Source: Escherichia phage GEP101 | Strand: one strand, 5' to 3' | Sequence record: PQ036202 | Length of the DNA: 64,000 nt | Shown here: positions 1 to 64,000 of the stretch, in pieces | Position numbering within the stretch: the first letter of the stretch is position 1 | Layout: every line of letters starts with the position of its first letter | Made by a program: the position numbers and the translations under genes | Notes under the pieces: generated by a model | What the model saw: only the letters and a program-made list of their open reading frames with translations | The model's database searches: none | What the model was told of the DNA's origin: nothing

Positions 1-626
1 CTGCCTCTACATCACTTGTAAGCTCTATTAGCTCTGTAACAGACCCTACAATAAAGGATAAGCTTATTGCTGCTGGACTTACAACAGTTCTGCTTAATAG
101 CTTTACAACGAGTCTGACAAGCACTACATCAACCACTAAGACACTGACAGATTACGGTCAAAAGTCCATCGATGAGTTTTCATCACGTATGCAGGTAGCA
201 AAAGGATATTCCAATGTTATGGGTGCAGCAGGAGAGCAAGTCGGTTGTACACCATTTAGTGGTATTATGGGTGTTGCTACAGAGTACGGTCAAAAAGCTA
301 TTGACACAATTAACAGTACACTAGACGGTGTTAATGACGTATTAAGTGACTTACAAGATGCTATTGATAAAGGTCTTGATACTATTTCTGATTTAGCTAA
401 CCAAGCTGTTAGCAAGATTAATGAAGGTATCTCAAAGATTACAGCTTATGCAGATGAAGTTGTGCAGATGATTGAAGAAGAAGCTGCCCTTATTGCAGAG
501 TACCTTAAAACGAATATCAATGGGTTCTTAGCAGGTATCTTACCAGACTGGTTTGATGATGCTTGTAAAACTGGTGTGATTGATACTATTGCAACACCAG
601 AAATGAAGAACGCATTACAGAAATAA
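1..626 (+). CDS. hypothetical protein, 5-prime truncated at window edge
   Basis: Frame 3 is open from position 3 into the listed ORF 189..626 with no stop; no recognisable motif. Confidence 0.4.
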   Translation, partial: ASTSLVSSISSVTDPTIKDKLIAAGLTTVLLNSFTTSLTSTTSTTKTLTDYGQKSIDEFSSRMQVAKGYSNVMGAAGEQVGCTPFSGIMGVATEYGQKAIDTINSTLDGVNDVLSDLQDAIDKGLDTISDLANQAVSKINEGISKITAYADEVVQMIEEEAALIAEYLKTNINGFLAGILPDWFDDACKTGVIDTIATPEMKNALQK

Positions 627-627
627 T

Positions 628-720
628 GGAAGATTAACCCTAAAAGGTAAGGGAGCAGTTTGCTAAACTGCCAGTAGCTGAGAAATCGGTGTACCAGTTC
701 AAGTCTGGTATCTTCCTCCA
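628..720 (+). tRNA. tRNA-Ser (anticodon GCU), type II with long variable arm, CCA encoded
   Basis: Acceptor GGAAGAT/ATCTTCC, anticodon stem GCAGT/ACTGC with loop TTGCTAA, T-arm ACCAG-TTCAAGT-CTGGT, 21-nt variable arm, 3-prime TCCA; folded by hand. Confidence 0.55.
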
Positions 721-724
721 ATTT

Positions 725-800
725 GAATCCGTGACAGAAATGGCTATGTGCCTGTCTGCAAAACAGGTTTATAAGGGTTCGAGTCCCTTCGGATTCTCCA
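725..800 (+). tRNA. tRNA-Cys (anticodon GCA), 76 nt, CCA encoded
   Basis: Perfect 7-bp acceptor GAATCCG/CGGATTC, U8, anticodon stem CCTGT/ACAGG with loop CTGCAAA, T-arm AAGGG-TTCGAGT-CCCTT, discriminator U73 typical of tRNA-Cys. Confidence 0.65.
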
Positions 801-837
801 AGTTATTTTACTCTCTCTCAATTAAAATAATAATAAT

Positions 838-897
838 GCCCTGCTATAAGTATTCTTCCTTTCGCTACCGAAGAGTATTTTTAGACAGGGCTTTTTT
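838..897 (+). terminator. nested hairpin followed by T-run downstream of the tRNA pair
   Basis: Outer stem GCCCTG/CAGGGC, inner stem TATTCTTC/GAAGAGTA, then TTTTTT. Confidence 0.4.
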
Positions 898-962
898 ACA
901 GAGTTATACTTTATAAGAAGGCTTATACAGTATGTCTCTGACGTACATTGTGGTTTCTCCTT

Positions 963-986
963 GACGGTCTCTGTACCGTCTTTTTT
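963..986 (+). terminator. rho-independent terminator
   Basis: GACGGT-CTCTGT-ACCGTC hairpin followed by TTTTTT. Confidence 0.5.
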
Positions 987-1022
987 AAGGGGAAACATGG
1001 TTAATTATTTGGAGAAAACATA

Positions 1023-1223
1023 ATGAGTGAGACCGTTTATAAAGAACTTTATGAAGCTAACAAAAAGCTAGAATTTATGCAGAACACTATCATGGCAATT
1101 GCAGATAGATTGTCTGTAGCAACAGGTATTGATATCAAAGAAGCCTCTATGGATGCACTTCTTGATGCTGTTGATGCAAAGTTCGAAGTTAAGAAAGAAG
1201 AGACTGCTACAGACTCTGAATAA
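1023..1223 (+). CDS. hypothetical small protein upstream of terminase
   Basis: 66-aa ORF, ATG start, position immediately 5-prime of terL. Confidence 0.35.
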   Translation: MSETVYKELYEANKKLEFMQNTIMAIADRLSVATGIDIKEASMDALLDAVDAKFEVKKEETATDSE

Positions 1224-1244
1224 TTCTATTTGCGGAGGTGCTTA

Positions 1245-2846
1245 ATGGACTTAAATGCTGTTAAGCAGAAGCGAGTGGAAGATGTTAGGAAAGTCCTAGC
1301 TGGAGAGTTGGGGCTTTCTGATGAAGTAAAAGAAATTATCAAATCATTCGGTAAAGACCCCTCTAAATTCCTTCCAACTCAAATTCTGACTTTATTAAGA
1401 TACACACCAGACCAAGTTAGACTTATCTTCAAATTGATGACTGATAAGAACTATGTAGCCCCTCAGCCGGGTTCTCAAGAGGTCTTTTTAAATACTAATG
1501 CTGACTTGGTTTTATATGGTGGTGCTGCTGGTGCTGGTAAAACTGCTGCATTGTTAATGGACTCTTTAAGGTTTATTGAAGACCCTAACTATAATGCTGT
1601 ATATTTCCGTCGAAATACAACACAGTTACAAGGTGGTTTATGGCCTGCTGCAAAGAAACTATTTGGTAAGTTTGGTGGGGTTCCTCACGAGCAGAAGATG
1701 ACTATCACATTCCCTTCTGGGGCAACTATTAAGTTCACCTACCTAGAACTTGAAAAGCACGCTGAAGGCCATCAGGGTATTGAATACTCAGCTATCTACT
1801 TTGACGAAGGTACACACTTCTCTGCTTCACAGATTTCGTACCTACAGACCCGTCTACGTTCTGGTGCTGAAGGTGACTCATACATGAAGATTTCTATGAA
1901 CCCAGATAGAGACCACTTCATTTATGATTGGGTAGAACCCTTCTTAGATGAAGAAGGTTACCCAGACCCTGAGAAGTGCGGTCGTATTCGTTGGTATGTT
2001 ATGAATGATGGTGTGATGGTTTCTGATTGGGAAAGAGACAAGATTCTTGAAATGTTCCCTCTTGAGATTCCTCAGACATACACCTTCATCTCTGGTACGA
2101 TTGATGATAACCCAATTCTTGACTTCTTAGAACCTAAATATCGTGGTAAGTTGGAAAACAACACACCTGTAAACGTTGCAAGACTTCGTTTCGGTAACTG
2201 GAAGGCTCGTGCAGAAGGTTCAAACTATTGGCAAAGACAATGGTGTGAGATTGTTGATTCACTCCCAGAAGATGTGTTTGATGTCAGAGCATGGGACTTA
2301 GCAGCAACTTTACCATCTGAGATTAACCCTAATCCAGACTGGACAGCGGGTGTTAAGATGGGTAAATCTAAAAAAGACGGTTGCTATTATATCATTGATG
2401 TAGTAAGATTTAGAGATAGACCCTCTGGAGTCGAAACACAAATTAATTTGACTGCTGAAAGTGACGGTAAGCGAACTGGTATTTTTATCCCTCAAGACCC
2501 AGGCGCTGCTGGTAAATCCTATGCAACATCCCTCATCAGGAAACTTGCCGAGAAAGGTTATCGCGCAAGAGCTAAACCAACAAATAAAGATAAAGTTACC
2601 CGCTTTGCGGGATTTTCTGCTGCTTCTGAAGCTGGACTTGTAAAAGTCTTGAGAGGTAGTTGGAATGAAGCTTACTTTCAAGAACTTGAAGGTTTTTGTG
2701 GTGATGGTAAAACTAAAGATGACCAAGTGGATGCTACCAGTGATGCTTTCAACAGTCTTAACGAAGTTAAATTATTCAAGCCACCATCAATGGGTGCTCA
2801 CACAGACTTAGTGAGAGGAAACCCATATGAGGGGCTTAGACGTTGA
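1245..2846 (+). CDS. terL: terminase large subunit
   Basis: ATG at 1245 with GGAGG RBS (listed ORF starts at TTG 1230); P-loop-like LYGGAAGAGKTAALL, IYFDEGTHF Walker B-like, gene directly precedes portal. Confidence 0.75.
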   Translation: MDLNAVKQKRVEDVRKVLAGELGLSDEVKEIIKSFGKDPSKFLPTQILTLLRYTPDQVRLIFKLMTDKNYVAPQPGSQEVFLNTNADLVLYGGAAGAGKTAALLMDSLRFIEDPNYNAVYFRRNTTQLQGGLWPAAKKLFGKFGGVPHEQKMTITFPSGATIKFTYLELEKHAEGHQGIEYSAIYFDEGTHFSASQISYLQTRLRSGAEGDSYMKISMNPDRDHFIYDWVEPFLDEEGYPDPEKCGRIRWYVMNDGVMVSDWERDKILEMFPLEIPQTYTFISGTIDDNPILDFLEPKYRGKLENNTPVNVARLRFGNWKARAEGSNYWQRQWCEIVDSLPEDVFDVRAWDLAATLPSEINPNPDWTAGVKMGKSKKDGCYYIIDVVRFRDRPSGVETQINLTAESDGKRTGIFIPQDPGAAGKSYATSLIRKLAEKGYRARAKPTNKDKVTRFAGFSAASEAGLVKVLRGSWNEAYFQELEGFCGDGKTKDDQVDATSDAFNSLNEVKLFKPPSMGAHTDLVRGNPYEGLRR

Positions 2847-2862
2847 TAGCTAGGTGAGAAGA

Positions 2863-4329
2863 ATGGCAGAAATTACAGAAACACAAGAAAGCTTACCACC
2901 ATTTAGAATGGGTGAAGTAGGTTCTTTGGGTCTGAAGGTTAAGAATGGTAGAATCTATGAAGAACCTCGTCAGGCACTAAGGTTCCCTGAAAGTATTAAA
3001 ACTTTCCAATTAATGATGCGTGACCCTGCTGTAGCAGCATCTGTAAATATTATTAAGATGTTTGTCAGAAAAGTCAACTGGAGATTCGTACCTCCAAAGG
3101 GAAAAGAGCAAGACCCTAAAATGCTTGAAAGAGCAGACTTCTTTAATTCTTTAATGGATGACATGGAGCATGATTGGGCAGATTTTATTAACTCTGTAAT
3201 GTCATTCTGCACTTATGGGTTCTGTGTTAACGAAAAGGTTTATAAGAAACGTCAGGGTAAAAAAGGGAAGTACCAGTCAAAATTTGATGATGGTCTAATT
3301 GGGTGGGCTAAATTACCAATCAGAAACCAGTCAACACTTGATAAGTGGTATTTTGACGAAGACTTTAGAAAAGTTACTGGTGTCAGACAAAATCTAAGAA
3401 ATGTTTCACATATTGCTGGAGCAATTAATCTTGGAGAAAGACCACTAACAAGAAAACTCCCACGAGCTAAATTCATGCTGTTTAAGTATGATGATGAGTA
3501 TGGTAACCCAGAAGGTCGTTCACCATTACTTAATGCTTATGTACCGTGGAAGTATAAAGTACAGATTGAAGAGTACGAAGCTGTTGGTGTTTCAAGAGAC
3601 TTAGTAGGTATGCCAAAGATTGGTTTACCACCAGATTATCTGGATGAAAATGCCGAACCTGAAAAGAAAGCTTTCGTACAATACTGCAAAACTGTTGTTA
3701 ATGATATGATTGCTAATGACAGAGCAGGTTTAATCTGGCCTAGATATATCGACCCAGAAACTAAAGAGGATATCTTTGAGTTCTCATTAGTTTCTAGACA
3801 GGGTGCTAAAGCATATGACACAGGCTCTATTATTGACAGATATTCCAAGCAAATTATGATGGCATTTATGTCAGATGTTCTTGCTATGGGTCAGTCAAAA
3901 TACGGTTCATTCTCTCTTGCAGATTCTAAGACAAGCTTATTAGCAATGTCAGTAGATATTCTGCTGAAGCAAATTAAGAACGTAATTAACCGTGATTTAG
4001 TTGCACAGACTTATGCTCTTAATATGTGGGATGATGAAGAACATGTGCAAATCACATATGATGATATCGAAACTCCAGACCTTGAAGCAATTGGTTCTTA
4101 TATTCAGAAGACTGTTGCAGTAGGTGCTTTGGAAGTTGACAAAGAGCTATCTAACAAACTTAGAGAGCATATTGGTCTTCCTCCTGCTGATGAGTCTCAG
4201 CCAGTATCTGAAAAGCTTTCTCCGAATAGCCAAAGCCGTTCAGGAGATGGTTATAAGACCGCTGGAGAAGGTACTGCAAAGACACCTTCAGCGAAAGACC
4301 CAAGCACAGCAAATAAGGCAAATAAATAA
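2863..4329 (+). CDS. portal protein
   Basis: about 490 aa immediately after terL, low-complexity charged C-terminus; ATG at 2863 with AGGTGA RBS. Confidence 0.6.
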   Translation: MAEITETQESLPPFRMGEVGSLGLKVKNGRIYEEPRQALRFPESIKTFQLMMRDPAVAASVNIIKMFVRKVNWRFVPPKGKEQDPKMLERADFFNSLMDDMEHDWADFINSVMSFCTYGFCVNEKVYKKRQGKKGKYQSKFDDGLIGWAKLPIRNQSTLDKWYFDEDFRKVTGVRQNLRNVSHIAGAINLGERPLTRKLPRAKFMLFKYDDEYGNPEGRSPLLNAYVPWKYKVQIEEYEAVGVSRDLVGMPKIGLPPDYLDENAEPEKKAFVQYCKTVVNDMIANDRAGLIWPRYIDPETKEDIFEFSLVSRQGAKAYDTGSIIDRYSKQIMMAFMSDVLAMGQSKYGSFSLADSKTSLLAMSVDILLKQIKNVINRDLVAQTYALNMWDDEEHVQITYDDIETPDLEAIGSYIQKTVAVGALEVDKELSNKLREHIGLPPADESQPVSEKLSPNSQSRSGDGYKTAGEGTAKTPSAKDPSTANKANK

Positions 4330-4829
4330 TGGCTGAAGTTATCTCTATTTCAAATGCTACACGAGTGCATTCGTATAGAGGTGTCCTTATCATTACTGAT
4401 AAGCTATCTGTAGAGGCTGGCTCAAGGGTCAGCCTTTCAGGTTATGTTAGTGATGGTGGAATCTCTGACGTTTTCACTATTTGTAGGTTACTTGATGCAC
4501 CAATGAGTGGAAAACCGTTTATTTCAGGAAATTGTAGTGAAATTGTTAAAATTCCATTTGACAGTTCATGCCTTTTGGGTGTAAAGTTATATAACTGCGA
4601 GAATAAACGTATCAATGTTAATAGCATTGAAGCCGCTTTCATTACCCTCGACACTGCATTTCAATCTCCAATGACAGTTAATAAAGAAACAAACAGACTT
4701 GAATACATTTTTTCACAAAATGATTACAAAGTACTTGTCAAAGGTAAAGTATATGATATGATTGTAAATGTGGTAGATGAATCTGGTAACCATTCAACAG
4801 TCCTTAAACAAAAAGTAAGGTTTAATTAA
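4329..4829 (+). CDS. hypothetical protein (head module)
   Basis: ORF between portal and protease, start overlaps portal stop. Confidence 0.4.
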   Translation: MAEVISISNATRVHSYRGVLIITDKLSVEAGSRVSLSGYVSDGGISDVFTICRLLDAPMSGKPFISGNCSEIVKIPFDSSCLLGVKLYNCENKRINVNSIEAAFITLDTAFQSPMTVNKETNRLEYIFSQNDYKVLVKGKVYDMIVNVVDESGNHSTVLKQKVRFN

Positions 4830-5161
4830 TGGGAACATTAACTATTGATGGTAAGAATAAAATCCTCGCCACGCTAACCCCAACGACTATTATTTTACAC
4901 AATGTAGACCCAACGGCAGACCCTACAGCAAATAAGGTTACTCAGCCAGTGGCTATTTATTTTTCTGAACCGGATAATGGCTTAATTGCCTCAGAAGACA
5001 CAGTTAATATTACTGTTCCAGCTTCTGCAACGGTCTCACACTATAGCTTGTGGGATGCTAACGATAAATGCGTGGCAACTGGTGCTCTTAGCAAACCTCA
5101 ATTCTTTGCTGAAGAAGGTATCTATGTTATCTCTTCAGTCTCTGTAGATTTAAACAAATAG
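4829..5161 (+). CDS. hypothetical protein (head module)
   Basis: 110-aa ORF, start overlaps upstream stop. Confidence 0.4.
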   Translation: MGTLTIDGKNKILATLTPTTIILHNVDPTADPTANKVTQPVAIYFSEPDNGLIASEDTVNITVPASATVSHYSLWDANDKCVATGALSKPQFFAEEGIYVISSVSVDLNK

Positions 5162-5172
5162 GGTGAGTAAAA

Positions 5173-6519
5173 ATGAGTTCGAATATCTTCAGACTTGCTG
5201 ATAGATTATTCAACCAACCTTTACTAGCCACTGAATCATTAGCTCACTCAGCAGCAACTTATGTGAATAACAGATTGCTGGGTGATGTCCAAGCAGCAGT
5301 AAACTTTGATAAACCCAAAGGCGAAGCAAGAAGTCTTTTAAAAGTAAAAGATGATATTGCTATTATTCCTATTATGGGTGGTTTAACTCATCGTATGACA
5401 TTCATTGATGCAATGTGTACAGGTGGTTTAAGCTCTTATGAAGGTTTACGCAGAGGCTTTGACGAAGCTCTAGCAGATGAGTCAATCAAGACTATTGTTC
5501 TGCACATTGATTCTGGTGGTGGTGAAGCTTCAGGTTGCTTTGAATTAGCACGTCACATCATGGCTTCAAGAGGCCAAAAGAAAATTATTGCTTATGTAGA
5601 TGAGTTCGCTTGTTCCGCTGCATATGCCCTTGCATCTTCTGCTGAAGAAATTATTGCATCACCAGATGCAGATGTTGGTTCTATTGGTGTAATCATGGTT
5701 CATCAGGAATTAACTAAGGCATTTGAAAAGAATGGCGTAACAATTAACGTCATCAAAGCTGGTGAGTTTAAAGGTATGGGTTCACCATTCCAAGCACTTT
5801 CAGAAGAAAGCAAAGAAAGACTTCAAAAGAGAATTAATGATACCTACGCAACCTTTACAGGTTTTGTAGCTGAATCTCGTAATCTCTCTGAAGAAGCTGT
5901 AAAGAATACTGAGGCGAATGTTTATTCTGCTCAGGAAGCTCTTGAACTTGGTTTAATTAACTCAATCATGTCTCAAGATGATTTCTTAAATTACTTACAA
6001 GGTTCTGAAGAGGCTCCTGTAAGTTTAAACGTTAACAATTCAGGTGAAGAAATGACTGAACAAGAAAAGCAAGAACTAGAAGCTTTGCGTCTTCAGGTTG
6101 CTCAAATGAAAGCTAAAGAACAGGAAGCTGCTTTGTCAGATTTGACTAATAAGATTTCTGCTTCTGCTGAAGCTTTTGGATTTGATGCAAAAGAAGCTGC
6201 AACGACTATTTTAGGTGCTGGTCTTGATAACCCTCTGAGCGTTCTGTTTATGAATGCTATGGAAGGTGCTAACCAGAAACTTAATGAAACTATCGCATCC
6301 CATGCTTCTGCAATGGAAGAAAAAGAATCAGAAATTACCAAGCTGAAAGAAACTGCTGGTGCTGTTCTTGAACATTCCAATGCTATGGAAGAAGTGGGTA
6401 ATGACGGCGAAGCTGATTTGGTTGAAGAAGAAAAAGAACCAACTAAGAATGCTTCCGAAGACACCGCTGAACAACGCAAACTGGCTCTCCAGAATGCTCT
6501 AAAATCTCTTATCAAATAA
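5173..6519 (+). CDS. prohead protease (S49/SppA-like) fused to acidic coiled-coil scaffold-like C-terminal domain
   Basis: N-terminal half resembles S49 peptidases (IIPIMGG, CSAAYALASSAEEI, GSIGVIM); C-terminal half E/K/A-rich coiled coil like lambda C-Nu3. Confidence 0.7.
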   Translation: MSSNIFRLADRLFNQPLLATESLAHSAATYVNNRLLGDVQAAVNFDKPKGEARSLLKVKDDIAIIPIMGGLTHRMTFIDAMCTGGLSSYEGLRRGFDEALADESIKTIVLHIDSGGGEASGCFELARHIMASRGQKKIIAYVDEFACSAAYALASSAEEIIASPDADVGSIGVIMVHQELTKAFEKNGVTINVIKAGEFKGMGSPFQALSEESKERLQKRINDTYATFTGFVAESRNLSEEAVKNTEANVYSAQEALELGLINSIMSQDDFLNYLQGSEEAPVSLNVNNSGEEMTEQEKQELEALRLQVAQMKAKEQEAALSDLTNKISASAEAFGFDAKEAATTILGAGLDNPLSVLFMNAMEGANQKLNETIASHASAMEEKESEITKLKETAGAVLEHSNAMEEVGNDGEADLVEEEKEPTKNASEDTAEQRKLALQNALKSLIK

Positions 6520-6530
6520 GGAACACAACA

Positions 6531-6908
6531 ATGGCATATCAAGGTTTTACTAAGTTAGGTAAAAGAGAACCTCTGAATGATATCATTCTTTGGGAACAGG
6601 TTACCCCAACAGGCCACTCTCGTAAAGAGTACACTCCAGTTGCTTCAACAGAATACCGTGTAGGTGAAGTTCTGAAAGCAGATGGTACTAAGGTTACAGC
6701 AGGGCAAGAAGCTCAGGCTGACTCTGTATGTATCGTTAACTTTTATGCAGACTCACAACTGTCTTATCACGGTCAGTTGAAAGTGGTAGGTATCTACCGC
6801 GATGCAGAACTGAAAGACATGCTGACTCTTGAATCAAGCGTTAATGCTGATGAAGTCAAGAAGGCTCTGGCTGCTAAAGGTATTGATTTCGTACCAACTG
6901 GCCTGTAA
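6531..6908 (+). CDS. head decoration protein (gpD-like), tentative
   Basis: 125-aa ORF between protease and major capsid gene, as in lambda C-D-E order. Confidence 0.4.
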   Translation: MAYQGFTKLGKREPLNDIILWEQVTPTGHSRKEYTPVASTEYRVGEVLKADGTKVTAGQEAQADSVCIVNFYADSQLSYHGQLKVVGIYRDAELKDMLTLESSVNADEVKKALAAKGIDFVPTGL

Positions 6909-6941
6909 TAACAATAATAAGACATTCTGGAGAATTTTACA

Positions 6942-8054
6942 ATGTTGACTAATTCTGAAAAAAGCAGATTTTTCCTTGCTGACCTGACTGGTGAAGTCCA
7001 GTCTATCCCAAATACTTATGGGTATATTTCCAACTTAGGTCTGTTCCGTTCAGCACCAATCACCCAAACTACTTTCCTTATGGACTTGACTGATTGGGAT
7101 GTTAGCTTGCTTGATGCGGTAGACCGTGATAGCCGTAAAGCAGAGACTAGCGCACCTGAGCGTGTTCGTCAAATCAGCTTCCCAATGATGTACTTCAAAG
7201 AAGTTGAAAGCATCACTCCTGATGAAATTCAGGGTGTACGTCAGCCAGGCACTGCAAACGAGCTTACTACTGAAGCTGTAGTACGTGCTAAGAAGCTGAT
7301 GAAGATTCGTACCAAGTTTGATATTACTCGTGAGTTCCTGTTTATGCAAGCTCTGAAGGGTAAAGTTGTCGATGCTCGTGGTACTCTGTACGCTGACCTG
7401 TACAAGCAGTTCGACGTTGAGAAGAAGACTATTCACTTCGACCTTGACAACCCTAATGCTGACATCGACGCTGCTATTGAAGAACTGCGTATGCACATGG
7501 AAGACGAAGCTAAGACTGGCACTGTAATCAACGGTGAAGAAATTCACGTAGTTGTTGACCGTGTATTCTTCAGCAAACTGGTTAAGCATCCTAAGATTCG
7601 TGACGCTTATCTTGCACAACAGACTCCACTGGCTTGGCAGCAGATTACTGGTTCTCTGAGAACTGGTGGTACTGACGGCGTTCAGGCTCATATGAATACT
7701 TTCTACTACGGTGGTGTTAAGTTTGTCCAGTACAACGGTAAGTTCAAAGACAAGCGTGGTAAGGTTCACACTCTGGTTAGCATTGATGGTGTTACTCAGG
7801 ATGGAACTGTAGGTGTAGGACACGCCTTCCCTAACGTTTCTATGCTGGGTGAAGCAAACAACATCTTCGAAGTGGCATATGGTCCATGTCCTAAGATGGG
7901 TTATGCGAATACACTTGGTCAGGAACTATACGTATTCGAATACGAAAAAGACCGTGACGAAGGTATCGACTTTGAAGCTCACTCTTACATGCTGCCATAC
8001 TGTACTCGTCCTCAGTTGCTGGTAGACGTTCGTTCTGACGCTAAAGGTGGCTGA
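6942..8054 (+). CDS. major capsid protein (lambda gpE-like)
   Basis: 370 aa, position after protease/decoration genes, overall resemblance to gpE-family capsid proteins. Confidence 0.7.
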   Translation: MLTNSEKSRFFLADLTGEVQSIPNTYGYISNLGLFRSAPITQTTFLMDLTDWDVSLLDAVDRDSRKAETSAPERVRQISFPMMYFKEVESITPDEIQGVRQPGTANELTTEAVVRAKKLMKIRTKFDITREFLFMQALKGKVVDARGTLYADLYKQFDVEKKTIHFDLDNPNADIDAAIEELRMHMEDEAKTGTVINGEEIHVVVDRVFFSKLVKHPKIRDAYLAQQTPLAWQQITGSLRTGGTDGVQAHMNTFYYGGVKFVQYNGKFKDKRGKVHTLVSIDGVTQDGTVGVGHAFPNVSMLGEANNIFEVAYGPCPKMGYANTLGQELYVFEYEKDRDEGIDFEAHSYMLPYCTRPQLLVDVRSDAKGG

Positions 8055-8074
8055 TAAACTTAGGAGGGTTATGA

Positions 8075-8524
8075 ATGTGTTATACAGGCGACCCAGCCAA
8101 TAACCCTCTTGATAGAGTAAGAATCCTCTGCACAGACACCAATAATGATGAAATTCTTATTGAGCAGTCTGTGCTAGAGTGGTTCTATCTAGAATCTGGA
8201 AAGGATGAAAAGAAAGCAGCCATCAAAGCTCTTAAATATTTACTCTTTCAAGTAGCCAAGATGGGAGATGAGAAGGTTGGTGGTGTTTATTTACGTAACT
8301 CTTCCAGATTCAAATCTCTGAAAGCTGTTTATGACGACCTTGTTAAAAGCTCTGTTTCAGGACTACCCTATGCAGGTGGTATTAATCAGTGCGACATTGA
8401 TATGCGTCGTCAAAATCCTTGCTCTGTCAAGAAATACACAGAATATGGTGATGCTGCCAGATACGAAGGCAGAGATTACTGCAACCGTGTTAATGGCGTA
8501 TTTATTATCGAGCGAGATGAATAA
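8075..8524 (+). CDS. hypothetical protein (head completion/connector region)
   Basis: ORF in head-tail joining region. Confidence 0.35.
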   Translation: MCYTGDPANNPLDRVRILCTDTNNDEILIEQSVLEWFYLESGKDEKKAAIKALKYLLFQVAKMGDEKVGGVYLRNSSRFKSLKAVYDDLVKSSVSGLPYAGGINQCDIDMRRQNPCSVKKYTEYGDAARYEGRDYCNRVNGVFIIERDE

Positions 8525-9006
8525 TGGTTAAAAGGGTTATTCACCCCGCTAGAGCAAAATTAGTCGGGGCTATGAAGAACTTGCAAACGGCTAATGCTCA
8601 AGTTGGGTATTTTCAAGAACAAGGTCAACATAGCTCTGGTTTTTCTTATCCTGCTTTAATGTATTTACAAGAAGTTATTGGGGTTCCTTCAGCTTCTGGT
8701 AAAGTATATCGTAGGTTGTTTGAAATCACTATGATGCTAAACAGACAGACCTTGTTAGAGCAGACTAAGAAGAATCTATATAAGCAACTTAGCAGTCTCA
8801 ACACAGACCCTTCAAATACCTTAGAAGCATTTGCAAAGAATGCTCAGAAGGTAATTAAAAGAGGCTTTGGTAATTCTGCTATCCTTCCTCCTAACGCACC
8901 TTCCACAGTCAAGAAAAAAGGCTTTAATGCACCTCTTGTTGAGACAGGTGACTTAAGGGATAACCTTGCTTATAAAATTTCTACTAAGAAGGGTATTAAA
9001 AAATGA
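8524..9006 (+). CDS. hypothetical protein (head-tail connector region)
   Basis: ORF with overlapping start/stop in structural operon. Confidence 0.35.
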   Translation: MVKRVIHPARAKLVGAMKNLQTANAQVGYFQEQGQHSSGFSYPALMYLQEVIGVPSASGKVYRRLFEITMMLNRQTLLEQTKKNLYKQLSSLNTDPSNTLEAFAKNAQKVIKRGFGNSAILPPNAPSTVKKKGFNAPLVETGDLRDNLAYKISTKKGIKK

Positions 9007-9404
9007 GACTCTTAAACAGACACAGCTTTGTAGTAAAGCGTAAAGTCTCTGAAGATGGTTATTATAATGATGATGGTGATTGGGTAGCTTCACAAGATAT
9101 TGTAGAGGTTAACTGTAAAGGTAATATCCAGCCGTATATCAAAGGTTCTGTAAAGAATGGTACACAGATTGCTTTACCGGAAGGTATTAGACTTACCGAT
9201 ACAAGAATCCTGTATACCACATATAAACTTAGAACTTCAGATGATGTAGAGTGGAATGAGTCTGATATTGTTATGATTGATGGTCATGAGTATGAAGTAT
9301 TTATGACTATGGATTGGTCACAGCAATTAGCCCATACGTCCCATTATGAATATATCATTATTAGAAGGGATAAAATGAATGCAGTTAGAAACAGCAGAAC
9401 TTGA
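9003..9404 (+). CDS. hypothetical protein (head-tail connector region)
   Basis: ORF with overlapping start/stop in structural operon. Confidence 0.35.
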   Translation: MRLLNRHSFVVKRKVSEDGYYNDDGDWVASQDIVEVNCKGNIQPYIKGSVKNGTQIALPEGIRLTDTRILYTTYKLRTSDDVEWNESDIVMIDGHEYEVFMTMDWSQQLAHTSHYEYIIIRRDKMNAVRNSRT

Positions 9405-9978
9405 AAAAGGTCTAGTTAGAACCTTAGTGGATGTTATTGGTCACAGACTAGCTCGTGATAAAAATAATAGACCAAATGTAATTAGAGCTTACCCTTCTGA
9501 TAACTCAAATGACAAAGGTTTAAAACCTGACCAGCCATTTATTACCGTATATTGTCAAGATGCTGCAACACCTTATGGTTGGGTTCTTGATAAGTTTGTT
9601 GAGGATGATGTAGTTTGCTACAGAATTGCTTTTCAGATTCCAGTATTAATTACGGTAAATGGTAAAGGTGCTCACAGTATTATGCTTGAGCTTAAACAAC
9701 GATTAGAGATGAGTTCAGTCAGAGATTTAATTCTTGAAGAGACAGGAGCTACAGTCTTAGACACTGGAGCCATTCCAAATGACTATACTTATCTTAATAC
9801 AGATTTCGAAAATTCTGCACCTCTTGTTGTAACTCTTGTAAAAAATTCAGTCCTGAAAGATGAACGTGGAGGTATTATTGAACGTGTCATTGTTGATGGT
9901 GAATTAGTTTACGAGGAAGGACAAGAGCCACCAGAATATACTATCCATCTAGATGTAGACTCCAAAGGGGTAAAATAA
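9379..9978 (+). CDS. hypothetical protein (tail completion region)
   Basis: ORF preceding putative sheath gene. Confidence 0.35.
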   Translation: MQLETAELEKGLVRTLVDVIGHRLARDKNNRPNVIRAYPSDNSNDKGLKPDQPFITVYCQDAATPYGWVLDKFVEDDVVCYRIAFQIPVLITVNGKGAHSIMLELKQRLEMSSVRDLILEETGATVLDTGAIPNDYTYLNTDFENSAPLVVTLVKNSVLKDERGGIIERVIVDGELVYEEGQEPPEYTIHLDVDSKGVK

Positions 9979-11331
9979 ATGTGGAATCCAATTGTTAATG
10001 TAGATATTACATTGAACACCGCAGGAACTACAAGAGAAGGTTTTGGGCTACCGCTATTTTTAGCTTCAACAGATAACTTTGAAGAAAGAGTCCGTGGTTA
10101 CACTTCCTTAACTGAAGTTGCTGAAGATTTCGATGAAAATTCTGCTGCATATAAGGCTGCTAAACAACTTTGGAGTCAGACTCCTAAAGTAACTCAGCTT
10201 TATATTGGTAGACGTGCTATGCAGTACACTGTATCAATTCCTGACTCTGTTACTGAAAGTACCGATTATTTTTTAACTGTAGCTGTGGGCGGTGGAGTTT
10301 CTCAACCATTCCAGTACACTTCACAGTCAGAAGATACTGCTGAGAAGGTGTTACAGCAGCTTAAAACACAGATTGAAGCTGACCCAACAATTAAAGATAA
10401 GGTCACTGTGAATGTAACTGGTTCTGGTAGTTCAGCAACAATGATTATTACCAAATCTGTTGGCAATGATTTTGTGAAGGTTACTACTACAGCACAAACA
10501 GTGTCAATTGCAAGTACAACTGCTGATACAGCATCAACTGCTCTGGCAGCTATCGAAGCTTATTCAACTGACTGGTATTTCATTGCAGCAGAAGACAGAA
10601 CTCAACAGTTTGTCTTAGCAATGGCTTCTGAGATTCAAGCTCGCAAGAAGATTTTCTTCACAGCTAACTCTGATGTAGCAGCACTGCAAGGTACAGAATT
10701 AGCTAGTGCAAATGATGTTCCAGCACAGCTTGCTAAGAATCAGTACACTCGTACAGTTTGCTTGTGGCATCACACAGCAGCAGAAGACTATCCAGAAATG
10801 GCATACATTGCTTATGGTGCTCCATATGATGCAGGTTCAATTGCTTGGGGTAACGCACAGTTAACTGGTGTAGCTGCTTCTCTACAACCATCTAATCAGA
10901 GACCTCTGACAAGTATTCAGAAGTCTGCTTTAGATGCACGTCACTGTAACTTTATTGACCTTGATGGTGGTGTTCCAGTGGTTCGTAGAGGGATTACTTC
11001 TGGTGGGGAATGGATTGATATCATCCGTGGTGTTGACTGGTTAGAATCAGACCTGAAAACTTCTCTGAGAGACTTGCTAATTAACCAGAAGGGTGGTAAG
11101 ATTACTTATGATGATACTGGTATTACCCGTATTCGTCAAGTCATTGAAACCTCTCTACAAAGAGCAGTCAACAGAAACTTCCTGTCATCTTACACAGTTA
11201 ATGTTCCTAAAGCCTCTCAAGTTGCTTTAGCAGACAAGAAAGCTCGTATCCTGAAAGATGTTACCTTCTCAGGTATCTTAGCAGGGGCTATCTTGGATGT
11301 TGACTTGAAAGGTACAGTGGCTTACGAATAA
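9979..11331 (+). CDS. tail sheath protein (putative)
   Basis: 450 aa, followed by about 150-aa tube-sized gene, strong terminator, chaperone pair and tape measure, the canonical myovirus order. Confidence 0.5.
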   Translation: MWNPIVNVDITLNTAGTTREGFGLPLFLASTDNFEERVRGYTSLTEVAEDFDENSAAYKAAKQLWSQTPKVTQLYIGRRAMQYTVSIPDSVTESTDYFLTVAVGGGVSQPFQYTSQSEDTAEKVLQQLKTQIEADPTIKDKVTVNVTGSGSSATMIITKSVGNDFVKVTTTAQTVSIASTTADTASTALAAIEAYSTDWYFIAAEDRTQQFVLAMASEIQARKKIFFTANSDVAALQGTELASANDVPAQLAKNQYTRTVCLWHHTAAEDYPEMAYIAYGAPYDAGSIAWGNAQLTGVAASLQPSNQRPLTSIQKSALDARHCNFIDLDGGVPVVRRGITSGGEWIDIIRGVDWLESDLKTSLRDLLINQKGGKITYDDTGITRIRQVIETSLQRAVNRNFLSSYTVNVPKASQVALADKKARILKDVTFSGILAGAILDVDLKGTVAYE

Positions 11332-11346
11332 TAGAGGTAAATTGGA

Positions 11347-11793
11347 ATGGCTATGTATCAGCAATATTCCCCTAAAGACGTTGTATGTAGCTGGAACGGC
11401 ATTGCTATTGAAGGCTTTGCTCCAGATTCATTCTTACGTCTACAGAGAACATCACCACTTATCACACCAGTTGTAGGTGCGGGTGGTCAGGTTGCTCTGA
11501 CAAGAAATGCAGACAAGACAGGTACTATTGAGATTGAGCTAATGCAGACTTCTCTCTCTAATCAGATGCTTTCTGCAATTCAAGCTAAACAAGACAATAT
11601 GGAACTTGAAGAAGATATCTCTTCTAACTTCGTAATCTACGACCCATCAGGCTCTGTTCTGGCAACTGGTATTAATGCTTGGTTGCAGGAGCTACCACAG
11701 ATTGAACTTGGTCGTGACCAGAACTCTAAAACTTGGATTTTTGGTTGTGAGAAGCTAGACTACACTTCTACAATTCCAGCGTCAAGTGTTTAA
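11347..11793 (+). CDS. tail tube protein (putative)
   Basis: 148 aa, position between sheath and chaperones, followed by strong terminator. Confidence 0.5.
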   Translation: MAMYQQYSPKDVVCSWNGIAIEGFAPDSFLRLQRTSPLITPVVGAGGQVALTRNADKTGTIEIELMQTSLSNQMLSAIQAKQDNMELEEDISSNFVIYDPSGSVLATGINAWLQELPQIELGRDQNSKTWIFGCEKLDYTSTIPASSV

Positions 11794-11803
11794 TAAATCC
11801 TAT

Positions 11804-11840
11804 AAGGGGGAGACTTTAAAAGGTCTTCCCCTTTTTTGTT
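11804..11840 (+). terminator. rho-independent terminator after tube gene
   Basis: 11-bp stem (AAGGGGGAGAC / GTCTTCCCCTT) with 8-nt loop followed by TTTTGTTTCTTTT. Confidence 0.55.
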
Positions 11841-11866
11841 TCTTTTAAAAGTATTAAGGAATCACA

Positions 11867-12265
11867 ATGAAAACAGAAGCTAGAGTAATTAATGGTAAGA
11901 AAGTAAATATCGTTCTGCTTGGGGCAAGAGATGGTATTAAGATGTCTATGAAGTTGGGTAAAATTGTTGTTCCAACCTTTGCACAGATGCTGTCAAGTCT
12001 GACTGATAAAGACAAGAAAGAAGCTCCAATGGTTCCATTTAAAGAACTTGTTGAAGCTTGTTTTGACAGAATTGAAGAAATTAACCTTGAAGAAATGGCT
12101 ACCTTACTATTTCAAGGGGCGACTGTTGATGACTTCCCACTAAATATTGATACCTATTTCCAAGCAAACTACGGTGAATTTATTGACTACTTAGCATTTG
12201 CGCTGGAGGCAAACTTCGGAAGTTTTTTCGAAGCAAGCATTTTCAAAAGCCTAACTTCTCAGTAA
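11867..12265 (+). CDS. tail assembly chaperone (G-like)
   Basis: Position directly upstream of tape measure; contains slippery heptamer near its 3-prime end. Confidence 0.45.
   Translation: MKTEARVINGKKVNIVLLGARDGIKMSMKLGKIVVPTFAQMLSSLTDKDKKEAPMVPFKELVEACFDRIEEINLEEMATLLFQGATVDDFPLNIDTYFQANYGEFIDYLAFALEANFGSFFEASIFKSLTSQ
12223..12229 (+). other. candidate -1 programmed ribosomal frameshift slippery site T_TTT_TTC
   Basis: Heptamer TTTTTTC is in X_XXY_YYZ register of ORF 11867..12265; the -1 frame from 12229 is open into ORF 12268..12507. Confidence 0.45.
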
Positions 12266-12267
12266 AC

Positions 12268-12506
12268 ATGGGTAACACTCTACAGACACCACTAACTGAT
12301 GCTGCTGTAGAGGCAACCTATGAAGAAGCAGACGAGATGAAATTTGTGCTTGCTATTTATGGTATGGAAGGGTGTAAAGAAACACTTGACCAACTCTTTG
12401 CTATGACATTCTCTGATTTATTATCATTGAGACAATTTCTTGAGATTCAGAGGTCGTATAAAGAGGAAATTGCTTACAACGAACTTAGAAGAGCAGGAAA
12501 AATGTA

Positions 12507-12507
<1 letters not shown>
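12268..12507 (+). CDS. tail assembly chaperone frameshift extension (GT-like)
   Basis: 79-aa ORF in -1 frame relative to upstream chaperone, stop overlaps tape measure start. Confidence 0.4.
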
Positions 12508-17891
<5,384 letters not shown>

Positions 17892-17892
<1 letters not shown>

Positions 17893-19361
17893 TGGCAGGA
17901 TTAACTACAACAGGATTACAAACTCTAAGATATCAGGAGATTTTTGATAATATCAAATCAAGGCTTCTTAGAGATATTTCACCAAACCTTGACGTTTCTG
18001 AAGATAGCCAACTAGGTCTCTTCCTAGCTTCAATTGCAAGGTCTTTAGCGGATACTCATGAGATTCTATCAGAAGTCTATGACGGTGGAACAATTGACAA
18101 GGCCGAAGGCTTTAACCTTGATGATATTACAGCTTTAAATGCTGTATATAGATATGTTGCACAGGCAACAAGAGGTCAGGTAGAGTTTACTGGAACAACT
18201 GGTGCTACCATTCCTTCAACAACAAGATTAAGAAGTACTGCCGGAAACATCTTTTATCCAGTTAACAATATTACCCTTACCCCATCATATTGTGTTGAAG
18301 CTGTCCTTGAAGTTAACTCTTTACGAACTGATGCAGATTATGTTATTATTATTGATAACGTCATTTTCTCATATAAACCAACCTCATCAGATACAATCAC
18401 CACACTTCTAACAAAATTAGCAGAAGCTATTAATGGTGGTATTGTAGCAAAGGCAGAAGTCATTAATGATGGAGCAGCATTAAGAATCTATAAAGATGAG
18501 GGTGATATCATTGCAAGAACAAATCCTATGGTTGTCACTGCAACAACGTTTCTGACCTTTACAAAAATTACAACTATTTCAGATGTAGTAGCTGAAGAGG
18601 TAGGTGCTATCCCTGCTTTGGCTGGTACACTTATTGAGATTGAGACAACTGTTGATGGTCTTGACAGTATCTATAACAGGTATGACTTAACAACTGGTAG
18701 AAATGAAGAAACTGACACAGAACTTAGACAGAGGTATTTAGAATCTTTAGCAGTTACTGGTGTAGGGACTTTGGATGCAATTGTAGCTGCTGTTAAAAGA
18801 GTTCAAGGTGTCTCAGATGCTTCAGGTGTTGAAAATGATACTGAAGAGACAAACTCAGAAGGTCTTCCACCAAAATCTTTTAAGATTGTCGTAGTTGGTG
18901 GTCAAAATGATAATGTAGCTCAGGCAATTTGGGATACAAAACCTGCTGGTATTAGAGCTTATGGCTCAATTTTTGGTACAGCCTATGATTTAGGCGGTTT
19001 GGCACATAATATCTATTTTAGCAGACCAACACCAAAATACGCATTTGTTAAGGTCTCTTACTCTCTATATGATGAAGAAAGCTTGACAATCCCTGAAGAG
19101 GATATCAGAGACAGCATTGTACAAGGTATTAATGCCTACGGAAGAACGCTTAAGGTTGGTAATGATGTTATCCCTAACAGAATCTATGGACATATCTATG
19201 ACGTAATTAAAGGTATTGAGATTAATGAAGTCAAGGTGGCGTTATCAAACAGTCAATCAGTCTCACCTAGTGACGGACAATATACTACAGCAAGAATTAC
19301 TGTTGACGGTGACCAATATACTGTTTGGGAAAGTAGCCAGTATACCATCACTAAGGAGTAA
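17892..19361 (+). CDS. baseplate wedge protein (gpJ-like), tentative
   Basis: 489 aa, gene order. Confidence 0.4.
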
Positions 19362-19363
19362 TA

Positions 19364-20218
19364 ATGTTTGAAAAGATTGATAGTGTTTATTACAAAACAC
19401 TTGATGAACGAACTGTAACACAGTTTAAAGACAAGTTTATCTACACAAGTATCTTGAAAGCAATCACTGATGAGTTACAAACATTAGAGGATGTCTGCTG
19501 GCAGATGCACACAGAAAGAAATATTAGGACGTCAGTAGGCCAACAACTTGATAATATTGGCTCACTGATTAAAGTTCCTAGACCTTTAGGTGCTGATGAT
19601 GAAACATATAGAGCTATGCTTTATATCCAAATCTTCCTAAGACGCTCTGACACTACTCCAACATTCTTGCAAAAAGCAATTATGACACTATATGGTGCAA
19701 CTTTCTCTCAGATTTTTGAGCATATTACTCCTAAGACTGGTGGCATCGTTATCCGTATCAACACTAGAAAAAGCGTTCTAGATGCTGCATATACACTGTC
19801 AAAGATTTCTGCAACAACCACTGGTTCTGCTGTTATCTTAAGAGATGTTACTTTAAATGGGACTGCTTGGACACCTGTAGAGGTTGCTGATTCAGCACTT
19901 GCCATTGTTGATGATAAAGAGAACTGGTTCGTAACTGATGCTAACAGGGGTCTGGTCACAAATAACACTGGTGGCTCTCTGGAGTCTAACCTAGTAGGGA
20001 GTCTTGCAGATGCTGGTGTTATTGATGGTTACTTTAAGGTTGACAGAACAGCAAACTCACAGAGTGATGATTATATGAAAGTAGATAGGTCTAATAATAG
20101 CGGATATTTCATCGCTGGTAAAGAAGCTGTTGCAGGTGGTGCATACGGAATCATGGCTGAGGTTGCACAAATTGTCAAAGGCAGAAAAGATAAATCACAA
20201 CAAGAAGGAAATTCTTAA
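19364..20218 (+). CDS. baseplate/tail fibre attachment protein (gpI-like), tentative
   Basis: 284 aa, gene order before tail fibre genes. Confidence 0.35.
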
Positions 20219-20520
20219 TGGCAGTTTTAAATTGGTCTACAAATGAAGTGGATGCTGATGGTAATCAGTTAAAAGTTTTACCACCACCGGAAATTCAAGA
20301 GACAGGTCTTTTAAAGGGTGAGCCTATGGGTAGACAGTGGTTCAACTATATTATCAACTACCTGCTGAATAAAGTAAACGGCACTGTTGGTGAAGTTCGC
20401 TCATACGCAACTGAGCAACCAGATTTAGTGGCTAATGGCTGGAATCTAATTAAGTCTGAGACAGGGACTGCATCAACAAGCACAAGAAACCTTTACACAT
20501 ATGAATATGTAGGAGCTTAA
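20218..20520 (+). CDS. hypothetical protein
   Basis: 100-aa ORF between baseplate and fibre genes. Confidence 0.3.
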
Positions 20521-20522
20521 TA

Positions 20523-21698
20523 ATGGCAGCAGGTGAAATTCAAATTAGTGCCTTGCCACAAGCGGCCTTACCAATTGATTTGAGTGATATCTTCCATCTT
20601 AAGCAAGGTGTTGAGGATAAAAGATGTACGCTTGAACAGTTGTTAGCACCTCACACATCTTTGAGGAATAACCCTCATGGTGTAACTAAATCACAAGTTG
20701 GTCTTGATAATGTTATTAACTCACTCCAATTGGTCGCAGCTAATAACTTGTCAGACATTGTAGATGTTGCTGAGGCAAGAGCAAATCTACAGATTATGTC
20801 GTCAGATGAAGTGAATAACTTAATCCAGCAACATATTGACGACAAAAGTAACCCACACAATACAACGAAAGCACAGGTTGGGTTAAGTAATGTTCAGAAC
20901 TGGACAACATCCAACCTGTACAATGAAGATGCTGATAAGTATGCTACCGCGAGAGCAGTGAATAATCTATACAAAGCTATCCAAGCATCTTATCCAGTAG
21001 GAACTATTCATCTGTCTGTTAATTCTGCTAACCCATCCACTTACCTGCTTTGTGGAGGCACTTGGGAGTTAGTCTCTAAAGGTAGGGCGTTAGTTGGTTA
21101 TGATACAGATTCTCGACCTGTTGGTTCAACGTTTGGTTCTCAGACTGTAGCGTTAACAAATAATAATTTACCAACACATACTCACTCTATCTATTTAACA
21201 GGTGGTGGTCATACACACTCTGCAAGTGTATCTGTCTCCAGTTTTGATTATGGTTCAAGAAGTACATCAACTTTCGATTATGGTACGAAGGCAACCGATG
21301 GTGCTGGTGCTCACGCTCACACGTTTAGTGGTACAACAAGTAATGAGGGTAACCATAACCATAGAGTACCTATGAGGGGTAACGACAGAGGTGGGTCAAA
21401 CGCTATTACTGCATCCGCTGATGCTGGTGTTGGGTATGCTGTGTATACTGATTTGGCTGGTGCTCACACTCATAGCTTCTCAGGCACGACTGCATCATCT
21501 GGTTATCATAGCCATACTGTTGCAATTGGTGCTCACAGCCACACTGTTAATATTGGTTCACATAGTCATACAGGTACTGTTACTGTTTCTAGTTCAGAGC
21601 ATACACACTCAGGAACATCTGGTTCTGTTGGTGGTGGGCAGGCTTTCAGTGTTGAGCAGCCATCTTTTGTAGTATATGTGTGGCAGAGGACAGCTTAA
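20523..21698 (+). CDS. tail fibre protein with fibre repeats and HxH-rich C-terminal domain
   Basis: Repeated NPH..TK.QVGL.NV motifs, multiple H-x-H triplets (HTHS, AHAHTF, AHTHSF, HSHT, AHSHT, HSHT, EHTHS), C-terminus ...YVWQRTA. Confidence 0.6.
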   Translation: MAAGEIQISALPQAALPIDLSDIFHLKQGVEDKRCTLEQLLAPHTSLRNNPHGVTKSQVGLDNVINSLQLVAANNLSDIVDVAEARANLQIMSSDEVNNLIQQHIDDKSNPHNTTKAQVGLSNVQNWTTSNLYNEDADKYATARAVNNLYKAIQASYPVGTIHLSVNSANPSTYLLCGGTWELVSKGRALVGYDTDSRPVGSTFGSQTVALTNNNLPTHTHSIYLTGGGHTHSASVSVSSFDYGSRSTSTFDYGTKATDGAGAHAHTFSGTTSNEGNHNHRVPMRGNDRGGSNAITASADAGVGYAVYTDLAGAHTHSFSGTTASSGYHSHTVAIGAHSHTVNIGSHSHTGTVTVSSSEHTHSGTSGSVGGGQAFSVEQPSFVVYVWQRTA

Positions 21699-21707
21699 TT
21701 TCTTTAC

Positions 21708-21728
21708 AGGGGCTTTATAGCCCCTTTT
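21708..21728 (+). terminator. hairpin with short T-run between the two fibre genes
   Basis: AGGGGCT-TTAT-AGCCCCT followed by TTT. Confidence 0.4.
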
Positions 21729-21744
21729 CAGAGGAAAATTTATA

Positions 21745-24120
21745 ATGGCAGATTACAAATTGAGTCAACTAAACTCAATCGACACAATTCGTTCAGAAGA
21801 CCTATTGCACATCAGAGTTAAGAAAAGACCTGAAATGTTGGGCGATGAAGACCGTAGAATGACCTATCAAGACTTCTTAGCTTCCTTCAAACTAGAAAGG
21901 TTTGTTCAGATTGCTGGGAGTACTATGATTGGGGATTTAGGTATTGTCAAGTTACTTTACGGTGGCAAGGCTGTATTTGACCCAACAGATTCTTCTGAGA
22001 TTACTATTGGGGATATTTTAAAGGCTTTTAAAATTAACTCAAATGGTCTTAAACTCACTATTGCAGATGCTTCAAGGTCGGCAACTGTTTATCATACTTT
22101 GAATAAACCAAGCCCTAATGAACTTGGCATGAGAACTAATGAAGAGAATGATGCAAGATATTCAAGATTGGCTGTAAGTAACACCTTTAGAGAAGCTCAA
22201 ACTATTCTCTCTAATAATGAGACTCTTATTGTTAAAAATATCACAAAAGGTGTAGCACTCTATATTCGCGGTAAAGATGCTGATGGTACTAATAGATGGT
22301 ATCTTGGTAATGACCAAAATGGTACAGATAATTTTGTATTGAAGAATGTAAAAACTGGTGTCTCAATTGCTATGTTAGAAAATTTAGCGTCAGTCAATAG
22401 CACTCTTCAAATCACGGGTCAAGTTCAACCTTCAGATTTCTCTAACTTAGACGCTAGATACTTTACTCAGACAGTTGCTAATCAGAGATTTGCACAGTTA
22501 GCTGCTAATAATACTTTTAGCGGTGAAAATACATTCAGTAAAGCTGTTTCCGTAGTAGCTAATAAAGCTGCTATCATGCTACAGAATAAAGACTTAAATA
22601 GTGAGTTGTTCATCCTAGCAAGAGATAGTGAATACAATAATCTATGGTTTATTGGTAAAGGAGATACCAGTTCTGATATCACATTCTATGATTACAAGGG
22701 TGGTACATCTATTACCTTAAACTCGTCTGGCGCAGTATTTAATAAGAATGTAAAAATCACTGGACAAGTTCAACCTTCTGATTGGACTAACATTGACTCT
22801 AGATATATTCCGGCAGCAACATTAAGTACGATTGCAAGAACTAATGCACAAAATACTTTTAATGGTGTGCAGAAAGTTGTTACGGATAATGAAGCCCTAA
22901 TTGTGAAAAACTCTACTCAGAACAGACCATTGTATATCCGTGGTGTGGACACTGCTAATGTTTCAAGATGGTGGGTAGGTGTTGGTGGGGCAGATACTAA
23001 TGATGTAACCCTAAATAACAGTTTTTCTGGCACTCAGTTAGTTTTAGGTAACTCATCTGCAAGTATCAATAAGACATTATCTCTAGCTGGACAGGTTCAA
23101 CCAAGTGACTGGTCTAACATTGATGCAAGATATTACGGTAAAGCCGAAGCCGATGCGAAGTATATCTGGTCAACATCCAGAGGCGCAGTAAGAGAAGAGG
23201 ATGGTAGCGTAGCTTGGAATCAACCTTCAGGAATCTATACAGAGCTTATCAAGGGTGGTGGTTCGAGCCGTTTAGTATTAAACCTCTTCACGAACGCCTC
23301 AACCTCTACACCATCTGCACAATTGAGATTCGATTACAGAAATGGTGGAATGTGGTACAGAACAGCCAGAGACGCATTTGGTTTTGAGGCTGAATGGTCT
23401 AAGGTTTACACTGAAGCTCAGAAACCAACCCCTTCAGAGATTGGTGCATACACTAAAGCAGAAACTGACCAGAAGATTGCAGAAGCGATTAGTGACTCTA
23501 CAGACCTGAATAAAATCTATCCAGTAGGTATTGTGACGTGGTTTAACAGTAATGTTAACCCTAATACAGCACTTCCTGGGTTAACTTGGACGTACCTGAA
23601 CAATGGTGTTGGTAGAACTATTAGAATTGCAGCAGCTAATGGCTCAGATGTTGCTACAACTGGTGGTTCAGATTCTGTAGCGTTATCTGTTGGTAACTTA
23701 CCTTCACACACGCATAGTTTCTCTGCTACCACTTCGACGTTTGATTATGGCACTAAGTACACAGATGGTCAGGGTGCTCACGACCATGATAGAGGTAATA
23801 TGGAAATTCATGGTGATTTTGGTTTCTTCAGGAGTGACGCATCAAGCTTCTACACTGCTAGTGGGTCTTTTGCTATCTCAGGTTCACAAGCATCTAGGGG
23901 GTACACAGGTAATAACTTCACTTATGGTACTCCTGTTAACTTCTATGCCTCTAGAACTTGGACAGGTAGAACAAGTTGGGTAGGTGCTCATGCACATGGT
24001 GTAGGTATTGGTGCTCACAACCATACGGTAAGTGGTAACACTGGTGTTACAGGTTCTGGTTCAGCATTTAGTGTTACTAACCAGTTCTATAAGCTAATGG
24101 CTTGGGTAAGGACTGCTTAA
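21745..24120 (+). CDS. tail fibre protein with three internal repeats and HxH-rich C-terminal domain
   Basis: Three copies of ...GQVQPSD(F/W)(S/T)N(L/I)D(A/S)RY...; C-terminal SHTHSF, STFDYGTKYTDGQGAHDHD, AHAHGVGIGAHNHT, ending ...AWVRTA, homologous to C-terminus of 20523..21698. Confidence 0.65.
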   Translation: MADYKLSQLNSIDTIRSEDLLHIRVKKRPEMLGDEDRRMTYQDFLASFKLERFVQIAGSTMIGDLGIVKLLYGGKAVFDPTDSSEITIGDILKAFKINSNGLKLTIADASRSATVYHTLNKPSPNELGMRTNEENDARYSRLAVSNTFREAQTILSNNETLIVKNITKGVALYIRGKDADGTNRWYLGNDQNGTDNFVLKNVKTGVSIAMLENLASVNSTLQITGQVQPSDFSNLDARYFTQTVANQRFAQLAANNTFSGENTFSKAVSVVANKAAIMLQNKDLNSELFILARDSEYNNLWFIGKGDTSSDITFYDYKGGTSITLNSSGAVFNKNVKITGQVQPSDWTNIDSRYIPAATLSTIARTNAQNTFNGVQKVVTDNEALIVKNSTQNRPLYIRGVDTANVSRWWVGVGGADTNDVTLNNSFSGTQLVLGNSSASINKTLSLAGQVQPSDWSNIDARYYGKAEADAKYIWSTSRGAVREEDGSVAWNQPSGIYTELIKGGGSSRLVLNLFTNASTSTPSAQLRFDYRNGGMWYRTARDAFGFEAEWSKVYTEAQKPTPSEIGAYTKAETDQKIAEAISDSTDLNKIYPVGIVTWFNSNVNPNTALPGLTWTYLNNGVGRTIRIAAANGSDVATTGGSDSVALSVGNLPSHTHSFSATTSTFDYGTKYTDGQGAHDHDRGNMEIHGDFGFFRSDASSFYTASGSFAISGSQASRGYTGNNFTYGTPVNFYASRTWTGRTSWVGAHAHGVGIGAHNHTVSGNTGVTGSGSAFSVTNQFYKLMAWVRTA

Positions 24121-24199
24121 TCCCTTGTTGACTGATTGTTAAGATGGTGTTAATATTCTTTATGGGTATTCTCACCATCTTGGCTGATGAGGTGATTAA

Positions 24200-24397
24200 A
24201 TGCCTACAATCCTAGCAATTCTTCTAAAAAATCTAGGTAGCTTCTTCTGGAAACTCATTTTATCCCTTCTAAGTGAATACATGATTGAGAAAGTGTTCTT
24301 TAGACTTGCAAGATACCTTGCGAGTAAGACAGACACACCTATTGATGATGAGTTCGTAGATAACTTAGAAAAAGCTTTTAAGGGGGAGAATAAATGA
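24200..24397 (+). CDS. small hydrophobic protein
   Basis: 65 aa with hydrophobic N-terminal segment. Confidence 0.3.
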   Translation: MPTILAILLKNLGSFFWKLILSLLSEYMIEKVFFRLARYLASKTDTPIDDEFVDNLEKAFKGENK

Positions 24398-24765
24398 AGT
24401 GGCTAGAGGAAGCTTTTAAAAATAATATTGGTGCAATTGTAGTTGGTATTTTTAGTGTTATTGGGATGTATACCACCATGCAAGTTTCGGAAGGTAAACA
24501 AGAAGTGTCTATCACAACAAAGTTACAGCAGTTGGATAATTATTCCAAAAGTAATTATTCAGCTATTCGTGATTTACAGTCTGATATGAGGCTGCTTCAG
24601 CTAGGGATGGAGAACCAGAAAGTCCAGTTAGAGAATGTTAAGGGTGAGAACGCAAAACTTACTAAGACTCTTGATAAATTCTCTGATAGTGTGAACAATC
24701 TGGCTCAATCAGTATCAGCCCTCCAAGCTATTACTGAAAAGAACACAAAGAATACTGAAAAGTAA
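24394..24765 (+). CDS. membrane-anchored coiled-coil protein
   Basis: N-terminal TM-like segment IGAIVVGIFSVIGMY then coiled-coil-like sequence. Confidence 0.3.
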   Translation: MKWLEEAFKNNIGAIVVGIFSVIGMYTTMQVSEGKQEVSITTKLQQLDNYSKSNYSAIRDLQSDMRLLQLGMENQKVQLENVKGENAKLTKTLDKFSDSVNNLAQSVSALQAITEKNTKNTEK

Positions 24766-24770
24766 AGTTT

Positions 24771-24798
24771 AAGGCTCCTTTTTACGGGAGCCTTTTTT
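24771..24798. terminator. hairpin terminator between convergent transcription units
   Basis: AAGGCTCC-TTTTTACG-GGAGCCTT followed by TTTTTT on + strand; lies between end of + block and end of thyA on - strand. Confidence 0.5.
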
Positions 24799-24801
24799 GT
24801 T

Positions 24802-25701
24802 TTATTTACCTACTGATAAAGGTGCTTCAATCTTTCCTGCATGTTGGTAATTATTAATACCACCAATAAAATCACTTGCAGTGAGATGTTTTAAGTCACT
24901 TAAAGTATTAAGTGGGATACCAATCTCAAAAGTTGGTGCATGGAACTCTTCATTGTTCATCAGTTCATAAACCTGTTTCATATGGTTCTGATAAATCTGA
25001 GTATCTCCAAAGACACCTATCAAGTACCGTGGAGTGTATCCAGTCATCTTACAAAGAACTTCCAGAATAAAACCATAAGATGCAATATTAAACGGAAGTC
25101 CTAAAAAGGTGTCTACAGAACGTTGATACCATTGTAAGTCAACTTCACCCTCGTTAGTGATATAAATCTGAAACAGAACATGACAAGGTGCTAAAGCCAT
25201 TGAGTTTGCTGCAATATCTGCTGCATTCCAAGCATTAACAAGCATGTAACGGTCTGTGATATCACCCTTCATCTTTGTTACTAAGGTCTCTAACTGGTCT
25301 ACAACACAACCGTTATGGCCTTCAAAGTTTCTCCACTGGACCCCATAGATTCTTCCACCTGCATCCTCTAACCAATCTTGCTCAGAAGAATAATTAGAGC
25401 TTAACCAGCGTTTAAAATCATCTGACCAGATAGTCCAACGTTCTCCGTCATTTTCACCCCAAGTGCGATAACGGAGTTCGCCAAGCTTATTCTCACCATT
25501 CAGGAACCATAAAGCTTCCCCAATAACTTGCCGTGTAAACACCTGTTTAGATGTTAATAGCGGGAAACCAGTTCGCATATCAAAACGAAACTGAGGTGGA
25601 GCAAATGCAGAGATAACATCTCCAGTTCGTGTAGTACGCAGTTCACCAACGGATAAAACATGGTTCAGGATATTTTTGTAACTTGTATCTGCTTGTGACA
25701 T
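24802..25701 (-). CDS. thyA: thymidylate synthase
   Basis: Active-site region ALAPCHVLFQIYI...LQWYQRSVDTFLGLPFNIASYGFIL matches ThyA signature. Confidence 0.85.
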   Translation of the reverse strand: MSQADTSYKNILNHVLSVGELRTTRTGDVISAFAPPQFRFDMRTGFPLLTSKQVFTRQVIGEALWFLNGENKLGELRYRTWGENDGERWTIWSDDFKRWLSSNYSSEQDWLEDAGGRIYGVQWRNFEGHNGCVVDQLETLVTKMKGDITDRYMLVNAWNAADIAANSMALAPCHVLFQIYITNEGEVDLQWYQRSVDTFLGLPFNIASYGFILEVLCKMTGYTPRYLIGVFGDTQIYQNHMKQVYELMNNEEFHAPTFEIGIPLNTLSDLKHLTASDFIGGINNYQHAGKIEAPLSVGK

Positions 25702-25702
25702 A

Positions 25703-26248
25703 TCAAAAGTGTCCTTTTAATTGTGGAACATAAATTTCAAAAGTTGCTTTACCATCCTCTGATGGTTTTGACTGTACCTTTGTAAATACATGGTTATCAT
25801 ACAGCTTCTCAAAGAAGTTTTCAAAAGGTAAATGCACAGTGGCCTCTTCAGTAACTTTATGGAAAACTGTATGGAACACTACATCAGCATACGGTAAAGC
25901 ATTGACAAGGACACCTGCACCACCAATTACAAAGACATCTTCATCAATAGAGCTATCAAGATATTTCAAAAATGCTCCAAATGACTCTTTACTGGCTTTT
26001 GCATACATTACATCATCTTTGCCAAAGTCTATGCCTAAGTATGGTACAGAATTTGTTAAGATTAGGTTTGCACGTTCTGGTAAAGGTTTACTACCCAGAG
26101 TCTTAAAAGTCTCATTCCCCATCACTACTAAGTTGTTTTTAGTGAGTCTCTTAAACTCTTGCATATCCTGTTTATGTCGAGGCCACGGCATACCAGTTGG
26201 AGTACCAAACTCCCCATTTTCACCACTTGCAAAGATTAATTTAATCAT
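25703..26248 (-). CDS. folA: dihydrofolate reductase
   Basis: N-terminus MIKLIFA...GENG..G....MPW resembles DHFR; adjacent to thyA as in T4 frd-td. Confidence 0.8.
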   Translation of the reverse strand: MIKLIFASGENGEFGTPTGMPWPRHKQDMQEFKRLTKNNLVVMGNETFKTLGSKPLPERANLILTNSVPYLGIDFGKDDVMYAKASKESFGAFLKYLDSSIDEDVFVIGGAGVLVNALPYADVVFHTVFHKVTEEATVHLPFENFFEKLYDNHVFTKVQSKPSEDGKATFEIYVPQLKGHF

Positions 26249-26505
26249 TTTGTAAATCCTTTCTTAATGAACCAGTTGATAACATTCTTCACAGCTTTAT
26301 TGCTATGGTAGATTAAGTGTGGTGTAGGTTGGTATGAACCATAAGCCCAGAAAGCAATGATTTCACTACACCCTGTACACCTTGTACTCTCTTCAGCAAT
26401 ATGACCGTTGACTATTTCACTCACCTCACCCTGTAAGTCTGTACATCCACAATGTGGACAACGGATAGGTGCTCCATCAGACTCATAGCAGTGTTCAATT
26501 TTCAT
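26245..26505 (-). CDS. small zinc-ribbon-like protein
   Basis: CPHCGC ... CTGC cysteine pairs in 86-aa ORF. Confidence 0.4.
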   Translation of the reverse strand: MKIEHCYESDGAPIRCPHCGCTDLQGEVSEIVNGHIAEESTRCTGCSEIIAFWAYGSYQPTPHLIYHSNKAVKNVINWFIKKGFTK

Positions 26506-27021
26506 CTATTTAACCTCAAAAACTGGCTCAAGAACCAATATAAAGTCCACACAGTCATCTTCTTCATCCAGAATACCATCAAAGTTCTTAGGAACGAAGT
26601 CGAAGAGGCTCATAACAAAGCAGTCAGAAGTAACCCTAATAGTGCCTCCCATATTCTCTACAGTCAACACTGTACGGCTTTCTTTTACCTCTCTCAAGAG
26701 ATTACTCACAAAGTCATCTAGGAAGTACTTCATTAGTGACTTAAAGCCTTTAGGGTAGTCTGTACCAGAGTATGTTTCAATCTGAGGTACAAGCTTAACA
26801 TTTATGATAGTCTTTGCTAAGAATGTGCTAGAGAACATGCTATCAGGTAGCTTGCAAACAATCTTTCCAGTGCCTTCATGCTCAATCTCAACAAAACCAG
26901 CTTCGTCGCCACATGTAACTATTTTAAAAGATGCTTCATTCTCACACTGTGAAGCCATAAACTTTTTAAGCATCACTTTAAGGAAATCTGCATGAGCATC
27001 TTGTAAGTAGATATCAATCAT
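26506..27021 (-). CDS. hypothetical protein
   Basis: 171-aa ORF in leftward operon. Confidence 0.4.
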   Translation of the reverse strand: MIDIYLQDAHADFLKVMLKKFMASQCENEASFKIVTCGDEAGFVEIEHEGTGKIVCKLPDSMFSSTFLAKTIINVKLVPQIETYSGTDYPKGFKSLMKYFLDDFVSNLLREVKESRTVLTVENMGGTIRVTSDCFVMSLFDFVPKNFDGILDEEDDCVDFILVLEPVFEVK

Positions 27022-27034
27022 AGTTAATCACCTA

Positions 27035-27394
27035 TTATGGGAACAGACACTTGATGTCATCATTTTTGAAAACGAAACTTGTGTAGTTGTGACCATCAAC
27101 ATCCAGCCAAACAGCCTGAACATCTACACCATCAAGATTCTGGTAAAGCTCTTTGATGAAGTGGTCTTTTACAACCTGACTGCTAGTTGTTTCCAGCTTA
27201 ATGTTAGAGATTGCTGAACCTACAGCCATATAACCCATGACACGTTTCTTCTCAGTATGCTTAATCTTACCATCTTTGTAAGCCATAATGAGATTGGAAA
27301 GAATCTTCACACCATAATACTTTTCAAGGTGAGTAGGTACACCATAAAAACCTAATGCAAAGTTTTCAGAGTGGATAATGTTTTCACGTTTCAT
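27035..27394 (-). CDS. hypothetical protein
   Basis: 119-aa ORF in leftward operon. Confidence 0.4.
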   Translation of the reverse strand: MKRENIIHSENFALGFYGVPTHLEKYYGVKILSNLIMAYKDGKIKHTEKKRVMGYMAVGSAISNIKLETTSSQVVKDHFIKELYQNLDGVDVQAVWLDVDGHNYTSFVFKNDDIKCLFP

Positions 27395-27395
27395 A

Positions 27396-27695
27396 TTAAT
27401 CTGCCAGCCTTAAATTAAAATTAACACCAAATTTTTCGCATACCTCCAACATATACTCAAGGGATACATTACCAGTGAGGTGGATTATGTTGGATACACG
27501 AGCCTGAGAGATACCGCAAATTTTAGCAACTTGCTCTTGAGAAAGACCTCTGGATTTAATCTCTCTCTTAAAACGATGTGCAACGAAATCTCTCATTTCG
27601 TCTACATCCATTGGACAAATATAACTCTCCATTTCAGCCTCTCTGTCAGCCTCCCAATCATCTTGTGGAGCATAGGGGTCAAAAACCTCATTCAT
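27396..27695 (-). CDS. XRE-family helix-turn-helix transcriptional regulator
   Basis: LSQEQVAKICGISQARVSNI HTH motif; start taken at internal ATG 27695 to avoid overlap with upstream ORF. Confidence 0.6.
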   Translation of the reverse strand: MNEVFDPYAPQDDWEADREAEMESYICPMDVDEMRDFVAHRFKREIKSRGLSQEQVAKICGISQARVSNIIHLTGNVSLEYMLEVCEKFGVNFNLRLAD

Positions 27696-27900
27696 CTTTC
27701 TTCTTCCGTTTTCGTGAAGTGTCAATCAATGAATCTATGTTTGTAGCCCTAACCTTTTCACGTTCATCATTAAGATAATCATCAAGAGCCTTCTCAATCT
27801 GTGAATCATCTTGACAGATGACTGTAAAGACTGTAAAGCCGTCTGTATCATCAATTATCTTACCATAACCGCTTCTGGGATGTAACTTTTTAAGAGCCAT
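27688..27900 (-). CDS. hypothetical protein
   Basis: 70-aa ORF with basic C-terminus. Confidence 0.35.
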   Translation of the reverse strand: MALKKLHPRSGYGKIIDDTDGFTVFTVICQDDSQIEKALDDYLNDEREKVRATNIDSLIDTSRKRKKKDE

Positions 27901-27901
27901 A

Positions 27902-28285
27902 TCAAATACCTGTGCAGCTTCTGTTTTCTAAGAAATACTCAACACCATACATAGCTTTTTGCATCAAATCTTCTTTAAACTGGATACGATGATTGAGCAT
28001 AGCCTGTACATCAATATCCTCATGGTGCTTCTCTTTAATGTTTGCAGATTGCAGGAAATACTCTGCAAGAACACGATACTGATAGTCAGTTACTTTATCA
28101 GTCATCTCTGTTAAAGACTCTTCAGAGATTGGTTTAAGTAACTCACCATTAGCCAGAGCAACACCTTTAACAATCTGACAAGTATCTTCTGGAACACCTG
28201 ATAAGTCCACATTCGGGAGTTCTGTTGCATTGACTGGTAAATTCATTGCCATAACCATTGCAGCAGCTAATAAAATCTTTTTCAT
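27902..28285 (-). CDS. secreted/periplasmic protein with N-terminal signal peptide
   Basis: MKKILLAAAMVMAMNLPVNA signal-peptide-like N-terminus. Confidence 0.45.
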   Translation of the reverse strand: MKKILLAAAMVMAMNLPVNATELPNVDLSGVPEDTCQIVKGVALANGELLKPISEESLTEMTDKVTDYQYRVLAEYFLQSANIKEKHHEDIDVQAMLNHRIQFKEDLMQKAMYGVEYFLENRSCTGI

Positions 28286-28329
28286 AATGACCCCAAAGTT
28301 ATATTAAATTTTGTATTACATTGAGTATA

Positions 28330-28358
28330 AAAATAAGCTATAACACCTGACTTGTCAA
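28330..28358 (-). promoter_or_regulatory. candidate sigma70-like promoter (TTGACA-N17-TATTTT) for secreted-protein gene
   Basis: Minus-strand TTGACA at 28358..28353, weak -10 at 28335..28330. Confidence 0.3.
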
Positions 28359-28416
28359 CAGACTTTATAGCTTATTTGGCAGATTTTTTATAAGGCTACT
28401 GCCATCCTTCCATACA

Positions 28417-28436
28417 TTACCTTACCTTACCTTACC
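28417..28436. repeat. pentanucleotide tandem repeat (TTACC)x4 on + strand, GGTAA on - strand
   Basis: Direct read: TTACCTTACCTTACCTTACC in 302-bp intergenic region. Confidence 0.6.
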
Positions 28437-28553
28437 AGACCACACCATGCAAAACCAGACTTCACATCACCCGACTGTGCAATACTTCACTTAAAAACCC
28501 TCTTAAAAGACTCTTAAGTGATGCTGGTGAGTACCCGTTGGTTTATGCTGCTC

Positions 28554-28581
28554 AGTATACTCACCAAATTTTCTATGTCAA
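28554..28581 (-). promoter_or_regulatory. candidate sigma70-like promoter (TTGACA-N16-TATACT)
   Basis: Minus-strand TTGACA 28581..28576 and TATACT 28559..28554 just downstream of ligase stop. Confidence 0.35.
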
Positions 28582-28587
28582 CAACTT

Positions 28588-29688
28588 TTATTCATAATCT
28601 CGTATAACTAACCCAACAGGGAACTGTAAAGAACCTTTACGAGTCATCTTCTGGAACTGAACCGTCAAAGGTTTCCCGATAAACTCTTCAGGATGTTCAG
28701 CAAGATACTGTTTCTTCTCATGAGTAGTCTTCCATGAGACATCTACAAAGACGTTAGGAAGAGTCTCTACAACGAACTTGCCATGACCACGTTTATCGGT
28801 CTTTACACCAGTCACTTTAAACTCTTCAGTGTGCATCTTCTTGTGCTTAATCAAGAAGTATGAACGGTGACAACACTCATAGAAGGAGTCTTCAGAGATT
28901 GAACGGTACATTGCACCTTCAAACTGAGCTTCAACCCACTTATCATGGGCTTCATCAAACTCTTCCCAAGAATTTACACGACGAGACTTAACAGGAACAA
29001 CTTTACAGCCATCTCTGAAGTCATTCAATGGTGAAGTCTCAATAATGTCTCTACGCTCAGGCCACGTCTTAGTACTGTCACAAATATCGTACCAGTAGAA
29101 CTGGAGTAGATGTCGGTCTGGATTGTCAGCATTCTTAATCATAGACACAATATCTTCTAAGTCCCAACCATGAGCATAAATCTCACCATCAAAGTCTTCG
29201 ACTTGTGGATGCAATTTAAGCAACAAAAGCAAATCTGGGATTAGTTCTGCTGGGACGTTGTAAATAGTATTCTCACGAGAATAAGCCGTGAAGCTAACTA
29301 AATCAGCATCTCTTGAAATTCTACAACGAACACCATCAAGTTTCGGTTGAGCATCAGCAGGGAACTTCAAATACTTTGCATGACTAACCTTTGCAGCATC
29401 ATGAGCAAGCTGCACACCTACCTTCTCAGTATTCTGTGCAGACTCTTTTGTGTAAGCATAACCTTTGCGTTCAACTTGCTTTTTATACTTAGCAGCAACT
29501 TCAAAGAGAGCTTGCTGTTCAGCGTTACGCTCATTCTTTTTACCGATGTTTTTAGGTTCTGCTGTATACTCTTCAAACATCATCTTGCCATTTTCTTTAC
29601 CGTAGGTTGTAATAACTTTGTCACCTACAGCAACGCATGACCAGACGTTAAAAGAGCCGTCTTTATTTTGTTTGTACAGTATTGTCAT
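28588..29688 (-). CDS. ATP-dependent DNA ligase
   Basis: Adenylation motif KLDGVR (KxDG) and overall T7-like ligase size. Confidence 0.8.
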   Translation of the reverse strand: MTILYKQNKDGSFNVWSCVAVGDKVITTYGKENGKMMFEEYTAEPKNIGKKNERNAEQQALFEVAAKYKKQVERKGYAYTKESAQNTEKVGVQLAHDAAKVSHAKYLKFPADAQPKLDGVRCRISRDADLVSFTAYSRENTIYNVPAELIPDLLLLLKLHPQVEDFDGEIYAHGWDLEDIVSMIKNADNPDRHLLQFYWYDICDSTKTWPERRDIIETSPLNDFRDGCKVVPVKSRRVNSWEEFDEAHDKWVEAQFEGAMYRSISEDSFYECCHRSYFLIKHKKMHTEEFKVTGVKTDKRGHGKFVVETLPNVFVDVSWKTTHEKKQYLAEHPEEFIGKPLTVQFQKMTRKGSLQFPVGLVIRDYE

Positions 29689-29891
29689 TTTCTCTTACCA
29701 CCAATTTCTACGTCAATAACTTGAACATCACCAGCAACATCGAACTTATGGATGATGCTTTCCACAGTGTAAGTCCAACCATCAATGCGAACCAACTCAC
29801 CTTCCCGTGGGACTATTGGATTACGTTGAGCTACGGTTGTAGTGGAGTGAACAACATCATAACAGTAGATATAGTTTACTAGGACTTCCAT
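29685..29891 (-). CDS. hypothetical protein
   Basis: Start moved to internal ATG 29891 with GAGG RBS to remove overlap with lipoprotein gene. Confidence 0.35.
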   Translation of the reverse strand: MEVLVNYIYCYDVVHSTTTVAQRNPIVPREGELVRIDGWTYTVESIIHKFDVAGDVQVIDVEIGGKRK

Positions 29892-29901
29892 CTTGAAAAC
29901 C

Positions 29902-30138
29902 TCACTCAATAACAGTAGTGTGTGATTGACCATTTTTGCCATAGCTATAAGATGTTGTTGTTTGAGAGTTTGGACATCTGACAACAACAATATCTCTGCT
30001 TATGGCATCACCATGTAACTTATAGACTTTGCAATCTTGCATCTCTGGTGGGAGGCTATAAGAAGCATTTTTATCTTCATAAGAAGGGTTGCACCCAGCT
30101 AGAAAAATAACACCAAGTGCAATTACTGCTTTCCACAT
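29902..30138 (-). CDS. small lipoprotein
   Basis: MWKAVIALGVIFLAGC lipobox after ATG 30138 with AGGAGAGG RBS; 78 aa. Confidence 0.5.
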   Translation of the reverse strand: MWKAVIALGVIFLAGCNPSYEDKNASYSLPPEMQDCKVYKLHGDAISRDIVVVRCPNSQTTTSYSYGKNGQSHTTVIE

Positions 30139-30151
30139 AATACCTCTCCTA

Positions 30152-30307
30152 TTACTGTTCACGATGTTCTACTTCTCTGTACGTTCGTCGATAGTATATA
30201 ATAAGCTGTGCTAACTCGTTGCTTTTAACATCTGAACGTAGCAGTTGCCAATCAAAACCTTTACCAACTCTTCCATATAAGCTAAATAATTTTACTTTGC
30301 GTTTCAT
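30152..30307 (-). CDS. small hypothetical protein (51 aa), not in ORF track
   Basis: ATG at 30307 with GGGAG RBS; translation MKRKVKLFSLYGRVGKGFDWQLL... Confidence 0.3.
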   Translation of the reverse strand: MKRKVKLFSLYGRVGKGFDWQLLRSDVKSNELAQLIIYYRRTYREVEHREQ

Positions 30308-30324
30308 TTTGGTACTCCCAATAC

Positions 30325-30552
30325 TCAGAGGCCAATGCTAATACGTTCACCCTTGAGGACTCCTGTACGGTCTCTTGCAATCTTACCGTCAACAATAAGG
30401 ATATGCGCAGACTTTAAAGATTCACTATTAAAACCTTTTACGAACTTACTAGGCATCACCACAATAAGCATCTCTTGAATCAACTCTGGAGTATAGCAAT
30501 TGTCGTGAAGTTGCTGAATAACGTCTGCAAGTGTCATTTTTGATGTCTCCAA
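30325..30552 (-). CDS. hypothetical protein
   Basis: 75-aa ORF. Confidence 0.35.
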   Translation of the reverse strand: METSKMTLADVIQQLHDNCYTPELIQEMLIVVMPSKFVKGFNSESLKSAHILIVDGKIARDRTGVLKGERISIGL

Positions 30553-30743
30553 TACTCAATATCAATAAGTTCTTGTGCAATGCTTTTCAGATTACCTTTC
30601 AAGAAAACCTTCTCAGAACCTGAAAGAGATGAATTGTCAATTAACCTGTTCATTCTCTCAAACAACTTCTGCTTACGATTCTTGATAGTTTCCTTTGAAG
30701 CCCCTTTCATCATTGCTGCATGGGTTCTTCCACGGTGGCTCAT
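30534..30743 (-). CDS. hypothetical protein
   Basis: 69-aa basic ORF. Confidence 0.35.
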   Translation of the reverse strand: MSHRGRTHAAMMKGASKETIKNRKQKLFERMNRLIDNSSLSGSEKVFLKGNLKSIAQELIDIEYWRHQK

Positions 30744-30794
30744 AAGACCTCCTATATAAGATATTGTATAAGGTACTCTTCCCTGAGCACCTTG

Positions 30795-31328
30795 TCAAGA
30801 TAGTTTTGCAAACTCTCCGTGGAGTTTAATAGCAGCTTCACAGTAAGCTTTATGGGCTTCTTCTGGTGTGTCATGATAACCTAAAAACATCTTCTTACCT
30901 TTATAACTTATCTGTGCGACCCACTTACCAGACTTCTTCTTAAGACTTACACCCTTGTACCCAGATTTATTGGTGACTGGTTTACCTTTATTCCAAGCAC
31001 TTTGAAAGTCATCTGCTTCCCTTAAGTTTACAATCCTGTTGTCAAGTGAGTCTCCGTTGATATGGTCAATGATACCTTTTGGCATCTTGCCATACACGTA
31101 AAGCCATGCGAGTCTGTGTGCTTTATGTGCTTTCTTGTCAAAATAGATACTAACCTGTTTATGACCACTTGAATCAGTCTGGATATTACCTGCCACCTTT
31201 CCTGCATAATTACTGTTAAAAACACTAACAGCTCTTGATTTACCTTCTCTACGAAGCCAAGTAAAGACCCCTGTTTCGGGGTCATAGTGCAGCAGCTCCT
31301 TTAAACGTTTTTGTAAAATTAAATCCAT
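30795..31328 (-). CDS. HNH homing endonuclease with AP2-like DNA-binding domain
   Basis: IDHINGDSLDNRIVNLREA HNH motif; YKGVS...KWVAQISYKGKKMFLGYHDTPEEA AP2-like; start 3 nt after DNA polymerase stop. Confidence 0.75.
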   Translation of the reverse strand: MDLILQKRLKELLHYDPETGVFTWLRREGKSRAVSVFNSNYAGKVAGNIQTDSSGHKQVSIYFDKKAHKAHRLAWLYVYGKMPKGIIDHINGDSLDNRIVNLREADDFQSAWNKGKPVTNKSGYKGVSLKKKSGKWVAQISYKGKKMFLGYHDTPEEAHKAYCEAAIKLHGEFAKLS

Positions 31329-31331
31329 TAA

Positions 31332-31888
31332 TCAATGTACCTCATACCAGCTCTTACCAACCTTTGCTGTACCAGTTACAAGTGTTTCTTTCCTCAAACC
31401 TAAGTTTTTTGAAGCTTGTCCATACATCCAGTCAGCAATTGCTTTCATATCATGTGTCATACCCTCTGGACATTCCCAACTATTTTCATCGTGATATGCC
31501 AGAAGTAACCTTGCTCCGATAGCTGGTTTTCGAGCATTCAGTTTTGTCAGGCCATCTTCACAGGCTTTTCTTGCTGCTAGGTTGATGGCCTCATTCTGAA
31601 TCTGTGCTTCCGAACTCATCAGGAGGTAGTTCAGTAGTTTATGTGGAGATTTGCACCATATCCATGCTCCAGCGACCCTGATATAACCACCTTTAGCAAT
31701 TGAAGAGTTCTTCCCAAAAACCTCTTCCAGAGCCTTTTTAGACACCTTAAAATCAGCTTCTAAGCTATCAAGTAACTTCTTAATCTTTGGCAAACGCATA
31801 TAGTAAGTTTGTTTAGTCAATGCACCTTCTTCCGTAGATGATGCCTTGATAGTTTTTGCAAACTTCTCATCGCCAGCCCCGAACAATA
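31332..31888 (-). CDS. DNA polymerase family A, exon 2 (C-terminal, motif B second half and motif C)
   Basis: LFGAGDEKFAK aligns with T7 pol FLYGAGDEK; HDE motif C; no ATG at exon start (ORF track begins at TTG). Confidence 0.75.
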
Positions 31889-32156
31889 CATCTGGTCAAT
31901 ACACTCGCAAGGTGTACCAGTTCTCTTATGAACTTCTCCGCATTTCTACGGAGTGTCGGACTATATCACGTAGCAGTGATGCTACCGTTGCACTTGGGGA
32001 TGGCCATTAGCTTACCACCCTACTCTACTCAGTTCATACATTAAGTATGCTTTTCGATAGTCTCTGAACGTTCCTCTTAAGAGGCTTCGCTGCTGATTAC
32101 CATATCTTTCCAGACTTAGGCTTCCAGCAATTCACAACGTTTTACATGCGCCACTG
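31889..32156 (-). ncRNA. group I self-splicing intron (ORF-less) in DNA polymerase gene
   Basis: Minus-strand P/Q/R/S elements AATTGCTGGAA, AATCAGCAGC, GTTCAGAGACTATCG, GTGATATAGTCCG; IGS GCGCAT pairs exon end ATGCGT with U-G at splice site; terminal G. Confidence 0.8.
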
Positions 32157-34299
32157 ACGCATAAATGCCATTTTTGGCTTTCTTACGACCTTTTGTAATC
32201 TCGTGAAGAAGCTCCTCATCCTGCGTCTCCCTACAACGAACAATATCATCTTCCTTGTTTAGACCAAAGTAAATACTATTCAGTGTATGTGCATCAGTAC
32301 CTGTGTAGACTTCGTAGAGGTCATTCTCAGCATCATAACGAAGATACTTATCAGTTTCTGGATTGAGGTACTTATCGAGATGCTTGCAATAGTATCTTCC
32401 ATCCTCTTGCTTGGTAAATTCTACTGACTCTTTACCTTCAGTTACCGCTTTGGTGAAGTCTTTATCACCCATAAAGTTACACAGTAAAACAAGCTGTGCA
32501 GAGTTCTGGTCAACTGAAACGATATTAGTCCCTTCCTCGCAAATCCACACCTCCCTCATAGGTGCTCCATAGACAGCAGCACCAGACGGTACGTTTACAA
32601 TACCATATTGTGTCATACGTCCAGTTGAAGTACCAAATACCATTGCACCGGCACTAAGGCGACCATCAGGGCGAATCTGGTTCAACCAACCTTTTTCATC
32701 ATCCTTTGAGTTCTCAATAGTTCTACGTCGGTGCATCAAAGTGTAGTATTTCGCAATCTTCTGTCCAAGCTCACCTTCAATCGTATCATAAGATGATTCA
32801 GTAAGTTTTGGTGAAGTACGGATTAAGCAAGGCTCAAGCAAATCTGTGTACTTCTTCACAGACCAGTTATGCTCAATGTACTGGACACCTTCATGTTCAA
32901 CATAACTCAAACCACACCGTTCCACCATCTCATCCCACTTAGGATGCTTTGTAATCATCTTTTTGTTGTCTTTGAAACGACAAACTTTGACAGGACGACC
33001 GTCAGAGTCTTTCTTGTAGTTCCAGTCATCTGGAATCCAACCAACTGATTTCAAGTAGTCTTTAACAACTGCTACCTGAGTCATACGAGAAACTTCGAAC
33101 TCAATTGGTGTATATGGTGCATCAATCAAACCTGTGTAGCGACTTGACTCAAGCTCAAAGTGGTTAACGACATGGCTGTTATAGTACTTCACAGTTTTAA
33201 CTGTTTTTACTGGCTTCCAGTCTTTGCACTTCTTACCAATCTTTGCATTCAACTCATTGCAAATTGCACGAGCATCCTTCATTGCTACAAAACCTTCCTT
33301 GTACTCTTCACCAGTTACAGAGTTGGTTGGTGTATAGCAATTCCGCTTTTCAATGTTAAAAATCTTTGTAGTTGGCTTACCAAATGGCTTGATTTCATAT
33401 GTCTGCATCTCACCGTTACGTACCTGTTGACGATACTTTGTCTTAGGGTACTTGGTAATTCTTTTCAGTCCATCTGCATGACCAAATGCTTCAACATACT
33501 CATTCCAAGCTTTTGCAAACTCTTCTCCAGTGACTTTACCTTTGGTCTTAATAGTTGGAGGAAGATGTGGTTCAACTTCTGAAGCAAGCTCATTAGTCAA
33601 CTTGTCAAGTTCCTTTACATGAAACTCCATAAGCTCTTTATCAGCTTTCCAACCATTGATAGCCTGTTGACTCATCCAGAAAGATGTTTCTTTAGCTCGC
33701 ATGTAAGTCTCATAAGTGTCTATACCACACTTCTTAAGCTTGAGATACTCGTTATCAAGTGCCCGTTTAGTTTTGGCGTTGATACGGATATCTTCCACAA
33801 CACGAGTGAAGATTTCTGCATTCCACACACCCCAATGTTCAATCTCTGGTTTACGGACACCAACACGAGCACCCCATGCTGCCAAGCCATGAGCACCTTT
33901 ATAGCCCTTTGGAGTTGGTCTATCCATCCACTGAACACGAGACTGGATAAGAGAATCCTGAAAGAAATTACTCCACGGCTTACACTTTGGATTATCAAAG
34001 TTCCACAAATCAGGTGCAATGTGGTTGAAAACCCACCAGTCATAACCGAGACCGTTATGGATGCAAAGACGTTTTGCCTTTAACGCAAACTCAACACCTT
34101 CACGCAAACCACCCTTAATGTACTTGGTGTACTTGTGACCGAGGATAGGCTCATCTGTAAAGACCCATACAGGTGGCTCTTCATCGTCAGATTTATAGTC
34201 TGCGAAAGCCATGACGTGTACTTTAGTGAACTCAAGGAGTAAACCATCAGTTTCTGTATCACCAACTAAGTGTAAGTTTTTAAAATCTACGTTTTCCAT
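32157..34299 (-). CDS. DNA polymerase family A, exon 1 (3-5 exonuclease and polymerase motif A, first half of motif B)
   Basis: GDTETDGL exo motif (cf. Pol I DTETDSL), DQNSAQLVLL motif A-like, RKKAKNGIYA start of motif B; start at ATG 34299 with GAGGGA RBS. Confidence 0.8.
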
Positions 34300-34554
34300 T
34301 TCTACTCCCTCTAAATCATTAACCACATACATTACTGCAAAAAATTATAAAAAGCAAGTTGACAATGTACTTGACAAGGTGTTAATCTTTGCGAAGTGGG
34401 TTTTTACTTAAAAGGTTACTTAACAGTTTAACTATACAGATACTTTAAAACTCTTAAAAGATTATTTAATAGCTTTTAAAAGTTTTAAAGTATAACGTAT
34501 AGAATACGTTAAGATAAAAGATTAAAACTTAATAGTTACTTAAAAGAGGCTTAC

Positions 34555-34977
34555 ATGCAGAAAATGTTTGTTCACCCAGACATAGCTGACTTTGTTAGAG
34601 CTTTGCAGAAGTTGGAAGAACTTGACATTGCTGCTCAACGGGAATATGCTCACCATCACAGGAGAATGGTTGATATACAACATGAAATAGAGTTGTCTGA
34701 AAACTATGAAGATGACTTAAAATGCTCTGTATTTGAGCATATGAAAGATGTTGCTACAGCGAGACGTAAAGCTAAAGACACAGTTGCTTTACTAGATTCT
34801 CTTAAAAAGAGGTTGCAAAGTGGTACAGACCTGTGTAATCTAGCGTCACTGATTAACGATGTTGAAACTTCTTGGGATAGACATTACTATCCACGTTCTG
34901 AAAAGACACTTGACTTTTCTTCATCAGAAAACTTAAAATGCTCTAGAAAGAAACTTAACCAACTGAGAGAGAAATAA
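34555..34977 (+). CDS. hypothetical protein (first gene of rightward block)
   Basis: 140-aa ORF downstream of divergent AT-rich promoter region. Confidence 0.4.
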   Translation: MQKMFVHPDIADFVRALQKLEELDIAAQREYAHHHRRMVDIQHEIELSENYEDDLKCSVFEHMKDVATARRKAKDTVALLDSLKKRLQSGTDLCNLASLINDVETSWDRHYYPRSEKTLDFSSSENLKCSRKKLNQLREK

Positions 34978-34978
34978 T

Positions 34979-35779
34979 ATGAATACTACTGTAGACCAGA
35001 TGCTTAAAGAAAAAGGTATTGACGAAGCATTCTTAATCAATGCCGTAGAAAGCATGGCTATGATTCTTCGTGGAAACAACTACACAGAACAGTTTATGCC
35101 TGCAAGCTATAACTTGCCTAAAGACAAGTCTGATAACGGTGCTTTTGCAGAACAGGTTAATATGATGCTGTGTGACAAAACACTTGCTTTAGCATCTATC
35201 GTTGTAGGTGTTGATGCTCTCGCAGAGTTCATTTTTTATGAGATGCAGAAAAATGACTATATTGCCATGACCTCTGAAGAAAAAGACTTGCTACTGCTCT
35301 TAGGTTATGATGAGCTAGTTGACCTGTTAATTTCGTCAACAAGTGCTGTTATGGCTGCTCTTGAGAAGCGAATGGAAGAGAAGCTGTCACGATATGAAAA
35401 ACTTGATTGGGGTGTAGAAGAGTTAAACCCACGAATCAAAGAGATTATCCAGCAAACCAAAGATTCTTTGGAAGAAGCTGTTAAAGATGATTCCGTAGCT
35501 GATGTAGAACCACTACAGGTGAAGGTCGCTCTAATGATTCCAGCTATTTCTACAATGATGAATATCGTTGCACTAATCCAACTTTCACAGATGATGGGTG
35601 TGAGTATGGAGTTCATTGAGGAGATGACTGGTGGTGTCAGTATGCAAGCAATCAATGATGTTTTGGTGAACATTGGTGCTTCAATCATTGAAGAGAAACT
35701 ACGCATTAACTTCGGTGATGATTTTGTGAAGCAACTCTCAGCTATGGCTGAAAAAGAGTCTGCTGAGCAACTGCACTAA
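34979..35779 (+). CDS. hypothetical acidic protein
   Basis: 266-aa ORF. Confidence 0.4.
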   Translation: MNTTVDQMLKEKGIDEAFLINAVESMAMILRGNNYTEQFMPASYNLPKDKSDNGAFAEQVNMMLCDKTLALASIVVGVDALAEFIFYEMQKNDYIAMTSEEKDLLLLLGYDELVDLLISSTSAVMAALEKRMEEKLSRYEKLDWGVEELNPRIKEIIQQTKDSLEEAVKDDSVADVEPLQVKVALMIPAISTMMNIVALIQLSQMMGVSMEFIEEMTGGVSMQAINDVLVNIGASIIEEKLRINFGDDFVKQLSAMAEKESAEQLH

Positions 35780-35796
35780 GTCTTTATAAACCCTAC

Positions 35797-35821
35797 AAGC
35801 CTCCTTAGTTGGGGGCTTTTT
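35797..35821 (+). terminator. rho-independent terminator
   Basis: AAGCCTCC-TTAGTT-GGGGGCTT followed by TTTT. Confidence 0.45.
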
Positions 35822-35840
35822 AGTAATTAAGGGAGATAAA

Positions 35841-36584
35841 ATGAGTAATATTATTGCATTTACTGGAAAGGCGCGTTCTGGAAAAGATACCTCATGTTCT
35901 ATTGTGAAGAATATCCTAGAAGATGAGTATGGCTACAATGTTGCAGTAATGGCCTATGCAGACAATCTTAAGCTATCTGCATCAAAGATATTTGACCTGA
36001 CTTGGAATGACCTGTACGGTGAAACTAAAGAGACTCCACAGGTCTTTGATTTATCATACTCTGAACTTATGACTAAAGTTACGGAAGCTATGGAGTTCAC
36101 CTTCAGAGATGAACGTTACCATATGGACTTTAAGCTTATGTCAGAGTTAACCGGACGATTAATCATGGAACTTAAGAAGGTCGCTAAACCGACTCTATTG
36201 ACACGTCTGGGATTTAGCAAAAAGTATAAATTCTCATCAAGACAAATTCAACAGATTTGGGGCACTGAAGTAATCCGTAAAGTTATGGGTGACAAGTTCT
36301 GGTCTAAAGACCTTGAAAAAAGAATGGTAAACTTCTTTGACGTTTGCTCACTCAGGAATCAAGAAGGTGTTGTTTTAATCAGTGACTTAAGGTTTGACTC
36401 TGAAGCTGAGTGGCTGAGTAGATTTGCACACCAAACTATTGAAGTAAAAAGAGACAATGTGGACAAGGTTTCATCACATGTTTCAGAAAATGGAATTTCT
36501 ACCAAATATGCGCGTGACATTATCCATAATAATGGTACTCTTGAAGACCTTGAAAGCAAGCTAAGAGCTATCCTGAAAATTTAA
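35841..36584 (+). CDS. deoxynucleoside monophosphate kinase
   Basis: N-terminal P-loop IIAFTGKARSGKDT resembles T4 gp1 dNMP kinase (LIFLSGVKRSGKDT). Confidence 0.6.
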   Translation: MSNIIAFTGKARSGKDTSCSIVKNILEDEYGYNVAVMAYADNLKLSASKIFDLTWNDLYGETKETPQVFDLSYSELMTKVTEAMEFTFRDERYHMDFKLMSELTGRLIMELKKVAKPTLLTRLGFSKKYKFSSRQIQQIWGTEVIRKVMGDKFWSKDLEKRMVNFFDVCSLRNQEGVVLISDLRFDSEAEWLSRFAHQTIEVKRDNVDKVSSHVSENGISTKYARDIIHNNGTLEDLESKLRAILKI

Positions 36585-36592
36585 AAGAGAGA

Positions 36593-36793
36593 ATGAAGAT
36601 GAGAGTAAAAGATAATTTTAAAGTTATTGACCATCGTTTAGTGGAACTCTCATCTCTTTCCAATGAGGTAATGATTGAACGTCTTAAGAGAGTTGAATCA
36701 CGAAGGAAAGAGATTGCAGATGAAATTCATGAACTGGACAAGATTGAAAATGGATTGAAGGCAGAACTACAACGAAGAGGTGCTAATGTCTAA
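36593..36793 (+). CDS. hypothetical coiled-coil protein
   Basis: 66-aa ORF. Confidence 0.35.
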   Translation: MKMRVKDNFKVIDHRLVELSSLSNEVMIERLKRVESRRKEIADEIHELDKIENGLKAELQRRGANV

Positions 36794-38771
36794 AGGTCGT
36801 AAATTGAAAGAGGCTGGTCAGTTTATTGGTCATTGTGCATGTCCACGTTGTGGCTCATCAGATGCTGGTTCAATCTACCACCATGACGATGATTCTTATT
36901 CGATGACTTGCTTTAGCTGTAACAAAGGTTTCCCAGAGTGGGATTTTGATAAAGGACAAATCGTGAGCACTTATTCTACTGGTTCAGATAATAAAAACCG
37001 TACTTTCCGTGGAATGGATTTAGATGATGTAAAAGAAAACCTAGAAGCAATGGACTTGAAAGACAGGAAGATTCCTGCAAAAGTTCTTGAACGCTTAGGT
37101 ATCAAGGTTGACATTGACAGTGACGGCGAAATTGACGCACATTTCTATCCAACTTACAAACGTAATGAAGATGGCAAGCTAGAACATGTTGGCTACCGTG
37201 TTCGTCACCGTTACCCAGAAGACCATCCAAAAGAACACCTGCGTGGTAAGCTAAAAGACTTTTCAGGTGGTGTTGGAGACATTAAAGGTGAACTGGCAAT
37301 GTTCGGTTCATGGATTGCTCCAGAAGGTGGGAACCGACTGTTCATCTGGGAAGGTGAGATGGAATGTGCGACAGCTATCTACATGACTTCTTTGGCGATT
37401 AAAGATAAGTCTCGTCGTAAGAATTACTGTCACGTATCTGTTCCATCAGGTGCAAACATTAAGTCTATCAAAGACAACTATCAGTACATCACATCATTTG
37501 ATGAGATTTACTTGTGCTTTGATAACGATGAAGCAGGTGCTAAAGCTACCAAAGAGGCTGCTGGTATCCTACCTATTGAGAAGGTTCGTTTGTTCCAGTA
37601 TCCAGAGGGTGTAAAAGACCTTAATGAATGGTGGACAAAGTTCTACAAAGAGAAAGACACAGTTCTGGAAGGATTTAAACAGCGTATCTACAACGCACCT
37701 CGTTACTGCCCTGCTGGTATCAAGAACTTTGCAGATGGTTTTGAGGCAATGAAGAATCGTGGTCAGATTCCATTGATTCCTTTCCCAGAATCTTTCGGGG
37801 ATTTGAACAGGTTGACTTATGGTGGTTATGGTTTAGGTGAGATTACAACTCTGGCAGCACCATCTTCAGTAGGTAAATCAGCATACACCCGTGAAATGAT
37901 TTACACTGCTTGGAAGGAAACCGATTACAATATTGGTGTAATTCCAGTTGAAGATACCTATGAAGAGTTGATGGAGATGCTCTGTGCAATTCATCTAAGC
38001 AAGCAGATTTCTGAGATTCCTTATGATGAACGTGATTGGGATGAATTGAAGGAAGCACACGCAGAACTATCTAAAGGTCGTCGTATCCATATCGTTGACC
38101 ATCAAGGGGCAATTGACCAAGATAACCTACTGGAATTTGTTGACTATCTTGTTAACAGCTTAGATTGCAAGATTATCATTCTTGACCCTATCACGTTAGC
38201 TCTGTCACGTTCAGATACGGATGAAGAGGAAGTTTTGTCTGAGCTATTGCGTCGTTGCAAACGCTACCAGTATGCACAGGTAAACGTATGTCACGTTCGT
38301 AAGAGTGCAGGTGGTCAGAAAGCTAACTCTGAAGGTGGAGATATCTCTGAAGAGGATATTAAGGGTTCTGGTGCATACTTCCAGATTTCCATGAACAACA
38401 TTCTGTTAATGCGTAACAAGGTTGACCCAGACCCAGTTAAGAAAAACTTGACAAAAATCAAGTTAACTAAGTGTCGTCGTCATGGTAAGTCAACAGGTAT
38501 TGCTGGTCATACTTGGTACAATCCAGATACAGGACGTCTCATCAAAGCTTCTGGATGTGGTGTTGATATTGATGGTGCAGCAGAAAATATTCGTCAACAG
38601 TTTGGTATTGGTGAAGCTGAAGACCATTATGATGACTCTTTGCCTCATTATGAGGATGAAGTGTTTGACCGTGAGACTGGTGAAGTCTATACTGAAGAAC
38701 AGCGTCAAAGCTCAACGATTCCACCTGTATTAAGTGAGGATGCAGATGACTGCCCGTTTGAAACTGAGTGA
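36786..38771 (+). CDS. DNA primase/helicase (T7 gp4-like)
   Basis: N-terminal zinc-binding CPRCGSSD...CFSCNKGF, central TOPRIM-like region, helicase Walker A AAPSSVGKSAYT; ATG 36786. Confidence 0.8.
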   Translation: MSKGRKLKEAGQFIGHCACPRCGSSDAGSIYHHDDDSYSMTCFSCNKGFPEWDFDKGQIVSTYSTGSDNKNRTFRGMDLDDVKENLEAMDLKDRKIPAKVLERLGIKVDIDSDGEIDAHFYPTYKRNEDGKLEHVGYRVRHRYPEDHPKEHLRGKLKDFSGGVGDIKGELAMFGSWIAPEGGNRLFIWEGEMECATAIYMTSLAIKDKSRRKNYCHVSVPSGANIKSIKDNYQYITSFDEIYLCFDNDEAGAKATKEAAGILPIEKVRLFQYPEGVKDLNEWWTKFYKEKDTVLEGFKQRIYNAPRYCPAGIKNFADGFEAMKNRGQIPLIPFPESFGDLNRLTYGGYGLGEITTLAAPSSVGKSAYTREMIYTAWKETDYNIGVIPVEDTYEELMEMLCAIHLSKQISEIPYDERDWDELKEAHAELSKGRRIHIVDHQGAIDQDNLLEFVDYLVNSLDCKIIILDPITLALSRSDTDEEEVLSELLRRCKRYQYAQVNVCHVRKSAGGQKANSEGGDISEEDIKGSGAYFQISMNNILLMRNKVDPDPVKKNLTKIKLTKCRRHGKSTGIAGHTWYNPDTGRLIKASGCGVDIDGAAENIRQQFGIGEAEDHYDDSLPHYEDEVFDRETGEVYTEEQRQSSTIPPVLSEDADDCPFETE

Positions 38772-39027
38772 TAGTTATAAAAGAGAGGGGTTCATACCCT
38801 TCTTTGAAGAAAAAAGTTTAAATGAATTTCAGGAAGAGTGTTTGACAAAGATTGATAGGTTCTATAGAATGCTCCTCATGAAATGCAATGGGGAGGTTGA
38901 GATAAAAGAAGATTTCTACCAAAGCACGATTACAGTCATCGTTGCACTGCCTCAGCATAATATCAGTTGGCTGTTTATAATTAAAGAAAATGTGTTTGAA
39001 TATCAAGTATATCGGAGAATATCATGA
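38746..39027 (+). CDS. hypothetical protein
   Basis: ATG 38746 with GAGGA RBS; overlaps helicase 3-prime end; contains an internal consensus promoter so protein-coding status uncertain. Confidence 0.3.
   Translation: MTARLKLSDSYKREGFIPFFEEKSLNEFQEECLTKIDRFYRMLLMKCNGEVEIKEDFYQSTITVIVALPQHNISWLFIIKENVFEYQVYRRIS
38842..38870 (+). promoter_or_regulatory. sigma70-like promoter TTGACA-N17-TAGAAT
   Basis: Exact TTGACA 38842..38847 and TAGAAT 38865..38870. Confidence 0.3.
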
Positions 39028-39175
39028 AACACTCTAAAGCATTTGAAAAAGTTTTTGGGGATTCCTTAAAAGCCACTGCTGGTAAACCAGCAAAATACTA
39101 TGAAGAGAAGCGTGTAAGAACTGGAAAAACTGCACGTAAAGCAGCTTCTAAAGATAAGCACAACTTCCAGTAATT
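39026..39175 (+). CDS. small basic protein (49 aa), not in ORF track
   Basis: ATG overlapping upstream stop (ATGA), GGAGAA RBS; MKHSKAFEKVFGDSLKATAGKPAKYYEEKRVRTGK... Confidence 0.3.
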
Positions 39176-39180
39176 AATGT

Positions 39181-39209
39181 TTGACAATAGAGTATCAACA
39201 AATTAGAAT
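39181..39209 (+). promoter_or_regulatory. sigma70-like promoter TTGACA-N17-TAGAAT upstream of SSB-like gene
   Basis: Exact TTGACA 39181..39186, 17-nt spacer, TAGAAT 39204..39209, gene start 39246. Confidence 0.5.
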
Positions 39210-39245
39210 TGGTACTCTTCATAAATTGAGATAGAGGTTTAAATA

Positions 39246-40103
39246 ATGTCTAAAGTTGTTAAAATGAAAGCTCCGGTAGAGAAGTACAATGGTACTGAAC
39301 GTCAAACTCTGCGTTACCTGCTGAAAGATGTTTGGTTTTATTACCTGAACACTTCACCACGTCCGGCAAAAGGTAAATCCATTGATAAGAAATTCCCAGG
39401 AAAAGATTGTAACTACAGTGTTTCAATTCTGGCAGAAGATGGTAACAAGCTGTTTAAAGAGTTTACTAAGTCTAAGAAAAACCCAGAAGGTTGGGATAAA
39501 GTTACTACTGAAGCAGTTGATGCAGATGACTTCGAAGAGAAGTTTGGTTGCAAACCACCATTCGAAGCAGATACTTACCATATCTTGAAAGTAAGTCGTG
39601 CAGCAGCTTATAAAGACGGTGCTGTATGGACAGCTAAACAGTCATTCCCTGTAATGCTGATTGAAGAAGTAAACGGTAAGCGTGTAGCTGTTAAACAGCC
39701 GATGAAGAAAATCAAAGCTCAAGCATCTGACAAACACGAAGATGACAAGAACTATGATGTAATTCATCCAGACATTGCAGTCGGTAACGGTTCTTTTGGT
39801 AGTGTGATTCTTTCTACTCACTTCTACACTTTTGAGAACAATGTTCTGACAAAACCTATTCAGGAACAGTTTATCATTGACACTCTTGTACCTTACAATG
39901 GTGGTAACGGTGCTAACGGCGAACCTGAACTGGATGAAGATGAACTGGCTATGCTTGGTCTTGATGGTGTTGAAGATAACGGTGAAATCACTGAAGAAGA
40001 CGCAAAAGACCACAAACCTTCTAATGATTCTGATGATGGTGACGATGAAGATTTGCCAGACCCAGATGACGAAGAAGATGAAGACTTCGATACAGAAGAC
40101 TAA
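39246..40103 (+). CDS. single-stranded DNA-binding protein (putative), acidic C-terminal tail
   Basis: C-terminus DDGDDEDLPDPDDEEDEDFDTED typical of phage SSBs; placement in replication cluster. Confidence 0.45.
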   Translation: MSKVVKMKAPVEKYNGTERQTLRYLLKDVWFYYLNTSPRPAKGKSIDKKFPGKDCNYSVSILAEDGNKLFKEFTKSKKNPEGWDKVTTEAVDADDFEEKFGCKPPFEADTYHILKVSRAAAYKDGAVWTAKQSFPVMLIEEVNGKRVAVKQPMKKIKAQASDKHEDDKNYDVIHPDIAVGNGSFGSVILSTHFYTFENNVLTKPIQEQFIIDTLVPYNGGNGANGEPELDEDELAMLGLDGVEDNGEITEEDAKDHKPSNDSDDGDDEDLPDPDDEEDEDFDTED

Positions 40104-40120
40104 TCTCTGAAAGTTACTTT

Positions 40121-40149
40121 AAAGCCCTGTACTCAGTATGGGGCTTTTT
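40121..40149 (+). terminator. rho-independent terminator
   Basis: AAAGCCCTGTA-CTCAG-TATGGGGCTTT hairpin with T-run. Confidence 0.45.
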
Positions 40150-40165
40150 CATATGGAGAGTCACA

Positions 40166-41206
40166 ATGGAGAAGTATACGCTAACAAAACTTCCCGATTC
40201 AGTTACACATGTCTTTATTGACTCTGACAGTATTGCCTATAAAGGTGCTTGTGTAGTTGAGAAAGCAAAATATAAATACGTCAATAAACTCACAGCAGAA
40301 GAATCTGAACCATTTGATAATGCAAAAGATGCCGCAAGATGGTTAGCAGACCAGAGAATCCTTGTAGAAGAGCTTGGCCTAGCATTTGATGAAGATGAAT
40401 GGGAAAGACAGACTTGGAAAGAAGCTAAGAGTGAAAAAGAAGCTATCATGGCTACTCAGCAAGTTCTTCAGGAATGGCTTAAGGTTGTTGGTAAAGAAAG
40501 AACTTGGGTAGGTTACTTAACAGAGAAGGGTGTACATAAACATAAAGACGTTAAAGGTCTTGAGCACCAATATCAAGGTAACCGTAAAGATGCTGTCACA
40601 CCAACACACTTAGTTGCTTGTCGTGAATATCTTCTGTCAAGACCAGAGTTTAAATTGATTCTTGATGGATTTGAAGCTGACTCTATCGTTATCGCTAAAG
40701 CTGAAAAGATGGGTAAAAAGGCTGCCTTAATGAGTATTGATAAAGACCTTCGCCAAGCTGAAGGTACTTACTGCATTGATATGACCTATGAAAAATCACC
40801 TTTAATTTTCATTGCTGATAACAACGTTGGTGAAATTTGGGATTGTCCAATAAAATCGACACCAAAAGCTAAGAAGACAGTTGGAGTAGGTTTTAAATTT
40901 CTTTGCTATCAAGCTGTGGCTGGTGATAATGCGGATAACTACTTCGGTTTAAAAGGTGTTGGTAAAGCTGCTGTGATGAAGGCTCTTGAAGGGAAAACAA
41001 CTTACAAAGAGTGTCTTGATGCAATTTACGAGCTATATGCTAAGAAAGACTCCTACACTTATGTATCATGGGATGGTCAGACAATCACCAGAACACCCCT
41101 AGAGTTAATGCAGCAACACTTTTTCTTAGCTTATCAGGAAAGAAATAAGAAAGACGATTTCTCTTTTAAGAAATATAATTGGGAGCCGTGTATGAATGAA
41201 GATTAA
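40166..41206 (+). CDS. 5-prime to 3-prime exonuclease / flap endonuclease (RNase H-like)
   Basis: N-terminal VFIDSDSIAYKG and downstream MSIDKDLRQ resemble FEN/Pol I 5-prime nuclease motifs. Confidence 0.55.
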   Translation: MEKYTLTKLPDSVTHVFIDSDSIAYKGACVVEKAKYKYVNKLTAEESEPFDNAKDAARWLADQRILVEELGLAFDEDEWERQTWKEAKSEKEAIMATQQVLQEWLKVVGKERTWVGYLTEKGVHKHKDVKGLEHQYQGNRKDAVTPTHLVACREYLLSRPEFKLILDGFEADSIVIAKAEKMGKKAALMSIDKDLRQAEGTYCIDMTYEKSPLIFIADNNVGEIWDCPIKSTPKAKKTVGVGFKFLCYQAVAGDNADNYFGLKGVGKAAVMKALEGKTTYKECLDAIYELYAKKDSYTYVSWDGQTITRTPLELMQQHFFLAYQERNKKDDFSFKKYNWEPCMNED

Positions 41207-41693
41207 AGGGTTTGGTAATTGTCCCACCTATGGTCATTGGGTATCTTTATGTGGGGAAGTTGACCCCACTAAACATTTTGGTTTTGTCTATTTAGTACAC
41301 TGTAAGAAAACCGGACAATATTACATAGGAAAGAAACAGTTTAACAGTGTTACCAAAAGAAAAGTTGCTGGTAAGACTCGGAAGAAGGTAGTCACTAAGG
41401 AAAGTGATTGGATGACTTATGAGACTTCTTCTGAGTATGTTAAAAAAGATATTGAGAGCTTTGGAAAAGAATTTTTTGACTTTTACATTATCCAAACCTA
41501 CTACACGAAAGGTGGTCTAGTTTATGGTGAAGCAAACCTCCAACATAAATTCGATGTAATGACAAAAAGGATTGACTCTAAGCTCAGACTCTTCTACAAT
41601 GCCAACATTGCAGCAATTAAGTTTATCACTAAAGAAACTTATGAAGATGCTGAAAAAAGAATCCATAAGGTAATGAAAGCAAACTGTGCTTGA
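41196..41693 (+). CDS. GIY-YIG family endonuclease (putative free-standing homing endonuclease)
   Basis: FGFVYLVHCKKTGQYYIGKK matches GIY...YIG motif spacing. Confidence 0.5.
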   Translation: MKIKGFGNCPTYGHWVSLCGEVDPTKHFGFVYLVHCKKTGQYYIGKKQFNSVTKRKVAGKTRKKVVTKESDWMTYETSSEYVKKDIESFGKEFFDFYIIQTYYTKGGLVYGEANLQHKFDVMTKRIDSKLRLFYNANIAAIKFITKETYEDAEKRIHKVMKANCA

Positions 41694-41699
41694 TAACTA

Positions 41700-41963
41700 T
41701 TGAGAGAGAATAAAATGTTTAACAAAAGTAAAGCTGTGAGTCATGTAGCAAAGGTTGACAGCAAGATTGAAGAACTTGAGCGCATTCTTGCAAATGCCAG
41801 AGAGTCAATAATTAAAGAAGTTGAAGCTGTTGAATCTCAAATGCAGCACCTAATGCTCAAACGTCAAGAGTTACGTGAGCATCTGGAATATATTGAAACA
41901 CGAGAGCTAAAGGTTAACAGATATTTTAAGGAGTCCAAATGTTTAACTCAAGAGAATCAGTAA
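41700..41963 (+). CDS. hypothetical coiled-coil protein
   Basis: 87-aa ORF. Confidence 0.35.
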   Translation: MRENKMFNKSKAVSHVAKVDSKIEELERILANARESIIKEVEAVESQMQHLMLKRQELREHLEYIETRELKVNRYFKESKCLTQENQ

Positions 41964-42694
41964 AAAACTGGAACCTTCGTTGTGGAAACACTCAAAAGCA
42001 ACCTTACAGTGATGAGTATTGGGAATCTTTGAAATCCCAGTCTCTGTGTATGCTTGAAGAAGCAAAAGAGCTTGTAAAAGCAATTGAAGAGAAAGACCCC
42101 ATTGAGACACTGGATGCTCAAGCAGATTTGCAATATGTTCTTGATGGTTTGATTTACCTGTCACAACATGACCATAATGGTGCTATGAAAGCTGTTTGTC
42201 ATAATAATGACCTGAAGTATACAGACGACTATGAAGAAGCTTTAAAACGTCTTGCAGATGTTGAGAAGCGTACTGGTCAAGAGTGTGTTATCAGAATGTC
42301 AGTAGTTGATGGTAAAGAGTGGTATGCAATTGTTCGTGCAGCCGATGGGAAGATTATGAAGCAATCAAATCTCCCTAAAGTACAGCTTGGTGAATACATT
42401 GTAGAGCTTGAAAGCCAAGAACTTTTTGTGGTAGTATCTGAGACATGCGTTATCTGCAAAGGTATTGTAAGTAGCTTAAAGGATTTGGGTGTAGATGGTT
42501 TTGTAGAAGTTAGTCCAATTACCTCTAAAGCAGATAAAGATTTCTGTAAAGAGAATGGACTATGGATTGCAGATATTGTCTACTACGATGGTGAGCAGTT
42601 CCATGTAACCTCATACCCGAAACTGAATTATGATGCTAATAACCTGAAGTGCTGGTTAAAAGGGGTTGGTTATAATGGATTCACAGAACATTAA
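41939..42694 (+). CDS. hypothetical protein, possible MazG-like NTP pyrophosphohydrolase N-terminal domain
   Basis: LEEAKELVKAIEE...ETLDAQADLQYVLDG resembles MazG EExxE/D-rich helices; weak. Confidence 0.3.
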   Translation: MFNSRESVKNWNLRCGNTQKQPYSDEYWESLKSQSLCMLEEAKELVKAIEEKDPIETLDAQADLQYVLDGLIYLSQHDHNGAMKAVCHNNDLKYTDDYEEALKRLADVEKRTGQECVIRMSVVDGKEWYAIVRAADGKIMKQSNLPKVQLGEYIVELESQELFVVVSETCVICKGIVSSLKDLGVDGFVEVSPITSKADKDFCKENGLWIADIVYYDGEQFHVTSYPKLNYDANNLKCWLKGVGYNGFTEH

Positions 42695-42998
42695 TAAAGA
42701 AGGTGTGGCTCAGAAGAGCCACTTCTCAAACTACAATATCTCTATGACGGTGTTTATGTATGACCCGTTACTTGAGAAGTATGGTGAGACTCCAGATACA
42801 CTTCTGGATAATGAACAAGTTTTAAAAGCAGTCCTGTACAAATATGGGATTGATATTGAGAAAGAGTATTCCTTTGAAATCTGCCTACACAGAAATACTT
42901 TTGGGAAAGTTGTGATGGCTCCACTCTTCATGGGTGTAGAAAGAACTGACTATGGTTGGCTATATCTAAAAAGAAACTTGGAGAAATACCGTGTCTAA
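42666..42998 (+). CDS. hypothetical protein
   Basis: 110-aa ORF. Confidence 0.35.
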   Translation: MVIMDSQNINKEGVAQKSHFSNYNISMTVFMYDPLLEKYGETPDTLLDNEQVLKAVLYKYGIDIEKEYSFEICLHRNTFGKVVMAPLFMGVERTDYGWLYLKRNLEKYRV

Positions 42999-43329
42999 AG
43001 CAAAAAAGCTATCTTATGATGACATTATCTCAGGTGCTAAATTAGGTGTTGATAGTATCGGACAAGATGTTAAGCACGGAGACACAGTTATGTACTGCGA
43101 TGACCGAAGAGGGAGAAGTGCAATCTTGTTTGGAAGAATTGTTTGCAAGATGCGAGGTAATTACGTTGTTGCAGACATGGATGTGAATGCCACACAAAAA
43201 CTTGAAACAATTTTGGATGATAATACATCATCATGGTTCTCCCTAAATTGTATGCACACTTCTTCAGTCACAAAAGTAAGTGATAAGTTTTACGATATGT
43301 GGCAGAATGAGCAAATTTTCAAGATTTAA
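42991..43329 (+). CDS. hypothetical protein
   Basis: 112-aa ORF. Confidence 0.35.
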   Translation: MSKAKKLSYDDIISGAKLGVDSIGQDVKHGDTVMYCDDRRGRSAILFGRIVCKMRGNYVVADMDVNATQKLETILDDNTSSWFSLNCMHTSSVTKVSDKFYDMWQNEQIFKI

Positions 43330-43333
43330 ACTA

Positions 43334-43357
43334 GGGAGCCTCTTCGGAGGCTCTTTT
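43334..43357 (+). terminator. rho-independent terminator (UUCG loop)
   Basis: GGGAGCCTC-TTCG-GAGGCTCTT followed by TTTT. Confidence 0.55.
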
Positions 43358-43375
43358 CATCTGTAGGATTTAAAA

Positions 43376-45610
43376 ATGATTAAGACAATTAAAAAATCAA
43401 ACGGTACAGTAGTAAGCTTTGACCCAGAAAGACTGAATAAGTGGGCATCATGGGCAGACAAGCGTGGAATTATCTGGTCAGAAGTCACTATGGAAGCTAT
43501 GAAACGTGTCTATGAGGGTTGCACTACAAAAGAGATGCACCAAGCCATGATTGATGTTTGTGTTGATAAACAAACTCAAGAGTACTCAGACATGGCTGGA
43601 CGACTACTTCTGGGTATTATCTACAAAGAAGCCTTTGGAGGCTTTACTAAGGTTCCTACGCTGGTCACCTTCGTTAAAAATATGGAGAGAGCAGGGCTTT
43701 GGGAGAAGATGGACTATTCTCAGGAAGAGCTTGAATACCTGCAAGGTTATATCGTGCACTCAAAAGATATCTCTTACGGTTATGCAGTCCTGAAACAGTT
43801 CAGAGACAAGTATGGTATCCGTGATATTAAAACGGGAAGACTTTTTGAGTCACCACAGTTTATGTTTATGGGTATGGCTATGAAAGCCTTTGAGAAGCAA
43901 CCAAAGCACCGTAGGCTGCAAGATGTGATTAAGCTGTACACTTACCTATCTGACCTGAAGATTAACGCTCCTACGCCTTATCTGAATGGTTTAAGAGCTA
44001 CTAAATCAGGTTATGCGTCATGCTGTTTGATTAAGGCAAATGATACCGCTGAATCTCTAGGTATTGCTGCAAAGGTTGCCTATGACATGACCACAAAGCA
44101 AGCTGGTATTGGGATGCTGATGGAGACTCGCACTATTGGTGATGGTATCCGTCAAAACACTATTGAGCACATGGGTAAACTACCTTATTACAAGCTTGTA
44201 CGTTCATCTGTAGAGGCAAACAAACAGAAGAGTCGTGGTGGTTCAGCTAATAACTTCTACACTGCTCTAGACCCGCAGATTGAAGATTTACTGCGTTTGA
44301 AGCACCCGACAACGGTTCCTTCGAAACGTATTAATGAGATGGACTACTCATTCGGCACAAATGATTATTTCTGGCAGTGTGTTCAATATGATACAGACTG
44401 GTTGCTATTCTCTTACAAGGATGCACCAAAACTTTATGACATGTTCTACACAGCATCTGCTGATGAGTTTGCTATGGCAGTTGGTCACGCAGTCCATTCA
44501 GGTGTTAAGCACAGACGGGTGAAGGCTCGTGAAATTGCTAAACTGTTTATCCAGCAGCGTTATGCAACAGGTCGTGTGTATCCATTCTTCACGAATAATG
44601 CAAACACACATACACCATTTAAAGAACCTTTGAAGATGTCAAATCTTTGTATGGAAATTGTGTTGCCAGTGTACGGCTTTGAGAAAGAGACAGACCTTTA
44701 CAGAGATGATGCTGTGAAAGAGGATGGTGAGGTAGCTCTTTGCTTCCTAGCTAGTTTGGTTGCAGGGAGAATTTCAGAAGATGAATACGCTGACGTTGCT
44801 TATTATGCTCTTGCAATGGTTGACTCCGTTATCGACCTTATGGATTATCCGTATCCGTCGATGTGCAACCATGTTCAGAAGCGTCGTTCTGTTGGGATTG
44901 GCCTTACAAATGTGGCTCATTACCTTGCGAAAAACTACGTGAACTACTCTTCAAGAGCAGGTAAGACAAAGCTTCATGAGCTTGCTGAAATGCACTCTTA
45001 CTACTTACACGAAGCTTCTTTAAGACTTGCTAAAGAACGTGGTGTGCCTGAGTATATGCAGTTCACTAAGTATCCTGAAGGTTGGGTTCCTCCGAAAACA
45101 GCTAACAGGAAGATTGATGAGAAGCATGATGCAAAACTTCGTTATGATTGGGATGACTTAGCACAACGTATTAAAGAAAATGGTGGAATCCGTAACTCTG
45201 TATTAGAAGCTTACATGCCTAATGAGAGTTCTTCACTGGCAACTAATACGACAAATGGCTTGTATCCAATTCGTGACTTTATTTTAACTAAAAAGTCTGC
45301 AACTGGTAACGTACTGTTTATTGTTCCAGATTACGAAGAGTTGAAGTATGTCTATGAAATTGCTTGGGATATTGACACCTTTGACCTGATTGATTGTTAT
45401 GCAATTGTTCAAAAGTTCACTGGTCAAGCTATCTCTTCAGATTTCTATGTTGACTATGCAAAGTCTAAGAAGGTATCATTGGCTCAAGCTTTGAAGTACA
45501 TGATTTATGCCAACTCAGTAGGTATGAAAACCATGTACTACCTTAACAGTCGCATTGGTGTAGGTAAATCTGCACTGCAAGATGCTTATTGCGAGGGTTG
45601 TGGTGTTTAG
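43376..45610 (+). CDS. nrdA: ribonucleotide reductase class Ia alpha subunit
   Basis: N-terminal ATP-cone, NLCMEI active-site motif, C-terminal CEGCG. Confidence 0.85.
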   Translation: MIKTIKKSNGTVVSFDPERLNKWASWADKRGIIWSEVTMEAMKRVYEGCTTKEMHQAMIDVCVDKQTQEYSDMAGRLLLGIIYKEAFGGFTKVPTLVTFVKNMERAGLWEKMDYSQEELEYLQGYIVHSKDISYGYAVLKQFRDKYGIRDIKTGRLFESPQFMFMGMAMKAFEKQPKHRRLQDVIKLYTYLSDLKINAPTPYLNGLRATKSGYASCCLIKANDTAESLGIAAKVAYDMTTKQAGIGMLMETRTIGDGIRQNTIEHMGKLPYYKLVRSSVEANKQKSRGGSANNFYTALDPQIEDLLRLKHPTTVPSKRINEMDYSFGTNDYFWQCVQYDTDWLLFSYKDAPKLYDMFYTASADEFAMAVGHAVHSGVKHRRVKAREIAKLFIQQRYATGRVYPFFTNNANTHTPFKEPLKMSNLCMEIVLPVYGFEKETDLYRDDAVKEDGEVALCFLASLVAGRISEDEYADVAYYALAMVDSVIDLMDYPYPSMCNHVQKRRSVGIGLTNVAHYLAKNYVNYSSRAGKTKLHELAEMHSYYLHEASLRLAKERGVPEYMQFTKYPEGWVPPKTANRKIDEKHDAKLRYDWDDLAQRIKENGGIRNSVLEAYMPNESSSLATNTTNGLYPIRDFILTKKSATGNVLFIVPDYEELKYVYEIAWDIDTFDLIDCYAIVQKFTGQAISSDFYVDYAKSKKVSLAQALKYMIYANSVGMKTMYYLNSRIGVGKSALQDAYCEGCGV

Positions 45611-45665
45611 TTTTAATAACTATGAGGGTCGTAAAAGACCCTCTAAAATTAACTTTGGAGAGACC

Positions 45666-45923
45666 ATGAGAGATTTAATAGAAAAACATGAACGACCTAT
45701 ATACTTGCTCCACAAGCCTCGAAAAACGATGTACTATGTGAGTAGCACAGATATGATGATAAAACAAAAGGATGACTCATGGGTTGCTGGTATCTCTTAC
45801 ATCTCTACAGCAGATGGTAAAATCTACGCAAGACCTTATGAGATGTTCAACAAAGAAAATTGGGAAGTTTTAGACAGAAAACAAGCCTCAGAAATGATAA
45901 AGAAAGGAGAAATCACGCTATGA
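45666..45923 (+). CDS. hypothetical protein between nrdA and nrdB
   Basis: ATG 45666 with GGAGAG RBS; 85 aa. Confidence 0.35.
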   Translation: MRDLIEKHERPIYLLHKPRKTMYYVSSTDMMIKQKDDSWVAGISYISTADGKIYARPYEMFNKENWEVLDRKQASEMIKKGEITL

Positions 45924-46993
45924 TTAACCAGCACCCAATCTTTTTAGGTGGTGAGAGAAAAACTTTTGACTCACTTAATAAACACTACCCAAAAATCTTT
46001 GAACTTTATAAACAACAAAAAGCACAAGACTGGTCAGAAGATGAGTTCCCTTTTGAACAATCACGTCTTGATTTTGAGAGTGTTCCAGCATCTATGTCAG
46101 GTGTAATGCTTGAGATTCTTAAGTGGCAATGGGAAGCAGATACCCAAGTTGCTAAGAGCTTGGCATTTGCCTTTGCACCATTTATCTCTGATGACATCTA
46201 TGCAACTGCAATTATGAAGCAGTCTGAGATTGAAAACCTACATGCTCTTACTTACTCGGAGATTGTCAGACAATGTATTAAAAACCCTGAAACAATCTTA
46301 GATGAGATTAACCAGAATGTTGCTGTACAAGACCGATTAAAAACTGTGAATCGTGTTCTTGAAGAATTACTGGATGAAGGGATAAACTATCGACTGAGTT
46401 ATGTGCGTGACTCGCTTCTGGACAAAGACCCTTTACACTTCCATAAAGTGATTCTGAAAGGTCTATTTGCAGTGACTGCACTTGAAGGTATTTCTTTTAT
46501 GGCATCCTTTGCATGTACTTTTGCACTTGATGCTCAAGATAAATTTCAAGGTATTGCTCAAGCTGTACAGAAAATTATGCTTGACGAAATCCTTCACACT
46601 AAAATTGATATTGAAGTTTTAAAAGAAACTTTAAGAGATGATGAGTGGCAAAAAGCTTTCCAACAAATTCTTCCAGAGATTAAAGTAATCTTAGATGAAG
46701 TAGTTGAAAGTGAAGAAAAATGGTCGTATTATATCTTCTCCGAAGGACGTGCTGTAGTTGGTTTAAATACAAAACTTCTTCATGAGTGGGTTTACTATAA
46801 TGCTGCCCCACTGTATGATATGTTTAGCATTCCCAGAGATTTTGTAGCTCCTAAAGAACCACCTTTGAAGTATATGATTAAGAAGATGGAAATTGATAAA
46901 GAGCAGAATGCTAATCAGGAGCAACAGAACGGTGCGTATTTATTAAATACTGTTGTAGACGATTTGAATAGTGGATTTTTAGAGGTTCCTTAA
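45920..46993 (+). CDS. nrdB: ribonucleotide reductase class Ia beta subunit
   Basis: Two E..H iron-ligand motifs (EIENLHALTYSEIV, DEILHTKI); ATG 45920 with AAAGGAGA RBS. Confidence 0.8.
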   Translation: MINQHPIFLGGERKTFDSLNKHYPKIFELYKQQKAQDWSEDEFPFEQSRLDFESVPASMSGVMLEILKWQWEADTQVAKSLAFAFAPFISDDIYATAIMKQSEIENLHALTYSEIVRQCIKNPETILDEINQNVAVQDRLKTVNRVLEELLDEGINYRLSYVRDSLLDKDPLHFHKVILKGLFAVTALEGISFMASFACTFALDAQDKFQGIAQAVQKIMLDEILHTKIDIEVLKETLRDDEWQKAFQQILPEIKVILDEVVESEEKWSYYIFSEGRAVVGLNTKLLHEWVYYNAAPLYDMFSIPRDFVAPKEPPLKYMIKKMEIDKEQNANQEQQNGAYLLNTVVDDLNSGFLEVP

Positions 46994-47235
46994 TGACTTA
47001 TGTAATTTACTCCAAAACTGGATGCCCTCAGTGTGAGACTGCAAAGAATTTTGCAAAAGCTCGTGGTATTGACCATGTTGTGAGAATGTTAGGGCAGGAC
47101 TATGAGCTATCGGAACTAATGGACATTGCACAGATGCCAGTTCGTCAGATGCCATTCATCATGAAAACTGATGGACAAAACCTAAAACCTGTTGGGACGC
47201 TACAGAATTTTATGGCAGAGGTGAATAATGCTTAA
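46993..47235 (+). CDS. glutaredoxin/NrdH-like redoxin
   Basis: CPQC active site near N-terminus, 80 aa, adjacent to nrdAB. Confidence 0.6.
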   Translation: MTYVIYSKTGCPQCETAKNFAKARGIDHVVRMLGQDYELSELMDIAQMPVRQMPFIMKTDGQNLKPVGTLQNFMAEVNNA

Positions 47236-47434
47236 ACGCCTTTGGGAAGGCTTGGTTATTGATGCACCAGCTATTGTGATTGGTATGCTTGTTGTTAACC
47301 TATTTACTGATTTTGAACAAGGTTCATTGTTTGGAGCCATGTTACTATGGGTTATCTTTGAAATATTAGAAATACAGTTAGGCATCACTGAAAAACTAAG
47401 AGAACTCTTTTCGAAGTTTTCTAAAAAGATTTAA
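47228..47434 (+). CDS. small membrane protein
   Basis: Hydrophobic 68-aa ORF. Confidence 0.3.
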   Translation: MLKRLWEGLVIDAPAIVIGMLVVNLFTDFEQGSLFGAMLLWVIFEILEIQLGITEKLRELFSKFSKKI

Positions 47435-47438
47435 AATG

Positions 47439-47464
47439 AAAGGGTCTCTTCGGAGACCTTTTTA
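47439..47464 (+). terminator. rho-independent terminator (UUCG loop)
   Basis: AAAGGGTCTC-TTCG-GAGACCTTT followed by TTTT. Confidence 0.55.
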
Positions 47465-47482
47465 TCATGTAAAGGGGCAATA

Positions 47483-49627
47483 ATGAACAAAGTACAAATT
47501 ATTAAAAAGAATGGCTCACTTGAAGAACCGGATATCAAAAAAGTTTTAGCAGCAGTAACTAAGTCAGCTAACAGGGTTGGATATAAAGAACTTCCACCAG
47601 ATGTTACCCAAGCTCTTGAGTCAGCATTTATGAGGATTCTGGTAAAGTCCACTAAGCAGAATAACTTACTTATCTCAGTAAATGATATTCACAGCATTGT
47701 TGAGGGTGCTTTGGCAGAAGTCAATCACGAGATTTATGAATCTTATTCAACATACAGAAATTACCGTAAAGAAGTCGCTCAAAATTGGGATGAGCTTTAC
47801 CAAAAGACCAGAGACACACTCTTCTTAGGTGACCGTGAAAATGCTAACTTTGACAGTAGTTTAATTTCTACAAAAGGTTCAATCATTCGTGGTTACTTGA
47901 CTAAAGAAATCTTTAAACAGTACCATTTAACACCAGAGGAACTTGAAGCCATTGAAAAAGGGTTTATCTATATCCACGATTTAAGAGACCTGATTTTTGG
48001 TGGTATCAACTGTTGCCTGTTTGACATTGGTAAAGTACTGAAAGGTGGCTTTGAAATGTCTGGCATTGAATACTGTGAACCGAAGTCTGTACTGTCAGCC
48101 TTACAAGTTATCGGTGATGTAGTTCTTTCAGCAACTGCACAGCAATTTGGTGGATTTACTTTAGCAGAGATTGATAAGGTGCTTGTACCGTATGCTAAGA
48201 AGTCTCTACGCTATCATGCTGAGAAAGCAGCATCTTACGGTATTCCTAAAGAACATTACCATAACTATGTCATGGAGCAGCTACAGATTGAATTAACTCA
48301 AGGCTTCCAGTCACTAGAGATGAAACTAAATACTGTACCTTGTAGCCGTGGTGATTTTGCATTCACAACTTTAACATTTGGTTTACTTGACTCAGACATG
48401 TCTAATGAAGACAACCGGCTACAATACATGATTGCAAACACCATTCTTGATGTTCGCATGAATGGACAAGGTAAGAGTAAGAAGCCTGTTGTATTCCCTA
48501 AACTGGTTTATATTCATGACCAGAAGAGACACGATGAGAATATCTGTCAAGGCCAACTGTACAGTAAAGCTATTGAGTGTTGCTCTAAAGCAATGTATCC
48601 AGATTTCTTAAGCGTATCTGGTCATGGTGCTGTAGCAGAGGCTTTTGAGCGTTCTGGCAAGGTAATTTCACCGATGGGTTGCAGAGCTTTCTTATCCCCA
48701 TATCTTAACGAGAATGGAGAAGAGTTCTACGTTGGTCGTGCTAATATTGGTGCTGTATCTTTGAACTTGCCAATGATTTACCAGTATTCTAAAGAGAGTG
48801 GTTTAGATTTCTGGAAAGAGCTTGATAAGTACCTAGAGATGATTCGCAGCTTCCACAAGAAACGCTACGAAATGATTGCTAATATGCCAGCAAGTTCTAA
48901 CCCTCTTGCATTCACACAAGGTGGTCTGTACAAAGGGACTAAGAAACCTACTGACAAGGTTGGCTGGGATATTGTGAAGTCTTTCACAGCTTCTTTTGGG
49001 GTTACTGCGCTTGATGAGTTATCTGTTCTTGCTGAGGGTAAACGACTTCATGAAGTTGGAAGCTGTAGTTTTGCATACGATGTTCTAGCATACATTAACA
49101 TGAAAACTGAAGAGTTTAAGGATGAAGATGGCTTCTTGTATGCAGTCTATGGCACTCCAGCAGAATCACTTTGTGGGACTCAGCTAAAACAGTTCAGAGA
49201 AATGTTTGGTGTTATCAAAGGCGTTTCTGACAAGGAATACTTTACAAACAGTTTCCATATGAATGTTGCAGCAGACATCTCACCATTTGAGAAGCAGGAC
49301 TTAGAAGAGCCATTCTTCCATATCTGTAGAGGTGGCAGAATCCAGTATGTAAGGGTAGCTAACCCAGAAAACTTAACAGCACTTAAAAGTTGTATTACAA
49401 GAGGCATGTTGAAAGGCTTTTATCAGGGACTTAACTTTGACTTAGCAATCTGTGAACATTGTGGTAACAGACCAAAGGCTGATGTTGAAGAATGTGAAGT
49501 TTGCCATTCACATGATATCTCTGTGATTAACAGGGTGTGCGGGTACTTGGGGTGGACTAAGATTAAAGGCGAATCCCGAATGAATGATGCAAAAATTGCT
49601 GAGATTCGTGACAGGATTTCTATGTAA
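47483..49627 (+). CDS. nrdD: anaerobic ribonucleoside-triphosphate reductase
   Basis: N-terminal ATP-cone, C-terminal Zn-ribbon CEHCG...CEVCH and glycyl radical motif RVCGYLG. Confidence 0.85.
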   Translation: MNKVQIIKKNGSLEEPDIKKVLAAVTKSANRVGYKELPPDVTQALESAFMRILVKSTKQNNLLISVNDIHSIVEGALAEVNHEIYESYSTYRNYRKEVAQNWDELYQKTRDTLFLGDRENANFDSSLISTKGSIIRGYLTKEIFKQYHLTPEELEAIEKGFIYIHDLRDLIFGGINCCLFDIGKVLKGGFEMSGIEYCEPKSVLSALQVIGDVVLSATAQQFGGFTLAEIDKVLVPYAKKSLRYHAEKAASYGIPKEHYHNYVMEQLQIELTQGFQSLEMKLNTVPCSRGDFAFTTLTFGLLDSDMSNEDNRLQYMIANTILDVRMNGQGKSKKPVVFPKLVYIHDQKRHDENICQGQLYSKAIECCSKAMYPDFLSVSGHGAVAEAFERSGKVISPMGCRAFLSPYLNENGEEFYVGRANIGAVSLNLPMIYQYSKESGLDFWKELDKYLEMIRSFHKKRYEMIANMPASSNPLAFTQGGLYKGTKKPTDKVGWDIVKSFTASFGVTALDELSVLAEGKRLHEVGSCSFAYDVLAYINMKTEEFKDEDGFLYAVYGTPAESLCGTQLKQFREMFGVIKGVSDKEYFTNSFHMNVAADISPFEKQDLEEPFFHICRGGRIQYVRVANPENLTALKSCITRGMLKGFYQGLNFDLAICEHCGNRPKADVEECEVCHSHDISVINRVCGYLGWTKIKGESRMNDAKIAEIRDRISM

Positions 49628-49635
49628 AACTTGAC

Positions 49636-49676
49636 AAGGTGGTGTGAGTCTTGATAGGCTTACATCACCTTTTTTA
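49636..49676 (+). terminator. hairpin plus T-run after nrdD (overlaps a TTGACA box)
   Basis: AAGGTG ... CACCTT stem with TTTTTT at 49670..49675. Confidence 0.4.
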
Positions 49677-49780
49677 TTGGATGTTAGACATGGCAGAGAA
49701 TATTATTGGGTTGTTCATAGGTTCTGTTTTACTAGGGTTCTTTTAGGACTTTCTTATTGTGAATTGAGAGATAAGTTAAA

Positions 49781-49981
49781 ATGTTTAAAATATCAAAAAC
49801 GTTGATATACATACTCCACATTCTAATCTTCTTCTTTGGGGTTAGTGTTATGGTATGGGGTTTTTCAGACCCACAATGGAGTTTATCATATCATGGGCAA
49901 ATGGATTTATGGTCATGCTTCAAACCATTTTTAGGGTTAGCTATAGCATTCAGTGCATTACCAACTAAGGTGAAATTATGA
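49781..49981 (+). CDS. small membrane protein
   Basis: Hydrophobic 66-aa ORF. Confidence 0.3.
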   Translation: MFKISKTLIYILHILIFFFGVSVMVWGFSDPQWSLSYHGQMDLWSCFKPFLGLAIAFSALPTKVKL

Positions 49982-50373
49982 TTAAGTTGAACAAAAAACA
50001 GCTAGAGTGGATTAAAGATTACGCCTCAGAGTGTGGCTCTTGCGAAAAGAATCACGTAAGATATTCAACATTCCATATAACCTTCACATTGTACATCAGT
50101 AACAGTGTTCTAAGTGATTCCGTAGAAGACGGTGTAGTATTGCCTAATGAGTTACTTGATAAACTAGCTGTAGTCACTGGAACTTGGTCTGAAGAAGATG
50201 GTCACGAACTCTCTGATGATGTTGTCTTCTGCACTCTTGAAAACATTATGAATCCAGAGTACATTATGCTAATGACGTGTGCACAAGACTGTGTACCATT
50301 ACAAAACTTCATTAAAGAACACTGTGAAGAATTTATTACTAAACAGGTTCCTTGTCAGGTAGTGTTTGAATAA
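49978..50373 (+). CDS. hypothetical protein
   Basis: 131-aa ORF. Confidence 0.35.
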   Translation: MIKLNKKQLEWIKDYASECGSCEKNHVRYSTFHITFTLYISNSVLSDSVEDGVVLPNELLDKLAVVTGTWSEEDGHELSDDVVFCTLENIMNPEYIMLMTCAQDCVPLQNFIKEHCEEFITKQVPCQVVFE

Positions 50374-50408
50374 GTAAAACAATTAAATAATATTGGTGAG
50401 GTAACTAG

Positions 50409-50894
50409 ATGAATTACATGGAGATTCGACCATTTGACACAGCTAATGGTGAAGGGGTTCGGGTAAGCCTCTTCGTAGCTGGCTGTAAACATCACTGTGA
50501 AGGCTGCTTTAACAGGGAGTCTTGGAAGTTTAATGCTGGTAAAGAGTTTACTTATGCAAACCTCTACGGCATCATTAAATTAATGGATGATGAGGCCATC
50601 AGTGGGTTGTCAATACTCGGTGGAGAACCTCTTGATGACAGAAACATTCAAGAAGTCACCAACATATGTAAACGTATTAAAACTGTTTACCCAGAAAAGT
50701 CTATCTGGCTCTGGACAGGTTTTCAGTTACACGAAAAAATTCATCTAGATGTGATGAAATATGTTGACGTGGTGATTGATGGTAAGTATGATTCTTCTAA
50801 ACCAACAGTTAAACCATATCGTGGTTCTGATAACCAAAACCTCTGGAGAAAAGAGTATGGATGGCAAGGCGATTGTCAATGGCGAGCAGAGTAA
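50409..50894 (+). CDS. nrdG: anaerobic RNR activating enzyme (radical SAM)
   Basis: CKHHCEGC CxxxCxxC-type cluster motif, about 160 aa, adjacent to nrdD. Confidence 0.75.
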   Translation: MNYMEIRPFDTANGEGVRVSLFVAGCKHHCEGCFNRESWKFNAGKEFTYANLYGIIKLMDDEAISGLSILGGEPLDDRNIQEVTNICKRIKTVYPEKSIWLWTGFQLHEKIHLDVMKYVDVVIDGKYDSSKPTVKPYRGSDNQNLWRKEYGWQGDCQWRAE

Positions 50895-50931
50895 ATCTCG
50901 TCGTAAAATTGGTTACGGGAAAGGTGAGATA

Positions 50932-51234
50932 ATGGTTATCTCTTTTAACAGTGCTTTATTAGGTACTTATAAGGTTAAGACTGAACTCCTTGATGAGTGG
51001 AAAAAGTATACAAACTCACTCTTCGGTAATGTTGGAATGGAAGCCTTAGCAGAGATTGAGAAGGCTGGAACATTCGAAGTTGTTGGTAAAGGCCACTTTA
51101 CAATGTTCTACAAAACAAATTTAAACGTTGGTGACAGTATTGTTGGTGTCACTGAAGAAGAACTTAAAACATTTTGTGAAAAGATTGAGAGAGATGCGAA
51201 ATGGGAATCTGGAACAGTTTTAAATCAAAAATAA
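50932..51234 (+). CDS. hypothetical protein
   Basis: Start moved to ATG 50932 with AAGGTGAG RBS. Confidence 0.35.
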   Translation: MVISFNSALLGTYKVKTELLDEWKKYTNSLFGNVGMEALAEIEKAGTFEVVGKGHFTMFYKTNLNVGDSIVGVTEEELKTFCEKIERDAKWESGTVLNQK

Positions 51235-51458
51235 AAGCAGCACTGGCATCACTAGGTATGCTCACTGGTGTTGACGTTACTCATCTCATGCAGAACTTCA
51301 AGATGGATGAGAAGCTGGCTAATGAGATTATGAAAAGTATCTATGTAGGCCGTGGTAAAGGTGGTAAGAAACAAGCCCACCGTCCGTCTGGTGCAGCAGC
51401 TATTAAACGAGCAGCTAAGAAAGCTCGTAACCGTAAACGTAACAAGAAGGCTAAATAA
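51201..51458 (+). CDS. small basic protein
   Basis: 85 aa, K/R-rich C-terminus. Confidence 0.3.
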   Translation: MGIWNSFKSKIKAALASLGMLTGVDVTHLMQNFKMDEKLANEIMKSIYVGRGKGGKKQAHRPSGAAAIKRAAKKARNRKRNKKAK

Positions 51459-51460
51459 TC

Positions 51461-51781
51461 ATGAGCAAAGTTTATAACACTCGTAAATTACAGATTTTCG
51501 TACTGTGCCAGTTTATGGCTAGAGAGTATAACTGCTACTATTGTGGTACAGGGTTCATTAGTGATAATGACGGCTCATATCTACCATTCAAAGAGGCTGT
51601 AAAACTCTTCAATGAAGAGAAAAGCTCTAAGAAAGATATTGAAAAGGTTAAGCTAACCTACAGCAAGAAAGATAAGAAGATTATCTGCCTAGATAACTTT
51701 GTAAAAGTTACTGGAGAAGCAAAAGAGTTTATGGATGAGAGTGAGATTTCATTCACAAGCATCTTGAAAGTAGCTCAGTAA
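51461..51781 (+). CDS. hypothetical protein
   Basis: 106-aa ORF. Confidence 0.35.
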   Translation: MSKVYNTRKLQIFVLCQFMAREYNCYYCGTGFISDNDGSYLPFKEAVKLFNEEKSSKKDIEKVKLTYSKKDKKIICLDNFVKVTGEAKEFMDESEISFTSILKVAQ

Positions 51782-51792
51782 ACAGATACTAT

Positions 51793-51822
51793 AAGGGGAC
51801 TGTAAAGGTTCCCTTTTTATTT
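51793..51822 (+). terminator. rho-independent terminator
   Basis: AAGGGGACT-GTAAA-GGTTCCCTT hairpin followed by TTTATTTT. Confidence 0.4.
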
Positions 51823-51832
51823 TGGAGATAAT

Positions 51833-51949
51833 ATGTATCTGTCAAATCTGAAACGTTCTGCTGCAATGTCTGTCCTAAGACTGAGCTTTGAAGAACGTCA
51901 AGAGTTCATTGATTCCCACCAATACGACCCTTCTAACTCGAATTACTGA
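51833..51949 (+). CDS. very small hypothetical ORF (38 aa)
   Basis: ATG 51833 with GGAGA RBS. Confidence 0.25.
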   Translation: MYLSNLKRSAAMSVLRLSFEERQEFIDSHQYDPSNSNY

Positions 51950-51970
51950 TTAGAAAGATTCAAAATGATA

Positions 51971-52000
51971 TTGACGGACTCGTCAAAGATTGGCTATAGT
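51971..52000 (+). promoter_or_regulatory. candidate promoter TTGACG-N18-TATAGT with embedded palindrome TTGACGgactCGTCAA
   Basis: Direct read upstream of methyltransferase gene. Confidence 0.35.
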
Positions 52001-52033
52001 TAGCTCATTGGAACGAAACACAACGGAGTAAAA

Positions 52034-52755
52034 ATGATGGATATTAAAACAGAGAATGCGTGGTTAATGTTTGGTGACTGTCTGGAGCGCATGAAAGAAA
52101 TACCGGACGGTAGCGTGGATATGATTTTGTGTGATTTGCCGTATGGTACGACGCGGAATAAATGGGATTTAGTAATACCTTTCGATAAACTTTGGGCAGA
52201 GTATAAGCGGGTGTGTAGCGGCGCCGTGGTTCTCACTGCCGCGCAGCCCTTCACCTCCGCCCTTATAATGAGTAACCAAAAGGATTTCAAGTATACGTGG
52301 GTGTGGGATAAGGCTACAGCACCGGTTTTCTTAATGCTAAAAAGCAGCCCCTTCGCCAGACAGAAGATATTGTCGTTTTCGGTAAGGTTAAGACTTACAA
52401 TCCAATAATGGAAGTTAGGGGAAAGCCACGCAAGAAAGGAGGGCATAATAAGCCAGGAGGCTCTGATAACTACGGCCGGTTCGGTGACGCAGTTTCTGTC
52501 AATAACGAATATTACCCTACCAATCTGTTGCGCATATCCAACGCGGTGCGCAAGGGTAGGCTGCACCCTACACAGAAGCCAGTGGCCTTGATGGAATACC
52601 TTATCAAGACGTACACCAACGAAGGGGATGTGGTTCTTGATAACTGCATGGGCAGCGGTACAACTGGTGTGGCATGTCGCAACACAAACCGTAAATTCAT
52701 CGGTATTGAAATGGACCCGACTTATTACGGCATTGCGTGTGGGAGAATTTTATGA
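52034..52755 (+). pseudogene. beta-class N6A/N4C DNA methyltransferase, interrupted by a frameshift near 52312..52330
   Basis: Frame A (52034..52408) has DLPYG motif IV-like and VWDK; frame B (open from 52312 to 52755) has HPTQKP and VLDNCMGSGTTGVAC SAM-binding motif I. Confidence 0.65.
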
Positions 52756-52928
52756 CACCAACACTCCTCGAATGGCAACGTAAGCACGGTATCACGGCTG
52801 AGGCTCTGGCTGACCTTGTGACAAAACCAGTACCAGATGGCATAGGTAAATGTTCAGTGATTTATCACGTTGTAGACCCTGCAAAATGCAAATCTGCAAT
52901 GGCAGTAACAAACGTAACTTTTGATTGA
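52737..52928 (+). CDS. hypothetical protein
   Basis: 63-aa ORF overlapping methyltransferase 3-prime end. Confidence 0.3.
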   Translation: MWENFMTPTLLEWQRKHGITAEALADLVTKPVPDGIGKCSVIYHVVDPAKCKSAMAVTNVTFD

Positions 52929-52942
52929 GAGAGAGAGAAACT

Positions 52943-53824
52943 ATGAAAACATCTATCCGTGTTACAGTTCATTCACCAACTAAAGGGACTCATGAAGAAG
53001 AGTTTAACATCATCCAATTCCCTTCTGGTGAGATTGGTGGACACTTTTCACCAGAGTTTGTTGATTTTACTACCTATGCAGCATCATCTATCAACAATGT
53101 GATTATGATTGTAAAAGGCTATGATAAAGATATATTGTTTGCTGTGGCACTTGCTAAAGAGGCAGTGGACAACTTAGTACCTCATAAGTTTGCTATGAAG
53201 ACTGTTATCTTTTACTATTTACCAAATGCACGTTATGACCGTCACATGTTTAAAGGTGATGCAGCAGCTTTGAAAGTGTTTGCACAACAGGTTAATGCAA
53301 TGGGTTTTGATGCAGTCTGTGCAGTTGACCCTCACAGTTATGTGCCAGATAACCTGTTTAACTGCTTCCAGAGCATTCCTCAAAAGGAAATTGCAGTCCA
53401 CTATGCAAATGACCCACTGGTTGATTACTTAGTAGCCCCAGATGCAGGTGCTTCTAAGAAGATTGCAGAAACTGCTAAAGAAGTGGATAAACCATACATC
53501 ACAATGTCTAAAGTACGTAACCTTAAGACTGGTGAAATTACTGGTATGCGAATCCTTGATGATGTTGATTTGACCGATAAAACTGTTATGATTCTCGATG
53601 ATATCTGTGATGGTGGTCGAACCTTCATAGAAGCAGCTAAACATCTTCGTGAAGCAGGTGCAAAACGTGTGGAACTCTATGTAACTCATGGTATCTTCTC
53701 TAAAGGTGTTGAAAACTTACTTGACAATGGTATTGACCATATCTACACTACAAACTCTTTAGGGGAAGCTAAAGACCGTGGCTTAACACATTATGCCCAA
53801 GTTACTGTAGCAAACCTTGATTAA
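52943..53824 (+). CDS. ribose-phosphate pyrophosphokinase-like enzyme (Prs family; candidate NARP1 Adps)
   Basis: PRPP-binding-like motif VMILDDICDGGRTF; ATG 52943; immediately upstream of NAMPT homologue. Confidence 0.75.
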   Translation: MKTSIRVTVHSPTKGTHEEEFNIIQFPSGEIGGHFSPEFVDFTTYAASSINNVIMIVKGYDKDILFAVALAKEAVDNLVPHKFAMKTVIFYYLPNARYDRHMFKGDAAALKVFAQQVNAMGFDAVCAVDPHSYVPDNLFNCFQSIPQKEIAVHYANDPLVDYLVAPDAGASKKIAETAKEVDKPYITMSKVRNLKTGEITGMRILDDVDLTDKTVMILDDICDGGRTFIEAAKHLREAGAKRVELYVTHGIFSKGVENLLDNGIDHIYTTNSLGEAKDRGLTHYAQVTVANLD

Positions 53825-53831
53825 AACTTTA

Positions 53832-53854
53832 TAGGGGCTTTTAAGCCCCATTTT
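53832..53854 (+). terminator. hairpin with short T-run
   Basis: TAGGGGC-TTTTAA-GCCCCA followed by TTTT. Confidence 0.35.
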
Positions 53855-53869
53855 GAGAGAGATTAAAAG

Positions 53870-55651
53870 ATGACTAAATCACTTTATGCAGTGCCAGCAG
53901 GTTTAAACGCAGATGCTTACAAGGCATCACATATATATCAGTATCCAGATGCCACACAGTACCTTATGCTGAACCTGACACCACGTAGTGATAAATGGTT
54001 TAACAGTCCTTTAGCCATTGACGGTGTAGTTGCTTTTGGTATTCAACGTTTTGTTAAAGATTATTTAATAGACCACTGGAATGCCACCTTCTTTGAACGT
54101 GACAAAAAAGAAGCAATTGACGAAATCTTAGAAGTCATGAACGGTGTTCTGGGTAAAGATGCTATTGGTCGAGAACACTGGGAAGCACTACATGACTTAG
54201 GTTATCTACCAGTTGAAGTGTACGCTGTAGAAGAAGGCACAGTTGTACCTATGCGTGTACCAATGATTGTCTTCCAGAACACTGTTTCAGGTTTCCATTG
54301 GGTAGCTGGGTATCTGGAAGATGCTTTCTCTGCTGAGATTTGGAAGGCTTGTACCATTGCAACTATTGCATTGCACTACAAACGTATCTGTAAGAAGTGG
54401 TCTGACCTTACTTGTGACAATGACTTGCATTTGCCTTATCAGTGCCATGACTTTGCTATGCGTGGTATGTCTGGCTTTACTGATGACGCATTTAACGCTG
54501 TAGGCCACTTAACCAGCTTTAAAGGAACTGATAGCTTCCCTGCTGTATATACAGCTAAACGAATCTATGGACAGTCCTACCCAATCTCTGATATTGGCAG
54601 CTCTGTACCAGCCACTGAACACTCTGTAATGTGTGCAAACATTGCTTGGGAAGGTGGTAATGAGTTGATTGAAGAAGAAAGACGCTTTAAAGGTGAGTTA
54701 CAAACCTTCCGTCGTTTCTTAACAGAAACTTACCCAACTGGTATTGCAAGTGTTGTTTCAGACACTTATAATTTCTGGAGAACTGTATCAGAAATCTTAC
54801 CAGCACTTCGTAAAGAGATTATGGAACGTGATGGTAAACTGGTAATTCGTCCTGACTCTGGAGACCCTGTACATATTGTCACAGGTTATAAAGCAATCCA
54901 CTTAGAGTGTGCTAAAAAGGCTTATTACGAACACCTAAGCAAGCTGGAAGCCAGCGACACAAAGTTGAATGCTGTTCTGAACATGAATCTTGAAGACATT
55001 CACTATATTATGGCTGGGTGGTTACGTACAGAAGGCTATGAAATGGTGGTTGACAGAGAAGACTTTGAAGTAGCTGATACAGTGCTTCTGAAAGATGCCT
55101 ACATCAATGGCTCTGCAAACGTTGTAACACGTCCTGTAGCAGAGATTGATGGGGCTATTAAGACCCTGTATAACATCTTTGGAGGGACTATCAACTCTAA
55201 AGGCTTTAAGGTACTGGATGAGCACATTGGCCTTATCTATGGTGACTCTATCACGTTGGAACGTGCAAACGAAATCCTGAAGCGTTTGTATGAAATGGGT
55301 TTTGCAAGCTCTAACGTAGTGTTTGGTGTAGGTTCTTACACTTACCAGTACATGACTCGTGACACCTTTGCATTTGCTGTCAAAGCAACTCTTGCAAGCA
55401 TTGGTGGTAAAGAGATTATGCTTGCAAAAGACCCTAAAACAGATAGCGGTGTTAAGAAGTCTGCTTTTGGTGGTGTAGCACCTATGTGGGATGGTGATAA
55501 GCTGAAAGCTGTAGATGGCTATGGATTCCAGAGCTTTGCAGATGTGCTTGAACATCCAGCTTGTGCTTTACGTTTAATCTTTAGTGACTCTGAGCAGTTC
55601 GGTTACACAACTCTTGGTGATATTCGAAATAATATTGACAAGCAGCTTTAA
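53870..55651 (+). CDS. nicotinamide phosphoribosyltransferase family protein (candidate NARP1 Namat)
   Basis: DFAMRGMSG, SVPATEHSV, VVSDTYN, IRPDSGDP motifs characteristic of the NAMPT family. Confidence 0.85.
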   Translation: MTKSLYAVPAGLNADAYKASHIYQYPDATQYLMLNLTPRSDKWFNSPLAIDGVVAFGIQRFVKDYLIDHWNATFFERDKKEAIDEILEVMNGVLGKDAIGREHWEALHDLGYLPVEVYAVEEGTVVPMRVPMIVFQNTVSGFHWVAGYLEDAFSAEIWKACTIATIALHYKRICKKWSDLTCDNDLHLPYQCHDFAMRGMSGFTDDAFNAVGHLTSFKGTDSFPAVYTAKRIYGQSYPISDIGSSVPATEHSVMCANIAWEGGNELIEEERRFKGELQTFRRFLTETYPTGIASVVSDTYNFWRTVSEILPALRKEIMERDGKLVIRPDSGDPVHIVTGYKAIHLECAKKAYYEHLSKLEASDTKLNAVLNMNLEDIHYIMAGWLRTEGYEMVVDREDFEVADTVLLKDAYINGSANVVTRPVAEIDGAIKTLYNIFGGTINSKGFKVLDEHIGLIYGDSITLERANEILKRLYEMGFASSNVVFGVGSYTYQYMTRDTFAFAVKATLASIGGKEIMLAKDPKTDSGVKKSAFGGVAPMWDGDKLKAVDGYGFQSFADVLEHPACALRLIFSDSEQFGYTTLGDIRNNIDKQL

Positions 55652-55662
55652 AAGTATATGAT
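55635..55662 (+). promoter_or_regulatory. candidate promoter TTGACA-N16-TATGAT
   Basis: Direct read at 3-prime end of NAMPT gene, upstream of 55705 ORF. Confidence 0.35.
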
Positions 55663-55690
55663 AAGAGGCTCCTACGGGAGCCTTTTTAAT
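55663..55690 (+). terminator. rho-independent terminator
   Basis: AAGAGGCTCC-TACG-GGAGCCTTTT hairpin followed by T-run. Confidence 0.5.
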
Positions 55691-55704
55691 TTCTGGAGAG
55701 GATT

Positions 55705-56040
55705 ATGAAAATCAAAGAGATGAATATCAATATTGTCTTAGAAGAACGTTGGGAGAACATCAAGAAGCCTGAAAATGGTCATAAGTTCCTCAACAAAATC
55801 TTAGTAGCAGCTAAAGAAGAACTGACTGGCAAGGTTGCAGCAGCAATCACAATAAAGGTGTGTGTAAAGGGTCTTCCAGACAATCACCAATTTGCACTTG
55901 ACGAGTTTAAAGAAAGCTTCTACAATCCAAACAAACAGATGTTTGAAAGTAACTTTGCAGTATCTACAAGTATCGTCCATGACAGAAGCTTTATCCTTTA
56001 CAAGAATATGAGAGGTGAGTCATGCAAGCATATTGGATAG
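55705..56040 (+). CDS. hypothetical protein
   Basis: 111-aa ORF. Confidence 0.35.
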   Translation: MKIKEMNINIVLEERWENIKKPENGHKFLNKILVAAKEELTGKVAAAITIKVCVKGLPDNHQFALDEFKESFYNPNKQMFESNFAVSTSIVHDRSFILYKNMRGESCKHIG

Positions 56041-56198
56041 AAATTTTACTGTCACTTGGTAGTGTAGCAGTCTTTGTTTACCTTCTTTGCAAGTACTACG
56101 CAGAGCACAAAAAATGTGACTTCTGTAATGGAGAGGGCTATACAAGAGCAGGTTGCTGCCCTATGTGTGGTGGTTCTGGTAAAATGTTTAATAAGTAA
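56022..56198 (+). CDS. small membrane-anchored zinc-finger protein (58 aa), not in ORF track
   Basis: ATG 56022 with GAGGTGA RBS; hydrophobic N-terminus then CDFCNGEGY...CCPMCGGSG (DnaJ-type CxxCxGxG). Confidence 0.35.
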   Translation: MQAYWIEILLSLGSVAVFVYLLCKYYAEHKKCDFCNGEGYTRAGCCPMCGGSGKMFNK

Positions 56199-56226
56199 TT
56201 CAACAGTAAACTAAGAGGAAAGTATT

Positions 56227-58593
56227 ATGCGCATGGTAAACGACCACGCAGAAGTGATTAAGAGTTCAACTTCTTTAGAGACGTCGCAAGCACAGATTAC
56301 AATGACACCTGAAATGTTCAGCCTTCTGAGTTCTGGTGTATATACATTTAAAGAGCGAGCAGTAATTCGAGAACTGTCATGTAACGCAGTAGATGCTCAG
56401 AAAGAAGCTGGAAAAGAGAACATCCCGTTCCATGTGCATTTACCTACTCGTTTTGAACCTTACTTTGAAGTCCGTGATTTTGGAACTGGATTGACTCATG
56501 ATAAAGTTATGAGTTTGTATCTAAACTACGGGGCTTCTACAAAGAATGACTCTAATGACTACATTGGTGCAATGGGTATCGGTTCAAAATCTCCATTTGC
56601 AATTGCTCAGTCATTCACAGTATCTAGCTATGTTGATGGTATTGTTAATAAGTACTCTGTTTACCTTGAGAATGGTATCCCTCAAGTAACTAAGCTGACC
56701 ACCAACCCAACAAAAGAACCTAACGGTTTAGCTGTACGTGTAGCAGTTGCTGACCATCGTATCTCAAAGTTCTTTGAAGAAGCTGGTCACGTATACTCAT
56801 ACTTTGCTGTAAAACCAGAAAGTAATATCGAGTATGACGATGTATTAGCAGATATGAATGTCATTGCCCGTGAAGAAGGTATTTATGATGCCATGATTCA
56901 TAAGCAAAGCTGGCGCTCTAGCAGTAACAGGACAGGGTTTAATGTGGTGATGGGTAACATTGCCTATCCAGTTAACATGGAAGCATTACTTGGTGATGAT
57001 TTCTTCAAAATCTTGCCAGAATTTTTCCGTAGGAGTGTAGACCTTGTAAACATCTACATGCCTATTGGTTCAGTTGCTATAGCAGCTTCTCGTGAAGCTT
57101 TGCAGATGAATGATACGACAAAAAATGCTATCATTGAAGCTACTAAAAAGATAACTGAAGCAATCACAAAGGATGTTATCAAGAAAGTTAATAACCAACC
57201 TACACTCATGGATGCTGCACAGGCTTATGCTGAGTTACGTTTAAACTCACGAGAGATGTTTAATGCTGTGTGTCCAAAGCTAGAGTGGGGAGGCGTGAAG
57301 CTTGATTCTTTGGAAGAAGAATTGCTAAACATTCGTCGTGGAATTATCTACGCAGAAGACGGCTCAGTCATTTACGAACGTGACGGTAAAGGCAATATTA
57401 AGGTTGATAGGAACGGGAACAATATCCCTAGAGTGGATTACCTTTATGACCCAGTTGCTTATGTCAAGTTCAACTCTTTAGAGAGTAAGATTCGTGCAAC
57501 ATCACTTTCCTACACTCAAGAGGCAAGTATGTTCAATATCTTTGGCGCAATGCGTAAAAGCCAAATTGAACAGTTTTTGTTTGTCATAAATGACCGTCGC
57601 AATAAAAACGGTACTGAGAAGACTGTAGGACGCAATCAAATCTTGCGTGGTGCATGTCGAGACTATGCCAGTGAGTCGGATATGTTTCACAGATACAATG
57701 GTATTGTCTTTGTATTCTCTACTGAGGAAGAGCTAGATGATTTAATCAATCTGCACAAACTTGATAAAAGCTTGTTAAAGATTGTGAAGATGTCTGATAA
57801 GGAACATCATTATCAGCGTAAAGAAGCTGTAAGAGGTGTTGTAAAACTTTGGAAAGCTGTTCCAGCAGAAGGTGTAGCTTCATACACAGAGGTGTCAGAA
57901 GACTTAGACACGATTGAAGAGCCTCAGCTTTATATTAAGGCAGTTGGTGACACAGTTGATGGCGAATGTTTTTGCTCATCTCCAGAAGATGTAGCTAAGT
58001 CAGTTGCTAATGTTACAGGTAAGACAGTCTATGTTTTCCGAAAAGCAAATTGGAAAAAGATACCAGAAGACTGGATTGAAGTAGATGAGAAGCTCTTGAA
58101 CGACAGCTTAACTGATGTTCACTGGATTAATCATAACAGGTATATGACACGTATCTATATCAATGGTGTCCTAGACCTTACAAGCAGTTGGATTATTGCC
58201 AGAAACTTTACTTTCAATAACAGGAAGATTTCTCGTGGTTATTGCTATTCACGAGACACAAACAAAACTATCTTCTTAGAAGGTAATGAAGATGCTGTTG
58301 AGGCAATGTTCGGTAAAATCCAATACGTTGCTGCACCATTTGCATACACTTACACTATTAGTGTGTTGCAAGATTTGAAAAGGTGTCTTGACAACGATAC
58401 AAAGCTGTACAAGAAAATCAAGAAGGCTGGTGACCGTATGGTTATTAAGGTGACAAACTATCTTTTAAAAAGAAAACAAGAAAACTTCTTGCTTTCTCAT
58501 TTAGATTGGAATAAAGTGTCACCCATCGAAGTGAGTAAGTTCTTAGGCTTTGATGTGAAGTGTGTTCCAGAAGGGACTACAATTTACGATTAA
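56227..58593 (+). CDS. GHKL-type ATPase domain protein, rIIA-like
   Basis: Bergerat-fold motifs RELSCNAVDA (N box), VRDFGTGL (G1), GAMGIGSKS (G2) near N-terminus; 788 aa followed by a 368-aa gene. Confidence 0.55.
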   Translation: MRMVNDHAEVIKSSTSLETSQAQITMTPEMFSLLSSGVYTFKERAVIRELSCNAVDAQKEAGKENIPFHVHLPTRFEPYFEVRDFGTGLTHDKVMSLYLNYGASTKNDSNDYIGAMGIGSKSPFAIAQSFTVSSYVDGIVNKYSVYLENGIPQVTKLTTNPTKEPNGLAVRVAVADHRISKFFEEAGHVYSYFAVKPESNIEYDDVLADMNVIAREEGIYDAMIHKQSWRSSSNRTGFNVVMGNIAYPVNMEALLGDDFFKILPEFFRRSVDLVNIYMPIGSVAIAASREALQMNDTTKNAIIEATKKITEAITKDVIKKVNNQPTLMDAAQAYAELRLNSREMFNAVCPKLEWGGVKLDSLEEELLNIRRGIIYAEDGSVIYERDGKGNIKVDRNGNNIPRVDYLYDPVAYVKFNSLESKIRATSLSYTQEASMFNIFGAMRKSQIEQFLFVINDRRNKNGTEKTVGRNQILRGACRDYASESDMFHRYNGIVFVFSTEEELDDLINLHKLDKSLLKIVKMSDKEHHYQRKEAVRGVVKLWKAVPAEGVASYTEVSEDLDTIEEPQLYIKAVGDTVDGECFCSSPEDVAKSVANVTGKTVYVFRKANWKKIPEDWIEVDEKLLNDSLTDVHWINHNRYMTRIYINGVLDLTSSWIIARNFTFNNRKISRGYCYSRDTNKTIFLEGNEDAVEAMFGKIQYVAAPFAYTYTISVLQDLKRCLDNDTKLYKKIKKAGDRMVIKVTNYLLKRKQENFLLSHLDWNKVSPIEVSKFLGFDVKCVPEGTTIYD

Positions 58594-58598
58594 AGTGT

Positions 58599-58628
58599 TT
58601 GACAAGGGGCTTCAAAGCCCCTTAGAAT
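58599..58628 (+). promoter_or_regulatory. sigma70-like promoter TTGACA-N18-TAGAAT with hairpin in spacer
   Basis: Exact TTGACA 58599..58604 and TAGAAT 58623..58628; spacer contains GGGGCTTCAAAGCCCC. Confidence 0.4.
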
Positions 58629-58674
58629 AACCTCACAAAATGATTTATTAACTAACAAGAGAGAGAGTAATAAG

Positions 58675-59781
58675 ATGACTACTAAAACTAAAGCACAGAT
58701 TGACGCAGAAATTTACAAACTGGTTAAAGAAGGTAAGCTGACTAAAACAGCTATTGCACAGAAGTTCAATACTTCAACCCGTTCAGTTGGTCGTGCTGTA
58801 GAGCGTCATGAAGCAACCTTAAAAGGTAAGAAAAAGGTAGTTTCTAAACCAGCTACAAAGACTTTGAAACAAGTTGCCAAGACCTTTAAAAAGAAAGCTG
58901 ACAAACCAGTTGAAAAGGTTGTTAAAGACACTGTACAGAAAGCTCCAGTAAATAAACTGCATGAAGCTATGCAGAAAGATGACAAGATTGAGTACATGAT
59001 TACTGGTGACTCTGTAATTATGACTTATGGTTCAGAATCTGAAATTGTTGAGTCCACTCATCCGAACTATCAAGAGATTGTAGTTCATGTTGTGAAAGGT
59101 GAGTTCAAGAAAGCCTTTGAACTGATGAACATTCGTAAGTCTATCGAAAACTTCACTCAGGGTGCTATCACAATCAAAGGTGATAAGCTATTCTACGGTG
59201 CTGTTGAGATGCGTTCTACTCTGGTTGACCGTATCCTTCACATGATGAAGACTGGTGATAAAGGTTTTGAACGACTTGTAATGTTCTTCGAAAAACTGAT
59301 GGAAAACCCATCTAAAGGCTCTGTAGAACAACTGTGGGGATTCATATCTCACCTTGATGTTGAAATTGATGAAGAAGGTTACATTATCGGTTGGAAAAAG
59401 GTACAAAGTAAAGCTGACGGTTCTCTGGTAGACAGCCACACCCATAAAGTACCTAATGACTTGGGTAACCTAGTTGAGATGCCTCGTTGGATGGTTGATA
59501 ATGACCCTAACCGCACTTGCTCTCAGGGTTTACATGTTGGTGCATGGGGATATGTATCATGTTTTGGAGGTGATACCATTCTGAAAGTTCGTGTCCATCC
59601 ACGAGATGTTGTATCTGTTCCGACTGATTACAATGATATGAAGATGCGTGTATCAGCTTATGAGTCTTTTGCGATTGTTGACAGCAACCGTAAAGTTATC
59701 AAGGCTCACTCCGGCTCTGGTGGGTATCGTGTAGTGATTGGTTCTCACGGTGAGTTAATCTCCAAGACAGTACGCGTTTAA
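58675..59781 (+). CDS. hypothetical protein, possible rIIB-like partner
   Basis: Position immediately after rIIA-like gene; basic N-terminus; no motif verified. Confidence 0.35.
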   Translation: MTTKTKAQIDAEIYKLVKEGKLTKTAIAQKFNTSTRSVGRAVERHEATLKGKKKVVSKPATKTLKQVAKTFKKKADKPVEKVVKDTVQKAPVNKLHEAMQKDDKIEYMITGDSVIMTYGSESEIVESTHPNYQEIVVHVVKGEFKKAFELMNIRKSIENFTQGAITIKGDKLFYGAVEMRSTLVDRILHMMKTGDKGFERLVMFFEKLMENPSKGSVEQLWGFISHLDVEIDEEGYIIGWKKVQSKADGSLVDSHTHKVPNDLGNLVEMPRWMVDNDPNRTCSQGLHVGAWGYVSCFGGDTILKVRVHPRDVVSVPTDYNDMKMRVSAYESFAIVDSNRKVIKAHSGSGGYRVVIGSHGELISKTVRV

Positions 59782-59792
59782 TAGTTTACAAT

Positions 59793-59816
59793 AGGCTACT
59801 TCGGTAGCCTTTTTTG
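59793..59816 (+). terminator. rho-independent terminator (UUCG loop)
   Basis: AGGCTAC-TTCG-GTAGCCT followed by TTTTT. Confidence 0.55.
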
Positions 59817-59830
59817 ATATGGGAGGATGA

Positions 59831-60730
59831 ATGGCTAAAGCAGAACTTGATAAATACTACACACCAGATGAAGTAATAAGAGTGTGTGAATATAAGCTAC
59901 AAAAGGTCTTTAAAGGCTCTATTTCGTGCATTATAGACCCCTGTGCAGGTGACGGAAGATGGAAAGATTCTTTTAAGAGGGTTTGTCAAGATGTTGTGCT
60001 ATACGACATCGAACCAGACTCTGAGGATGTTAGTACAAGAGACTTCCTGAAAGATGACTTAGAGATTCCAGATAAACCTTTTGCGATTGTTACCAACCCT
60101 CCATTTGGTAAGGCAAATAGTCTGTCTACAAAGTTCTTTAACAAGGCTGCTACAATGAATCCAGACTACATTTGCTTCTTAGTTCCTATTAACTTTGGGA
60201 AGAAGAATCTTAGCAGACTTAGCAGAGAGTACACCTGCATTGACGAAGTAGAACTACCTAACCTTCATTTTGAAAGGATTGATGGAGTTACCTACTCAGC
60301 AAAAGAGTCGTCACTACGCTGTAACTTCCAAATCTGGAAGAGACAAAAGCGGACAGATGAAACTTGTAAGATTGTTCCTGTGATAGTTGATGGTGTAAGA
60401 GTCTATAAGCGTGAGAAATTCACACTATACAGGCCACCATGTCACAAGATTGATGGTAAAGAACAGCCAGTAGGTGTTTTAGGCAAACTGGATGGAAAAG
60501 ATTTGTTCACGATTATTACACATGGTCGTAAGGCTGGTACTGTGAAGGTCTTTGAACCAGATAAAGATAAGGTGTCTGTGAAACAATTTATCGAGCCTCA
60601 CATAGAAGGGCTTTACTCAGCAATCAAACAGGATTGGTTCGAAGATTTAAGAGATGGTTTTGCGCTGAGTTATGCAGGTTCGATAAATTCACAGGAAATC
60701 ATAGAAACCATAGAAAAACATTTGCATTAA
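59831..60730 (+). CDS. gamma-class N6-adenine DNA methyltransferase
   Basis: YYTPDEV, DPCAGDG (motif I) and NPPF (motif IV) in gamma order. Confidence 0.65.
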   Translation: MAKAELDKYYTPDEVIRVCEYKLQKVFKGSISCIIDPCAGDGRWKDSFKRVCQDVVLYDIEPDSEDVSTRDFLKDDLEIPDKPFAIVTNPPFGKANSLSTKFFNKAATMNPDYICFLVPINFGKKNLSRLSREYTCIDEVELPNLHFERIDGVTYSAKESSLRCNFQIWKRQKRTDETCKIVPVIVDGVRVYKREKFTLYRPPCHKIDGKEQPVGVLGKLDGKDLFTIITHGRKAGTVKVFEPDKDKVSVKQFIEPHIEGLYSAIKQDWFEDLRDGFALSYAGSINSQEIIETIEKHLH

Positions 60731-60785
60731 TAAAAGAATGTGTGTAGTATACCTGTAAACAAACCAAGTAGATGAGAGAGTAATC

Positions 60786-61625
60786 ATGAAATTCAAAGAG
60801 TTCCAGAGCAAAACACCTTGTAAGATTGATTTCGTTTGTGGTGTAGCCTCATTCTTCATGGGGTACATGGACTGGGCTAACTGTGCAAAACCTTACTCAG
60901 CAAACCGTAGCATCGAGCGACGTATTACAAAACCATATCTTAATGAAGACCTTCGTGAGGTGGATTTACGTTCCCGTGTTACGGGTGTACTGTTCAATGG
61001 AGAAGTTATCAACATTGATTCTCATGCTCGTGTAGAGAACTGGAAGAATGGTAAATTAGGTGCTCCCAAGAACGGCCTTGTCTATGTGACCCTGTTTGCT
61101 GTTAATTCACAGGAAGAAGTAGATTTCCTCTACGACCAAGAAAACTCACTGGACTCACGAGCTACGAATGGTGACCAAATTACAACTGCAATACTACGCT
61201 CTGGTTATAAGCCACAGACAGCGTTCACCAAGAAATTTACTGGTGCTGGTGTGTGGGCCTTATTAGGTCTCCGTGGATGCCTTGATGAAGCATTTGTACT
61301 CTATCAAGAAGAGCTTAAACTTATTGATGCACTTGGCATTGATAAGGATGAGATGGATAAGTACAAAGAGAAGACTGTAAATGGTGTTAAGCAGAAGTGT
61401 GAACTGCGTAAAAAGTACTCTGCTCCAATTATGGCAGCAATGCTTAAGAGCTTCAAAGAAAACCCTGAAAAGGCTACAAAGTTCTGGTTGGACTACCGTG
61501 ATGATGATGAGTCTGTAAGCAGCTTCTTAGATGCCATGAAGACCCAGTATGACCAGAATGGTGGTGTGTTTCAAGGTTATGTAATGTCACAAGCTGACGT
61601 TGCATTTAGAGCTTATAAGGACTGA
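60786..61625 (+). CDS. hypothetical protein
   Basis: 279-aa ORF. Confidence 0.35.
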   Translation: MKFKEFQSKTPCKIDFVCGVASFFMGYMDWANCAKPYSANRSIERRITKPYLNEDLREVDLRSRVTGVLFNGEVINIDSHARVENWKNGKLGAPKNGLVYVTLFAVNSQEEVDFLYDQENSLDSRATNGDQITTAILRSGYKPQTAFTKKFTGAGVWALLGLRGCLDEAFVLYQEELKLIDALGIDKDEMDKYKEKTVNGVKQKCELRKKYSAPIMAAMLKSFKENPEKATKFWLDYRDDDESVSSFLDAMKTQYDQNGGVFQGYVMSQADVAFRAYKD

Positions 61626-61860
61626 TATGCAAGTTAAAAAGATGATGGTAAGAGTTGCTCTCAAGTATCTGGGGGCAGCTACACAATACGAAGTAGCAGA
61701 GTACCTCTCTGCAAAGTTTGGTAAAAAATATCTCCCATCGGATTTTACACAGACTTTTATAGACTTAGAGAAGACGAAGACTATCACTAAGTTACCTGTT
61801 AAGCGTCGTAACTTTCGTAATGGGAAACCTACAGGTTTTGGGAACCTCTACGTAATGTAA
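61600..61860 (+). CDS. hypothetical protein
   Basis: 86-aa ORF. Confidence 0.3.
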   Translation: MHLELIRTDMQVKKMMVRVALKYLGAATQYEVAEYLSAKFGKKYLPSDFTQTFIDLEKTKTITKLPVKRRNFRNGKPTGFGNLYVM

Positions 61861-61863
61861 CTA

Positions 61864-61888
61864 AAAGGCTGCTTCGGCGGCCTTTTTT
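61864..61888 (+). terminator. rho-independent terminator (UUCG loop)
   Basis: AAAGGCTGC-TTCG-GCGGCCTTT followed by TTTTTT. Confidence 0.5.
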
Positions 61889-61890
61889 AT

Positions 61891-61918
61891 TTGTATTTTG
61901 TGCAGAGTGCTGTATAAT
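61891..61918 (+). promoter_or_regulatory. candidate promoter TTGTAT-N16-TATAAT
   Basis: Consensus -10 TATAAT at 61913..61918 upstream of lytic transglycosylase gene. Confidence 0.4.
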
Positions 61919-61949
61919 TGTTGTCACGATAAACTAAACAGGAGAACCA

Positions 61950-62498
61950 ATGAAGAAGTTGATTCTAGGTTTGTGCTTAATGTTTACAGCACACTTATCT
62001 TATGCAGTTGACTGCCCAGAGCTATCAATTAGCCAAAAAGTAAATATGTTAAAAGCTTACCAGTATGGTGAGAATAATATGGGTAAAGGGTGGGGCATCA
62101 CTCTAGCTGCTATAGCCTTACAAGAGTCAGAGTTAGGTCTGAATATGGAGAATAAAAAGACCCATGACTATGGTATCTTCCAGAATCACTTGAAGACTGT
62201 TGTAAAGCGTAACAAAATCAGTCCTAATGTGGCTAAAAAGAAACTCTTAAAAGATTTTGACTATGCTGCAAAGGAAACACACAAAGAGCTTGAGTTTTGG
62301 ACGAAGGTACATGGTCAACCAAAGTCAAAGAAGACTTTACAAAAAGTTTTAGCGTCATATAATGCTGGGTATTCGTACAAAATCCCTAAAGCTAAGAAAT
62401 ATTCTCAGGATGTCTATAACAATATGAAAGTTATCGCTCAATGTGAATTTGCAACAAACATTTCTAAGGTAAATCATGAAAAAATTAAGAAAGTTTGA
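61950..62498 (+). CDS. secreted lytic transglycosylase (SLT domain), candidate endolysin
   Basis: Signal peptide MKKLILGLCLMFTAHLSYA; SLT motifs ALQESELG, YGIFQ, ASYNAGYS. Confidence 0.6.
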   Translation: MKKLILGLCLMFTAHLSYAVDCPELSISQKVNMLKAYQYGENNMGKGWGITLAAIALQESELGLNMENKKTHDYGIFQNHLKTVVKRNKISPNVAKKKLLKDFDYAAKETHKELEFWTKVHGQPKSKKTLQKVLASYNAGYSYKIPKAKKYSQDVYNNMKVIAQCEFATNISKVNHEKIKKV

Positions 62499-63171
62499 TG
62501 AAGTACTGTGTCATGCTTATGACTTGCATCCTCATGAGTTAGGTCTTGATTCCTGTGTATGGACGTCAGAACAGTGCAGGGATTTTGAAGACACTGCAAG
62601 AGAAGTTGTATGTTCACTTGAAGAGTTCCACACATCAGAACCAATCGTGAACGTTGTGGACAAAGAGACTGGACAAACTGTAGGAGTGAGACGTGACAGT
62701 CTAGTCATAGTCAATAAAGACCTTGTAGAAAAAGGTAACCTCATCTTAGCAGATATTGATGGCGTTCTTACAAATTTTAATCACGAAGATTACTCCACAG
62801 AGTTGACTGACGGGTCATTTTCACAGTACACTAATCTTCTTGACTCTGTAAGAGCAAAACCAACATACATTTTCAATATCATTGATGCAATTGCTAATCA
62901 TGCTACTATCGGACTCTTGACAGCAAGAGGTGAAACTCAGAGAATACCTACTGAGATGTTCTTGAGGCACAATATAGAGCATGATTACATGCTTTTTATG
63001 CGTGGTTTTGGAACTAACTCTCTAAGTGCAGAAAGTTTAAAAGTGAGGATGATTCAGTCTTGCATTCTGCCTTACTTTAATATAGTATGTTTTATAGAAG
63101 ATACAGAGAAGAATGTTCAGAAGGTAAACAGAATCCTTCCACACATTAAAACCATGTTAGTTAAACATTGA
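62476..63171 (+). CDS. HAD-superfamily hydrolase (putative phosphatase/nucleotidase)
   Basis: LILADIDGVLTNF matches HAD motif I DxDG(T/V). Confidence 0.4.
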   Translation: MKKLRKFDEVLCHAYDLHPHELGLDSCVWTSEQCRDFEDTAREVVCSLEEFHTSEPIVNVVDKETGQTVGVRRDSLVIVNKDLVEKGNLILADIDGVLTNFNHEDYSTELTDGSFSQYTNLLDSVRAKPTYIFNIIDAIANHATIGLLTARGETQRIPTEMFLRHNIEHDYMLFMRGFGTNSLSAESLKVRMIQSCILPYFNIVCFIEDTEKNVQKVNRILPHIKTMLVKH

Positions 63172-63181
63172 GAGAAAACTT

Positions 63182-63646
63182 ATGAACAATATCATTACGG
63201 TAGCACTGGACGTTACGGAAAACAAATCTGAAGTAGTTCGTAACATTATCAAGAGCAACTTTGAGGGTAAAATCTTCCGTGCTGTCAATGTAAAAGCAGA
63301 CGGGAACATCCGGGAATATCGTGCTCTTCTGAATGTTAAGAAACATGTCAAAGGTGCTGGTTCAACGACTGCACACAAAGAAAACCTGATGACTATCTAT
63401 GATATGGGTATGGCTTCAGAGTTAGGTGCTGAAGGTATTGTTAAAGAAGGTGCTCCGTATCGCTCTTTCAATCTGGAAACTGCTCTTATGCTTTCCTTTA
63501 CAAGTGGTTCTAAAACAACTACTTATCTCTTTACTGATGCTGCAACGGTATCTGCTATTAAGGATAGCACTGTCAAAGCTGGGGTAGCTGCTGCTGCAAA
63601 AGCTTCTTCGATGGCTGCAAATGTCCTTGCTAAAGTCCTCAGTTAA
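63182..63646 (+). CDS. hypothetical protein
   Basis: 154-aa ORF. Confidence 0.35.
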   Translation: MNNIITVALDVTENKSEVVRNIIKSNFEGKIFRAVNVKADGNIREYRALLNVKKHVKGAGSTTAHKENLMTIYDMGMASELGAEGIVKEGAPYRSFNLETALMLSFTSGSKTTTYLFTDAATVSAIKDSTVKAGVAAAAKASSMAANVLAKVLS

Positions 63647-63657
63647 GGTTAAGATAC

Positions 63658-63679
63658 AGGCTCCTTCGGGAGCCTTTTT
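63658..63679 (+). terminator. rho-independent terminator (UUCG loop)
   Basis: AGGCTCC-TTCG-GGAGCCT followed by TTTTT. Confidence 0.5.
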
Positions 63680-63698
63680 CATTTCAGGAGGTTGTTAA

Positions 63699-64000
63699 AT
63701 GACATTTAAAGAGTTCTGTCAAGCTACTTTCATAATTGTTTTCTTAGTTGGGGCAGGTGTCTGGGGAGGATACTCCTACAGAGACTACCAAGTTGCTGAA
63801 GCTGAGCTAAACAATGAGAAACTGATAAGTGTCGCTAAAGATGCTTATCAGGAAGGTTTAGTCACACTCAGCACCAATTACAAAAATGATTTGAAAGACG
63901 TGCTTGCTAAGAATAAGCATACAAAAGAGGTACTAACATATGAAAAAACTAAGCCAGAGTTTTATAATGTTTGTGTTACTGATAATTATGTCAGGGTGTT
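63699..64000 (+). CDS. membrane-anchored protein, 3-prime truncated at window edge (possible i-spanin-like)
   Basis: ATG 63699 with AGGAGG RBS; hydrophobic segment FIIVFLVGAGVWGG then charged helical region; runs off window. Confidence 0.35.
   Translation, partial: MTFKEFCQATFIIVFLVGAGVWGGYSYRDYQVAEAELNNEKLISVAKDAYQEGLVTLSTNYKNDLKDVLAKNKHTKEVLTYEKTKPEFYNVCVTDNYVRV

Follow-up and report, generated by a model that had tools for sequence, protein, structure and literature searches.

Knowledge of group I introns in phage polymerase genes goes back to SPO1 in 1990. Within family A DNA polymerase genes they have been described from SPO1, SP82, Bastille, PhiI, W31, phiL7, Pf-WMP3 and many Bastillevirinae. 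The published sites correspond to positions 674, 676 and 881 of E. coli Pol I, and the subgroup IA2 criteria given for the introns of PhiI, W31 and Pf-WMP3 are the lack of P2, the presence of P7.1 and P7.2 with a GUA-containing linker, and an ORF in P6a (PMC3428280). An intron of this ordinary kind is already known in the Felixounaviruses, the Felix O1-like myoviruses of Salmonella and E. coli. The genome paper of phage Meda (Microbiol Resour Announc 2019, MH586731) reports an ORF-less polymerase intron (PMC6486253), the SPJ41 paper reports two introns with Rfam intron matches, and a 2018 paper on the DHHRN family lists Endo VII-motif proteins of JH2, EC6 and FSL SP-010 as intron-encoded (PMC6083498). 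The genome paper of Felix O1 itself correctly describes this phage as having no introns. In the Felix O1 and Felixounavirus literature we found no structural, splicing or population study of the polymerase intron. A collaborative arrangement of a free-standing endonuclease with an ORF-less intron is known for F-CphI and the psbA intron of cyanophage S-PM2, and such pairs have been reviewed (PMC3984707).

The locus described here lies on the minus strand of a 64,000-nucleotide stretch of DNA from Escherichia phage GEP101 (PQ036202), hereafter the window. The region is about 99% identical to Felixounavirus genomes, the closest relatives being SWJM-02, D1-2, SPJ41 and BPS17W1. The order on the minus strand is polymerase exon 1, insert, exon 2, an HNH_3+AP2 gene, several small ORFs and a DNA ligase gene, with the following features.

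34332..32157, minus strand: DNA polymerase exon 1, 725 codons plus 1 nt (ORF list, spliced translation, T7 polymerase alignment).
32156..31889, minus strand: group I intron, ORF-less, IA2-like, 268 nt (Rfam RF00028, exon colinearity, our own model R1 and covariation).
31888..31332, minus strand: DNA polymerase exon 2, 2 nt plus 184 codons and stop (ORF list, translation, T7 alignment).
31864..32187, minus strand: intron with its putatively co-converted exon flanks, -31..-1 and +1..+25 (mismatch maps, identity profile).
31328..30795, minus strand: free-standing homing-endonuclease gene with HNH_3 and AP2 domains (Pfam HNH_3 E=9e-15, AP2 E=3e-12).
29688..28588, minus strand: DNA ligase gene (ORF list / Pfam).

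We interpret the insert, with a probability of about 0.93, as an IA2-like group I intron in polymerase motif B that is predicted to splice and that represents an ORF-less derivative of a mobile intron. The introns of Meda, SPJ41, SWJM-02, D1-2 and BPS17W1 resemble it in essentially every respect, being 268 nt long, 98.5-99.6% identical, ORF-less and at the same site. The alleles of JH2, EC6, FSL SP-010, VSe11 and VpaE1 share the site, the flanking exon bases and a core that is 96-98% identical, but differ in carrying a 160-aa Endonuclease_7 ORF in an extended P6a where the window has only a 4-bp P6a hairpin. Like the published family A polymerase introns of phages, the window intron occurs in a lytic phage, lacks P2, has P7.1 and P7.2 with a GUA linker and interrupts a conserved catalytic motif, and the published introns resemble the Felixounavirus sister alleles in that the endonuclease ORF, when present, lies in P6a. 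The published introns encode HNH enzymes, whereas the Felixounavirus family encodes Endo VII/DHHRN enzymes or none; furthermore, the former were shown to splice, whereas splicing of the Felixounavirus intron is predicted from sequence.

The interrupted gene is the sole family A DNA polymerase gene of the window phage. The exonuclease region and motif A lie in exon 1 and motif C (AYHDE) in exon 2, while motif B is divided between them, its first half (...RKKAKNGIYA) belonging to exon 1 and its second (LLFGAGDEK) to exon 2. With motifs A and C thus separated, neither exon can encode a polymerase on its own. The Pfam profile DNA_pol_A matches exon 2 over positions 218-381 with 24.2 bits, under the curated cut-off of 34.3. 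A preliminary description made from the sequence had the polymerase frame stopping at 32116 and resuming at 31888, and the ORF list agrees: the unspliced exon-1 frame runs 13 codons into the insert, ends at TAA (32118..32116) and reopens at 31888. The exon borders it proposed, ...RKKAKNGIYA plus T at the end of exon 1 and TA TTG TTC, read as (L)LFGAGDEK, at the start of exon 2, are likewise those of our translation. Once the insert is removed a single open frame of 910 aa results, and only then do motifs A, B and C follow each other in one polypeptide. The break had also been placed in motif B, in agreement with the spliced peptide GRKKAKNGIYALLFGAGDEKF, which aligns ungapped with T7 DNA polymerase 517-TRDNAKTFIYGFLYGAGDEKI; the alignment of the spliced protein with T7 residues 517-621 continues straight over the junction (E=3e-9).

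The Rfam family Intron_gpI (RF00028) matches the insert with 62.1 bits against a gathering score of 50 (E=2.4e-13; 64-kb window, 4227 families), which is the positive outcome of a covariance-model check that the preliminary description had proposed. The corresponding intron of phage Mushroom scores 62.3 bits. We rejected the limits given by Rfam (31936..32219), in which P1/P2 are forced into exon 1 and the alignment ends at P9, and adopted 32156..31889 as fixed by intron-less alleles; these are the limits given earlier. A 600-nt query containing the spliced junction yielded one ungapped match to many relatives, including Felix O1, AN17P8 and ph2-2. In eight intron-less genomes (Felix O1, AN17P8, ph2-2, wV8, SUSP2, Bas63, CRP22 and Z31) the gene runs colinear with the spliced sequence, and the encoded peptide is KNGIYALLFGAGDEK / RKKAKNGIYALLFGAGDEKFA as in the spliced window, bar one A/S difference. 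When 17 frame-preserving boundary choices (±3 nt) were compared, only 32156..31889 yielded the intron-less peptide, and this choice in addition places U at -1 and ends the intron with G. Ligation of GCG-T to TA-TTG, as had been suggested, is predicted to give IYALLFGAGDEK in frame, with ...TATGCGT|TATTGTTC... as the ligated-exon DNA junction and NGIYALLFGAGDEK as the junction peptide of the spliced polymerase. From its sequence features 32156..31889 is a group I intron of the polymerase gene, for which splicing is predicted.

There is no sense-strand ORF within the 268 nt, and the window allele encodes no homing endonuclease of its own; the intron had been called ORF-less, which is true of this allele, while sister alleles do carry an endonuclease gene. 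Two mechanical antisense ORFs with TTG starts (54 and 62 aa) overlap the intron and have no Pfam match. Searches of the 64-kb window with Rfam at gathering score, at E<=0.01 and with model R1 gave no second group I intron, so that a second intron of the SPJ41/Meda type must lie beyond the window. In Meda nrdD is interrupted.

The predicted fold is composed of the following elements, all on the minus strand, where n = 32157 - window coordinate.

32162..32146: P1, exon -6..-1 AUGCGU (32162..32157) with n6-11 GCGCAU (32151..32146), loop CAGUG.
32156..32152 with 31888..31884: proposed P10, n1-5 CAGUG with exon 2 +1..+5 UAUUG (sequence).
32139..32133 with 31992..31986: P3, n18-24 with n165-171 (drawn by hand; RNAfold, covariation).
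32132..32122: P element AAUUGCUGGAA (sequence).
32129..32124 with 32096..32091: P4, n28-33 with n61-66 (drawn by hand; RNAfold, covariation).
32120..32100: P5/P5a, n37-57, GGAA (GNRA) loop.
32098..32089: Q element AAUCAGCAGC (sequence).
32090..32068: P6/P6a, n67-89, minimal hairpin CCUC-UUAA-GAGG.
32069..32055: R element GUUCAGAGACUAUCG (sequence).
32064..32058 with 31963..31958: P7 pseudoknot, n93 and n95-99 with n194-199, A94 bulged.
32049..32035: P7.1, n108-122 (RNAfold, covariation).
32020..31998: P7.2, n137-159 (RNAfold, covariation).
31985..31970: P8, n172-187 (RNAfold, covariation).
31969..31957: S element GUGAUAUAGUCCG (sequence).
31953..31936: P9, n204-221, GAAA loop; covaries.
31934..31919: P9.1, n223-238 (in the RNAfold centroid).
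31916..31900: tentative P9.2, n241-257 (hand assignment only).
31889: terminal guanosine G31889, 3' splice site (sequence).

All four elements P, Q, R and S were located on the minus strand where the preliminary description had them, and the same holds for its guide GCGCAT at 32151..32146, the partner ATGCGT at 32162..32157 with a U-G wobble at the splice site, and the terminal G at 31889. The core helices P3-P8 with the P3/P7 pseudoknot are present as well, the span of P7 (31958..32064) enclosing P7.1, P7.2, the 3' strand of P3, and P8. In P1 the wobble pair U32157.G32151 lies at the 5' splice site, and 6 of 6 pairs covary among related introns. The P10 pairing is possible, 3 of its 5 pairs being G.U. 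In 9 of 9 intron-bearing alleles TAT GCG T|TA TTG is unchanged, comprising the exon bases of P1 and the first exon-2 bases as partner of P10, whereas intron-less alleles vary at all six synonymous sites there. The in-frame stop UAA (32118..32116) falls in the P5-P5a strand. Standard pairs are formed throughout (76 of 76 proposed), and the RNAfold centroid, obtained with no prior knowledge, recovers ten helices, namely P3, P4, P5, P5a, P6a, P7.1, P7.2, P8, P9 and P9.1. The folding-energy z-score of -2.1 is a modest signal taken alone. P9.2 is assigned by hand since this stretch is invariant in all alleles. P2 is absent, with only GUAAAA separating P1 from P3, and the linker joining P7.1 to P7.2 is AACUGAGUAGAGUA, which contains GUA. 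Because of these two features and the P6a ORF of sister alleles the intron looks IA2-like, a designation that reflects matching features and not phylogenetic placement.

Covariation was assessed with a covariance model of the element (R1), which has 228 positions of a 279-nt element and ends at P9. R1 finds full-length relatives in an N4-like RNA polymerase gene of Erwinia phage MIF8, in terminase genes of Vibrio phages, in ribonucleotide reductase of Shewanella phage 1/4 and in the polymerase of phage 19-1-2. The final alignment (A4) comprised 10 related introns, all of them full-length ORF-less matches; an earlier one (A3) was discarded, as ORF-bearing introns were misaligned across their inserts. 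Among the 10 introns 93.9% of the cells are paired, against 33-44% with partners slid by 1-3 columns, values that carry a bias in favour of structure from the fitting of the 10-sequence alignment to the model. Both-side changes occur in 45 of 55 pairs, the covariation score is 0.651 as compared to at most 0.122 in slid controls, and none of 500 shuffles attains any of the observed measures. Covariation backs P3, P4, P5, P6, P7.1, P7.2, P8 and P9. P7 lies outside the model, yet is conserved with compensatory changes in relatives (first pair G-C to A-U in two sequences, CG/UA to UA/CG in one). Within the nearly invariant Felixounavirus orthologues there are only two compensatory pairs, C176-G183 to U-A in P8 and the basal C-G to U-A in P6a.

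On this structure splicing would proceed as follows. After transcription the RNA would fold so that the guide GCGCAU pairs with the exon-1 end AUGCGU, and a free guanosine bound at G95-C198 of P7, the presumed guanosine-binding pair, would attack after U32157. G31889 would then take the guanosine site and the exons would be ligated as GCG-U + UA-UUG, giving one 910-aa polymerase with motif B intact. From unspliced RNA only a 738-aa product lacking motif C would be made, and splicing would thus be required for replication. In SPJ41 and Meda, which are viable, propagated phages, the only polymerase gene contains an intron 98.5-99.6% identical to this one.

The exon flanks of the intron point to mobility at the DNA level. 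Compared to JH2/VpaE1, which have the ORF-bearing intron, the window shows no difference between -31 and +25 and diverges by about 25% outside this tract; compared to intron-less AN17P8 it shows 14 differences within -22..+20 and, downstream, almost none elsewhere. Beyond the flanks the window gene follows the intron-less AN17P8/ph2-2 backbone. As judged from these mismatch maps, the polymerase gene of the window is a chimera of an AN17P8-type backbone with the intron and about 55 nt of JH2-type exon sequence, a pattern that looks like the classical trace of co-conversion left by homing or by the reverse process. Either intron gain in the window lineage or precise loss in the AN17P8 lineage would fit the chimera. 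Meda has a shorter co-converted tract. No intron-less genome with exactly intron-type flanks was found, the closest being SUSP2, which differs at one position of the 17-nt core and is 88% identical across 60 nt. Together, presence/absence polymorphism at one site and co-conversion of flanks suggest that the intron is, or recently was, mobile.

On a larger scale, the initial 1.9 kb of the polymerase gene shows about 96% identity in every comparison, and the intron 96-98%. In the final 300 nt of exon 1, the whole of exon 2 and the HNH gene identity falls to 56-85%, so that the intron marks the upstream border of a recombination hot spot. Genomes with only 75-85% identity over the 300-nt exon stretches on either side of the intron share 96-98% identity in the intron itself. 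A recent sweep of the intron, as suggested by its being more conserved than the exons, was dropped as an explanation, since the first 1.9 kb of the gene is equally conserved (about 96%). The fine map of the chimera is sounder evidence of mobility than this contrast in identity. We also set aside the idea that the Felix O1-type junction was recoded to escape an endonuclease; 8 of 9 codons differ there, which corresponds to the general divergence between allele classes in this hot spot. The exon sequence around and downstream of the site is the unusually diverged part of the gene.

About 256 phage records share the polymerase region, and in about 96 of them the intron is present with at least 80% of its length; an internal ORF is found in about 41 of these 96. 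Three forms were distinguished.

268-nt form: minimal and ORF-less; window, Meda, SPJ41, SWJM-02, D1-2, BPS17W1 and others.
780-805 nt form: 160-aa ORF in the P6a loop, between n77 and n80; JH2, EC6, FSL SP-010, VSe11 and VpaE1.
311-nt form: ORF removed between short CCTAA repeats; Mushroom and Tf.

The 160-aa ORF has a Pfam Endonuclease_7 domain (E=1e-19) with Cys-rich repeats ahead of the domain, and it is frameshifted in VpaE1. The 311-nt form retains both ends of the ORF insert and, by this sequence evidence, is demonstrably a deletion derivative of the ORF form. Two alleles of the ORF form exist, about 28% different at the nucleotide level, which share the insertion point and the extended P6a stem UCUCUGUUAGGA/UCCUAACAGAGA. 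The core haplotype of the window groups with the JH2-type ORF form. A single substitution is private to the window (A to G at n153, in the P7.2 loop), and the P5a loop GGAA, in place of GUAA, is common to the window and SPJ41.

We consider a decayed mobile intron that now depends on endonucleases in trans as the most likely history. The intron would be a gene-less derivative of the sister-phage intron that has a homing endonuclease of the Endo VII motif (DHHRN) in P6a, and would have reached the backbone of the window through double-strand-break repair with co-conversion of about 55 nt of exon. In its present form it would be unable to home alone, and in mixed infections it could spread with an endonuclease provided in trans and in no other way. 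Since it interrupts the target site, the intron would shield the host gene from that endonuclease.

Three other explanations were weighed. The insert might be dead and non-splicing, with polypeptides of 738 aa and about 184 aa assembling into an active enzyme. Most GenBank records do annotate two 'DNA polymerase' CDSs and the TTG at 31886 offers a start for exon 2, but exon 2 has no Shine-Dalgarno sequence or conserved start codon, the annotated starts differ by record, and the gene is interrupted halfway along the O-helix, between the counterparts of T7 Y526 and Y530. With a ribozyme core that is complete and under structural constraint, P1 and P10 exon bases frozen only in intron-bearing alleles, insert limits that coincide to the nucleotide with the U.G pair and the terminal G, and an exact intron-less peptide restored by removal of the insert, we regard a split polymerase as highly unlikely. 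Alternatively, the 268-nt form could be ancestral and never invaded, the forms of about 800 nt having arisen by later invasion of P6a by an Endo VII-type gene. Invasion of intron loops by endonuclease genes is an accepted route (PMC3984707), and the hairpin CCUC-UUAA-GAGG is compact and not an exact or simple deletion product of the ORF form. However, two endonuclease alleles about 28% different share position and extended stem, which on this history would require either a pair of identical invasions or a single ancient one into a core that has since stayed 97% identical; the 311-nt form is moreover a deletion derivative, and the frameshifted endonuclease of VpaE1 shows decay under way. An ancestral 268-nt form is in our view rather unlikely. 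Given the common insertion point and stem of the two ORF alleles and the JH2-like core of the window, loss of the ORF appears favoured over ancestral ORF-lessness by roughly two to one.

The remaining explanation concerns the HNH_3+AP2 gene, which starts 3 nt past the polymerase stop codon and 560 nt from the intron site and is a possible helper of the intron. In a case of collaborative homing its enzyme would cut intron-less alleles at or near the site, the intron would split that site and the pair would be co-inherited. Apart from this proximity, such a partnership would agree with the recombination hot spot extending from the intron site through the HNH gene, and with the distribution of the window-type HNH allele (at least 95% identity), which in every genome examined occurs together with either an intron-split junction (window, SPJ41, L27, REP6 and REP12) or a strongly different synonymous junction (AN17P8, ph2-2, CRP22 and Z31). 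Against this, the presence of the HNH gene is uncoupled from that of the intron, as all four combinations were found: neither in wV8, the HNH gene only in Felix O1 and ph2-2, the intron only in JH2, JLBYU32 and VpaE1, and both in VSe11. Exon 2 and the HNH gene form one haplotype block of 98-100% identity, and the apparent association with the intron is due to this linkage. Felix O1 has the same junction variant with an HNH allele that is only 61% identical, divergence of the junction variant does not exceed that of the allele class around it, and an intron-borne Endo VII-type endonuclease already explains homing at this site. The S-PM2 system is similar in that the DHHRN endonucleases of the sister alleles belong to the family of F-CphI, but unlike there the free-standing neighbour in the window is of the HNH-AP2 type with a presence uncoupled from the intron, and the DHHRN enzyme of sister Felixounaviruses lies inside the intron, not beside it. 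Collaborative homing is thus unlikely here.

Returning to the decayed mobile intron, a tentative extension, to which we give somewhat less than even odds, is that the polymerase alleles of Felixounaviruses preserve all stages of the homing-endonuclease life cycle at one site in one living population. These stages may be naive alleles (wV8, SUSP2), an intact endonuclease (JH2, VSe11), a frameshifted one (VpaE1), a deleted one in the 311-nt form (Mushroom, Tf), the minimal 268-nt intron (window) and diverged intron-less sites (Felix O1 type). The ORF-less intron may on such a reading persist by shielding an essential gene from the endonuclease of co-infecting relatives, and it might cooperate with the adjacent HNH-AP2 gene. 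If true, this would offer a tractable E. coli/Salmonella phage system for cyclical gain, decay and loss, for trans-homing and for collaborative homing, as well as a fourth site of intron insertion (motif B, about Pol I 764), also used in the unrelated phage polymerases of KBNP1711 and 19-1-2. The biology is nothing new in kind. A modest added value lies in natural variants with intact, decayed or no endonuclease, together with intron-less ones, in easily grown coliphages and Salmonella phages; the allele set and the visible 55-nt tract could serve to measure trans-homing and the protection of an essential gene by the intron. There is also a consequence for annotation, in that most records list two polymerase genes where there should be one joined CDS and an intron feature, and many of the affected phages are candidates for food safety or phage therapy. 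The annotators of Meda joined the two exons.

As to the site itself, the intron splits the Leu codon corresponding to T7 F528 after its first base; this residue lies between Y526 and Y530 of the O-helix (motif B). We take T7 K522, Y526 and Y530 to correspond to K758, F762 and Y766 of E. coli Pol I, and by this standard correspondence the site would be at about L764, which differs from the published sites at 674, 676 and 881. The motif-B site recurs in KBNP1711 (...RDNAKTFIYAF | ...GAGDAK) and in 19-1-2 (...GKGITYG | MYGAQ), and the latter phage has a second polymerase intron at YYH|DE, equivalent to site 881.

Around the intron, a recombination hot spot was recognized by a drop in identity to other Felixounaviruses, and a free-standing homing-endonuclease gene was found in this same region:

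window ~30700..32450, minus strand: recombination hot spot
window 30795..31328, minus strand: free-standing homing-endonuclease gene with HNH_3 and AP2 domains

Over its initial 1.9 kb the polymerase gene shows ~96% identity to other Felixounaviruses. Values of 56-85% apply to a stretch that begins ~300 nt upstream of where the intron is inserted and takes in exon 2 as well as the HNH gene, with the intron itself keeping 96-98% identity within the hot spot. The HNH_3-AP2 gene starts 3 nt past the stop codon of the polymerase in the window. Its alleles are strongly divergent (56-99% nucleotide identity among Felixounaviruses), and it is missing in wV8, JH2, JLBYU32 and VpaE1. Within the intron, the G at nt 153 (window 32004, minus strand), located in the P7.2 loop, is private to the window, all other alleles examined having A. 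The P5a loop reads GGAA in the window and SPJ41 versus GUAA in the others, both being GNRA loops.

Some sister alleles, that is, the same intron at the same site in other Felixounaviruses, carry an endonuclease gene of their own:

L003:2609-3091 (phage JH2), also in L008, L009 and L010: Endo VII-motif (DHHRN) endonuclease gene, 160 aa, in intron P6a

Two alleles of this gene were distinguished, with ~28% nucleotide difference, and in VpaE1 a frameshift breaks it into two partial ORFs.

Beyond the sister alleles, we identified close structural relatives of the intron in other genes, as well as inserts that carry an ORF and a group I core and interrupt family A polymerase genes of other phage groups:

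L014:2455-2703 (Erwinia phage MIF8), with L019, L020 and L021: close structural relatives
L015:2459-3300 (phage KBNP1711): polymerase insert
L022:337-1072 and L022:1420-1700 (phage 19-1-2): polymerase inserts
L012:2563-3569 (crAss-like phage cr3_1): polymerase insert

With the covariance model built here the structural relatives score 61-131 bits. They break genes for an N4-like RNA polymerase subunit, a Vibrio phage terminase and a Shewanella phage ribonucleotide reductase, the Vibrio phage terminase genes (L019 and L020) containing two introns apiece, and most of them lack an intron annotation. In KBNP1711 and 19-1-2 the polymerase is broken inside motif B, at or adjoining the site of the window's intron. 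A further intron of 19-1-2, this one without an ORF, lies in motif C at YYH|DE, which is the PhiI/W31 site.

Felixounavirus polymerase DNA with 85-96% identity to the window was also detected in MG065664 and MG065668 (named Campylobacter phage A132/A126), both with the intron, and in GU169904 (Staphylococcus phage SA1), which suggests that these assemblies are mislabelled or contaminated.

No second group I intron was detected within the 64-kb window. For SPJ41 and Meda, published notes describe a second intervening sequence, outside the window: 'two introns' are given for SPJ41 and, for Meda, an HNH endonuclease splitting the anaerobic ribonucleotide reductase large-subunit gene (PMC6486253). 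Near the start of the window are two adjacent tRNA genes, probably part of a Felixounavirus tRNA cluster located mostly outside it:

window 628..800, plus strand: tRNA-Ser(GCU) and tRNA-Cys(GCA)

Follow-up and report, generated by a model that had tools for sequence, protein, structure and literature searches.

The closest described relative of the locus is found in Salmonella phage S19cd, which carries an intact gene annotated "modification methylase" (QVW09179.1; 723 nt, 240 aa), and the proteins P0001 and P0123 from uncultured Felixounavirus contigs are identical or near-identical to its product, of the same length and likewise intact. Protein searches recovered further intact copies (99% identical) on two uncultured Felixounavirus contigs that derive from independent runs and share the same neighbour genes, and two other 240-aa members of the cluster were also intact. 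Siphoviruses of the Deseoctovirus-like (C1, Bas80) and Jerseyvirus (S102, dunkel) types encode PF01555 methyltransferases of the same family and length with the same DLPY motif IV, and CcrM, YhdJ, H. pylori DpnA/M1.HpyAVI, M.RsrI and M.MboIIA have the same permuted motif order (IV...I) and the HPTQKP/GSGTT AdoMet region. Matches in the PDB to characterised beta-class enzymes had E values of 3.5e-17 to 5e-13, the similarity being only partial, and the NCBIfam equivalog cutoffs were missed (78.8 vs 830 bits for CcrM; 71.3 vs 292 bits for the YhdJ type). Scores this far under the cutoffs mean that target specificity is not transferable, and the "M.BabI" label attached to the S19cd protein should not be equated with GANTC specificity. 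Our literature search found no paper discussing the Felixounavirus methylase cassette.

The window (the whole stretch of DNA analysed here, 64,000 nt) was placed by megablast in Felixounavirus (Felix O1-like myoviruses). Across 24 kb it shares 95-96% identity with Shigella phage Z31 and with the Salmonella phages S19cd and SEP1, and the phage collection contained no record closer to the window than these three. Its PF01555 beta-class DNA methyltransferase gene lies at 52034-52755, with motif IV (DLPY) first and motif I (GSGTTG) last. S19cd has the same cassette, junctions, promoter-like site and Shine-Dalgarno sequence (96% DNA identity across the region), and the window copy of the gene lacks one A at codon 95. 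We consider this to be a real, recent inactivating 1-nt deletion in an acquired orphan methyltransferase gene, and give that reading a probability of about 0.6. The parts of the region that surround the gene are as follows:

51793-51825, plus strand: terminator-like hairpin with a T run (Rho-independent), from a terminator scan; closes the upstream operon and is native to Felixounavirus
51833-51949, plus strand: remnant (38 codons) of the displaced HNH-like gene, ending at the left cassette junction
51952-52819, no strand assigned: acquired cassette, 868 bp replacing ~580 bp, delimited by alignments with AYO145A and Z31
51971-52000, plus strand: sigma-70-like promoter candidate, TTGACG-N18-TATAGT, from a scan (10 of 12 consensus matches), inside the cassette
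52025-52028, plus strand: Shine-Dalgarno sequence GGAG, 5 nt upstream of the ATG at 52034, from inspection of the sequence
52752-52928, plus strand: chimeric ORF of 58 aa whose ATG overlaps the methylase stop codon (ATGA)

Homology to AYO145A, an ordinary member of the genus, extends to 51951 and resumes at ~52820, and the displaced segment corresponds in ordinary Felixounaviruses to portions of two genes, phrog_3500 (its 3' part) and phrog_4726 (its 5' part). What is left of the first of these matches positions 1-38 of the 170 in the phrog_3500 profile (E 2e-14; a Felix01p229/AYO145A_126 homologue), while the second survives in the chimeric ORF, the first ~23 aa of which are cassette-derived and the last 35 aa of which are the native C-terminus of the phrog_4726 (Felix01p233-like) protein (residues 21-58 match profile positions 55-92 of 92). 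The terminator at 51793-51825 is annotated in AYO145A and is identical in S19cd, SP4 and AYO145A. Among 262 flank-matching Felixounavirus records only four carry the methylase (S19cd, SP4, SEP1 and SP2), and the left junction is identical among the aligned carriers, which points to one ancestral insertion. The displaced phrog_3500 gene (AYO145A 1536-2051) has weak similarity to an HNH endonuclease (phrog_2214, E 2.4e-4), and for that reason the slot may be a hot spot for homing endonucleases or mobile genes.

Base composition agrees with acquisition from elsewhere. The original prediction had drawn a GC-rich island at 51830-52930, and sliding-window computation bears out the G+C excess for the gene itself (0.471 vs 0.393 for the whole window), which lies about 3.4 standard deviations above the background of 722-nt windows across the 64 kb (sd 0.023), with only 0.36% of such windows at or above its value. 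The limits proposed for the island were too wide, the rich part being 52100-52822: the top-G+C 722-nt window of all 64 kb is 52101-52822 (0.488), the cassette as a whole has 0.468, and G+C is only 0.382 at 51830-52033 and 0.387 at 52820-52930. The stretch 51830-51951 does not belong to it at all, as it is native Felixounavirus sequence with the remnant of the displaced gene. The gene body shares 85-86% DNA identity with methylase genes on ~48-kb siphovirus contigs (48% G+C), in which the methylase follows a ParB-like gene and the flanks are ~92% identical to phages of the Deseoctovirus type such as Escherichia phage C1 and Bas80. At the protein level the siphovirus enzymes are 83-85% (uncultured contigs) and 75% (Jerseyvirus; 74.8%) identical to that of the window, and it is because genomes of this source type have 48-49% G+C that the gene stands out as a compositional island. 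The context is different in each case, the gene being divergently transcribed in Jerseyvirus, and neither siphovirus group has flanks related to those of the Felixounavirus cassette. With the cassette confined to few records, donor-like genes at 85-86% identity and a G+C of 47.1% against 39.3%, the horizontal acquisition proposed earlier is well supported. A Felixounavirus sub-lineage would have acquired a small cassette with an orphan PF01555 methyltransferase from the pool of 43-48 kb enterobacterial siphoviruses, and the cassette would have overwritten the HNH-like gene and brought in a sigma-70-like promoter and a Shine-Dalgarno sequence.

The three remaining carriers, SP4, SEP1 and SP2, have the slot and left junction of the window and near-identical N- and C-terminal ends of the gene, whereas the central part is a divergent allele, such that the repaired protein is only 71% identical to that of the window. 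This divergent centre, which presumably includes the target-recognition region, lies between near-identical ends and therefore suggests a later allele exchange. The gene is annotated in these phages as a pair, 'adenine-specific methyltransferase' plus 'DNA methylase', with a frameshift ~25 nt downstream of that in the window (SP4 record segment 2037-2068); the lesion is one additional A in an A6 run near codon 103, opposite in sign to the deletion of the window.

Expression of the intact gene would plausibly start from the promoter candidate of the cassette. This candidate sits just downstream of the conserved terminator and is kept in S19cd and SP4, and promoter-like sites are not enriched in the region (6 found vs 6.6 expected from shuffles). 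The original prediction had proposed a promoter with an embedded palindrome here; both elements are present, with TTGACGgactCGTCAA lying inside the TTGACG-N18-TATAGT site, but the palindrome is at chance level, being one of 42 perfect 6+4+6 palindromes in the window, and we rejected it as a distinct operator feature. The neighbours of the methylase are a DUF7390 gene, the chimeric ORF of 58 aa, prs and a NAMPT gene, and none of them is a restriction endonuclease gene, for which reason the intact enzyme is classed as an orphan methyltransferase. As a separate observation, (GA)n tracts precede the start codons of prs (52926-52938) and of an ORF at 58675 (~58658), and their repeat number varies between the window, S19cd and Z31.

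The coding region itself is divided as follows:

52034-52408, plus strand: ORF1, 124 aa, comprising methyltransferase residues 1-94, followed by 30 codons out of frame up to a TAA stop
52312-52755, plus strand: second methyltransferase frame, open after the TAA at 52309-52311, with HPTQKP and motif I GSGTTG
52316-52317, plus strand: 1-nt deletion, one A of GCTAACAGC lost at codon 95 (Asn in intact relatives), from the alignment with S19cd

A beta-class methyltransferase split over two frames had been predicted from the sequence, with DLPYG in the first frame and HPTQKP and VLDNCMGSGTTGVAC in the second, open from 52312, and our analysis agrees on each of these points. ORF1 contains CDLPYG, with the DLPY of motif IV at residues 34-37, and in the repaired protein GSGTTG follows at residues 207-212, which is the permuted order. 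The PF01555 model gives ORF2 alone 87.5 bits and the intact S19cd orthologue 111.3 bits against a Pfam gathering score of 26.7, and ORF1 alone stays below that cutoff. Among 12 aligned homologues D34, L35, P36, Y37 and G38 are invariant, so that the second position of motif IV is always Leu and not Pro, and a further 11 invariant positions (G98, L100, N101, A102, K103, Q105, P106, L107, R108, D112 and F116) form a block at residues 98-116 (G-L-N-A-K-Q-P-L-R...D...F). Motif IV opens with Asp34 and, among relatives of solved structure, the best matches are adenine enzymes, on which basis the intact enzyme is probably N6-adenine specific; PvuII-type N4C enzymes also match (E 5e-10).

The frame switch had been placed near 52312-52330 and outside a homopolymer, and alignment to the intact S19cd gene locates a single 1-nt deletion at 52316/52317, within that interval. 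GCTAACAGC in S19cd reads GCTACAGC in the window (aligned, GGCTAACAGC against GGCT-ACAGC), which is the sole length difference within the gene. The lost base is one A of an AA dinucleotide, outside any homopolymer run of at least 3 nt. Restoring one A yields a 240-aa open frame with no internal stops, 98% identical to the S19cd protein (8 synonymous and 5 non-synonymous differences between the genes), 99% identical to the Logan protein P0001 and only 2 residues away from the consensus protein P0123.

In the record as it stands, no single uninterrupted frame holds all the motifs, and residues 95-125 cannot be translated in the correct frame. ORF2 (52408-52755, 115 aa) begins at the first start codon of the second frame; neither the ORF list nor the sequence offers an ATG, GTG or TTG in that frame before 52408, leaving codons 96-125 (52312-52407) without an initiation codon. 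The loss of one A would thus shift the frame to give 94 native residues and a 30-residue nonsense tail, the AdoMet-binding half would arise, if at all, only as a separate product initiated at the ATG at 52408, and the block of residues 98-116, falling in the stretch without a start codon, would not be producible. This last point and the shift of frame together suggest that the gene is a fresh pseudogene and that the phage would be without this methylation.

The deletion could also belong to the record and not to the phage, which would then carry GCTAACAGC and an intact 240-aa enzyme, one A having been dropped in sequencing or assembly; we regard this as possible but on balance unlikely. The deletion is private to this sequence, a circumstance that counts against a real mutation: the deletion allele had no exact match in IMG/VR, the JGI metagenomes or the GTDB genomes (the intact allele had none in IMG/VR either), and exact look-ups found neither the ORF1 nor the ORF2 product on record, so there is no independent witness for it. 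Every close relative of the allele that is recorded full-length is intact (S19cd, L089, L090, P0122 and P0123), as are the more distant relatives in IMG/VR (≤62% identity), where all of the 80 best-scoring loci gave a single-frame match, a ranking biased to intact copies. An AA dinucleotide is, moreover, a minimal homopolymer that some platforms undercall. The repaired ORF is fully open and near-identical to the consensus, and the lack of secondary decay in it fits a very recent event and an artefact equally well. Against an error stand the quality of the remaining sequence and the site itself. A comparison with S19cd and Z31 took in ~120 conserved reference ORFs, each 90 aa or longer, and of the annotated genes in the window only the methylase proved to be broken by a frameshift. 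Antisense ORFs, an effect of the window edge and the intron-split polymerase account for the other flags. Where the window otherwise differs from relatives in length by a single base, the place is intergenic or at the end of a gene, or the window has the common state, so the assembly does not look prone to indels. The site is not among the ten homopolymer runs of at least 4 nt in the gene. A non-homopolymer site and the absence of any other broken conserved gene in the 64 kb favour a real mutation over a sequencing error, and we also count in its favour that other copies of this enzyme type are frame-broken (SP4/SEP1/SP2, C1/S192, 011D4 and P0125).

Several items noted during the comparison concern other genes. 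A candidate second frameshift at 27063 (T5 vs T4 in S19cd), the other 1-nt length difference from S19cd within coding sequence, was rejected, T5 apparently being the common state, as judged by equal match lengths in the sampled records. The DNA polymerase gene is interrupted by a group I intron (31936-32219, minus strand; Rfam RF00028, 62.1 bits, full-length match to the model) and so appears as a pair of ORFs, 32116-34332 and 31332-31886 (both on the minus strand); it is split in S19cd too and is uninterrupted in Shigella phage Z31 (909 aa). The anaerobic ribonucleotide reductase gene nrdD of S19cd has a ~315-bp insertion (S19cd segment 424-740; window 48680) that leaves two annotated ORFs, and nrdD is uninterrupted in the window and in Z31. 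Two tRNA genes are present at 628-717 and 725-797 (plus strand; Rfam RF00005, 46.2 and 56.4 bits).

Frame breaks in the middle of the gene are not peculiar to the window. Five apparently independent ones fall at codons 95-119: those of the window and of the SP4 group, one in the Logan protein P0125 after KKQP (near codon 106), one in Deseoctovirus C1/S192 in a T run near codon 116 (C1 record segment ~939) and one in Krischvirus 011D4 near codon 119 (record segment ~960-970), for which our conservation check found only that one record with a split methylase. The breaks of the PF01555 relatives, at codons 103-119, lie for the most part within short runs of A, C or T, and 4 of the 10 homopolymer runs of the window gene cluster at 52326-52379 (T4, A5, C4 and T4), which offers a simple mutational explanation for mid-gene breaks; detection is, in addition, biased to mid-gene splits. 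That these codons are a recurrent frameshift site acting as a heritable on/off switch or as a source of two-piece enzymes strikes us as improbable, the shifts needed being of different sign and the lesion of the window lying outside any run. If there were such a switch, turning the enzyme off could be an advantage on hosts whose restriction depends on methylation (Type IV).

The same clustering, together with the fact that both frames are open across 52312-52408, could be taken to mean that a programmed -1 frameshift or transcriptional slippage in this interval yields a full-length active enzyme, possibly under regulation. The A5 run at 52339-52343 (CTA AAA AGC) could permit low-level slippage on a single tRNA-Lys, but a slip there would still mistranslate residues 95-102, including the invariant G98, L100 and N101. 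The break is not shared by the closest relatives, which have a single ORF, and other broken copies would need a shift of different sign (+1 in SP4, -1 in the window). Our scan of the zero frame across the 52312-52408 overlap turned up no X XXY YYZ heptamer, and RNA from 52305-52425 is no more stably folded than its shuffled versions (z = 0.21), on which grounds the -1 frameshift was rejected and recoding as a whole appears highly improbable. Of the three options offered by the original prediction (inactivation, error or recoding), inactivation is therefore favoured, error is left as its rival and recoding is opposed by the intact relatives, the missing heptamer and the unremarkable fold.

We think it just as hard to credit that the two products function together, with the catalytic fragment from ORF1 assembling with the AdoMet-binding fragment from ORF2 and the latter made by termination-reinitiation. 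The stop of ORF1 and the start of ORF2 do overlap (TAATG at 52406-52410), in PHROGs the N-halves and C-halves of this enzyme type belong to distinct families (phrog_12862 and phrog_18293), and the ORF pair of Krischvirus 011D4 together keeps all the conserved blocks. In the window, residues 95-125 with their 11 invariant positions are in the correct frame in neither ORF, and ORF2 has neither an earlier start codon in its frame nor, on inspection of the sequence, a Shine-Dalgarno sequence ahead of 52408.

Under the preferred reading, a real inactivating deletion, the finding is an ordinary one: an acquired orphan methyltransferase, already annotated as intact in a close relative, with a private one-base deletion, and the split methylase leaves current understanding unchallenged. 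ORF1 and ORF2 should be recorded in annotation as one disrupted methyltransferase gene. The intact 240-aa enzyme, which S19cd and several uncultured Felixounavirus contigs encode, would be expressed from a promoter of its own, methylate the phage DNA and blunt host restriction; its activity and its protective role are both deduced from family membership. Remarkable sensitivity to several restriction-modification systems has been reported for a Felixounavirus (PMC8594841), which is why an intact methylase would be useful to such a phage. The window also contains a second, intact ORF for a putative N6-adenine methyltransferase (59831-60730, plus strand; 299 aa, NPPF at residue 89; PF02384 21.1 bits vs a cutoff of 20.4) in an accessory block (~59650-61860) that is absent from S19cd and aligns in Z31. 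SEP1 has an annotated DNA N6-adenine methyltransferase within the matched 24-kb region, which may correspond to this ORF. Through this putative gene the phage may still methylate its own DNA. The phage should not be assumed to carry the methylation that relatives of the S19cd type probably have, and the presence, absence or inactivation of the methylase could affect host range in cocktails for phage therapy or biocontrol.

Follow-up and report, generated by a model that had tools for sequence, protein, structure and literature searches.

Results and Discussion

Organization of the Locus

The window that we have analyzed is a 64-kb stretch of a genome of roughly 86-88 kb, and its source phage is Felix O1-like (Felixounavirus), with 94-97% nucleotide identity to many records. 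Two adjacent genes on the plus strand, 45 nt apart, are the subject of this work. The first, adps (52943..53824), encodes a 293-residue protein of the Prs family, annotated here as an ADP-ribose pyrophosphate synthetase on the basis of orthology to Bas63_0079 and Pfam matches, and the second, namat (53870..55651), encodes a 593-residue Nampt-family protein that we annotate as a nicotinamide ADP-ribose transferase from its orthology to Bas63_0080 and a structure match. An adjacent, co-oriented Prs-like and Nampt-like gene pair had been predicted from the letters of the DNA, and both ORFs are present as described, with every quoted motif found. The start of adps was placed at ATG 52943, which is preceded by the purine tract GAGAGAGA and fits both the Bas63 annotation and the 293-aa length; TTG 52925, the start of a longer automated ORF call, was set aside in its favor. 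Approximately 250 near-identical loci occur in the phage database. The flanking genes gp76, gp82, gp83, rIIA and rIIB are kept between the window and Bas63, and Bas63 gene 81, downstream of the operon, is absent from the window. Neighboring ORFs at 52737-52928, 55705-56040 and 56022-56198 match only PHROGs of unknown function and have no significant Pfam match.

Three putative regulatory elements, all on the plus strand, can be recognized around the pair. A hairpin read directly from the sequence, GGGGCT-TTTA-AGCCCC followed by ATTTT (53834..53849), lies between the adps stop codon and the namat ribosome binding site and might act in attenuation or in RNA stability; the terminator scan made no call for it. 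Starting 12 nt past the namat stop codon is a terminator-like hairpin that matches the consensus (55663..55686), with a 10-bp stem containing 5 G-C pairs and a T-rich tail. Upstream of both genes, a sigma-70-like promoter match, TTGACG-18-TATAGT (51971..52000), agrees with the consensus at 10/12 positions, in a scan that returned 19 sites versus 11 expected by chance; it is preceded by a further terminator-like hairpin at 51793-51815 and may start a unit comprising the methyltransferase gene, orf63, adps and namat.

The Prs-like Protein

Adps aligns with Bas63_0079 over its full length and without gaps (293/293 aa, 80% identity), and Bas63 Adps counts among the seeds of the Adps clade as published (Osterman et al.). 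The 5' third of the gene is mosaic, with the first ∼100 codons 65% identical to Bas63 and synonymous divergence saturated. Identity to the Adps proteins of the Bacillus phages SPbetaL1 and FADO is 27-28%; for the biochemically characterized SPbetaL1 protein it is 28%, hardly above the 25% shared with E. coli Prs, which speaks somewhat against an Adps assignment. The Pfam families matched are Pribosyltran (1.8e-11) and Pribosyl_synth (2.5e-9). Prs-type ATP- and ribose-binding motifs are readily located as NARYDRH, DPHS and LDDICDGGRT, so that RxDR, DPHS and the DD-loop are conserved; the PRPP-binding-like motif that had been singled out earlier, ILDDICDGGRTF, is found at residue 217, and K190, within SKVRN, aligns with the catalytic K162 of SPbetaL1 Adps.

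Profile comparison had been proposed as a means of separating Adps from housekeeping Prs, and this succeeds in part. Adps scores 45-105 bits against the NCBIfam equivalog models of housekeeping Prs, for which the cutoffs are 296-536, and thus misses all of them by about 3-fold or more (the best, NF002095, at 105 bits versus a cutoff of 296); the sole Prs model passed is the broad subfamily model TIGR01251 (123 versus 113 bits). The part that did not hold concerns phrog_619, matched at 2e-98, which gives 330 bits for the window protein versus 193 for E. coli Prs and does not split the two cleanly. We have therefore relied on Bas63 orthology and the NCBIfam cutoffs, which place the Prs-like protein, as far as sequence comparison can tell, in the phage Adps clade and not with housekeeping Prs.

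The Nampt-like Protein and Its Adenine Clamp

Namat is closer still to its Bas63 counterpart, 96% identical to Bas63_0080, likewise a published clade seed, over 593/593 aa, again ungapped. It matches NAPRTase (5.5e-35) and NAMPT_N (9e-6) in Pfam, and the families matched by the two proteins are those given for the Bas63 operon by Osterman et al. The Nampt motifs quoted in the original prediction are located at residues 194 (DFAMRGMSG), 245 (SVPATEHSV), 295 (VVSDTYN) and 326 (IRPDSGDP), and the catalytic core residues F195, R198, D221, H251, R327 and D329 are invariant in our alignments. In SPbetaL1 numbering, the equivalents of F189, R192, D215, A242, R306 and D308 are conserved, as are those of G360-D361, G390-S391, Y396 and T398-R399-D400, and the only substitutions among the residues compared are the conservative A362 to S and F392 to Y. 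Adps and Namat match consecutive halves of phrog_12872, an apparent fused Prs-Nampt family, which supports a functional link between them.

A search of the PDB with Namat finds the Namat structures 9w5w and 9w5x at E=2.5e-128. An AlphaFold2 model of the protein (pLDDT 93.1) has as its top fold match the Namat crystal structure 9w5x, with a TM-score of 0.95 normalized to the target, and Namat crystal structures rank above both HdNadV (9ke8) and mammalian NAMPT. E. coli prs (b1207), HdNadV and human NAMPT do share superfamilies, folds and core catalytic residues with the window pair, and it is the adenine clamp that is specific to Namat. One element of this clamp, the SCH signature GSXΦXΦXΦTRD, in which the aromatic X residues stack on adenine and which is reported to be absent from Nampt (NAR paper), is present as GSYTYQYMTRD at residues 488-498; all three X positions are Tyr, with Thr, Gln and Met at Φ1, Φ2 and Φ3, respectively. 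Met at Φ3 is found in both the window protein and Bas63, in place of the usual Asn or Val. The other element, the SCL, reads S40-D41-K42-W43, with K42 and W43 at the third and fourth positions as the clamp pair. This conforms to the published rule, for which Bas63 is cited, that the third residue is Arg, Lys or Tyr and that a stacking fourth residue is present if the third is Lys or Tyr (NAR paper).

Relation to Known NAD+ Reconstitution Pathways

The closest known system is NAD+ reconstitution pathway 1 (NARP1) of Bas63 (JohannRWettstein, MZ501086), a phage of the same genus with the operon between gp76 and gp82/gp83/rIIA, proteins of 293 and 593 aa, and an identical clamp in both SCL (SDKW) and SCH. 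Bas63 operon 79-80 is where NARP1 was genetically discovered (Osterman et al.), a result independently confirmed by PhageMaP. Recognition of NARP1 calls for co-oriented Adps and Namat genes at most 10 genes apart, and those of the window are direct neighbors. NARP1 of SPbetaL1 (Namat structures 9w5w/9w5x) and FADO has the same gene order, Prs-like then Nampt-like, and shares the catalytic residues and SCH; the window Namat is 46-48% identical to these proteins, and SCL stacking involves the Lys-Trp pair here as opposed to Arg (R40) in SPbetaL1. The proposal that the pair has a NARP1 architecture is thus borne out by orthology to Bas63 79-80 over the full length of both genes, by synteny, and by the Namat-specific signature and clamp, and we consider it highly probable that these genes are the two-gene NARP1 of a Felix O1-like phage.

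Both the chemistry and the anti-defense phenotype would then follow what has been reported for the orthologues. Cleavage of NAD+ by a host NAD+-depleting defense (SIR2-HerA/Nezha, DSR, type I Thoeris, SEFIR and others) would release ADP-ribose and nicotinamide; Adps would use ATP to pyrophosphorylate ADP-ribose at the ribose C1'', giving ADPR-PP, and Namat would exchange the pyrophosphate of ADPR-PP for nicotinamide, producing NAD+ directly and without the host enzymes that convert NMN to NAD+. Bas63 lacking 79-80 is sensitive to SIR2-HerA, with NAD+ recovery and ADPR-PP abolished, and in PhageMaP the deletion of either g79 or g80 decreases plating on Sir2-HerA cells by 1e4-1e6, an effect restored by complementation. 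In vitro chemistry has been established with the SPbetaL1 enzymes only; Bas63 Adps did not purify, and for Bas63 ADPR-PP was detected in vivo.

An improbable alternative is that the genes encode a true PRPP synthetase and a true Nampt/NadV that boost classical salvage by making NMN from ribose-5-phosphate, ATP and nicotinamide, with NAD+ completed by host NadR or PncC/NadD. Homologues in Felix O1-like phages are annotated in this way in databases, Pfam and NCBIfam assign the two proteins only to generic Prs and Nampt families, Namat passes the 'nicotinate phosphoribosyltransferase' equivalog NF006629 (468 bits versus a cutoff of 405), and Namat also forms NMN from PRPP in vitro. Against this, Bas63 79-80 requires neither pncC nor nadR of the host for its effect, Bas63 overcoming SIR2-HerA even in the double mutant; ADPR-PP is seen only when the Bas63 operon is present; SPbetaL1 Adps gives no Prs-type product; and the protein pair described here combines the Namat-specific adenine clamp with a Prs-like partner that falls below every housekeeping Prs equivalog cutoff.

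More elaborate pathways must also be weighed. NARP2 of Vibrio phage KVP40, consisting of the NadV/Nampt enzyme and the bifunctional Nmnat-Nudix protein NatV, likewise uses a Nampt-family enzyme to restore NAD+ against depletion defenses, but starts from PRPP, needs Nmnat and operates without Adps. NARP1-AP (Adps-Adpp-Namat, Vibrio phage Gary) and the RyDEP-extended NARP1 of mycobacteriophage DyoEdafos share the Adps and Namat core and differ by a Macro-domain phosphatase and a RyR-domain glycosidase, respectively, neither of which is found in or beside the window operon. The original prediction had noted that no NMNAT or Nudix partner lies nearby, and a Pfam scan of the neighbors and of ORFs of at least 100 aa between 24.4 and 63.2 kb agrees, with no match to CTP_transf_like, NUDIX, Macro or RyR; genes for such partners are likewise missing from the Bas63 annotation between 40 and 87 kb. 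NARP2 is recognized by Nmnat, often fused to Nudix, in the absence of Adps, whereas the scanned ORFs include Adps and the Nampt homologue has the Namat adenine clamp; the NARP1-AP and RyDEP forms are recognized by Adpp or a RyR glycosidase no more than two genes away from the operon, where we find neither. The lack of such partners among the scanned ORFs identifies the locus as plain two-gene NARP1 as opposed to NARP2 or an extended variant. That a partner is encoded elsewhere in the genome is very unlikely. Variants of this kind are known in other phages, the window leaves ∼22-24 kb of the genome uncovered, and the scan took in part of the small ORFs. However, in addition to the empty searches, Osterman et al. 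found no phage that carries both NARP1 and NARP2, and Adpp and RyDEP are intra-operonic where present, while here there is just the 45-nt spacer.

The Upstream Cassette

A GC-rich methyltransferase island had been noted upstream of the pair and is indeed there (GC 0.47 versus 0.39 for the window; N6_N4_Mtase 1.7e-24); compared with Salmonella phage S19cd, in which the gene is intact, a 1-nt deletion disrupts the reading frame. This frameshifted cassette replaces Bas63 gp77 (a GIY-YIG protein) and the 5' part of gp78. In Bas63, gp77, upstream of 79-80, counters the Ec67 retron, and the downstream rIIA/rIIB counter QatABCD, so that the suggestion of an anti-defense neighborhood fits the Bas63 literature; the gp77 slot here contains the disrupted methyltransferase. 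A GIY-YIG ORF elsewhere in the window (41196-41693, SegE-like) was considered as a displaced gp77 and rejected, the two being dissimilar (E = 0.045 across 14 aa).

Both adps and namat are under purifying selection (dN/dS relative to Bas63 of 0.15 for adps; 0.07 for namat), and the idea that they are a decaying, non-functional copy in a degenerating accessory region, to which the frameshift next door and the 61-66% identity of adps nucleotides 52944-53243 to Bas63 might point, is scarcely credible given these ratios, two intact ORFs of Bas63 length, retention of all invariant family columns, and the presence of the same allele, 96-97% identical, in several phages of independent isolation, DE7 and S19cd among them, which argues for a functional alternative allele and against decay.

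An Inserted Domain in Namat

The window Namat contains two insertions, both also present in Bas63 and both missing from the SPbetaL1 and FADO proteins. The smaller comprises ∼19 residues at about 257-275. The larger, at residues ∼340-427 (∼88 aa; 54887..55150, plus strand), is also absent from human and bacterial Nampt, is seen only in Ounavirinae-type phages, and is under purifying selection. An independent fold is predicted for it with high confidence, and a search for structural homologues detected none; the Namat structural paper does not discuss this domain. We raise, as a possibility that we would not favor, that the domain might add a property that the SPbetaL1 enzyme lacks and, separately and with the same reserve, that the slot upstream of adps might be a site for exchangeable counter-defense cassettes. 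Candidates for such a property might include regulation, the channeling of substrate that Adps supplies, or binding to a factor of the host or of a defense system.

Concluding Remarks

The NARP1 reading of this gene pair is correct but has already been published for this genus, and since NARP1 was discovered there and the window genes are orthologous, no new biology is added. There is value at the level of annotation, as most GenBank records still carry the names 'ribose-phosphate pyrophosphokinase' and 'nicotinamide phosphoribosyltransferase'. We predict that the phage should resist NAD+ depletion of the SIR2-HerA, DSR, Thoeris-I and SEFIR types. With no Adpp it should not withstand aRES-type cleavage to ADPR-1''-phosphate, and with no RyR-domain glycosidase it should not recycle cADPR signals. 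The inserted Namat domain, the cassette exchange and the mosaic 5' end of adps provide modest leads for NARP1 enzymology and for the evolution of phage accessory regions.

Gene Pair and Relation to the Bas63 Operon

Both members of the co-oriented gene pair that the original prediction placed at 52943-55651 are located exactly as reported, on the + strand and separated by a spacer of 45 nt in the ORF listing of the window: adps (52943-53824, 293 aa, Prs-like) and namat (53870-55651, 593 aa, Nampt-like). Every one of the peptide motifs quoted in that prediction was found in the window proteins. A mechanical ORF call starts adps further out, with a TTG at 52925; we have taken the ATG at 52943 as the start because it is preceded by the purine tract GAGAGAGA and because the resulting length equals that of the annotated gene in Bas63 (Escherichia phage JohannRWettstein, MZ501086). 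The Pfam families, Pribosyltran and Pribosyl_synth for Adps and NAPRTase and NAMPT_N for Namat, are identical to those listed by Osterman et al. for the operon where NARP1 (NAD+ reconstitution pathway 1) was found.

A total of ∼250 Felix O1-like phages, with E. coli, Salmonella, Shigella and Citrobacter as hosts, share 94-97% nucleotide identity with the region, and the flanking gene set is that of a typical Felixounavirus early/middle region, including NrdA, NrdB, NrdD, NrdG, thymidylate synthase, DHFR, DNA ligase, primase-helicase, dNMP kinase, rIIA, rIIB and a split DNA polymerase A with an HNH-AP2 endonuclease. Bas63 is itself a Felixounavirus of the BASEL collection, and NARP1 was discovered by deletion of its genes 79-80. 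Phage without these genes are sensitive to SIR2-HerA, NAD+ recovery is blocked and the new metabolite ADPR-PP, which Adps makes from ADP-ribose and ATP, is gone, an effect independent of host pncC and nadR. In an independent genome-wide knockout study of Bas63, single deletion of g79 or g80 led to a 1e4-1e6 plating drop on Sir2-HerA cells, with plating regained by complementation. The window proteins align with those of Bas63 end-to-end and ungapped, with 233/293 residues identical (80%) for Adps and 568/593 (96%) for Namat; synteny is kept on either side of the operon (gp76, gp82, gp83, rIIA, rIIB) and dN/dS values against Bas63 of 0.15 (adps) and 0.07 (namat) indicate purifying selection on both genes.

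Several differences from Bas63 and other accessory features were also observed. Downstream of namat, Bas63 has a 345-nt gene 81 that is missing from the window (site 55652-55704), and NrdD (47483-49627) is uninterrupted here, whereas in Bas63 it is a joined CDS in which a homing endonuclease is embedded. DNA polymerase A (region 30795-34332, - strand) is split into ORFs 31332-31886 and 32116-34332, with the HNH-AP2 homing-endonuclease ORF (30795-31328, - strand) directly next to the split; a GIY-YIG endonuclease resembling SegE is encoded at 41196-41693 (+ strand). A second accessory island (59815-61863), between rIIB and a gp86 homologue, is not found in Bas63 and is shared with 9 of ∼250 related phages; within it lie an N6-adenine methyltransferase-like ORF (59831-60730, 299 aa) and an ORF without family match (60786-61625, 279 aa).

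Namat Signature and Insertions

According to a 2026 structural paper, Namat is set apart from Nampt by an adenine 'selectivity clamp'. The SCH motif of the clamp, GSXΦXΦXΦTRD, reads GSYTYQYMTRD in the window protein (aa 488-498). The third position of the SCL loop is R, K or Y, and with K or Y there the fourth residue stacks on adenine; the window loop, S40-D41-K42-W43, is identical to that of Bas63, which the paper cites as an example of a third-position K with fourth-residue stacking. Equivalents of the Namat catalytic core (F195, R198, D221, H251, R327, D329) are invariant across the alignments made here. An AlphaFold2 model (pLDDT 93.1) best matches the Namat crystal structures 9w5x/9w5w of Bacillus phage SPbetaL1, with a TM-score of 0.95 on the target, followed by Haemophilus NadV and mammalian NAMPT.

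Relative to Bacillus-phage Namat, the Ounavirinae protein carries two specific insertions, at aa ∼257-275 (54638-54694, + strand) and aa ∼340-427 (54887-55150, + strand). The larger, restricted to 253 Ounavirinae-type records in the phage database, is predicted to form a self-contained alpha/beta mini-domain (pLDDT 92-96 in context, 92.7 when modelled alone). Its dN/dS of 0.21 reflects quicker evolution than in the remaining protein, yet still constraint. No structural homologue was found in the PDB or BFVD and the structural paper does not mention it; the insertion is compatible with NARP1 function since Bas63 Namat has the same one.

A Namat-type motif, GSFTYQYNTRD, also occurs in four 496-aa enterobacterial 'nicotinate phosphoribosyltransferases' from Klebsiella, Cronobacter and Kosakonia chromosomes (P0068, P0071, P0086, P0104), which are 45-48% identical to the window Namat. 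Like those reported for Paenibacillus, these proteins may be NARP1-like enzymes of bacteria.

Adps and Its Separation from Prs

Adps retains the Prs-type RxDR, DPHS and DD-loop motifs, and its K190 aligns with K162 of SPbetaL1 Adps, an enzyme inactivated by the K162A mutation. Against the NCBIfam equivalog models of housekeeping Prs it scores 45-105 bits, with cutoffs of 296-536 bits, and the sole Prs model passed is the broad subfamily TIGR01251 (123 vs a cutoff of 113 bits). The phrog_619 profile gives no clean separation of Adps from Prs, and identity is 28% to SPbetaL1 Adps vs 25% to E. coli Prs.

Over the first ∼300 nt of adps (52944-53243) nucleotide identity to Bas63 is 61-66%, with dS saturated and 65% amino acid identity, and the remainder of the operon is 85-99% identical, a pattern marking a mosaic or recombination boundary within the part of adps that encodes the N-terminal domain. 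The diverged 5' allele is also present in phages DE7 and S19cd. Adps and Namat match positions 55-224 and 236-534, respectively, of the 547-position profile phrog_12872, an arrangement implying that some phages encode the two as a fusion protein.

Putative Operon Signals and the Upstream Cassette

Terminator-like hairpins at 51793-51815 and 55663-55686 enclose the methyltransferase, a 63-aa ORF, adps and namat, and a sigma-70-like site lies at 51971-52000; all three are consensus matches only, from which we infer a hairpin-bracketed four-part unit. Within the adps-namat spacer a hairpin, GGGGCT-TTTA-AGCCCC followed by ATTTT (53834-53849), may act as an attenuator or RNA-stability element.

The GC-rich methyltransferase island proposed upstream is borne out in composition (GC 0.47 vs 0.39 for the window) and family (N6_N4_Mtase, E = 1.7e-24), with the qualification that the gene is split and the cassette rare. 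The latter (51951-52823) is found in only ∼4 of ∼250 related Felixounavirus phages and stands in place of Bas63 52067-52629, the body of gene 77 and the 5' part of gene 78; across the replacement region (51833-52925) the first 38 codons alone of gp77 survive (51833-51946), along with the last 34 of gp78. Over its 3' 200 nt the cassette shares 87-90% identity with methyltransferases from Klebsiella and Acinetobacter phages of 48 kb. The beta-class N6/N4 DNA methyltransferase (52034-52755, + strand), with DLPYG near its N-terminus and DNCMGSGTTG near its C-terminus, has an intact counterpart in Salmonella phage S19cd, a 240-aa 'modification methylase'. Compared with that gene, the window copy lacks 1 nt near 52316 (GGCT-AC vs GGCTAAC), which breaks it into two ORFs (52034-52408, 52408-52755); it would be either a pseudogene or the product of a sequencing error. 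An anti-defence neighbourhood, as originally suggested, is reasonable because in Bas63 the GIY-YIG protein gp77 reportedly acts against the Ec67 retron, and rIIA/rIIB, which closely follow the operon, counter QatABCD.

Pathway Variant

As predicted, no NMNAT (CTP_transf_like) or Nudix partner lies nearby: neither domain, nor Macro or RyR, occurs in the immediate neighbours or in ORFs of at least 100 aa between 24.4 and 63.2 kb, the window itself being 64 kb of an ∼86-88 kb genome. Absence among the scanned ORFs of RyR rules out a RyDEP-extended NARP1, of Macro NARP1-AP with its Macro phosphatase Adpp, and of NMNAT/Nudix the KVP40-type NARP2; the system is therefore plain two-gene NARP1. In vitro NARP1 chemistry was established on the SPbetaL1 enzymes, used because Bas63 Adps failed to purify, and given the low Adps identity to these, support for the Felixounavirus type comes from genetics and metabolomics rather than from enzymology. 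The NARP1 interpretation is supported by the full-length match to Bas63 79-80, synteny, the Namat clamp motifs and the fold. The pathway itself has been described before in the genus to which this phage belongs. From what is known of the Adpp-bearing NARP1-AP, aRES-type NAD+ cleavage should not be overcome by GEP101.

Follow-up and report, generated by a model that had tools for sequence, protein, structure and literature searches.

Gene content and identity of the locus

The locus at positions 56,227–59,781 of the window (the whole 64 kb stretch of DNA that was analysed) comprised two ORFs on the plus strand, separated by an intergenic gap of 81 bp (Table 1). The original prediction had described an rIIA-like ATPase of 788 aa followed by a 368 aa protein that was called rIIB by position only; its coordinates and lengths were exact, and both ORFs begin with ATG. 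Purine-rich Shine–Dalgarno-like sequences were present 5' of rIIA (AAGAGGA, 56213–56219) and 5' of rIIB (AGAGAGAG, 58660–58667).

Table 1. Positions of genes, protein regions and putative regulatory elements at the locus
Feature	Position	Strand	Description
rIIA gene	56227..58593	+	788 aa, 89.6 kDa, pI 6.2; ORF, PHROG, T4 RIIA, annotation of relatives
GHKL (Bergerat) ATP-binding fold and adjoining transducer-type domain	56281..57216	+	RIIA residues ~19–330 (approximate boundary, derived from aligned lengths)
GHKL motif I (N box)	56371..56394	+	E49-x3-N53-x2-D56; invariant in 80 homologues
GHKL motif II (G1 box)	56476..56490	+	D84-F-G86-T-G88; no variation at D84 or G86, at least 90 % conservation at G88
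GHKL motif III (G2 box)	56566..56583	+	G114-A-M-G117-I-G119; G114, G117, G119 and K121 invariant
RIIA C-terminal half, family-variable	57217..58590	+	residues ~331–788; covered by phrog_612 match
Putative sigma-70-type promoter	58599..58628	+	TTGACA-N18-TAGAAT; 11/12 hexamer match, 5' of rIIB
8 bp GC-rich hairpin	58604..58623	+	AAGGGGCT-TCAA-AGCCCCTT; fills promoter spacer, -13.3 kcal/mol
rIIB gene	58675..59781	+	368 aa, 41.3 kDa, pI 9.4; ORF, T4 RIIB, PHROG
RIIB N-terminal three-helix HTH	58690..58827	+	residues 6–51
RIIB Lys-rich disordered linker	58834..58941	+	residues 54–89; pLDDT <50
RIIB conserved core (Phage_T4_rIIB region)	58954..59778	+	residues ~94–368
Intrinsic-terminator-like hairpin and T-run after rIIB	59793..59818	+	AGGCTACTTCGGTAGCCT then TTTTTTGA

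Similarity searches bore out both gene calls. RIIA matched phrog_612 over the full length of the profile (E 9.6e-190; residues 1–770 on positions 1–716 of 725), and BLASTP aligned it to T4 RIIA (NP_049616) at 33 % identity across residues 24–317 (E 2e-38). RIIB matched phrog_609 (6.8e-88) and phrog_3803 (2.2e-50), along with a further three RIIB PHROGs, and displayed 37 % identity to T4 RIIB (NP_049889), with residues 11–330 aligned to 13–302 of 312 (BLASTP E 2e-61). The start of the phrog_609 profile (1055 positions) matched the RIIA N-terminus and its end matched RIIB; no RIIA–RIIB fusion protein was found among the 240 homologues listed. In precomputed annotation, PF26926 (Phage_T4_rIIB) was assigned to all 120 RIIB homologues listed bar one 207 aa fragment, including the 97 %-identical P0001, but was not reported in the Pfam scan of the window RIIB. 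A phmmer search of either protein against PDB sequences returned nothing meaningful.

In GenBank, 209 phage records matched the locus with at least 80 % coverage and 90–96 % DNA identity, and nearly all of the matches listed carried rIIA/rIIB labels. Salmonella phages SP4, SEP1 and SP2 shared 95.6 % DNA identity with it. At the protein level, RIIA was 97.8 % identical to SP4 rIIA and 96.4 % identical to gp84 of Bas63 (Escherichia phage JohannRWettstein), whilst RIIB was 92.9 % identical to Bas63 gp85, the Bas63 proteins, like the rIIA/rIIB products of Felix O1 and other Felixounavirus phages, being orthologues of the window pair. The Felix O1 genome paper lists rIIA as gene 1 (PMC3185647). Gene order, the putative intergenic promoter and hairpin, and the upstream genes (PRPP-synthetase-like, NAMPT and two small ORFs) were as in the window in Felixounavirus relatives including Bas63 and Felix O1. 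A three-gene cassette 3' of rIIB (59831–61860) was present in the window but not in Bas63, and SP4 shared the methyltransferase-like and 279 aa genes at the cassette position. The 58 aa ORF just 5' of rIIA, which encodes a TM segment and two CxxCxGxG motifs, was considered as a conserved third member and rejected, as it had no similarity to T4 rIIA.1 and the two fell in different PHROGs.

The likeness to the rIIA–rIIB arrangement noted in the original prediction extends well beyond close relatives. An rIIA gene directly 5' of rIIB was also found in T4, the linear record of which is opened between the two genes, and in Ounavirinae, and an RIIA-like gene lay immediately 5' of an RIIB gene in two distant metagenomic loci; this adjacency and order were kept even in relatives at ~26 % identity. 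On sequence evidence, the pair is rIIA and rIIB of a Felixounavirus, a Felix O1-like myovirus of E. coli, Salmonella and Shigella. The locus is ordinary and already known, relatives having been annotated in this way beforehand. The main yield for the window is an annotation settled as Felix O1-type rIIA/rIIB, a 70-year-old locus, with modest additions: a two-domain GHL module in RIIA that is nearest Hsp90 in fold, an accessory HTH in RIIB, and an RIIB core for which no solved structural relative was found.

Architecture of RIIA and RIIB

All three GHKL motifs named in the original prediction were present in the RIIA translation, as RELSCNAVDA (residues 48–57), VRDFGTGL (82–89) and GAMGIGSKS (114–122), and their conservation was scored in an alignment of 80 homologues with identity down to ~22 %. 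The motif I stretch aligned with the Hsp90 signature IRELISNxxDA, and a profile match to TRAP1 was obtained at 3e-5. Fold comparison placed the ATPase module nearest to Hsp90 paralogues, and beyond it the likeness took in only part of the following domain. RIIA is a soluble protein of ~90 kDa in which the first ~330 residues make up an ATPase module of GHL type (GyrB/Hsp90/MutL/MORC-like), its catalytic motifs all intact; hydrolysis of ATP is predicted from these motifs and the fold. RIIA differs from the GHL ATPases (Hsp90/TRAP1/GRP94, type II topoisomerase ATPase domains, MutL and MORC): it lacks the Hsp90 middle and C-terminal domains for client binding and dimerization, as well as Toprim, MutL C-terminal and CW domains, and curated family models scored far below threshold.

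The C-terminal half of the protein is RIIA-specific. Its ~460 residues gave no BLASTP alignment to T4 RIIA, for most homologues below 45 % identity the alignment was limited to the first ~40 % of the protein, and a C-terminal domain of great variability has been described for RIIA (PMC7824862). This half was modelled with confidence, and no PDB match was seen outside the ATPase module. A homopolymer contingency switch, as in T4 rIIA, was considered and set aside: rIIA contained one A6 run (57120–57125) and rIIB none, and homopolymer runs in the two genes were below the window average (0.67 per kb).

RIIB is homologous to T4 RIIB over almost its whole length, HTH and core included, but carries a Lys-rich linker of ~40 residues not found in T4 and a C-terminal extension of ~35 residues. 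The HTH was predicted confidently and resembled the DNA-binding domains of sigma region 4, DeoR, LuxR-type regulators and DnaA. It is followed by a strongly basic stretch (15 K/R versus 3 D/E across residues 51–95). The core contained the motif TCSxGLHVG ... PxDVVSVPTDYNxxKMR, and C282, G285, H287, P309, D311, S314, P316, K323 and R325 were invariant or near-invariant across 86 sequences. Distant homologues without the HTH and linker retained the C-terminal core with all invariant residues, and the HTH is therefore accessory. An ADP-ribosyltransferase fold was considered for the core and rejected, no structural match to ART domains having been found.

The rIIA–rIIB intergenic region

The putative promoter noted in the original prediction lies inside the 81 bp gap in the orientation of rIIB. 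Promoter-like sites matching at least 11 of 12 hexamer positions occurred seven times on both strands of the window, against 2.05 ± 1.4 expected from first-order Markov simulations. The hexamers of the rIIB site were conserved in two genera, Felixounavirus and Mooglevirus. In T4, too, rIIB is preceded by its own promoters. The 2010 list of Felix O1 promoters does not include the TTGACA-N18-TAGAAT site (PMC3185647). Expression of rIIB would probably combine read-through from upstream early promoters with initiation at its own conserved sigma-70 promoter.

Among the six sites in the window with a perfect TTGACA, that of rIIB was the only one with a structured spacer. Across relatives the stem was conserved whilst the loop varied (TCAA, TTGA or GAAA), a different hairpin occupied the rIIA–rIIB gap of phiEa21-4, and no U-tract followed the spacer hairpin. 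A conserved hairpin within the promoter spacer is the only minor curiosity of the locus.

Function of the module and alternative explanations

Published experiments with relatives show the pair to be dispensable on naive hosts and both genes to be required for plating where the host has certain abortive-infection systems: lambda RexAB in the case of T4, N4 and SUSP1 (Ounavirinae), and QatABCD in that of Bas63. Knock-down of rIIA or rIIB in SUSP1, N4, MM02, EdH4 and T4 lowered EOP only on RexAB hosts (PMC11879866), and T4 transposon data agree. In Bas63, deletion of g84 or g85 reduced EOP 10^4–10^5-fold on qatABCD hosts and was complemented; the two deletions gave the same defence-specific phenotype, and the genes were described as co-essential (PMC11482910). 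As these phenotypes against QatABCD are strong and clean, Felixounavirus offers a good experimental handle on rII.

Taken as a whole, the locus is very probably a Felixounavirus rIIA–rIIB module in which an RIIA ATPase clamp and RIIB counter membrane-depolarizing defences. RIIA would act as an ATP-driven dimerizing clamp or chaperone working with RIIB, and early in infection the two proteins may prevent, or undo, either the trigger or the effector step in such defences. The membrane would thereby be kept energized, allowing infection to finish. Neither protein contained a segment at TM level (maximum KD19 1.29 for RIIA and 0.80 for RIIB), and any membrane role would therefore be peripheral or indirect.

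A more specific proposal, which we consider unlikely when its parts are taken jointly, assigns separate activities to the two proteins. The RIIB core, with its invariant C282, H287, D311, S314, K323 and R325, would act enzymatically or bind a specific ligand or effector, and would not be a passive 'membrane protector'; RIIA would be an Hsp90/MutL-type clamp that loads or regulates this core in an ATP-driven manner. Together the two would disarm several unrelated defences (RexAB and QatABCD) via one shared host target. The hairpin would set the RIIA:RIIB ratio by giving rIIA transcripts an RNA 3'-end or a stability element, with the same DNA restarting transcription for rIIB.

RIIB has alternatively been viewed as mainly a DNA-binding transcription factor that tunes phage or host transcription (Iyer et al. 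2021), and has been called a specific transcription factor (PMC7824862); RIIA would then be a separate counter-defence ATPase. The confident N-terminal HTH followed by a basic linker fits such a role, as do HTH Pfam matches in approximately 15 of 86 RIIB homologues, but the absence of both elements from distant homologues with an intact core argues against it. The equivalence of the rIIA and rIIB deletions in Bas63 and their co-essentiality (PMC11482910) point the same way, and T6 RIIB is toxic by itself and sets off a gasdermin system, which is unexpected for a simple repressor. We regard this explanation as quite improbable.

The label 'RIIA/RIIB lysis inhibitor' implies a main role in lysis timing (lysis inhibition) instead of counter-defence, in keeping with the historical T4 phenotype (r for rapid lysis on E. 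coli B) and with the PHROG category 'lysis' given to both families. In T4, however, lysis inhibition proper requires the rI antiholin together with the T holin. Lysis timing as the main role is very unlikely given that rII knock-down was without effect on Rex-less hosts in five phages including one Ounavirinae (PMC11879866), that the Bas63 phenotype is defence-specific (PMC11482910), and that the T4 RefSeq note puts rapid lysis down to 'effects of specific prophage'.

Membership of the 788 aa protein in the MORC/paraMORC group was examined and rejected, since neither a GHKL and S5-fold module nearest to MORC nor MORC-type accessory domains were found. That it is any non-rII GHKL ATPase (Hsp90-, MORC- or topoisomerase-like, the first two having been raised in the original prediction) beside an unrelated downstream neighbour is extremely improbable: the Hsp90-like fold of the module, weak matches to HSP90/sacsin NCBIfam models, a TmtA match in PADLOC, and the lack of any Pfam-A match to the window RIIA would suit this explanation, but both proteins matched RII PHROGs (full length for RIIA, E 1e-189, alongside the direct T4 RIIA match), the curated HSP90 model NF010683, with a cut-off of 455 bits, scored 42.3 and across residues 30–134 only, with no Pfam HSP90 match, and the downstream protein is unambiguously RIIB, in a pair conserved in distant loci.

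Identity and distribution of the gene pair

Both ORFs of the original prediction were recovered with exactly matching coordinates and lengths, and an HMM search against rIIA and rIIB families placed both products in RII families. The rIIA-like identity of the 788-aa protein was confirmed by an end-to-end profile match to PHROG 612 'RIIA' (E 9.6e-190) and by direct BLASTP comparison with T4's own gene products, in which T4 RIIA aligned over residues 24-317 (33 % identity, E 2e-38). The 368-aa protein had been called rIIB on position only. It matched PHROG 609 and 3803 'RIIB' (6.8e-88 and 2.2e-50) and T4 RIIB (37 % identity, residues 11-330, E 2e-61), whilst in a large protein collection PF26926 (Phage_T4_rIIB) was found on all 120 listed RIIB homologues but one 207-aa fragment, including a cluster representative 97 % identical to the window RIIB. 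The rIIB call therefore rests on sequence, and the interpretation as a whole was supported; the outcome named as refuting it, a non-rII GHKL clade followed by a protein unlike rIIB, did not occur. A Pfam search of the window RIIB gave no match because the Pfam copy searched does not report PF26926. The phrog_609 'RIIB' profile spans 1055 positions, the first ~300 matching the RIIA ATPase module (E 4e-46) and the last ~290 RIIB. The profile is thus either a chimera or a product of fused or long forms, and RIIA-like proteins could wrongly receive the RIIB label from it.

Megablast placed the window in genus Felixounavirus (Ounavirinae). The 4-kb locus was covered to at least 80 % in 209 phage records, mostly at 90-96 % identity, with Salmonella phages SP4, SEP1 and SP2 the best matches (95.6 %), and nearly all records listed were annotated rIIA and rIIB, or 'membrane integrity protector'. 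The Felix O1 genome (2010) opened just upstream of its rIIA homologue, making rIIA gene 1 (PMC3185647). This is an ordinary, previously annotated rIIA-rIIB pair from a phage genus that has been sampled very well, with its biology already known; interest is low for the window itself and rests with the rII family overall, namely its mechanism and an RIIB core whose fold has no solved relative. Two distantly related metagenomic phage contigs (RIIB 27 % and 36 % identical) showed the same gene order, with a gene of 629-657 aa directly upstream of rIIB; it was flagged HATPase_c_3 in one contig and matched the window RIIA N-terminal module in the other (26 % identity, E 3e-17). The rIIA-then-rIIB pairing is thus a conserved unit.

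Features of the rIIA-rIIB locus (nucleotide positions in the window) and of its two proteins (residue positions)
Feature	Position	Strand	Detail
Ribose-phosphate pyrophosphokinase-like gene	52925-53824		phrog_619, 2e-98
Nicotinamide phosphoribosyltransferase (NAMPT) gene	53870-55651		phrog_448, 3e-201
Promoter-like site TTGACA-N16-TATGAT	55635-55662		11/12 match; overlaps NAMPT gene end
Strong terminator hairpin	55663-55686		adjoins preceding site
58-aa ORF	56022-56198		immediately upstream of rIIA; phrog_3931 (unknown function)
rIIA ORF	56227..58593	+	788 aa
Promoter-like site TTGACA-N18-TAGAAT	58599..58628	+	11/12 match; in 81-bp gap, points at rIIB
rIIB ORF	58675..59781	+	368 aa
Terminator-like hairpin with T-run	59793-59810		after rIIB
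Three-gene cassette	59831-61860		between rIIB and next conserved gene
Hairpin	61863-61886		after cassette
RIIA GHKL motif I, ExxxNxxD	E49/N53/D56		
RIIA GHKL motif II, DxGxG	D84/G86/G88		
RIIA GHKL motif III, GxxGxG	G114/G117/G119		
RIIB three-helix HTH	6-51		model
RIIB disordered Lys-rich linker	54-89		model
RIIB mixed alpha/beta core	94-368		model

Architecture of RIIA and RIIB

The ATPase motifs quoted in the original prediction were found in the RIIA translation and equal canonical GHKL motifs I-III, with residues invariant across 80 aligned homologues (to ~22 % identity) and G88 conserved in at least 90 %. Structural matches comprised the Hsp90 paralogues TRAP1 (score 16.8, 309 residues aligned) and GRP94 (16.6, 329), topoisomerase II (15.3, 302), the phage T6 topo II ATPase domain (14.6, 251), the MutL N-terminal domain (14.0, 235), MORC2 (12.8, 258) and SMCHD1 (12.5, 255). 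In the model, these aligned lengths show a Bergerat ATP-binding fold followed by a transducer-type domain, which together make a GHL-type module. Such modules dimerise upon ATP binding. R289 and E290 are invariant and sit where the alignment covers the second domain; by analogy with other GHL ATPases they could act as a gamma-phosphate sensor. The family HMM reached TRAP1 at 3e-5 across an Hsp90-style 'LYS-K---IRELxxNxxDA' stretch, and the curated Hsp90 model scored far under threshold (42 bits vs 455); RIIA is therefore not a member of the Hsp90 family, but would work like one.

The C-terminal ~460 residues of RIIA are RIIA-specific and variable: they gave no BLASTP alignment to T4 RIIA, and for most homologues under 45 % identity the alignment is confined to the first ~40 % of the protein, in agreement with Iyer et al. 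2021 (PMC7824862). Neither RIIA nor RIIB contains a transmembrane-grade hydrophobic segment. A homopolymer run in T4 rIIA has been described as a 'contingency locus' with reversible frameshifting (preprint 10.1101/2025.10.21.683753). The window rIIA has one A6 run (57120-57125) and rIIB none; run density is under the window average, with no sign of enrichment.

The RIIB model is of good confidence (pLDDT 86.4) and has three parts, with 15 K/R among residues 51-95. In distant homologues the HTH and linker are missing and the core remains, with its invariant residues (G235, C282, G285, H287, P309, D311, S314, P316, K323 and R325); this makes the core family-defining and the HTH an accessory. Such HTH-less proteins, P0073 and P0101 among them, bear other appendages: P0073 has the C-terminal domain of ribosomal L7/L12, four members have double zinc ribbons, and acidic C-terminal tails also occur. 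The core is evidently a portable domain.

Probable counter-defence function and gene neighbourhood

The PhageMaP study used Escherichia phage JohannRWettstein (Bas63), whose gp84 and gp85 share 96.4 % and 92.9 % identity with the window RIIA and RIIB; deletion of either cut plating 10^4-10^5-fold on QatABCD hosts, and complementation restored it (PMC11482910). CRISPRi-ART knock-down of rIIA or rIIB in T4, N4, MM02, EdH4 and SUSP1 (Ounavirinae) had no effect on naive hosts and reduced plating on lambda RexAB hosts (PMC11879866). HIDEN-SEQ agrees for T4, with rII dispensable on naive and needed on RexAB hosts. T6 RIIB by itself is toxic and sets off CARD-gasdermin systems (PMC10312443). By analogy, the pair is best read as a counter-defence module that becomes essential when the host carries abortive-infection systems. 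Fold and genetics suggest that RIIA may be an ATP-driven clamp working with RIIB, and that the two would stop membrane-depolarising defences at the trigger or effector step.

The pyrophosphokinase-like and NAMPT genes just upstream appear to correspond by position to Bas63 g79/g80, Bas63_0080 being annotated NAMPT; PhageMaP reports g79/g80 as counters of Sir2-HerA (NAD+ replenishment). With rIIA/rIIB and a methyltransferase gene, the two upstream genes make the stretch a cluster of putative counter-defence genes. The methyltransferase belongs to the cassette, which encodes an N6-adenine methyltransferase-like protein (299 aa, NPPF motif; PADLOC MTase_II 1e-22), an uncharacterised 279-aa protein and an ORF of 86 aa. 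In SP4 the methyltransferase-like gene and the 279-aa gene occupy this position too; Bas63 lacks the cassette. The flanking terminator hairpins are similar (AGGCTACTTCGGTAGCCT and AGGCTGCTTCGGCGGCCT), and Felix O1 terminator t2, equal in sequence to window 61866-61886, appears to lie directly after rIIB there; modules may be exchanged by recombination at these hairpins.

The 58-aa ORF encodes a single helix of strong hydrophobicity (KD19 2.11) together with a pair of DnaJ-type CxxCxGxG motifs (CDFCNGEG and CPMCGGSG). Relatives have it under the annotation 'putative membrane protein', and it bears no relation to T4 rIIA.1.

Expression signals

The predicted rIIB promoter-like site was located as described. 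Seven sites this good occur on both strands of the window vs 2.05 +/- 1.4 in Markov simulations, and this one is not among promoters listed in the 2010 Felix O1 paper (PMC3185647). Its 18-nt spacer forms an 8-bp GC-rich hairpin (58604-58623, -13.3 kcal/mol) that overlaps the last -35 and first -10 hexamer bases. Of the six perfect-TTGACA sites in the window, no other has a structured spacer. Both Felixounavirus and Mooglevirus preserve the hexamers and the stem, whilst the loop differs; in Erwinia phage phiEa21-4 another hairpin occupies this gap. The hairpin has no U-tract behind it and so is no canonical terminator; its role may be to mark or stabilise the rIIA transcript 3' end, combined with a restart promoter.

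The promoter-like site at the NAMPT gene end is followed by two small ORFs and then rIIA; its -10 hexamer stops one base short of the adjoining hairpin in a compact stop/restart arrangement. Elsewhere in the window, GC skew is negative from ~24 to 34 kb (24001-34000), consistent with a minus-strand gene block as in the Felix O1 transcription map, and tRNA-Ser(GCT) and tRNA-Cys(GCA) lie at 628-800.

What the first reader, a model, noticed from the sequence alone, without database searches (positions are those of the whole stretch)
59831..60730. Second, intact DNA methyltransferase of a different class (gamma N6-adenine)
The motif order DPCAGDG (I) then NPPF (IV), with an N-terminal YYTPDEV, indicates a gamma-class N6A methyltransferase with no adjacent restriction endonuclease. 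Orphan phage methylases usually protect against host restriction. Together with the frameshifted beta-class enzyme at 52034 and the NAD+ module, the right-hand block looks enriched in counter-defence functions.
Basis: partly seen in the sequence, partly recalled or inferred. Interest (0 to 1): 0.45.

Follow-up and report, generated by a model that had tools for sequence, protein, structure and literature searches.

The report
Phage adenine methylase with conserved companion
The gene is a real, intact phage DNA adenine methyltransferase of an ordinary kind, but it is not a lone "orphan": it sits in a small three-gene accessory cassette next to an unannotated companion protein that, in related phages, is only ever found beside a DNA methylase.

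Summary
ORF 59831-60730 (+, 299 aa) carries YYTP, DPCAGDG and NPPF in gamma-class order. The motifs are invariant in 20 homologues, dN/dS is 0.115, and the fold model is confident (pLDDT 87). The catalytic core resembles both RNA and DNA amino-methyltransferases. Only gamma-class DNA adenine methylases (MmeI, CamA, M.TaqI, M.BseCI) also align over the C-terminal domain.

The window is a Felixounavirus. The gene is the first of a 2,073-bp cassette (299-aa methylase, 279-aa protein, 77-aa ORF). The cassette is bracketed by two copies of the rIIB terminator and occurs in only 9 of 273 matching phage records.

"Orphan" needs qualifying. Homologues of the 279-aa protein follow an unrelated Dam-type methylase in 14 other Felixounavirus records, and none was found without an adjacent methylase. 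It is the most constrained gene locally (dN/dS 0.027). In five other phage lineages the methylase's closest relatives are followed by a DG(Q/H)HR-motif protein.

Any ParB/DndB relationship of these companions rests on motifs only; every HMM and structure test failed.

Best reading: protective DNA m6A methylation assisted by a dedicated companion. This is a new variant of a known kind, of moderate interest.

The parts
59790..59815 (+). Left copy of the terminator hairpin (stem-loop 59793-59810 followed by a T-run), after rIIB. It marks the left boundary of the cassette.
   Evidence: Terminator scan. It forms a 26-nt direct repeat with 61863-61888 (85% identity, spacing 2073 nt). The cassette-free phage VpaE1 has a single copy here.
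59764..59792 (+). Weak sigma-70-like promoter match (AAGACA-17-TACAAT, 9 of 12) just upstream of the hairpin. It is the only candidate promoter before the methylase gene.
   Evidence: This is a consensus match only; function is not shown.
59831..60730 (+). Methyltransferase gene, 299 aa (end coordinate includes the stop codon); RBS GGGAGG at 59821-59826.
59831..60355 (+). Catalytic Rossmann-type domain (about residues 1-175). Motif X YYTP 59855-59866; motif I DPCAGDG 59936-59956; motif II D59 60005-60007; motif III D71-F72 60041-60046; motif IV NPPF 60095-60106; late invariant aromatic F166.
60356..60727 (+). C-terminal beta-rich domain (about residues 176-299), a putative target-recognition domain. 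It includes an insert of about 40 aa that is absent from the broader partner-less family.
60786..61625 (+). Companion gene, 279 aa, with no database annotation. It carries 'ANR' (residues 39-41) and 'INIDSHAR' (residues 75-82).
   Evidence: (phrog_2615, unknown function, E = 1.9e-7). Homologous to the 270-aa protein that follows a Dam-type methylase in SP116 and REP5 (E = 7e-13). dN/dS = 0.027.
61627..61860 (+). Third cassette ORF, 77 aa (ATG at 61627, one base after the companion's stop codon; an alternative TTG start at 61600 would give 86 aa). Function unknown.
   Evidence: Annotated as a 77-aa CDS in SEP1, ESCO56 and Tf. dN/dS = 0.14. No family hits.
61863..61888 (+). Right copy of the terminator hairpin, marking the right boundary of the cassette. 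From here the sequence is colinear with cassette-free VpaE1.

Best explanation
ORF 59831-60730 encodes a SAM-dependent amino-methyltransferase with gamma-class architecture: an N-terminal motif X, then motifs I, II, III and IV (NPPF) to VIII, then a C-terminal recognition domain. It most likely methylates adenine N6 in double-stranded phage DNA at a still-unknown sequence.

The gene is not solitary. It is the first gene of a 2,073-bp accessory cassette (methylase, 279-aa companion, 77-aa ORF). The cassette lies between two copies of the rIIB terminator in a minority of Felixounavirus genomes.

Proposed mechanism: early or middle in infection the methylase marks replicating phage DNA, so that progeny resist host restriction systems. 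The 279-aa companion acts together with it, most likely as an accessory factor that loads, activates or regulates the methylase on DNA. This would parallel phage ParB-methylase fusions and the ParB-like activator of phage thymine dioxygenases.

Shown here:
- The gene, its motifs and its fold.
- Purifying selection on all three cassette genes.
- The cassette structure.
- Strict co-occurrence of the companion family with methylases.

Inferred, not shown:
- DNA as the substrate.
- The anti-restriction role.
- The companion's role and fold.
For: Gene and enzyme class:
- ORF and motifs.
- Invariant SAM-binding and catalytic residues across 20 homologues.
- REBASE-derived Type II MTase HMM, E = 9.7e-23.
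- AlphaFold2 model: pLDDT 87.4, pTM 0.74.
- dN/dS = 0.115.

Cassette:
- VpaE1 goes from rIIB straight to the 182-aa gene.
- The terminator is duplicated at both cassette ends.
- 9 of 273 matching phage records carry the cassette.

Companion linkage:
- The same 9 records carry the 279-aa gene.
- A 26-27%-identical homologue (E = 7e-13) lies directly downstream of an unrelated D12/Dam-class methylase (PF02086, E = 2.4e-23). This holds in 14 of the 15 records that carry that methylase and in three metagenomic contigs.
- No copy was found without an adjacent methylase.
- The companion's dN/dS is 0.027, the lowest in the region.
- The methylase's closest relatives in five other phage lineages (L005/6, L007, L011, L013/15, L024) are each followed by one family of mutually homologous DG(Q/H)HR proteins.

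DNA rather than RNA as substrate:
- The companion family is shared with a bona fide Dam-type DNA methylase.
- The wider methylase family sits in replication and nucleotide-metabolism modules.

Precedents:
- ParB-fold/DNA-methylase fusions are enriched in phages (PMC12704722).
- A phage ParB-like protein activates its cognate DNA-modifying dioxygenase on dsDNA (PMC13229309).

Selective rationale:
- A cassette-free Felixounavirus, JohannRWettstein, is reported as remarkably sensitive to several RM systems (PMC8594841).
Against: - No methylation data exist for any cassette-bearing phage.
- The Pfam N6_Mtase score is marginal (21.1 vs 20.4 bits), and there is no NCBIfam hit.
- The best catalytic-domain matches, by both fold and sequence, are RNA m6A methylases: ErmC', PH1948, METTL5, KsgA and Ta1320.
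- The companion could not be assigned to any fold. There are no Pfam, NCBIfam, PADLOC or PDB-sequence hits, and the AlphaFold2 model failed (pLDDT 37).
- Homology between the window's companion family and the DG(Q/H)HR family is not demonstrated. hhalign gives E = 0.0041 with probability 8%, and reciprocal HMM searches against all local ORFs do not rank the partners first.
- The ParB-type motif is degenerate in the window's protein (DSHAR, not DGHHR or DGQHR).
- Co-occurrence counts are not phylogenetically independent. Within Felixounavirus they amount to two cassette types.
- One close relative of the methylase (L022) has no companion, and one lineage (L012/L023) has only the partner's N-terminal domain.
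- No strong promoter precedes the gene.
Confidence: 0.58

Rival explanations
1. True orphan anti-restriction methylase. The enzyme works alone to protect phage DNA. The 279-aa and 77-aa genes are unrelated passengers that merely share the cassette.
For: Neither neighbour has a recognisable nuclease or methylase-related domain. The broader family of about 265-aa relatives in Phapecoctavirus, Vequintavirus and Flaumdravirus has no such neighbour. One close relative (L022) lacks a companion. ESCO56 carries the Dam-type methylase without the companion.
Against: The companion family pairs with two unrelated methylase classes, at two different genomic slots, and was never found alone. Five other lineages pair the closest methylase relatives with a DG(Q/H)HR protein in the same position. 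The companion is the most strongly constrained gene in the neighbourhood.
Confidence: 0.12
2. A phage-borne restriction-modification-like or toxin-antidote pair. The companion is a ParB/Srx-fold nuclease, or another DNA-damaging protein, that attacks unmethylated DNA from the host chromosome or from competing phages. The methylase protects the phage's own genome.
For: The asymmetry matches R-M logic: a methylase can occur without the companion (ESCO56, L022, the broad family), but the companion never occurs without a methylase. The gene order is tight and the methylase class is exchangeable. ParB/Srx-fold proteins such as GmrS, Osa and ParB-like nucleases can have nuclease activity, and DGQ(Q/H)R is their signature motif (PMC4619093).
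Against: No known nuclease family matches, and the invariant residues include no PD-(D/E)xK or HNH-type pattern. The ParB fold itself is unconfirmed. An accessory factor that is useless on its own would give the same asymmetry. Published phage ParB-like partners of DNA-modifying enzymes act as activators, not nucleases (PMC13229309).
Confidence: 0.15
3. An RNA (or protein) methyltransferase of the METTL5, Erm, KsgA or HemK type. It would modify host or phage rRNA, tRNA or mRNA, or a protein glutamine, rather than DNA.
Against: RNA methylases align only with the catalytic core (143-171 residues), whereas DNA gamma-methylases also align over the C-terminal domain (235-247 residues). REBASE-derived Type II DNA methylase HMMs match at E = 1e-22 over residues 6-242. 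The companion family is shared with a Dam-type DNA methylase. Relatives lie between primase/helicase and DNA polymerase genes, or next to ribonucleotide reductase genes.
Confidence: 0.1

Closest known systems
Gamma-class Type II/IIG DNA N6-adenine methyltransferases (M.TaqI, M.BseCI, CamA, the methylase module of MmeI; Pfam N6_Mtase / Eco57I-type)
   Same: Motif order X-I-II-III-IV(NPPF)-VIII followed by a C-terminal recognition domain. Conserved SAM-binding residues. A two-domain structural alignment over 235-247 residues.
   Different: Much smaller (299 aa, against 382-751 residues for those solved chains). Sequence identity is only 13-15%. Pfam membership is borderline. There is no cognate endonuclease, and the specificity is unknown.
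'Putative DNA N6-adenine methyltransferase' of rV5-like (Vequintavirus), phAPEC8-like (Phapecoctavirus) and KIL-like (Flaumdravirus) phages (phrog_799 / phrog_5172)
   Same: Homologous catalytic domain: 28-34% identity over about 170-190 residues, E down to 2e-15. Both are phage-encoded.
   Different: Those proteins are about 265 aa, lack the insert of about 40 aa in the C-terminal half, are core genes of replication modules, and have no companion gene. None was found to be experimentally characterised.
Phage ParB-fold / DNA methyltransferase fusion proteins (ParB-CTPase fold fused to N6_N4_Mtase or Methyltransf_23)
   Same: A phage DNA methylase coupled to a protein that carries a ParB/DndB-type motif. 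The biological role is likewise proposed, not shown, to be anti-defence (PMC12704722).
   Different: Here the two are separate genes. The methylase is gamma-class (or Dam-class in the sister cassette) rather than beta-class. The ParB fold of the companion could not be confirmed by any HMM or structural test.
ParB-dependent phage thymine dioxygenases (5mYOX176 / ParB176)
   Same: A two-gene phage module in which a post-replicative DNA-modifying enzyme is encoded beside a cognate, separately encoded ParB-like protein that it needs on dsDNA (PMC13229309).
   Different: Different chemistry (oxidation versus methylation). That ParB is recognisably ParB-like with NBD and CTD domains. Dependence of this methylase on its companion is untested.
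DndB / DGQHR-domain and GmrS (DUF262) proteins of the ParB/Srx superfamily
   Same: A pentapeptide DG(Q/H)HR preceded by a (Q/N)R pair, seen in the companions of the methylase's relatives and as IDGHSR/NPRQR in the SP116 companion. These families are also associated with DNA-modification systems (PMC4619093).
   Different: There is no HMM-level match to these families. The window's own companion has a degenerate DSHAR. No HNH/DUF1524 partner domain is present.

Membership tests
Gamma-class N6-adenine DNA methyltransferase | Linear order of motifs: X, then I, II, III, IV ... VIII, with the target-recognition domain at the C-terminus | tested here: met
   YYTP (residues 9-12), DPCAGDG (36-42), D59, D71-F72, NPPF (89-92), F166, then a beta-rich domain at about 176-299.
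Gamma-class N6-adenine DNA methyltransferase | Motif IV (N/D)PP(Y/F/W), typical of exocyclic N6-adenine methylation (SPP(Y/F) is typical of N4-cytosine enzymes) | tested here: met
   NPPFG is invariant in 20 of 20 homologues. The motif-to-base rule comes from established knowledge, not from a test here.
Gamma-class N6-adenine DNA methyltransferase | Glycine-rich SAM-binding loop (motif I) plus the acidic residues of motifs II and III | tested here: met
   P37, A39, G40, G42, D59, D71 and F72 are invariant. They lie in confidently modelled Rossmann strands and loops.
Gamma-class N6-adenine DNA methyltransferase | Score above the curated Pfam threshold for N6_Mtase (PF02384) or a related model | tested here: inconclusive
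   21.1 bits against a cutoff of 20.4, covering only residues 55-100. Eco57I is below threshold in relatives. No NCBIfam hit. PADLOC MTase_II models do match strongly, at E = 9.7e-23.
Gamma-class N6-adenine DNA methyltransferase | Class I Rossmann methyltransferase fold with a TaqI-type second domain | tested here: met
Gamma-class N6-adenine DNA methyltransferase | SAM-dependent formation of m6A in DNA at a defined sequence | not testable with these tools
   Needs long-read methylation calling or a biochemical assay.
Orphan (solitary) methyltransferase | No functionally linked partner gene (endonuclease or otherwise) adjacent | tested here: not met
   No recognisable endonuclease is present. 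However, the adjacent 279-aa gene belongs to a family found only next to methylases: 9 of 9 gamma-type records, 14 of 15 Dam-type records, and 3 metagenomic contigs.
Type II restriction-modification system | Adjacent gene encoding a restriction endonuclease (PD-(D/E)xK, HNH, GIY-YIG, PLD or similar) | tested here: not met
   No nuclease family hit for the 279-aa or 77-aa proteins in Pfam, PHROGs, PADLOC or NCBIfam. The invariant residues show no such motif.
ParB/Srx superfamily (ParBc, DndB/DGQHR, DUF262), for the 279-aa companion | Significant HMM or profile match to a superfamily member | tested here: not met
   No hit in Pfam, NCBIfam or PDB sequences (only spurious hits to designed TIM barrels).
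ParB/Srx superfamily (ParBc, DndB/DGQHR, DUF262), for the 279-aa companion | Signature DG(Q/H)(Q/H)R motif with an upstream (Q/N)R pair | tested here: inconclusive
   The SP116 homologue has NPRQR followed about 35 aa later by IIDGHSR. The window has ANR followed about 36 aa later by INIDSHAR, with G changed to S. The motif definition is from PMC4619093.
ParB/Srx superfamily (ParBc, DndB/DGQHR, DUF262), for the 279-aa companion | ParB/Srx three-dimensional fold | tested here: inconclusive
   The AlphaFold2 model was unusable (pLDDT 37, pTM 0.28), so no fold search was run on it.
METTL5 / Erm / KsgA-type RNA m6A methyltransferase | Catalytic domain similarity plus family-specific architecture (single domain with a Trm112 partner, or an Erm/KsgA helical C-domain) | tested here: not met

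The most novel reading that the evidence does not exclude
Phages carry a previously undescribed two-component DNA-methylation module. A dedicated, rapidly diverging companion protein, possibly a cryptic ParB/DndB-type NTP switch, is obligatorily coupled to a methylase whose class is interchangeable (gamma-type here, Dam-type in sister phages). The companion would either license the methylase to act on double-stranded phage DNA, or act as a methylation-sensitive effector against unmethylated host or rival DNA.
Probability: 0.3. Interest if true: 0.65.

Novelty: new variant of a known kind. Interest (0 to 1): 0.42.

Why it matters
Taken alone, the methylase is an ordinary accessory anti-restriction candidate.

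The added value is the companion. Phage methylases are usually annotated and tested as stand-alone enzymes, and large phenotyping studies have found no simple link between methylase genes and restriction resistance (PMC8594841). If some phage methylases need, or are controlled by, a dedicated partner, heterologous tests of the methylase alone could mislead.

The Felixounavirus cassettes would also make a compact natural system for study: two methylase classes, one companion family, and isogenic-like cassette-free relatives. They could show how ParB-like or unknown-fold accessory proteins steer post-replicative DNA modification. Such a mechanism has so far been shown only for phage thymine dioxygenases (PMC13229309).

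Tried and rejected
1. Homology of the 279-aa companion to the DG(Q/H)HR partner family. BLASTP gave E = 0.18. hhalign gave probability 0.4%, rising to 8% with E = 0.0041 using a deeper profile. Reciprocal HMM searches against all ORFs of the loci did not rank the partners first. Result: not demonstrated, so they are reported as two companion families sharing a short motif.

2. The idea that the 77-aa ORF is the detached winged-helix N-terminal domain of those partners. The profile score was 2-3 bits, no better than random window ORFs. Rejected as unsupported.

3. Structure of the companion. The AlphaFold2 model on a 5-sequence alignment had pLDDT 37, so it was unusable and no fold search was run on it.

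4. ParB assignment through PDB sequence profiles. The only hits were spurious repeat matches to de novo designed TIM barrels. The DG(Q/H)HR family profile gave none.

5. Wide homology searches for the companion. Only 2 clusters were found, then 4 using a profile. The family is very narrow at this sensitivity.

6. tblastn of a DG(Q/H)HR partner against GenBank phages returned only unannotated mycobacteriophage proteins.

7. Base composition of the cassette is not distinct from its flanks, so there is no compositional evidence of recent foreign origin.

8. The afdb50 fold library was unavailable, and the viral library gave mostly unnamed hits.

9. The literature search found no experimental methylation data for this family. 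The Certrevirus ClaI result (PMC7344957) is confounded by the host's own Dam, and homology of that enzyme to this one was not verified.
Full report
**1. Observation**

A GGGAGG ribosome-binding site lies four bases upstream. The quoted motifs are present in the stated order: YYTPDEV (residues 9-15), DPCAGDG (36-42) and NPPF (89-92).

They are not chance strings. In an alignment of the protein with 19 homologues of 28-97% identity, the following are invariant: P37, A39, G40, G42 (motif I), D59 (motif II), D71-F72 (motif III), N89-P90-P91-F92-G93 (motif IV), and P119, F122, F166. K8-Y9-Y10-T11 is nearly invariant.

Database support is uneven:
- Pfam N6_Mtase only just passes its threshold (21.1 vs 20.4 bits, residues 55-100).
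- NCBIfam gives nothing.
- PHROGs gives phrog_5172 (unknown function, E = 1.8e-27) and phrog_799 (DNA methyltransferase, E = 2.5e-18).
- PADLOC's Type II methylase models match residues 6-242 at E = 9.7e-23.
- An exhaustive HMMER search of 1.84 billion cluster representatives finds 1,838 relatives at E <= 1e-3 and 575 at E <= 1e-10, but only 10 at E <= 1e-30.

**2. Genomic setting**

Only these 9 of 273 matching records contain the gene. The rest match in two pieces that skip it. In the cassette-free phage VpaE1, rIIB is followed directly by the 182-aa SLT-like gene.

In the window, three co-directional genes lie between them:
- the 299-aa methylase;
- a 279-aa ORF (60786-61625);
- a 77-aa ORF (61627-61860), which starts one base after the previous stop codon.

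The insert is bracketed by two copies of the rIIB terminator hairpin, at 59790-59815 and 61863-61888. They are 85% identical and 2,073 nt apart. From the right-hand copy onward, the sequence is colinear with VpaE1. Base composition is not distinctive.

A more diverged Felixounavirus-like contig (L004; rIIB 73% identical) has the same three genes in the same place. Comparison with it gives dN/dS of 0.115 for the methylase, 0.027 for the 279-aa gene and 0.14 for the 77-aa ORF, against 0.13-0.19 for flanking genes. All three are therefore real, constrained genes, and the 279-aa gene is the most constrained in the neighbourhood.

**3. What the enzyme is**

An AlphaFold2 model built on the 20-sequence alignment is confident (pLDDT 87.4, pTM 0.74). 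It shows a Rossmann-type domain (about residues 1-175) followed by a beta-rich domain (about 176-299) that is also modelled with high confidence.

For the catalytic core, the best matches are RNA adenine methylases:
- Type I HsdM subunits rank close behind.
- A sequence profile of the family has Ta1320 (METTL5-like) as its best solved relative (E = 0.0013), followed by HsdM proteins.

The core alone therefore does not separate DNA from RNA targets, and one GenBank record indeed calls the gene an rRNA methyltransferase.

Three observations favour DNA:
- RNA methylases align over only 143-171 residues. The gamma-class DNA adenine methylases MmeI, CamA, M.TaqI and M.BseCI align over 235-247 residues, so they also cover the second domain. 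That is where a TaqI-type recognition domain lies.
- The REBASE-derived Type II models cover residues 6-242.
- The companion gene described below is shared with a bona fide Dam-class DNA methylase.

NPPF rather than SPPY/F argues for N6-adenine over N4-cytosine; this rests on established motif knowledge. The sequence specificity cannot be inferred.

**4. The gene is not a lone orphan**

The 279-aa neighbour has no Pfam, NCBIfam or PADLOC hit. Its only match is phrog_2615, of unknown function. In a 5.8-billion-protein search it has only near-identical relatives.

tblastn against GenBank phages, however, finds a homologue of about 26% identity (270 aa; pairwise E = 7e-13) in other Felixounavirus genomes. 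There it lies directly downstream of a different methylase, a 294-aa D12/Dam-class enzyme (PF02086, E = 2.4e-23) with no detectable similarity to the window's enzyme. This second cassette sits in a different slot, between the 154-aa gene and the spanin. In the window that slot is empty: 63647-63700 holds only a terminator.

Co-occurrence counts:
- The gamma-type methylase is in 9 records, and all 9 have the 279-aa gene.
- The Dam-type methylase is in 15 records, and 14 of them have the 270-aa homologue adjacent. ESCO56 lacks it, it is split in Tf, and it is partial in ESCO45.
- Three metagenomic contigs show the same pairing.
- Tf has both cassettes, and the hit counts suggest EC106 does too.
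- No copy of the companion was found without an adjacent methylase.

**5. Closest relatives of the methylase in other phages**

I also examined the homologues that share the full length, including the C-terminal domain (E = 1e-32 to 1e-59).

In five lineages the next gene encodes one family of mutually homologous proteins of 346-462 aa (BLASTP E = 1e-9 to 1e-33). These lineages are an 84-kb phage (L005/6), a 275-kb jumbo phage (L007-10), and L011, L013/L015 and L024. Each protein carries a DG(Q/H)HR-type motif (EGQKR in L024) at the same position. The family corresponds to phrog_5931, of unknown function.

One lineage (L012/L023) keeps only that protein's N-terminal domain, and one (L022) has no such gene.

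By contrast, the broad family of about 265-aa relatives in Phapecoctavirus, Vequintavirus and Flaumdravirus is embedded in replication and nucleotide-metabolism modules without a companion. Those proteins also lack an insert of about 40 residues in the C-terminal half.

**6. What the companions are**

The DGQHR pentapeptide with an upstream QR pair is the published signature of the DndB/DGQHR branch of the ParB/Srx superfamily, and is related to DGQQR in GmrS/DUF262 (PMC4619093). The SP116 companion reads NPRQR ... IIDGHSR. The window's reads ANR ... INIDSHAR.

Beyond the motif, every formal test was negative or inconclusive:
- No Pfam, NCBIfam or PDB-sequence match for any companion.
- The AlphaFold2 model of the 279-aa protein failed (pLDDT 37).
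- hhalign between the two companion families reached only E = 0.0041 with probability 8%.
- Reciprocal HMM searches did not rank the partners first.

I therefore treat 'ParB/DndB-like' as a lead rather than a finding, and treat the two companion families as possibly analogous rather than demonstrably homologous.

**7. Mechanism**

The best-supported reading has two parts. The enzyme methylates adenine N6 in phage DNA and so protects progeny from host restriction. It works together with its companion.

Background supports a selective benefit: a cassette-free Felixounavirus is reported as remarkably sensitive to several RM systems (PMC8594841; its cassette-free status is).

For the companion, the closest precedents are:
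- ParB-fold/DNA-methylase fusions, which are enriched in phages (PMC12704722);
- a separately encoded phage ParB-like protein that activates its cognate thymine dioxygenase specifically on dsDNA (PMC13229309).

By analogy, the companion would load, activate or time the methylase.

An alternative is an R-M-like or toxin-antidote pair in which the companion damages unmethylated DNA. It fits the asymmetry that a methylase can occur alone while the companion never does. It lacks any nuclease signature, however.

Expression is unresolved. The gene starts 20 nt after a terminator, and only a weak promoter-like match (59764-59792) precedes it.

**8.

The split beta-class methylase is real. 52034-52408 carries DLPYG, and 52408-52755 matches the C-terminal part of PF01555 at E = 1.7e-24.

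The 'NAD+ module' (52925-53824 Prs-like; 53870-55651 NAMPT-like) has the PRPS-like plus NAMPT-like composition of the published NARP1 counter-defence pathway (PMC12774641, PMC13586617). With rIIA/rIIB and a PseT-type polynucleotide kinase nearby, describing this as a block rich in host-interaction genes is reasonable.

**9. Verdict**

The methylase itself is a new member of a known kind. Its recurrent coupling to an unannotated companion, across two methylase classes and several phage lineages, is a new variant of a known theme (ParB-associated DNA modification) and is worth an experiment. Interest is moderate.

Noticed in passing
window 52034-52755 (+): A beta-class N6/N4 DNA methylase split into two adjacent ORFs. 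The first (124 aa) carries DLPYG. The second (115 aa) carries MGSGTTG and matches the C-terminal part of PF01555 at E = 1.7e-24. The stop of the first overlaps the start of the second (TAATGG around 52406-52410). Whether this is a true frameshift, a sequencing error or a programmed event was not examined.
   Followed up: partly
window 52925-55651 (+): A PRPP-synthetase-like gene (299 aa; Pribosyltran and Pribosyl_synth) followed by a NAMPT-like gene (593 aa; NAPRTase and NAMPT_N). This matches the composition of the published phage NAD+ reconstitution pathway NARP1 (Adps plus Namat). Identity with Adps and Namat was not tested by sequence.
   Followed up: partly
window 63647-63700; compare L019 3491-5199 and L021 6501-8210: A second accessory slot, between the 154-aa gene and the Rz-like spanin, is empty in the window. 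In SP116, REP5, tootiki, Tf and others it holds a Dam-class methylase plus a 270-aa homologue of the window's 279-aa protein. Tf, and by hit counts EC106, carry both cassettes. ESCO56 has both methylases but only one companion.
   Followed up: yes
L001 (Salmonella phage SEP1) and L002 (ESCO56): Annotation errors in GenBank relatives. In SEP1 the rIIB homologue is labelled 'putative DNA N6-adenine methyltransferase', while the real methylase is 'hypothetical protein' and the rIIA homologue is labelled rIIB. ESCO56 labels the methylase 'ribosomal RNA large subunit methyltransferase'.
   Followed up: partly
hits H48, H54, H61, H77, H78, H97, H98 (records named 'Campylobacter phage' A112b, C11, A13b, A126, A132): Records labelled as Campylobacter jejuni phages contain sequences 97-98% identical to Felixounavirus genes, or similar to Vequintavirus genes, of enterobacterial phages. 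They have no annotation. These are likely mislabelled or mixed assemblies.
   Followed up: no
window 59793-59810 versus 61866-61885: The two terminator copies differ by paired changes in the stem (GCTAC...GTAGC versus GCTGC...GCGGC) that keep the hairpin intact. This suggests both copies are functional terminators rather than a decaying duplication.
   Followed up: partly
L013/L014 1124-2221 (-) and L015 389-2468 (-): In two metagenomic phage contigs that carry the methylase plus DGHHR-partner pair, the neighbourhood also holds an IS605 OrfB/TnpB (Cas12f-like) gene. In L015 there is a second, beta-class N6_N4 methylase next to a 450-aa unannotated gene and an HTH regulator.
   Followed up: no
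window 62476-63171 versus L004 7641-8330: The PseT-type polynucleotide kinase/phosphatase is far more diverged between the window and L004 (44% amino-acid identity, synonymous sites saturated) than its neighbours (65-90%). This suggests allelic replacement or fast evolution at this locus.
   Followed up: no
window 61627-61860 (+): The 77-aa third cassette ORF is conserved (dN/dS 0.14) and probably translationally coupled to the companion gene. It has no detectable relatives outside the cassette. By eye it resembles the N-terminal domain of the DG(Q/H)HR partners, but this was not statistically supported.
   Followed up: yes
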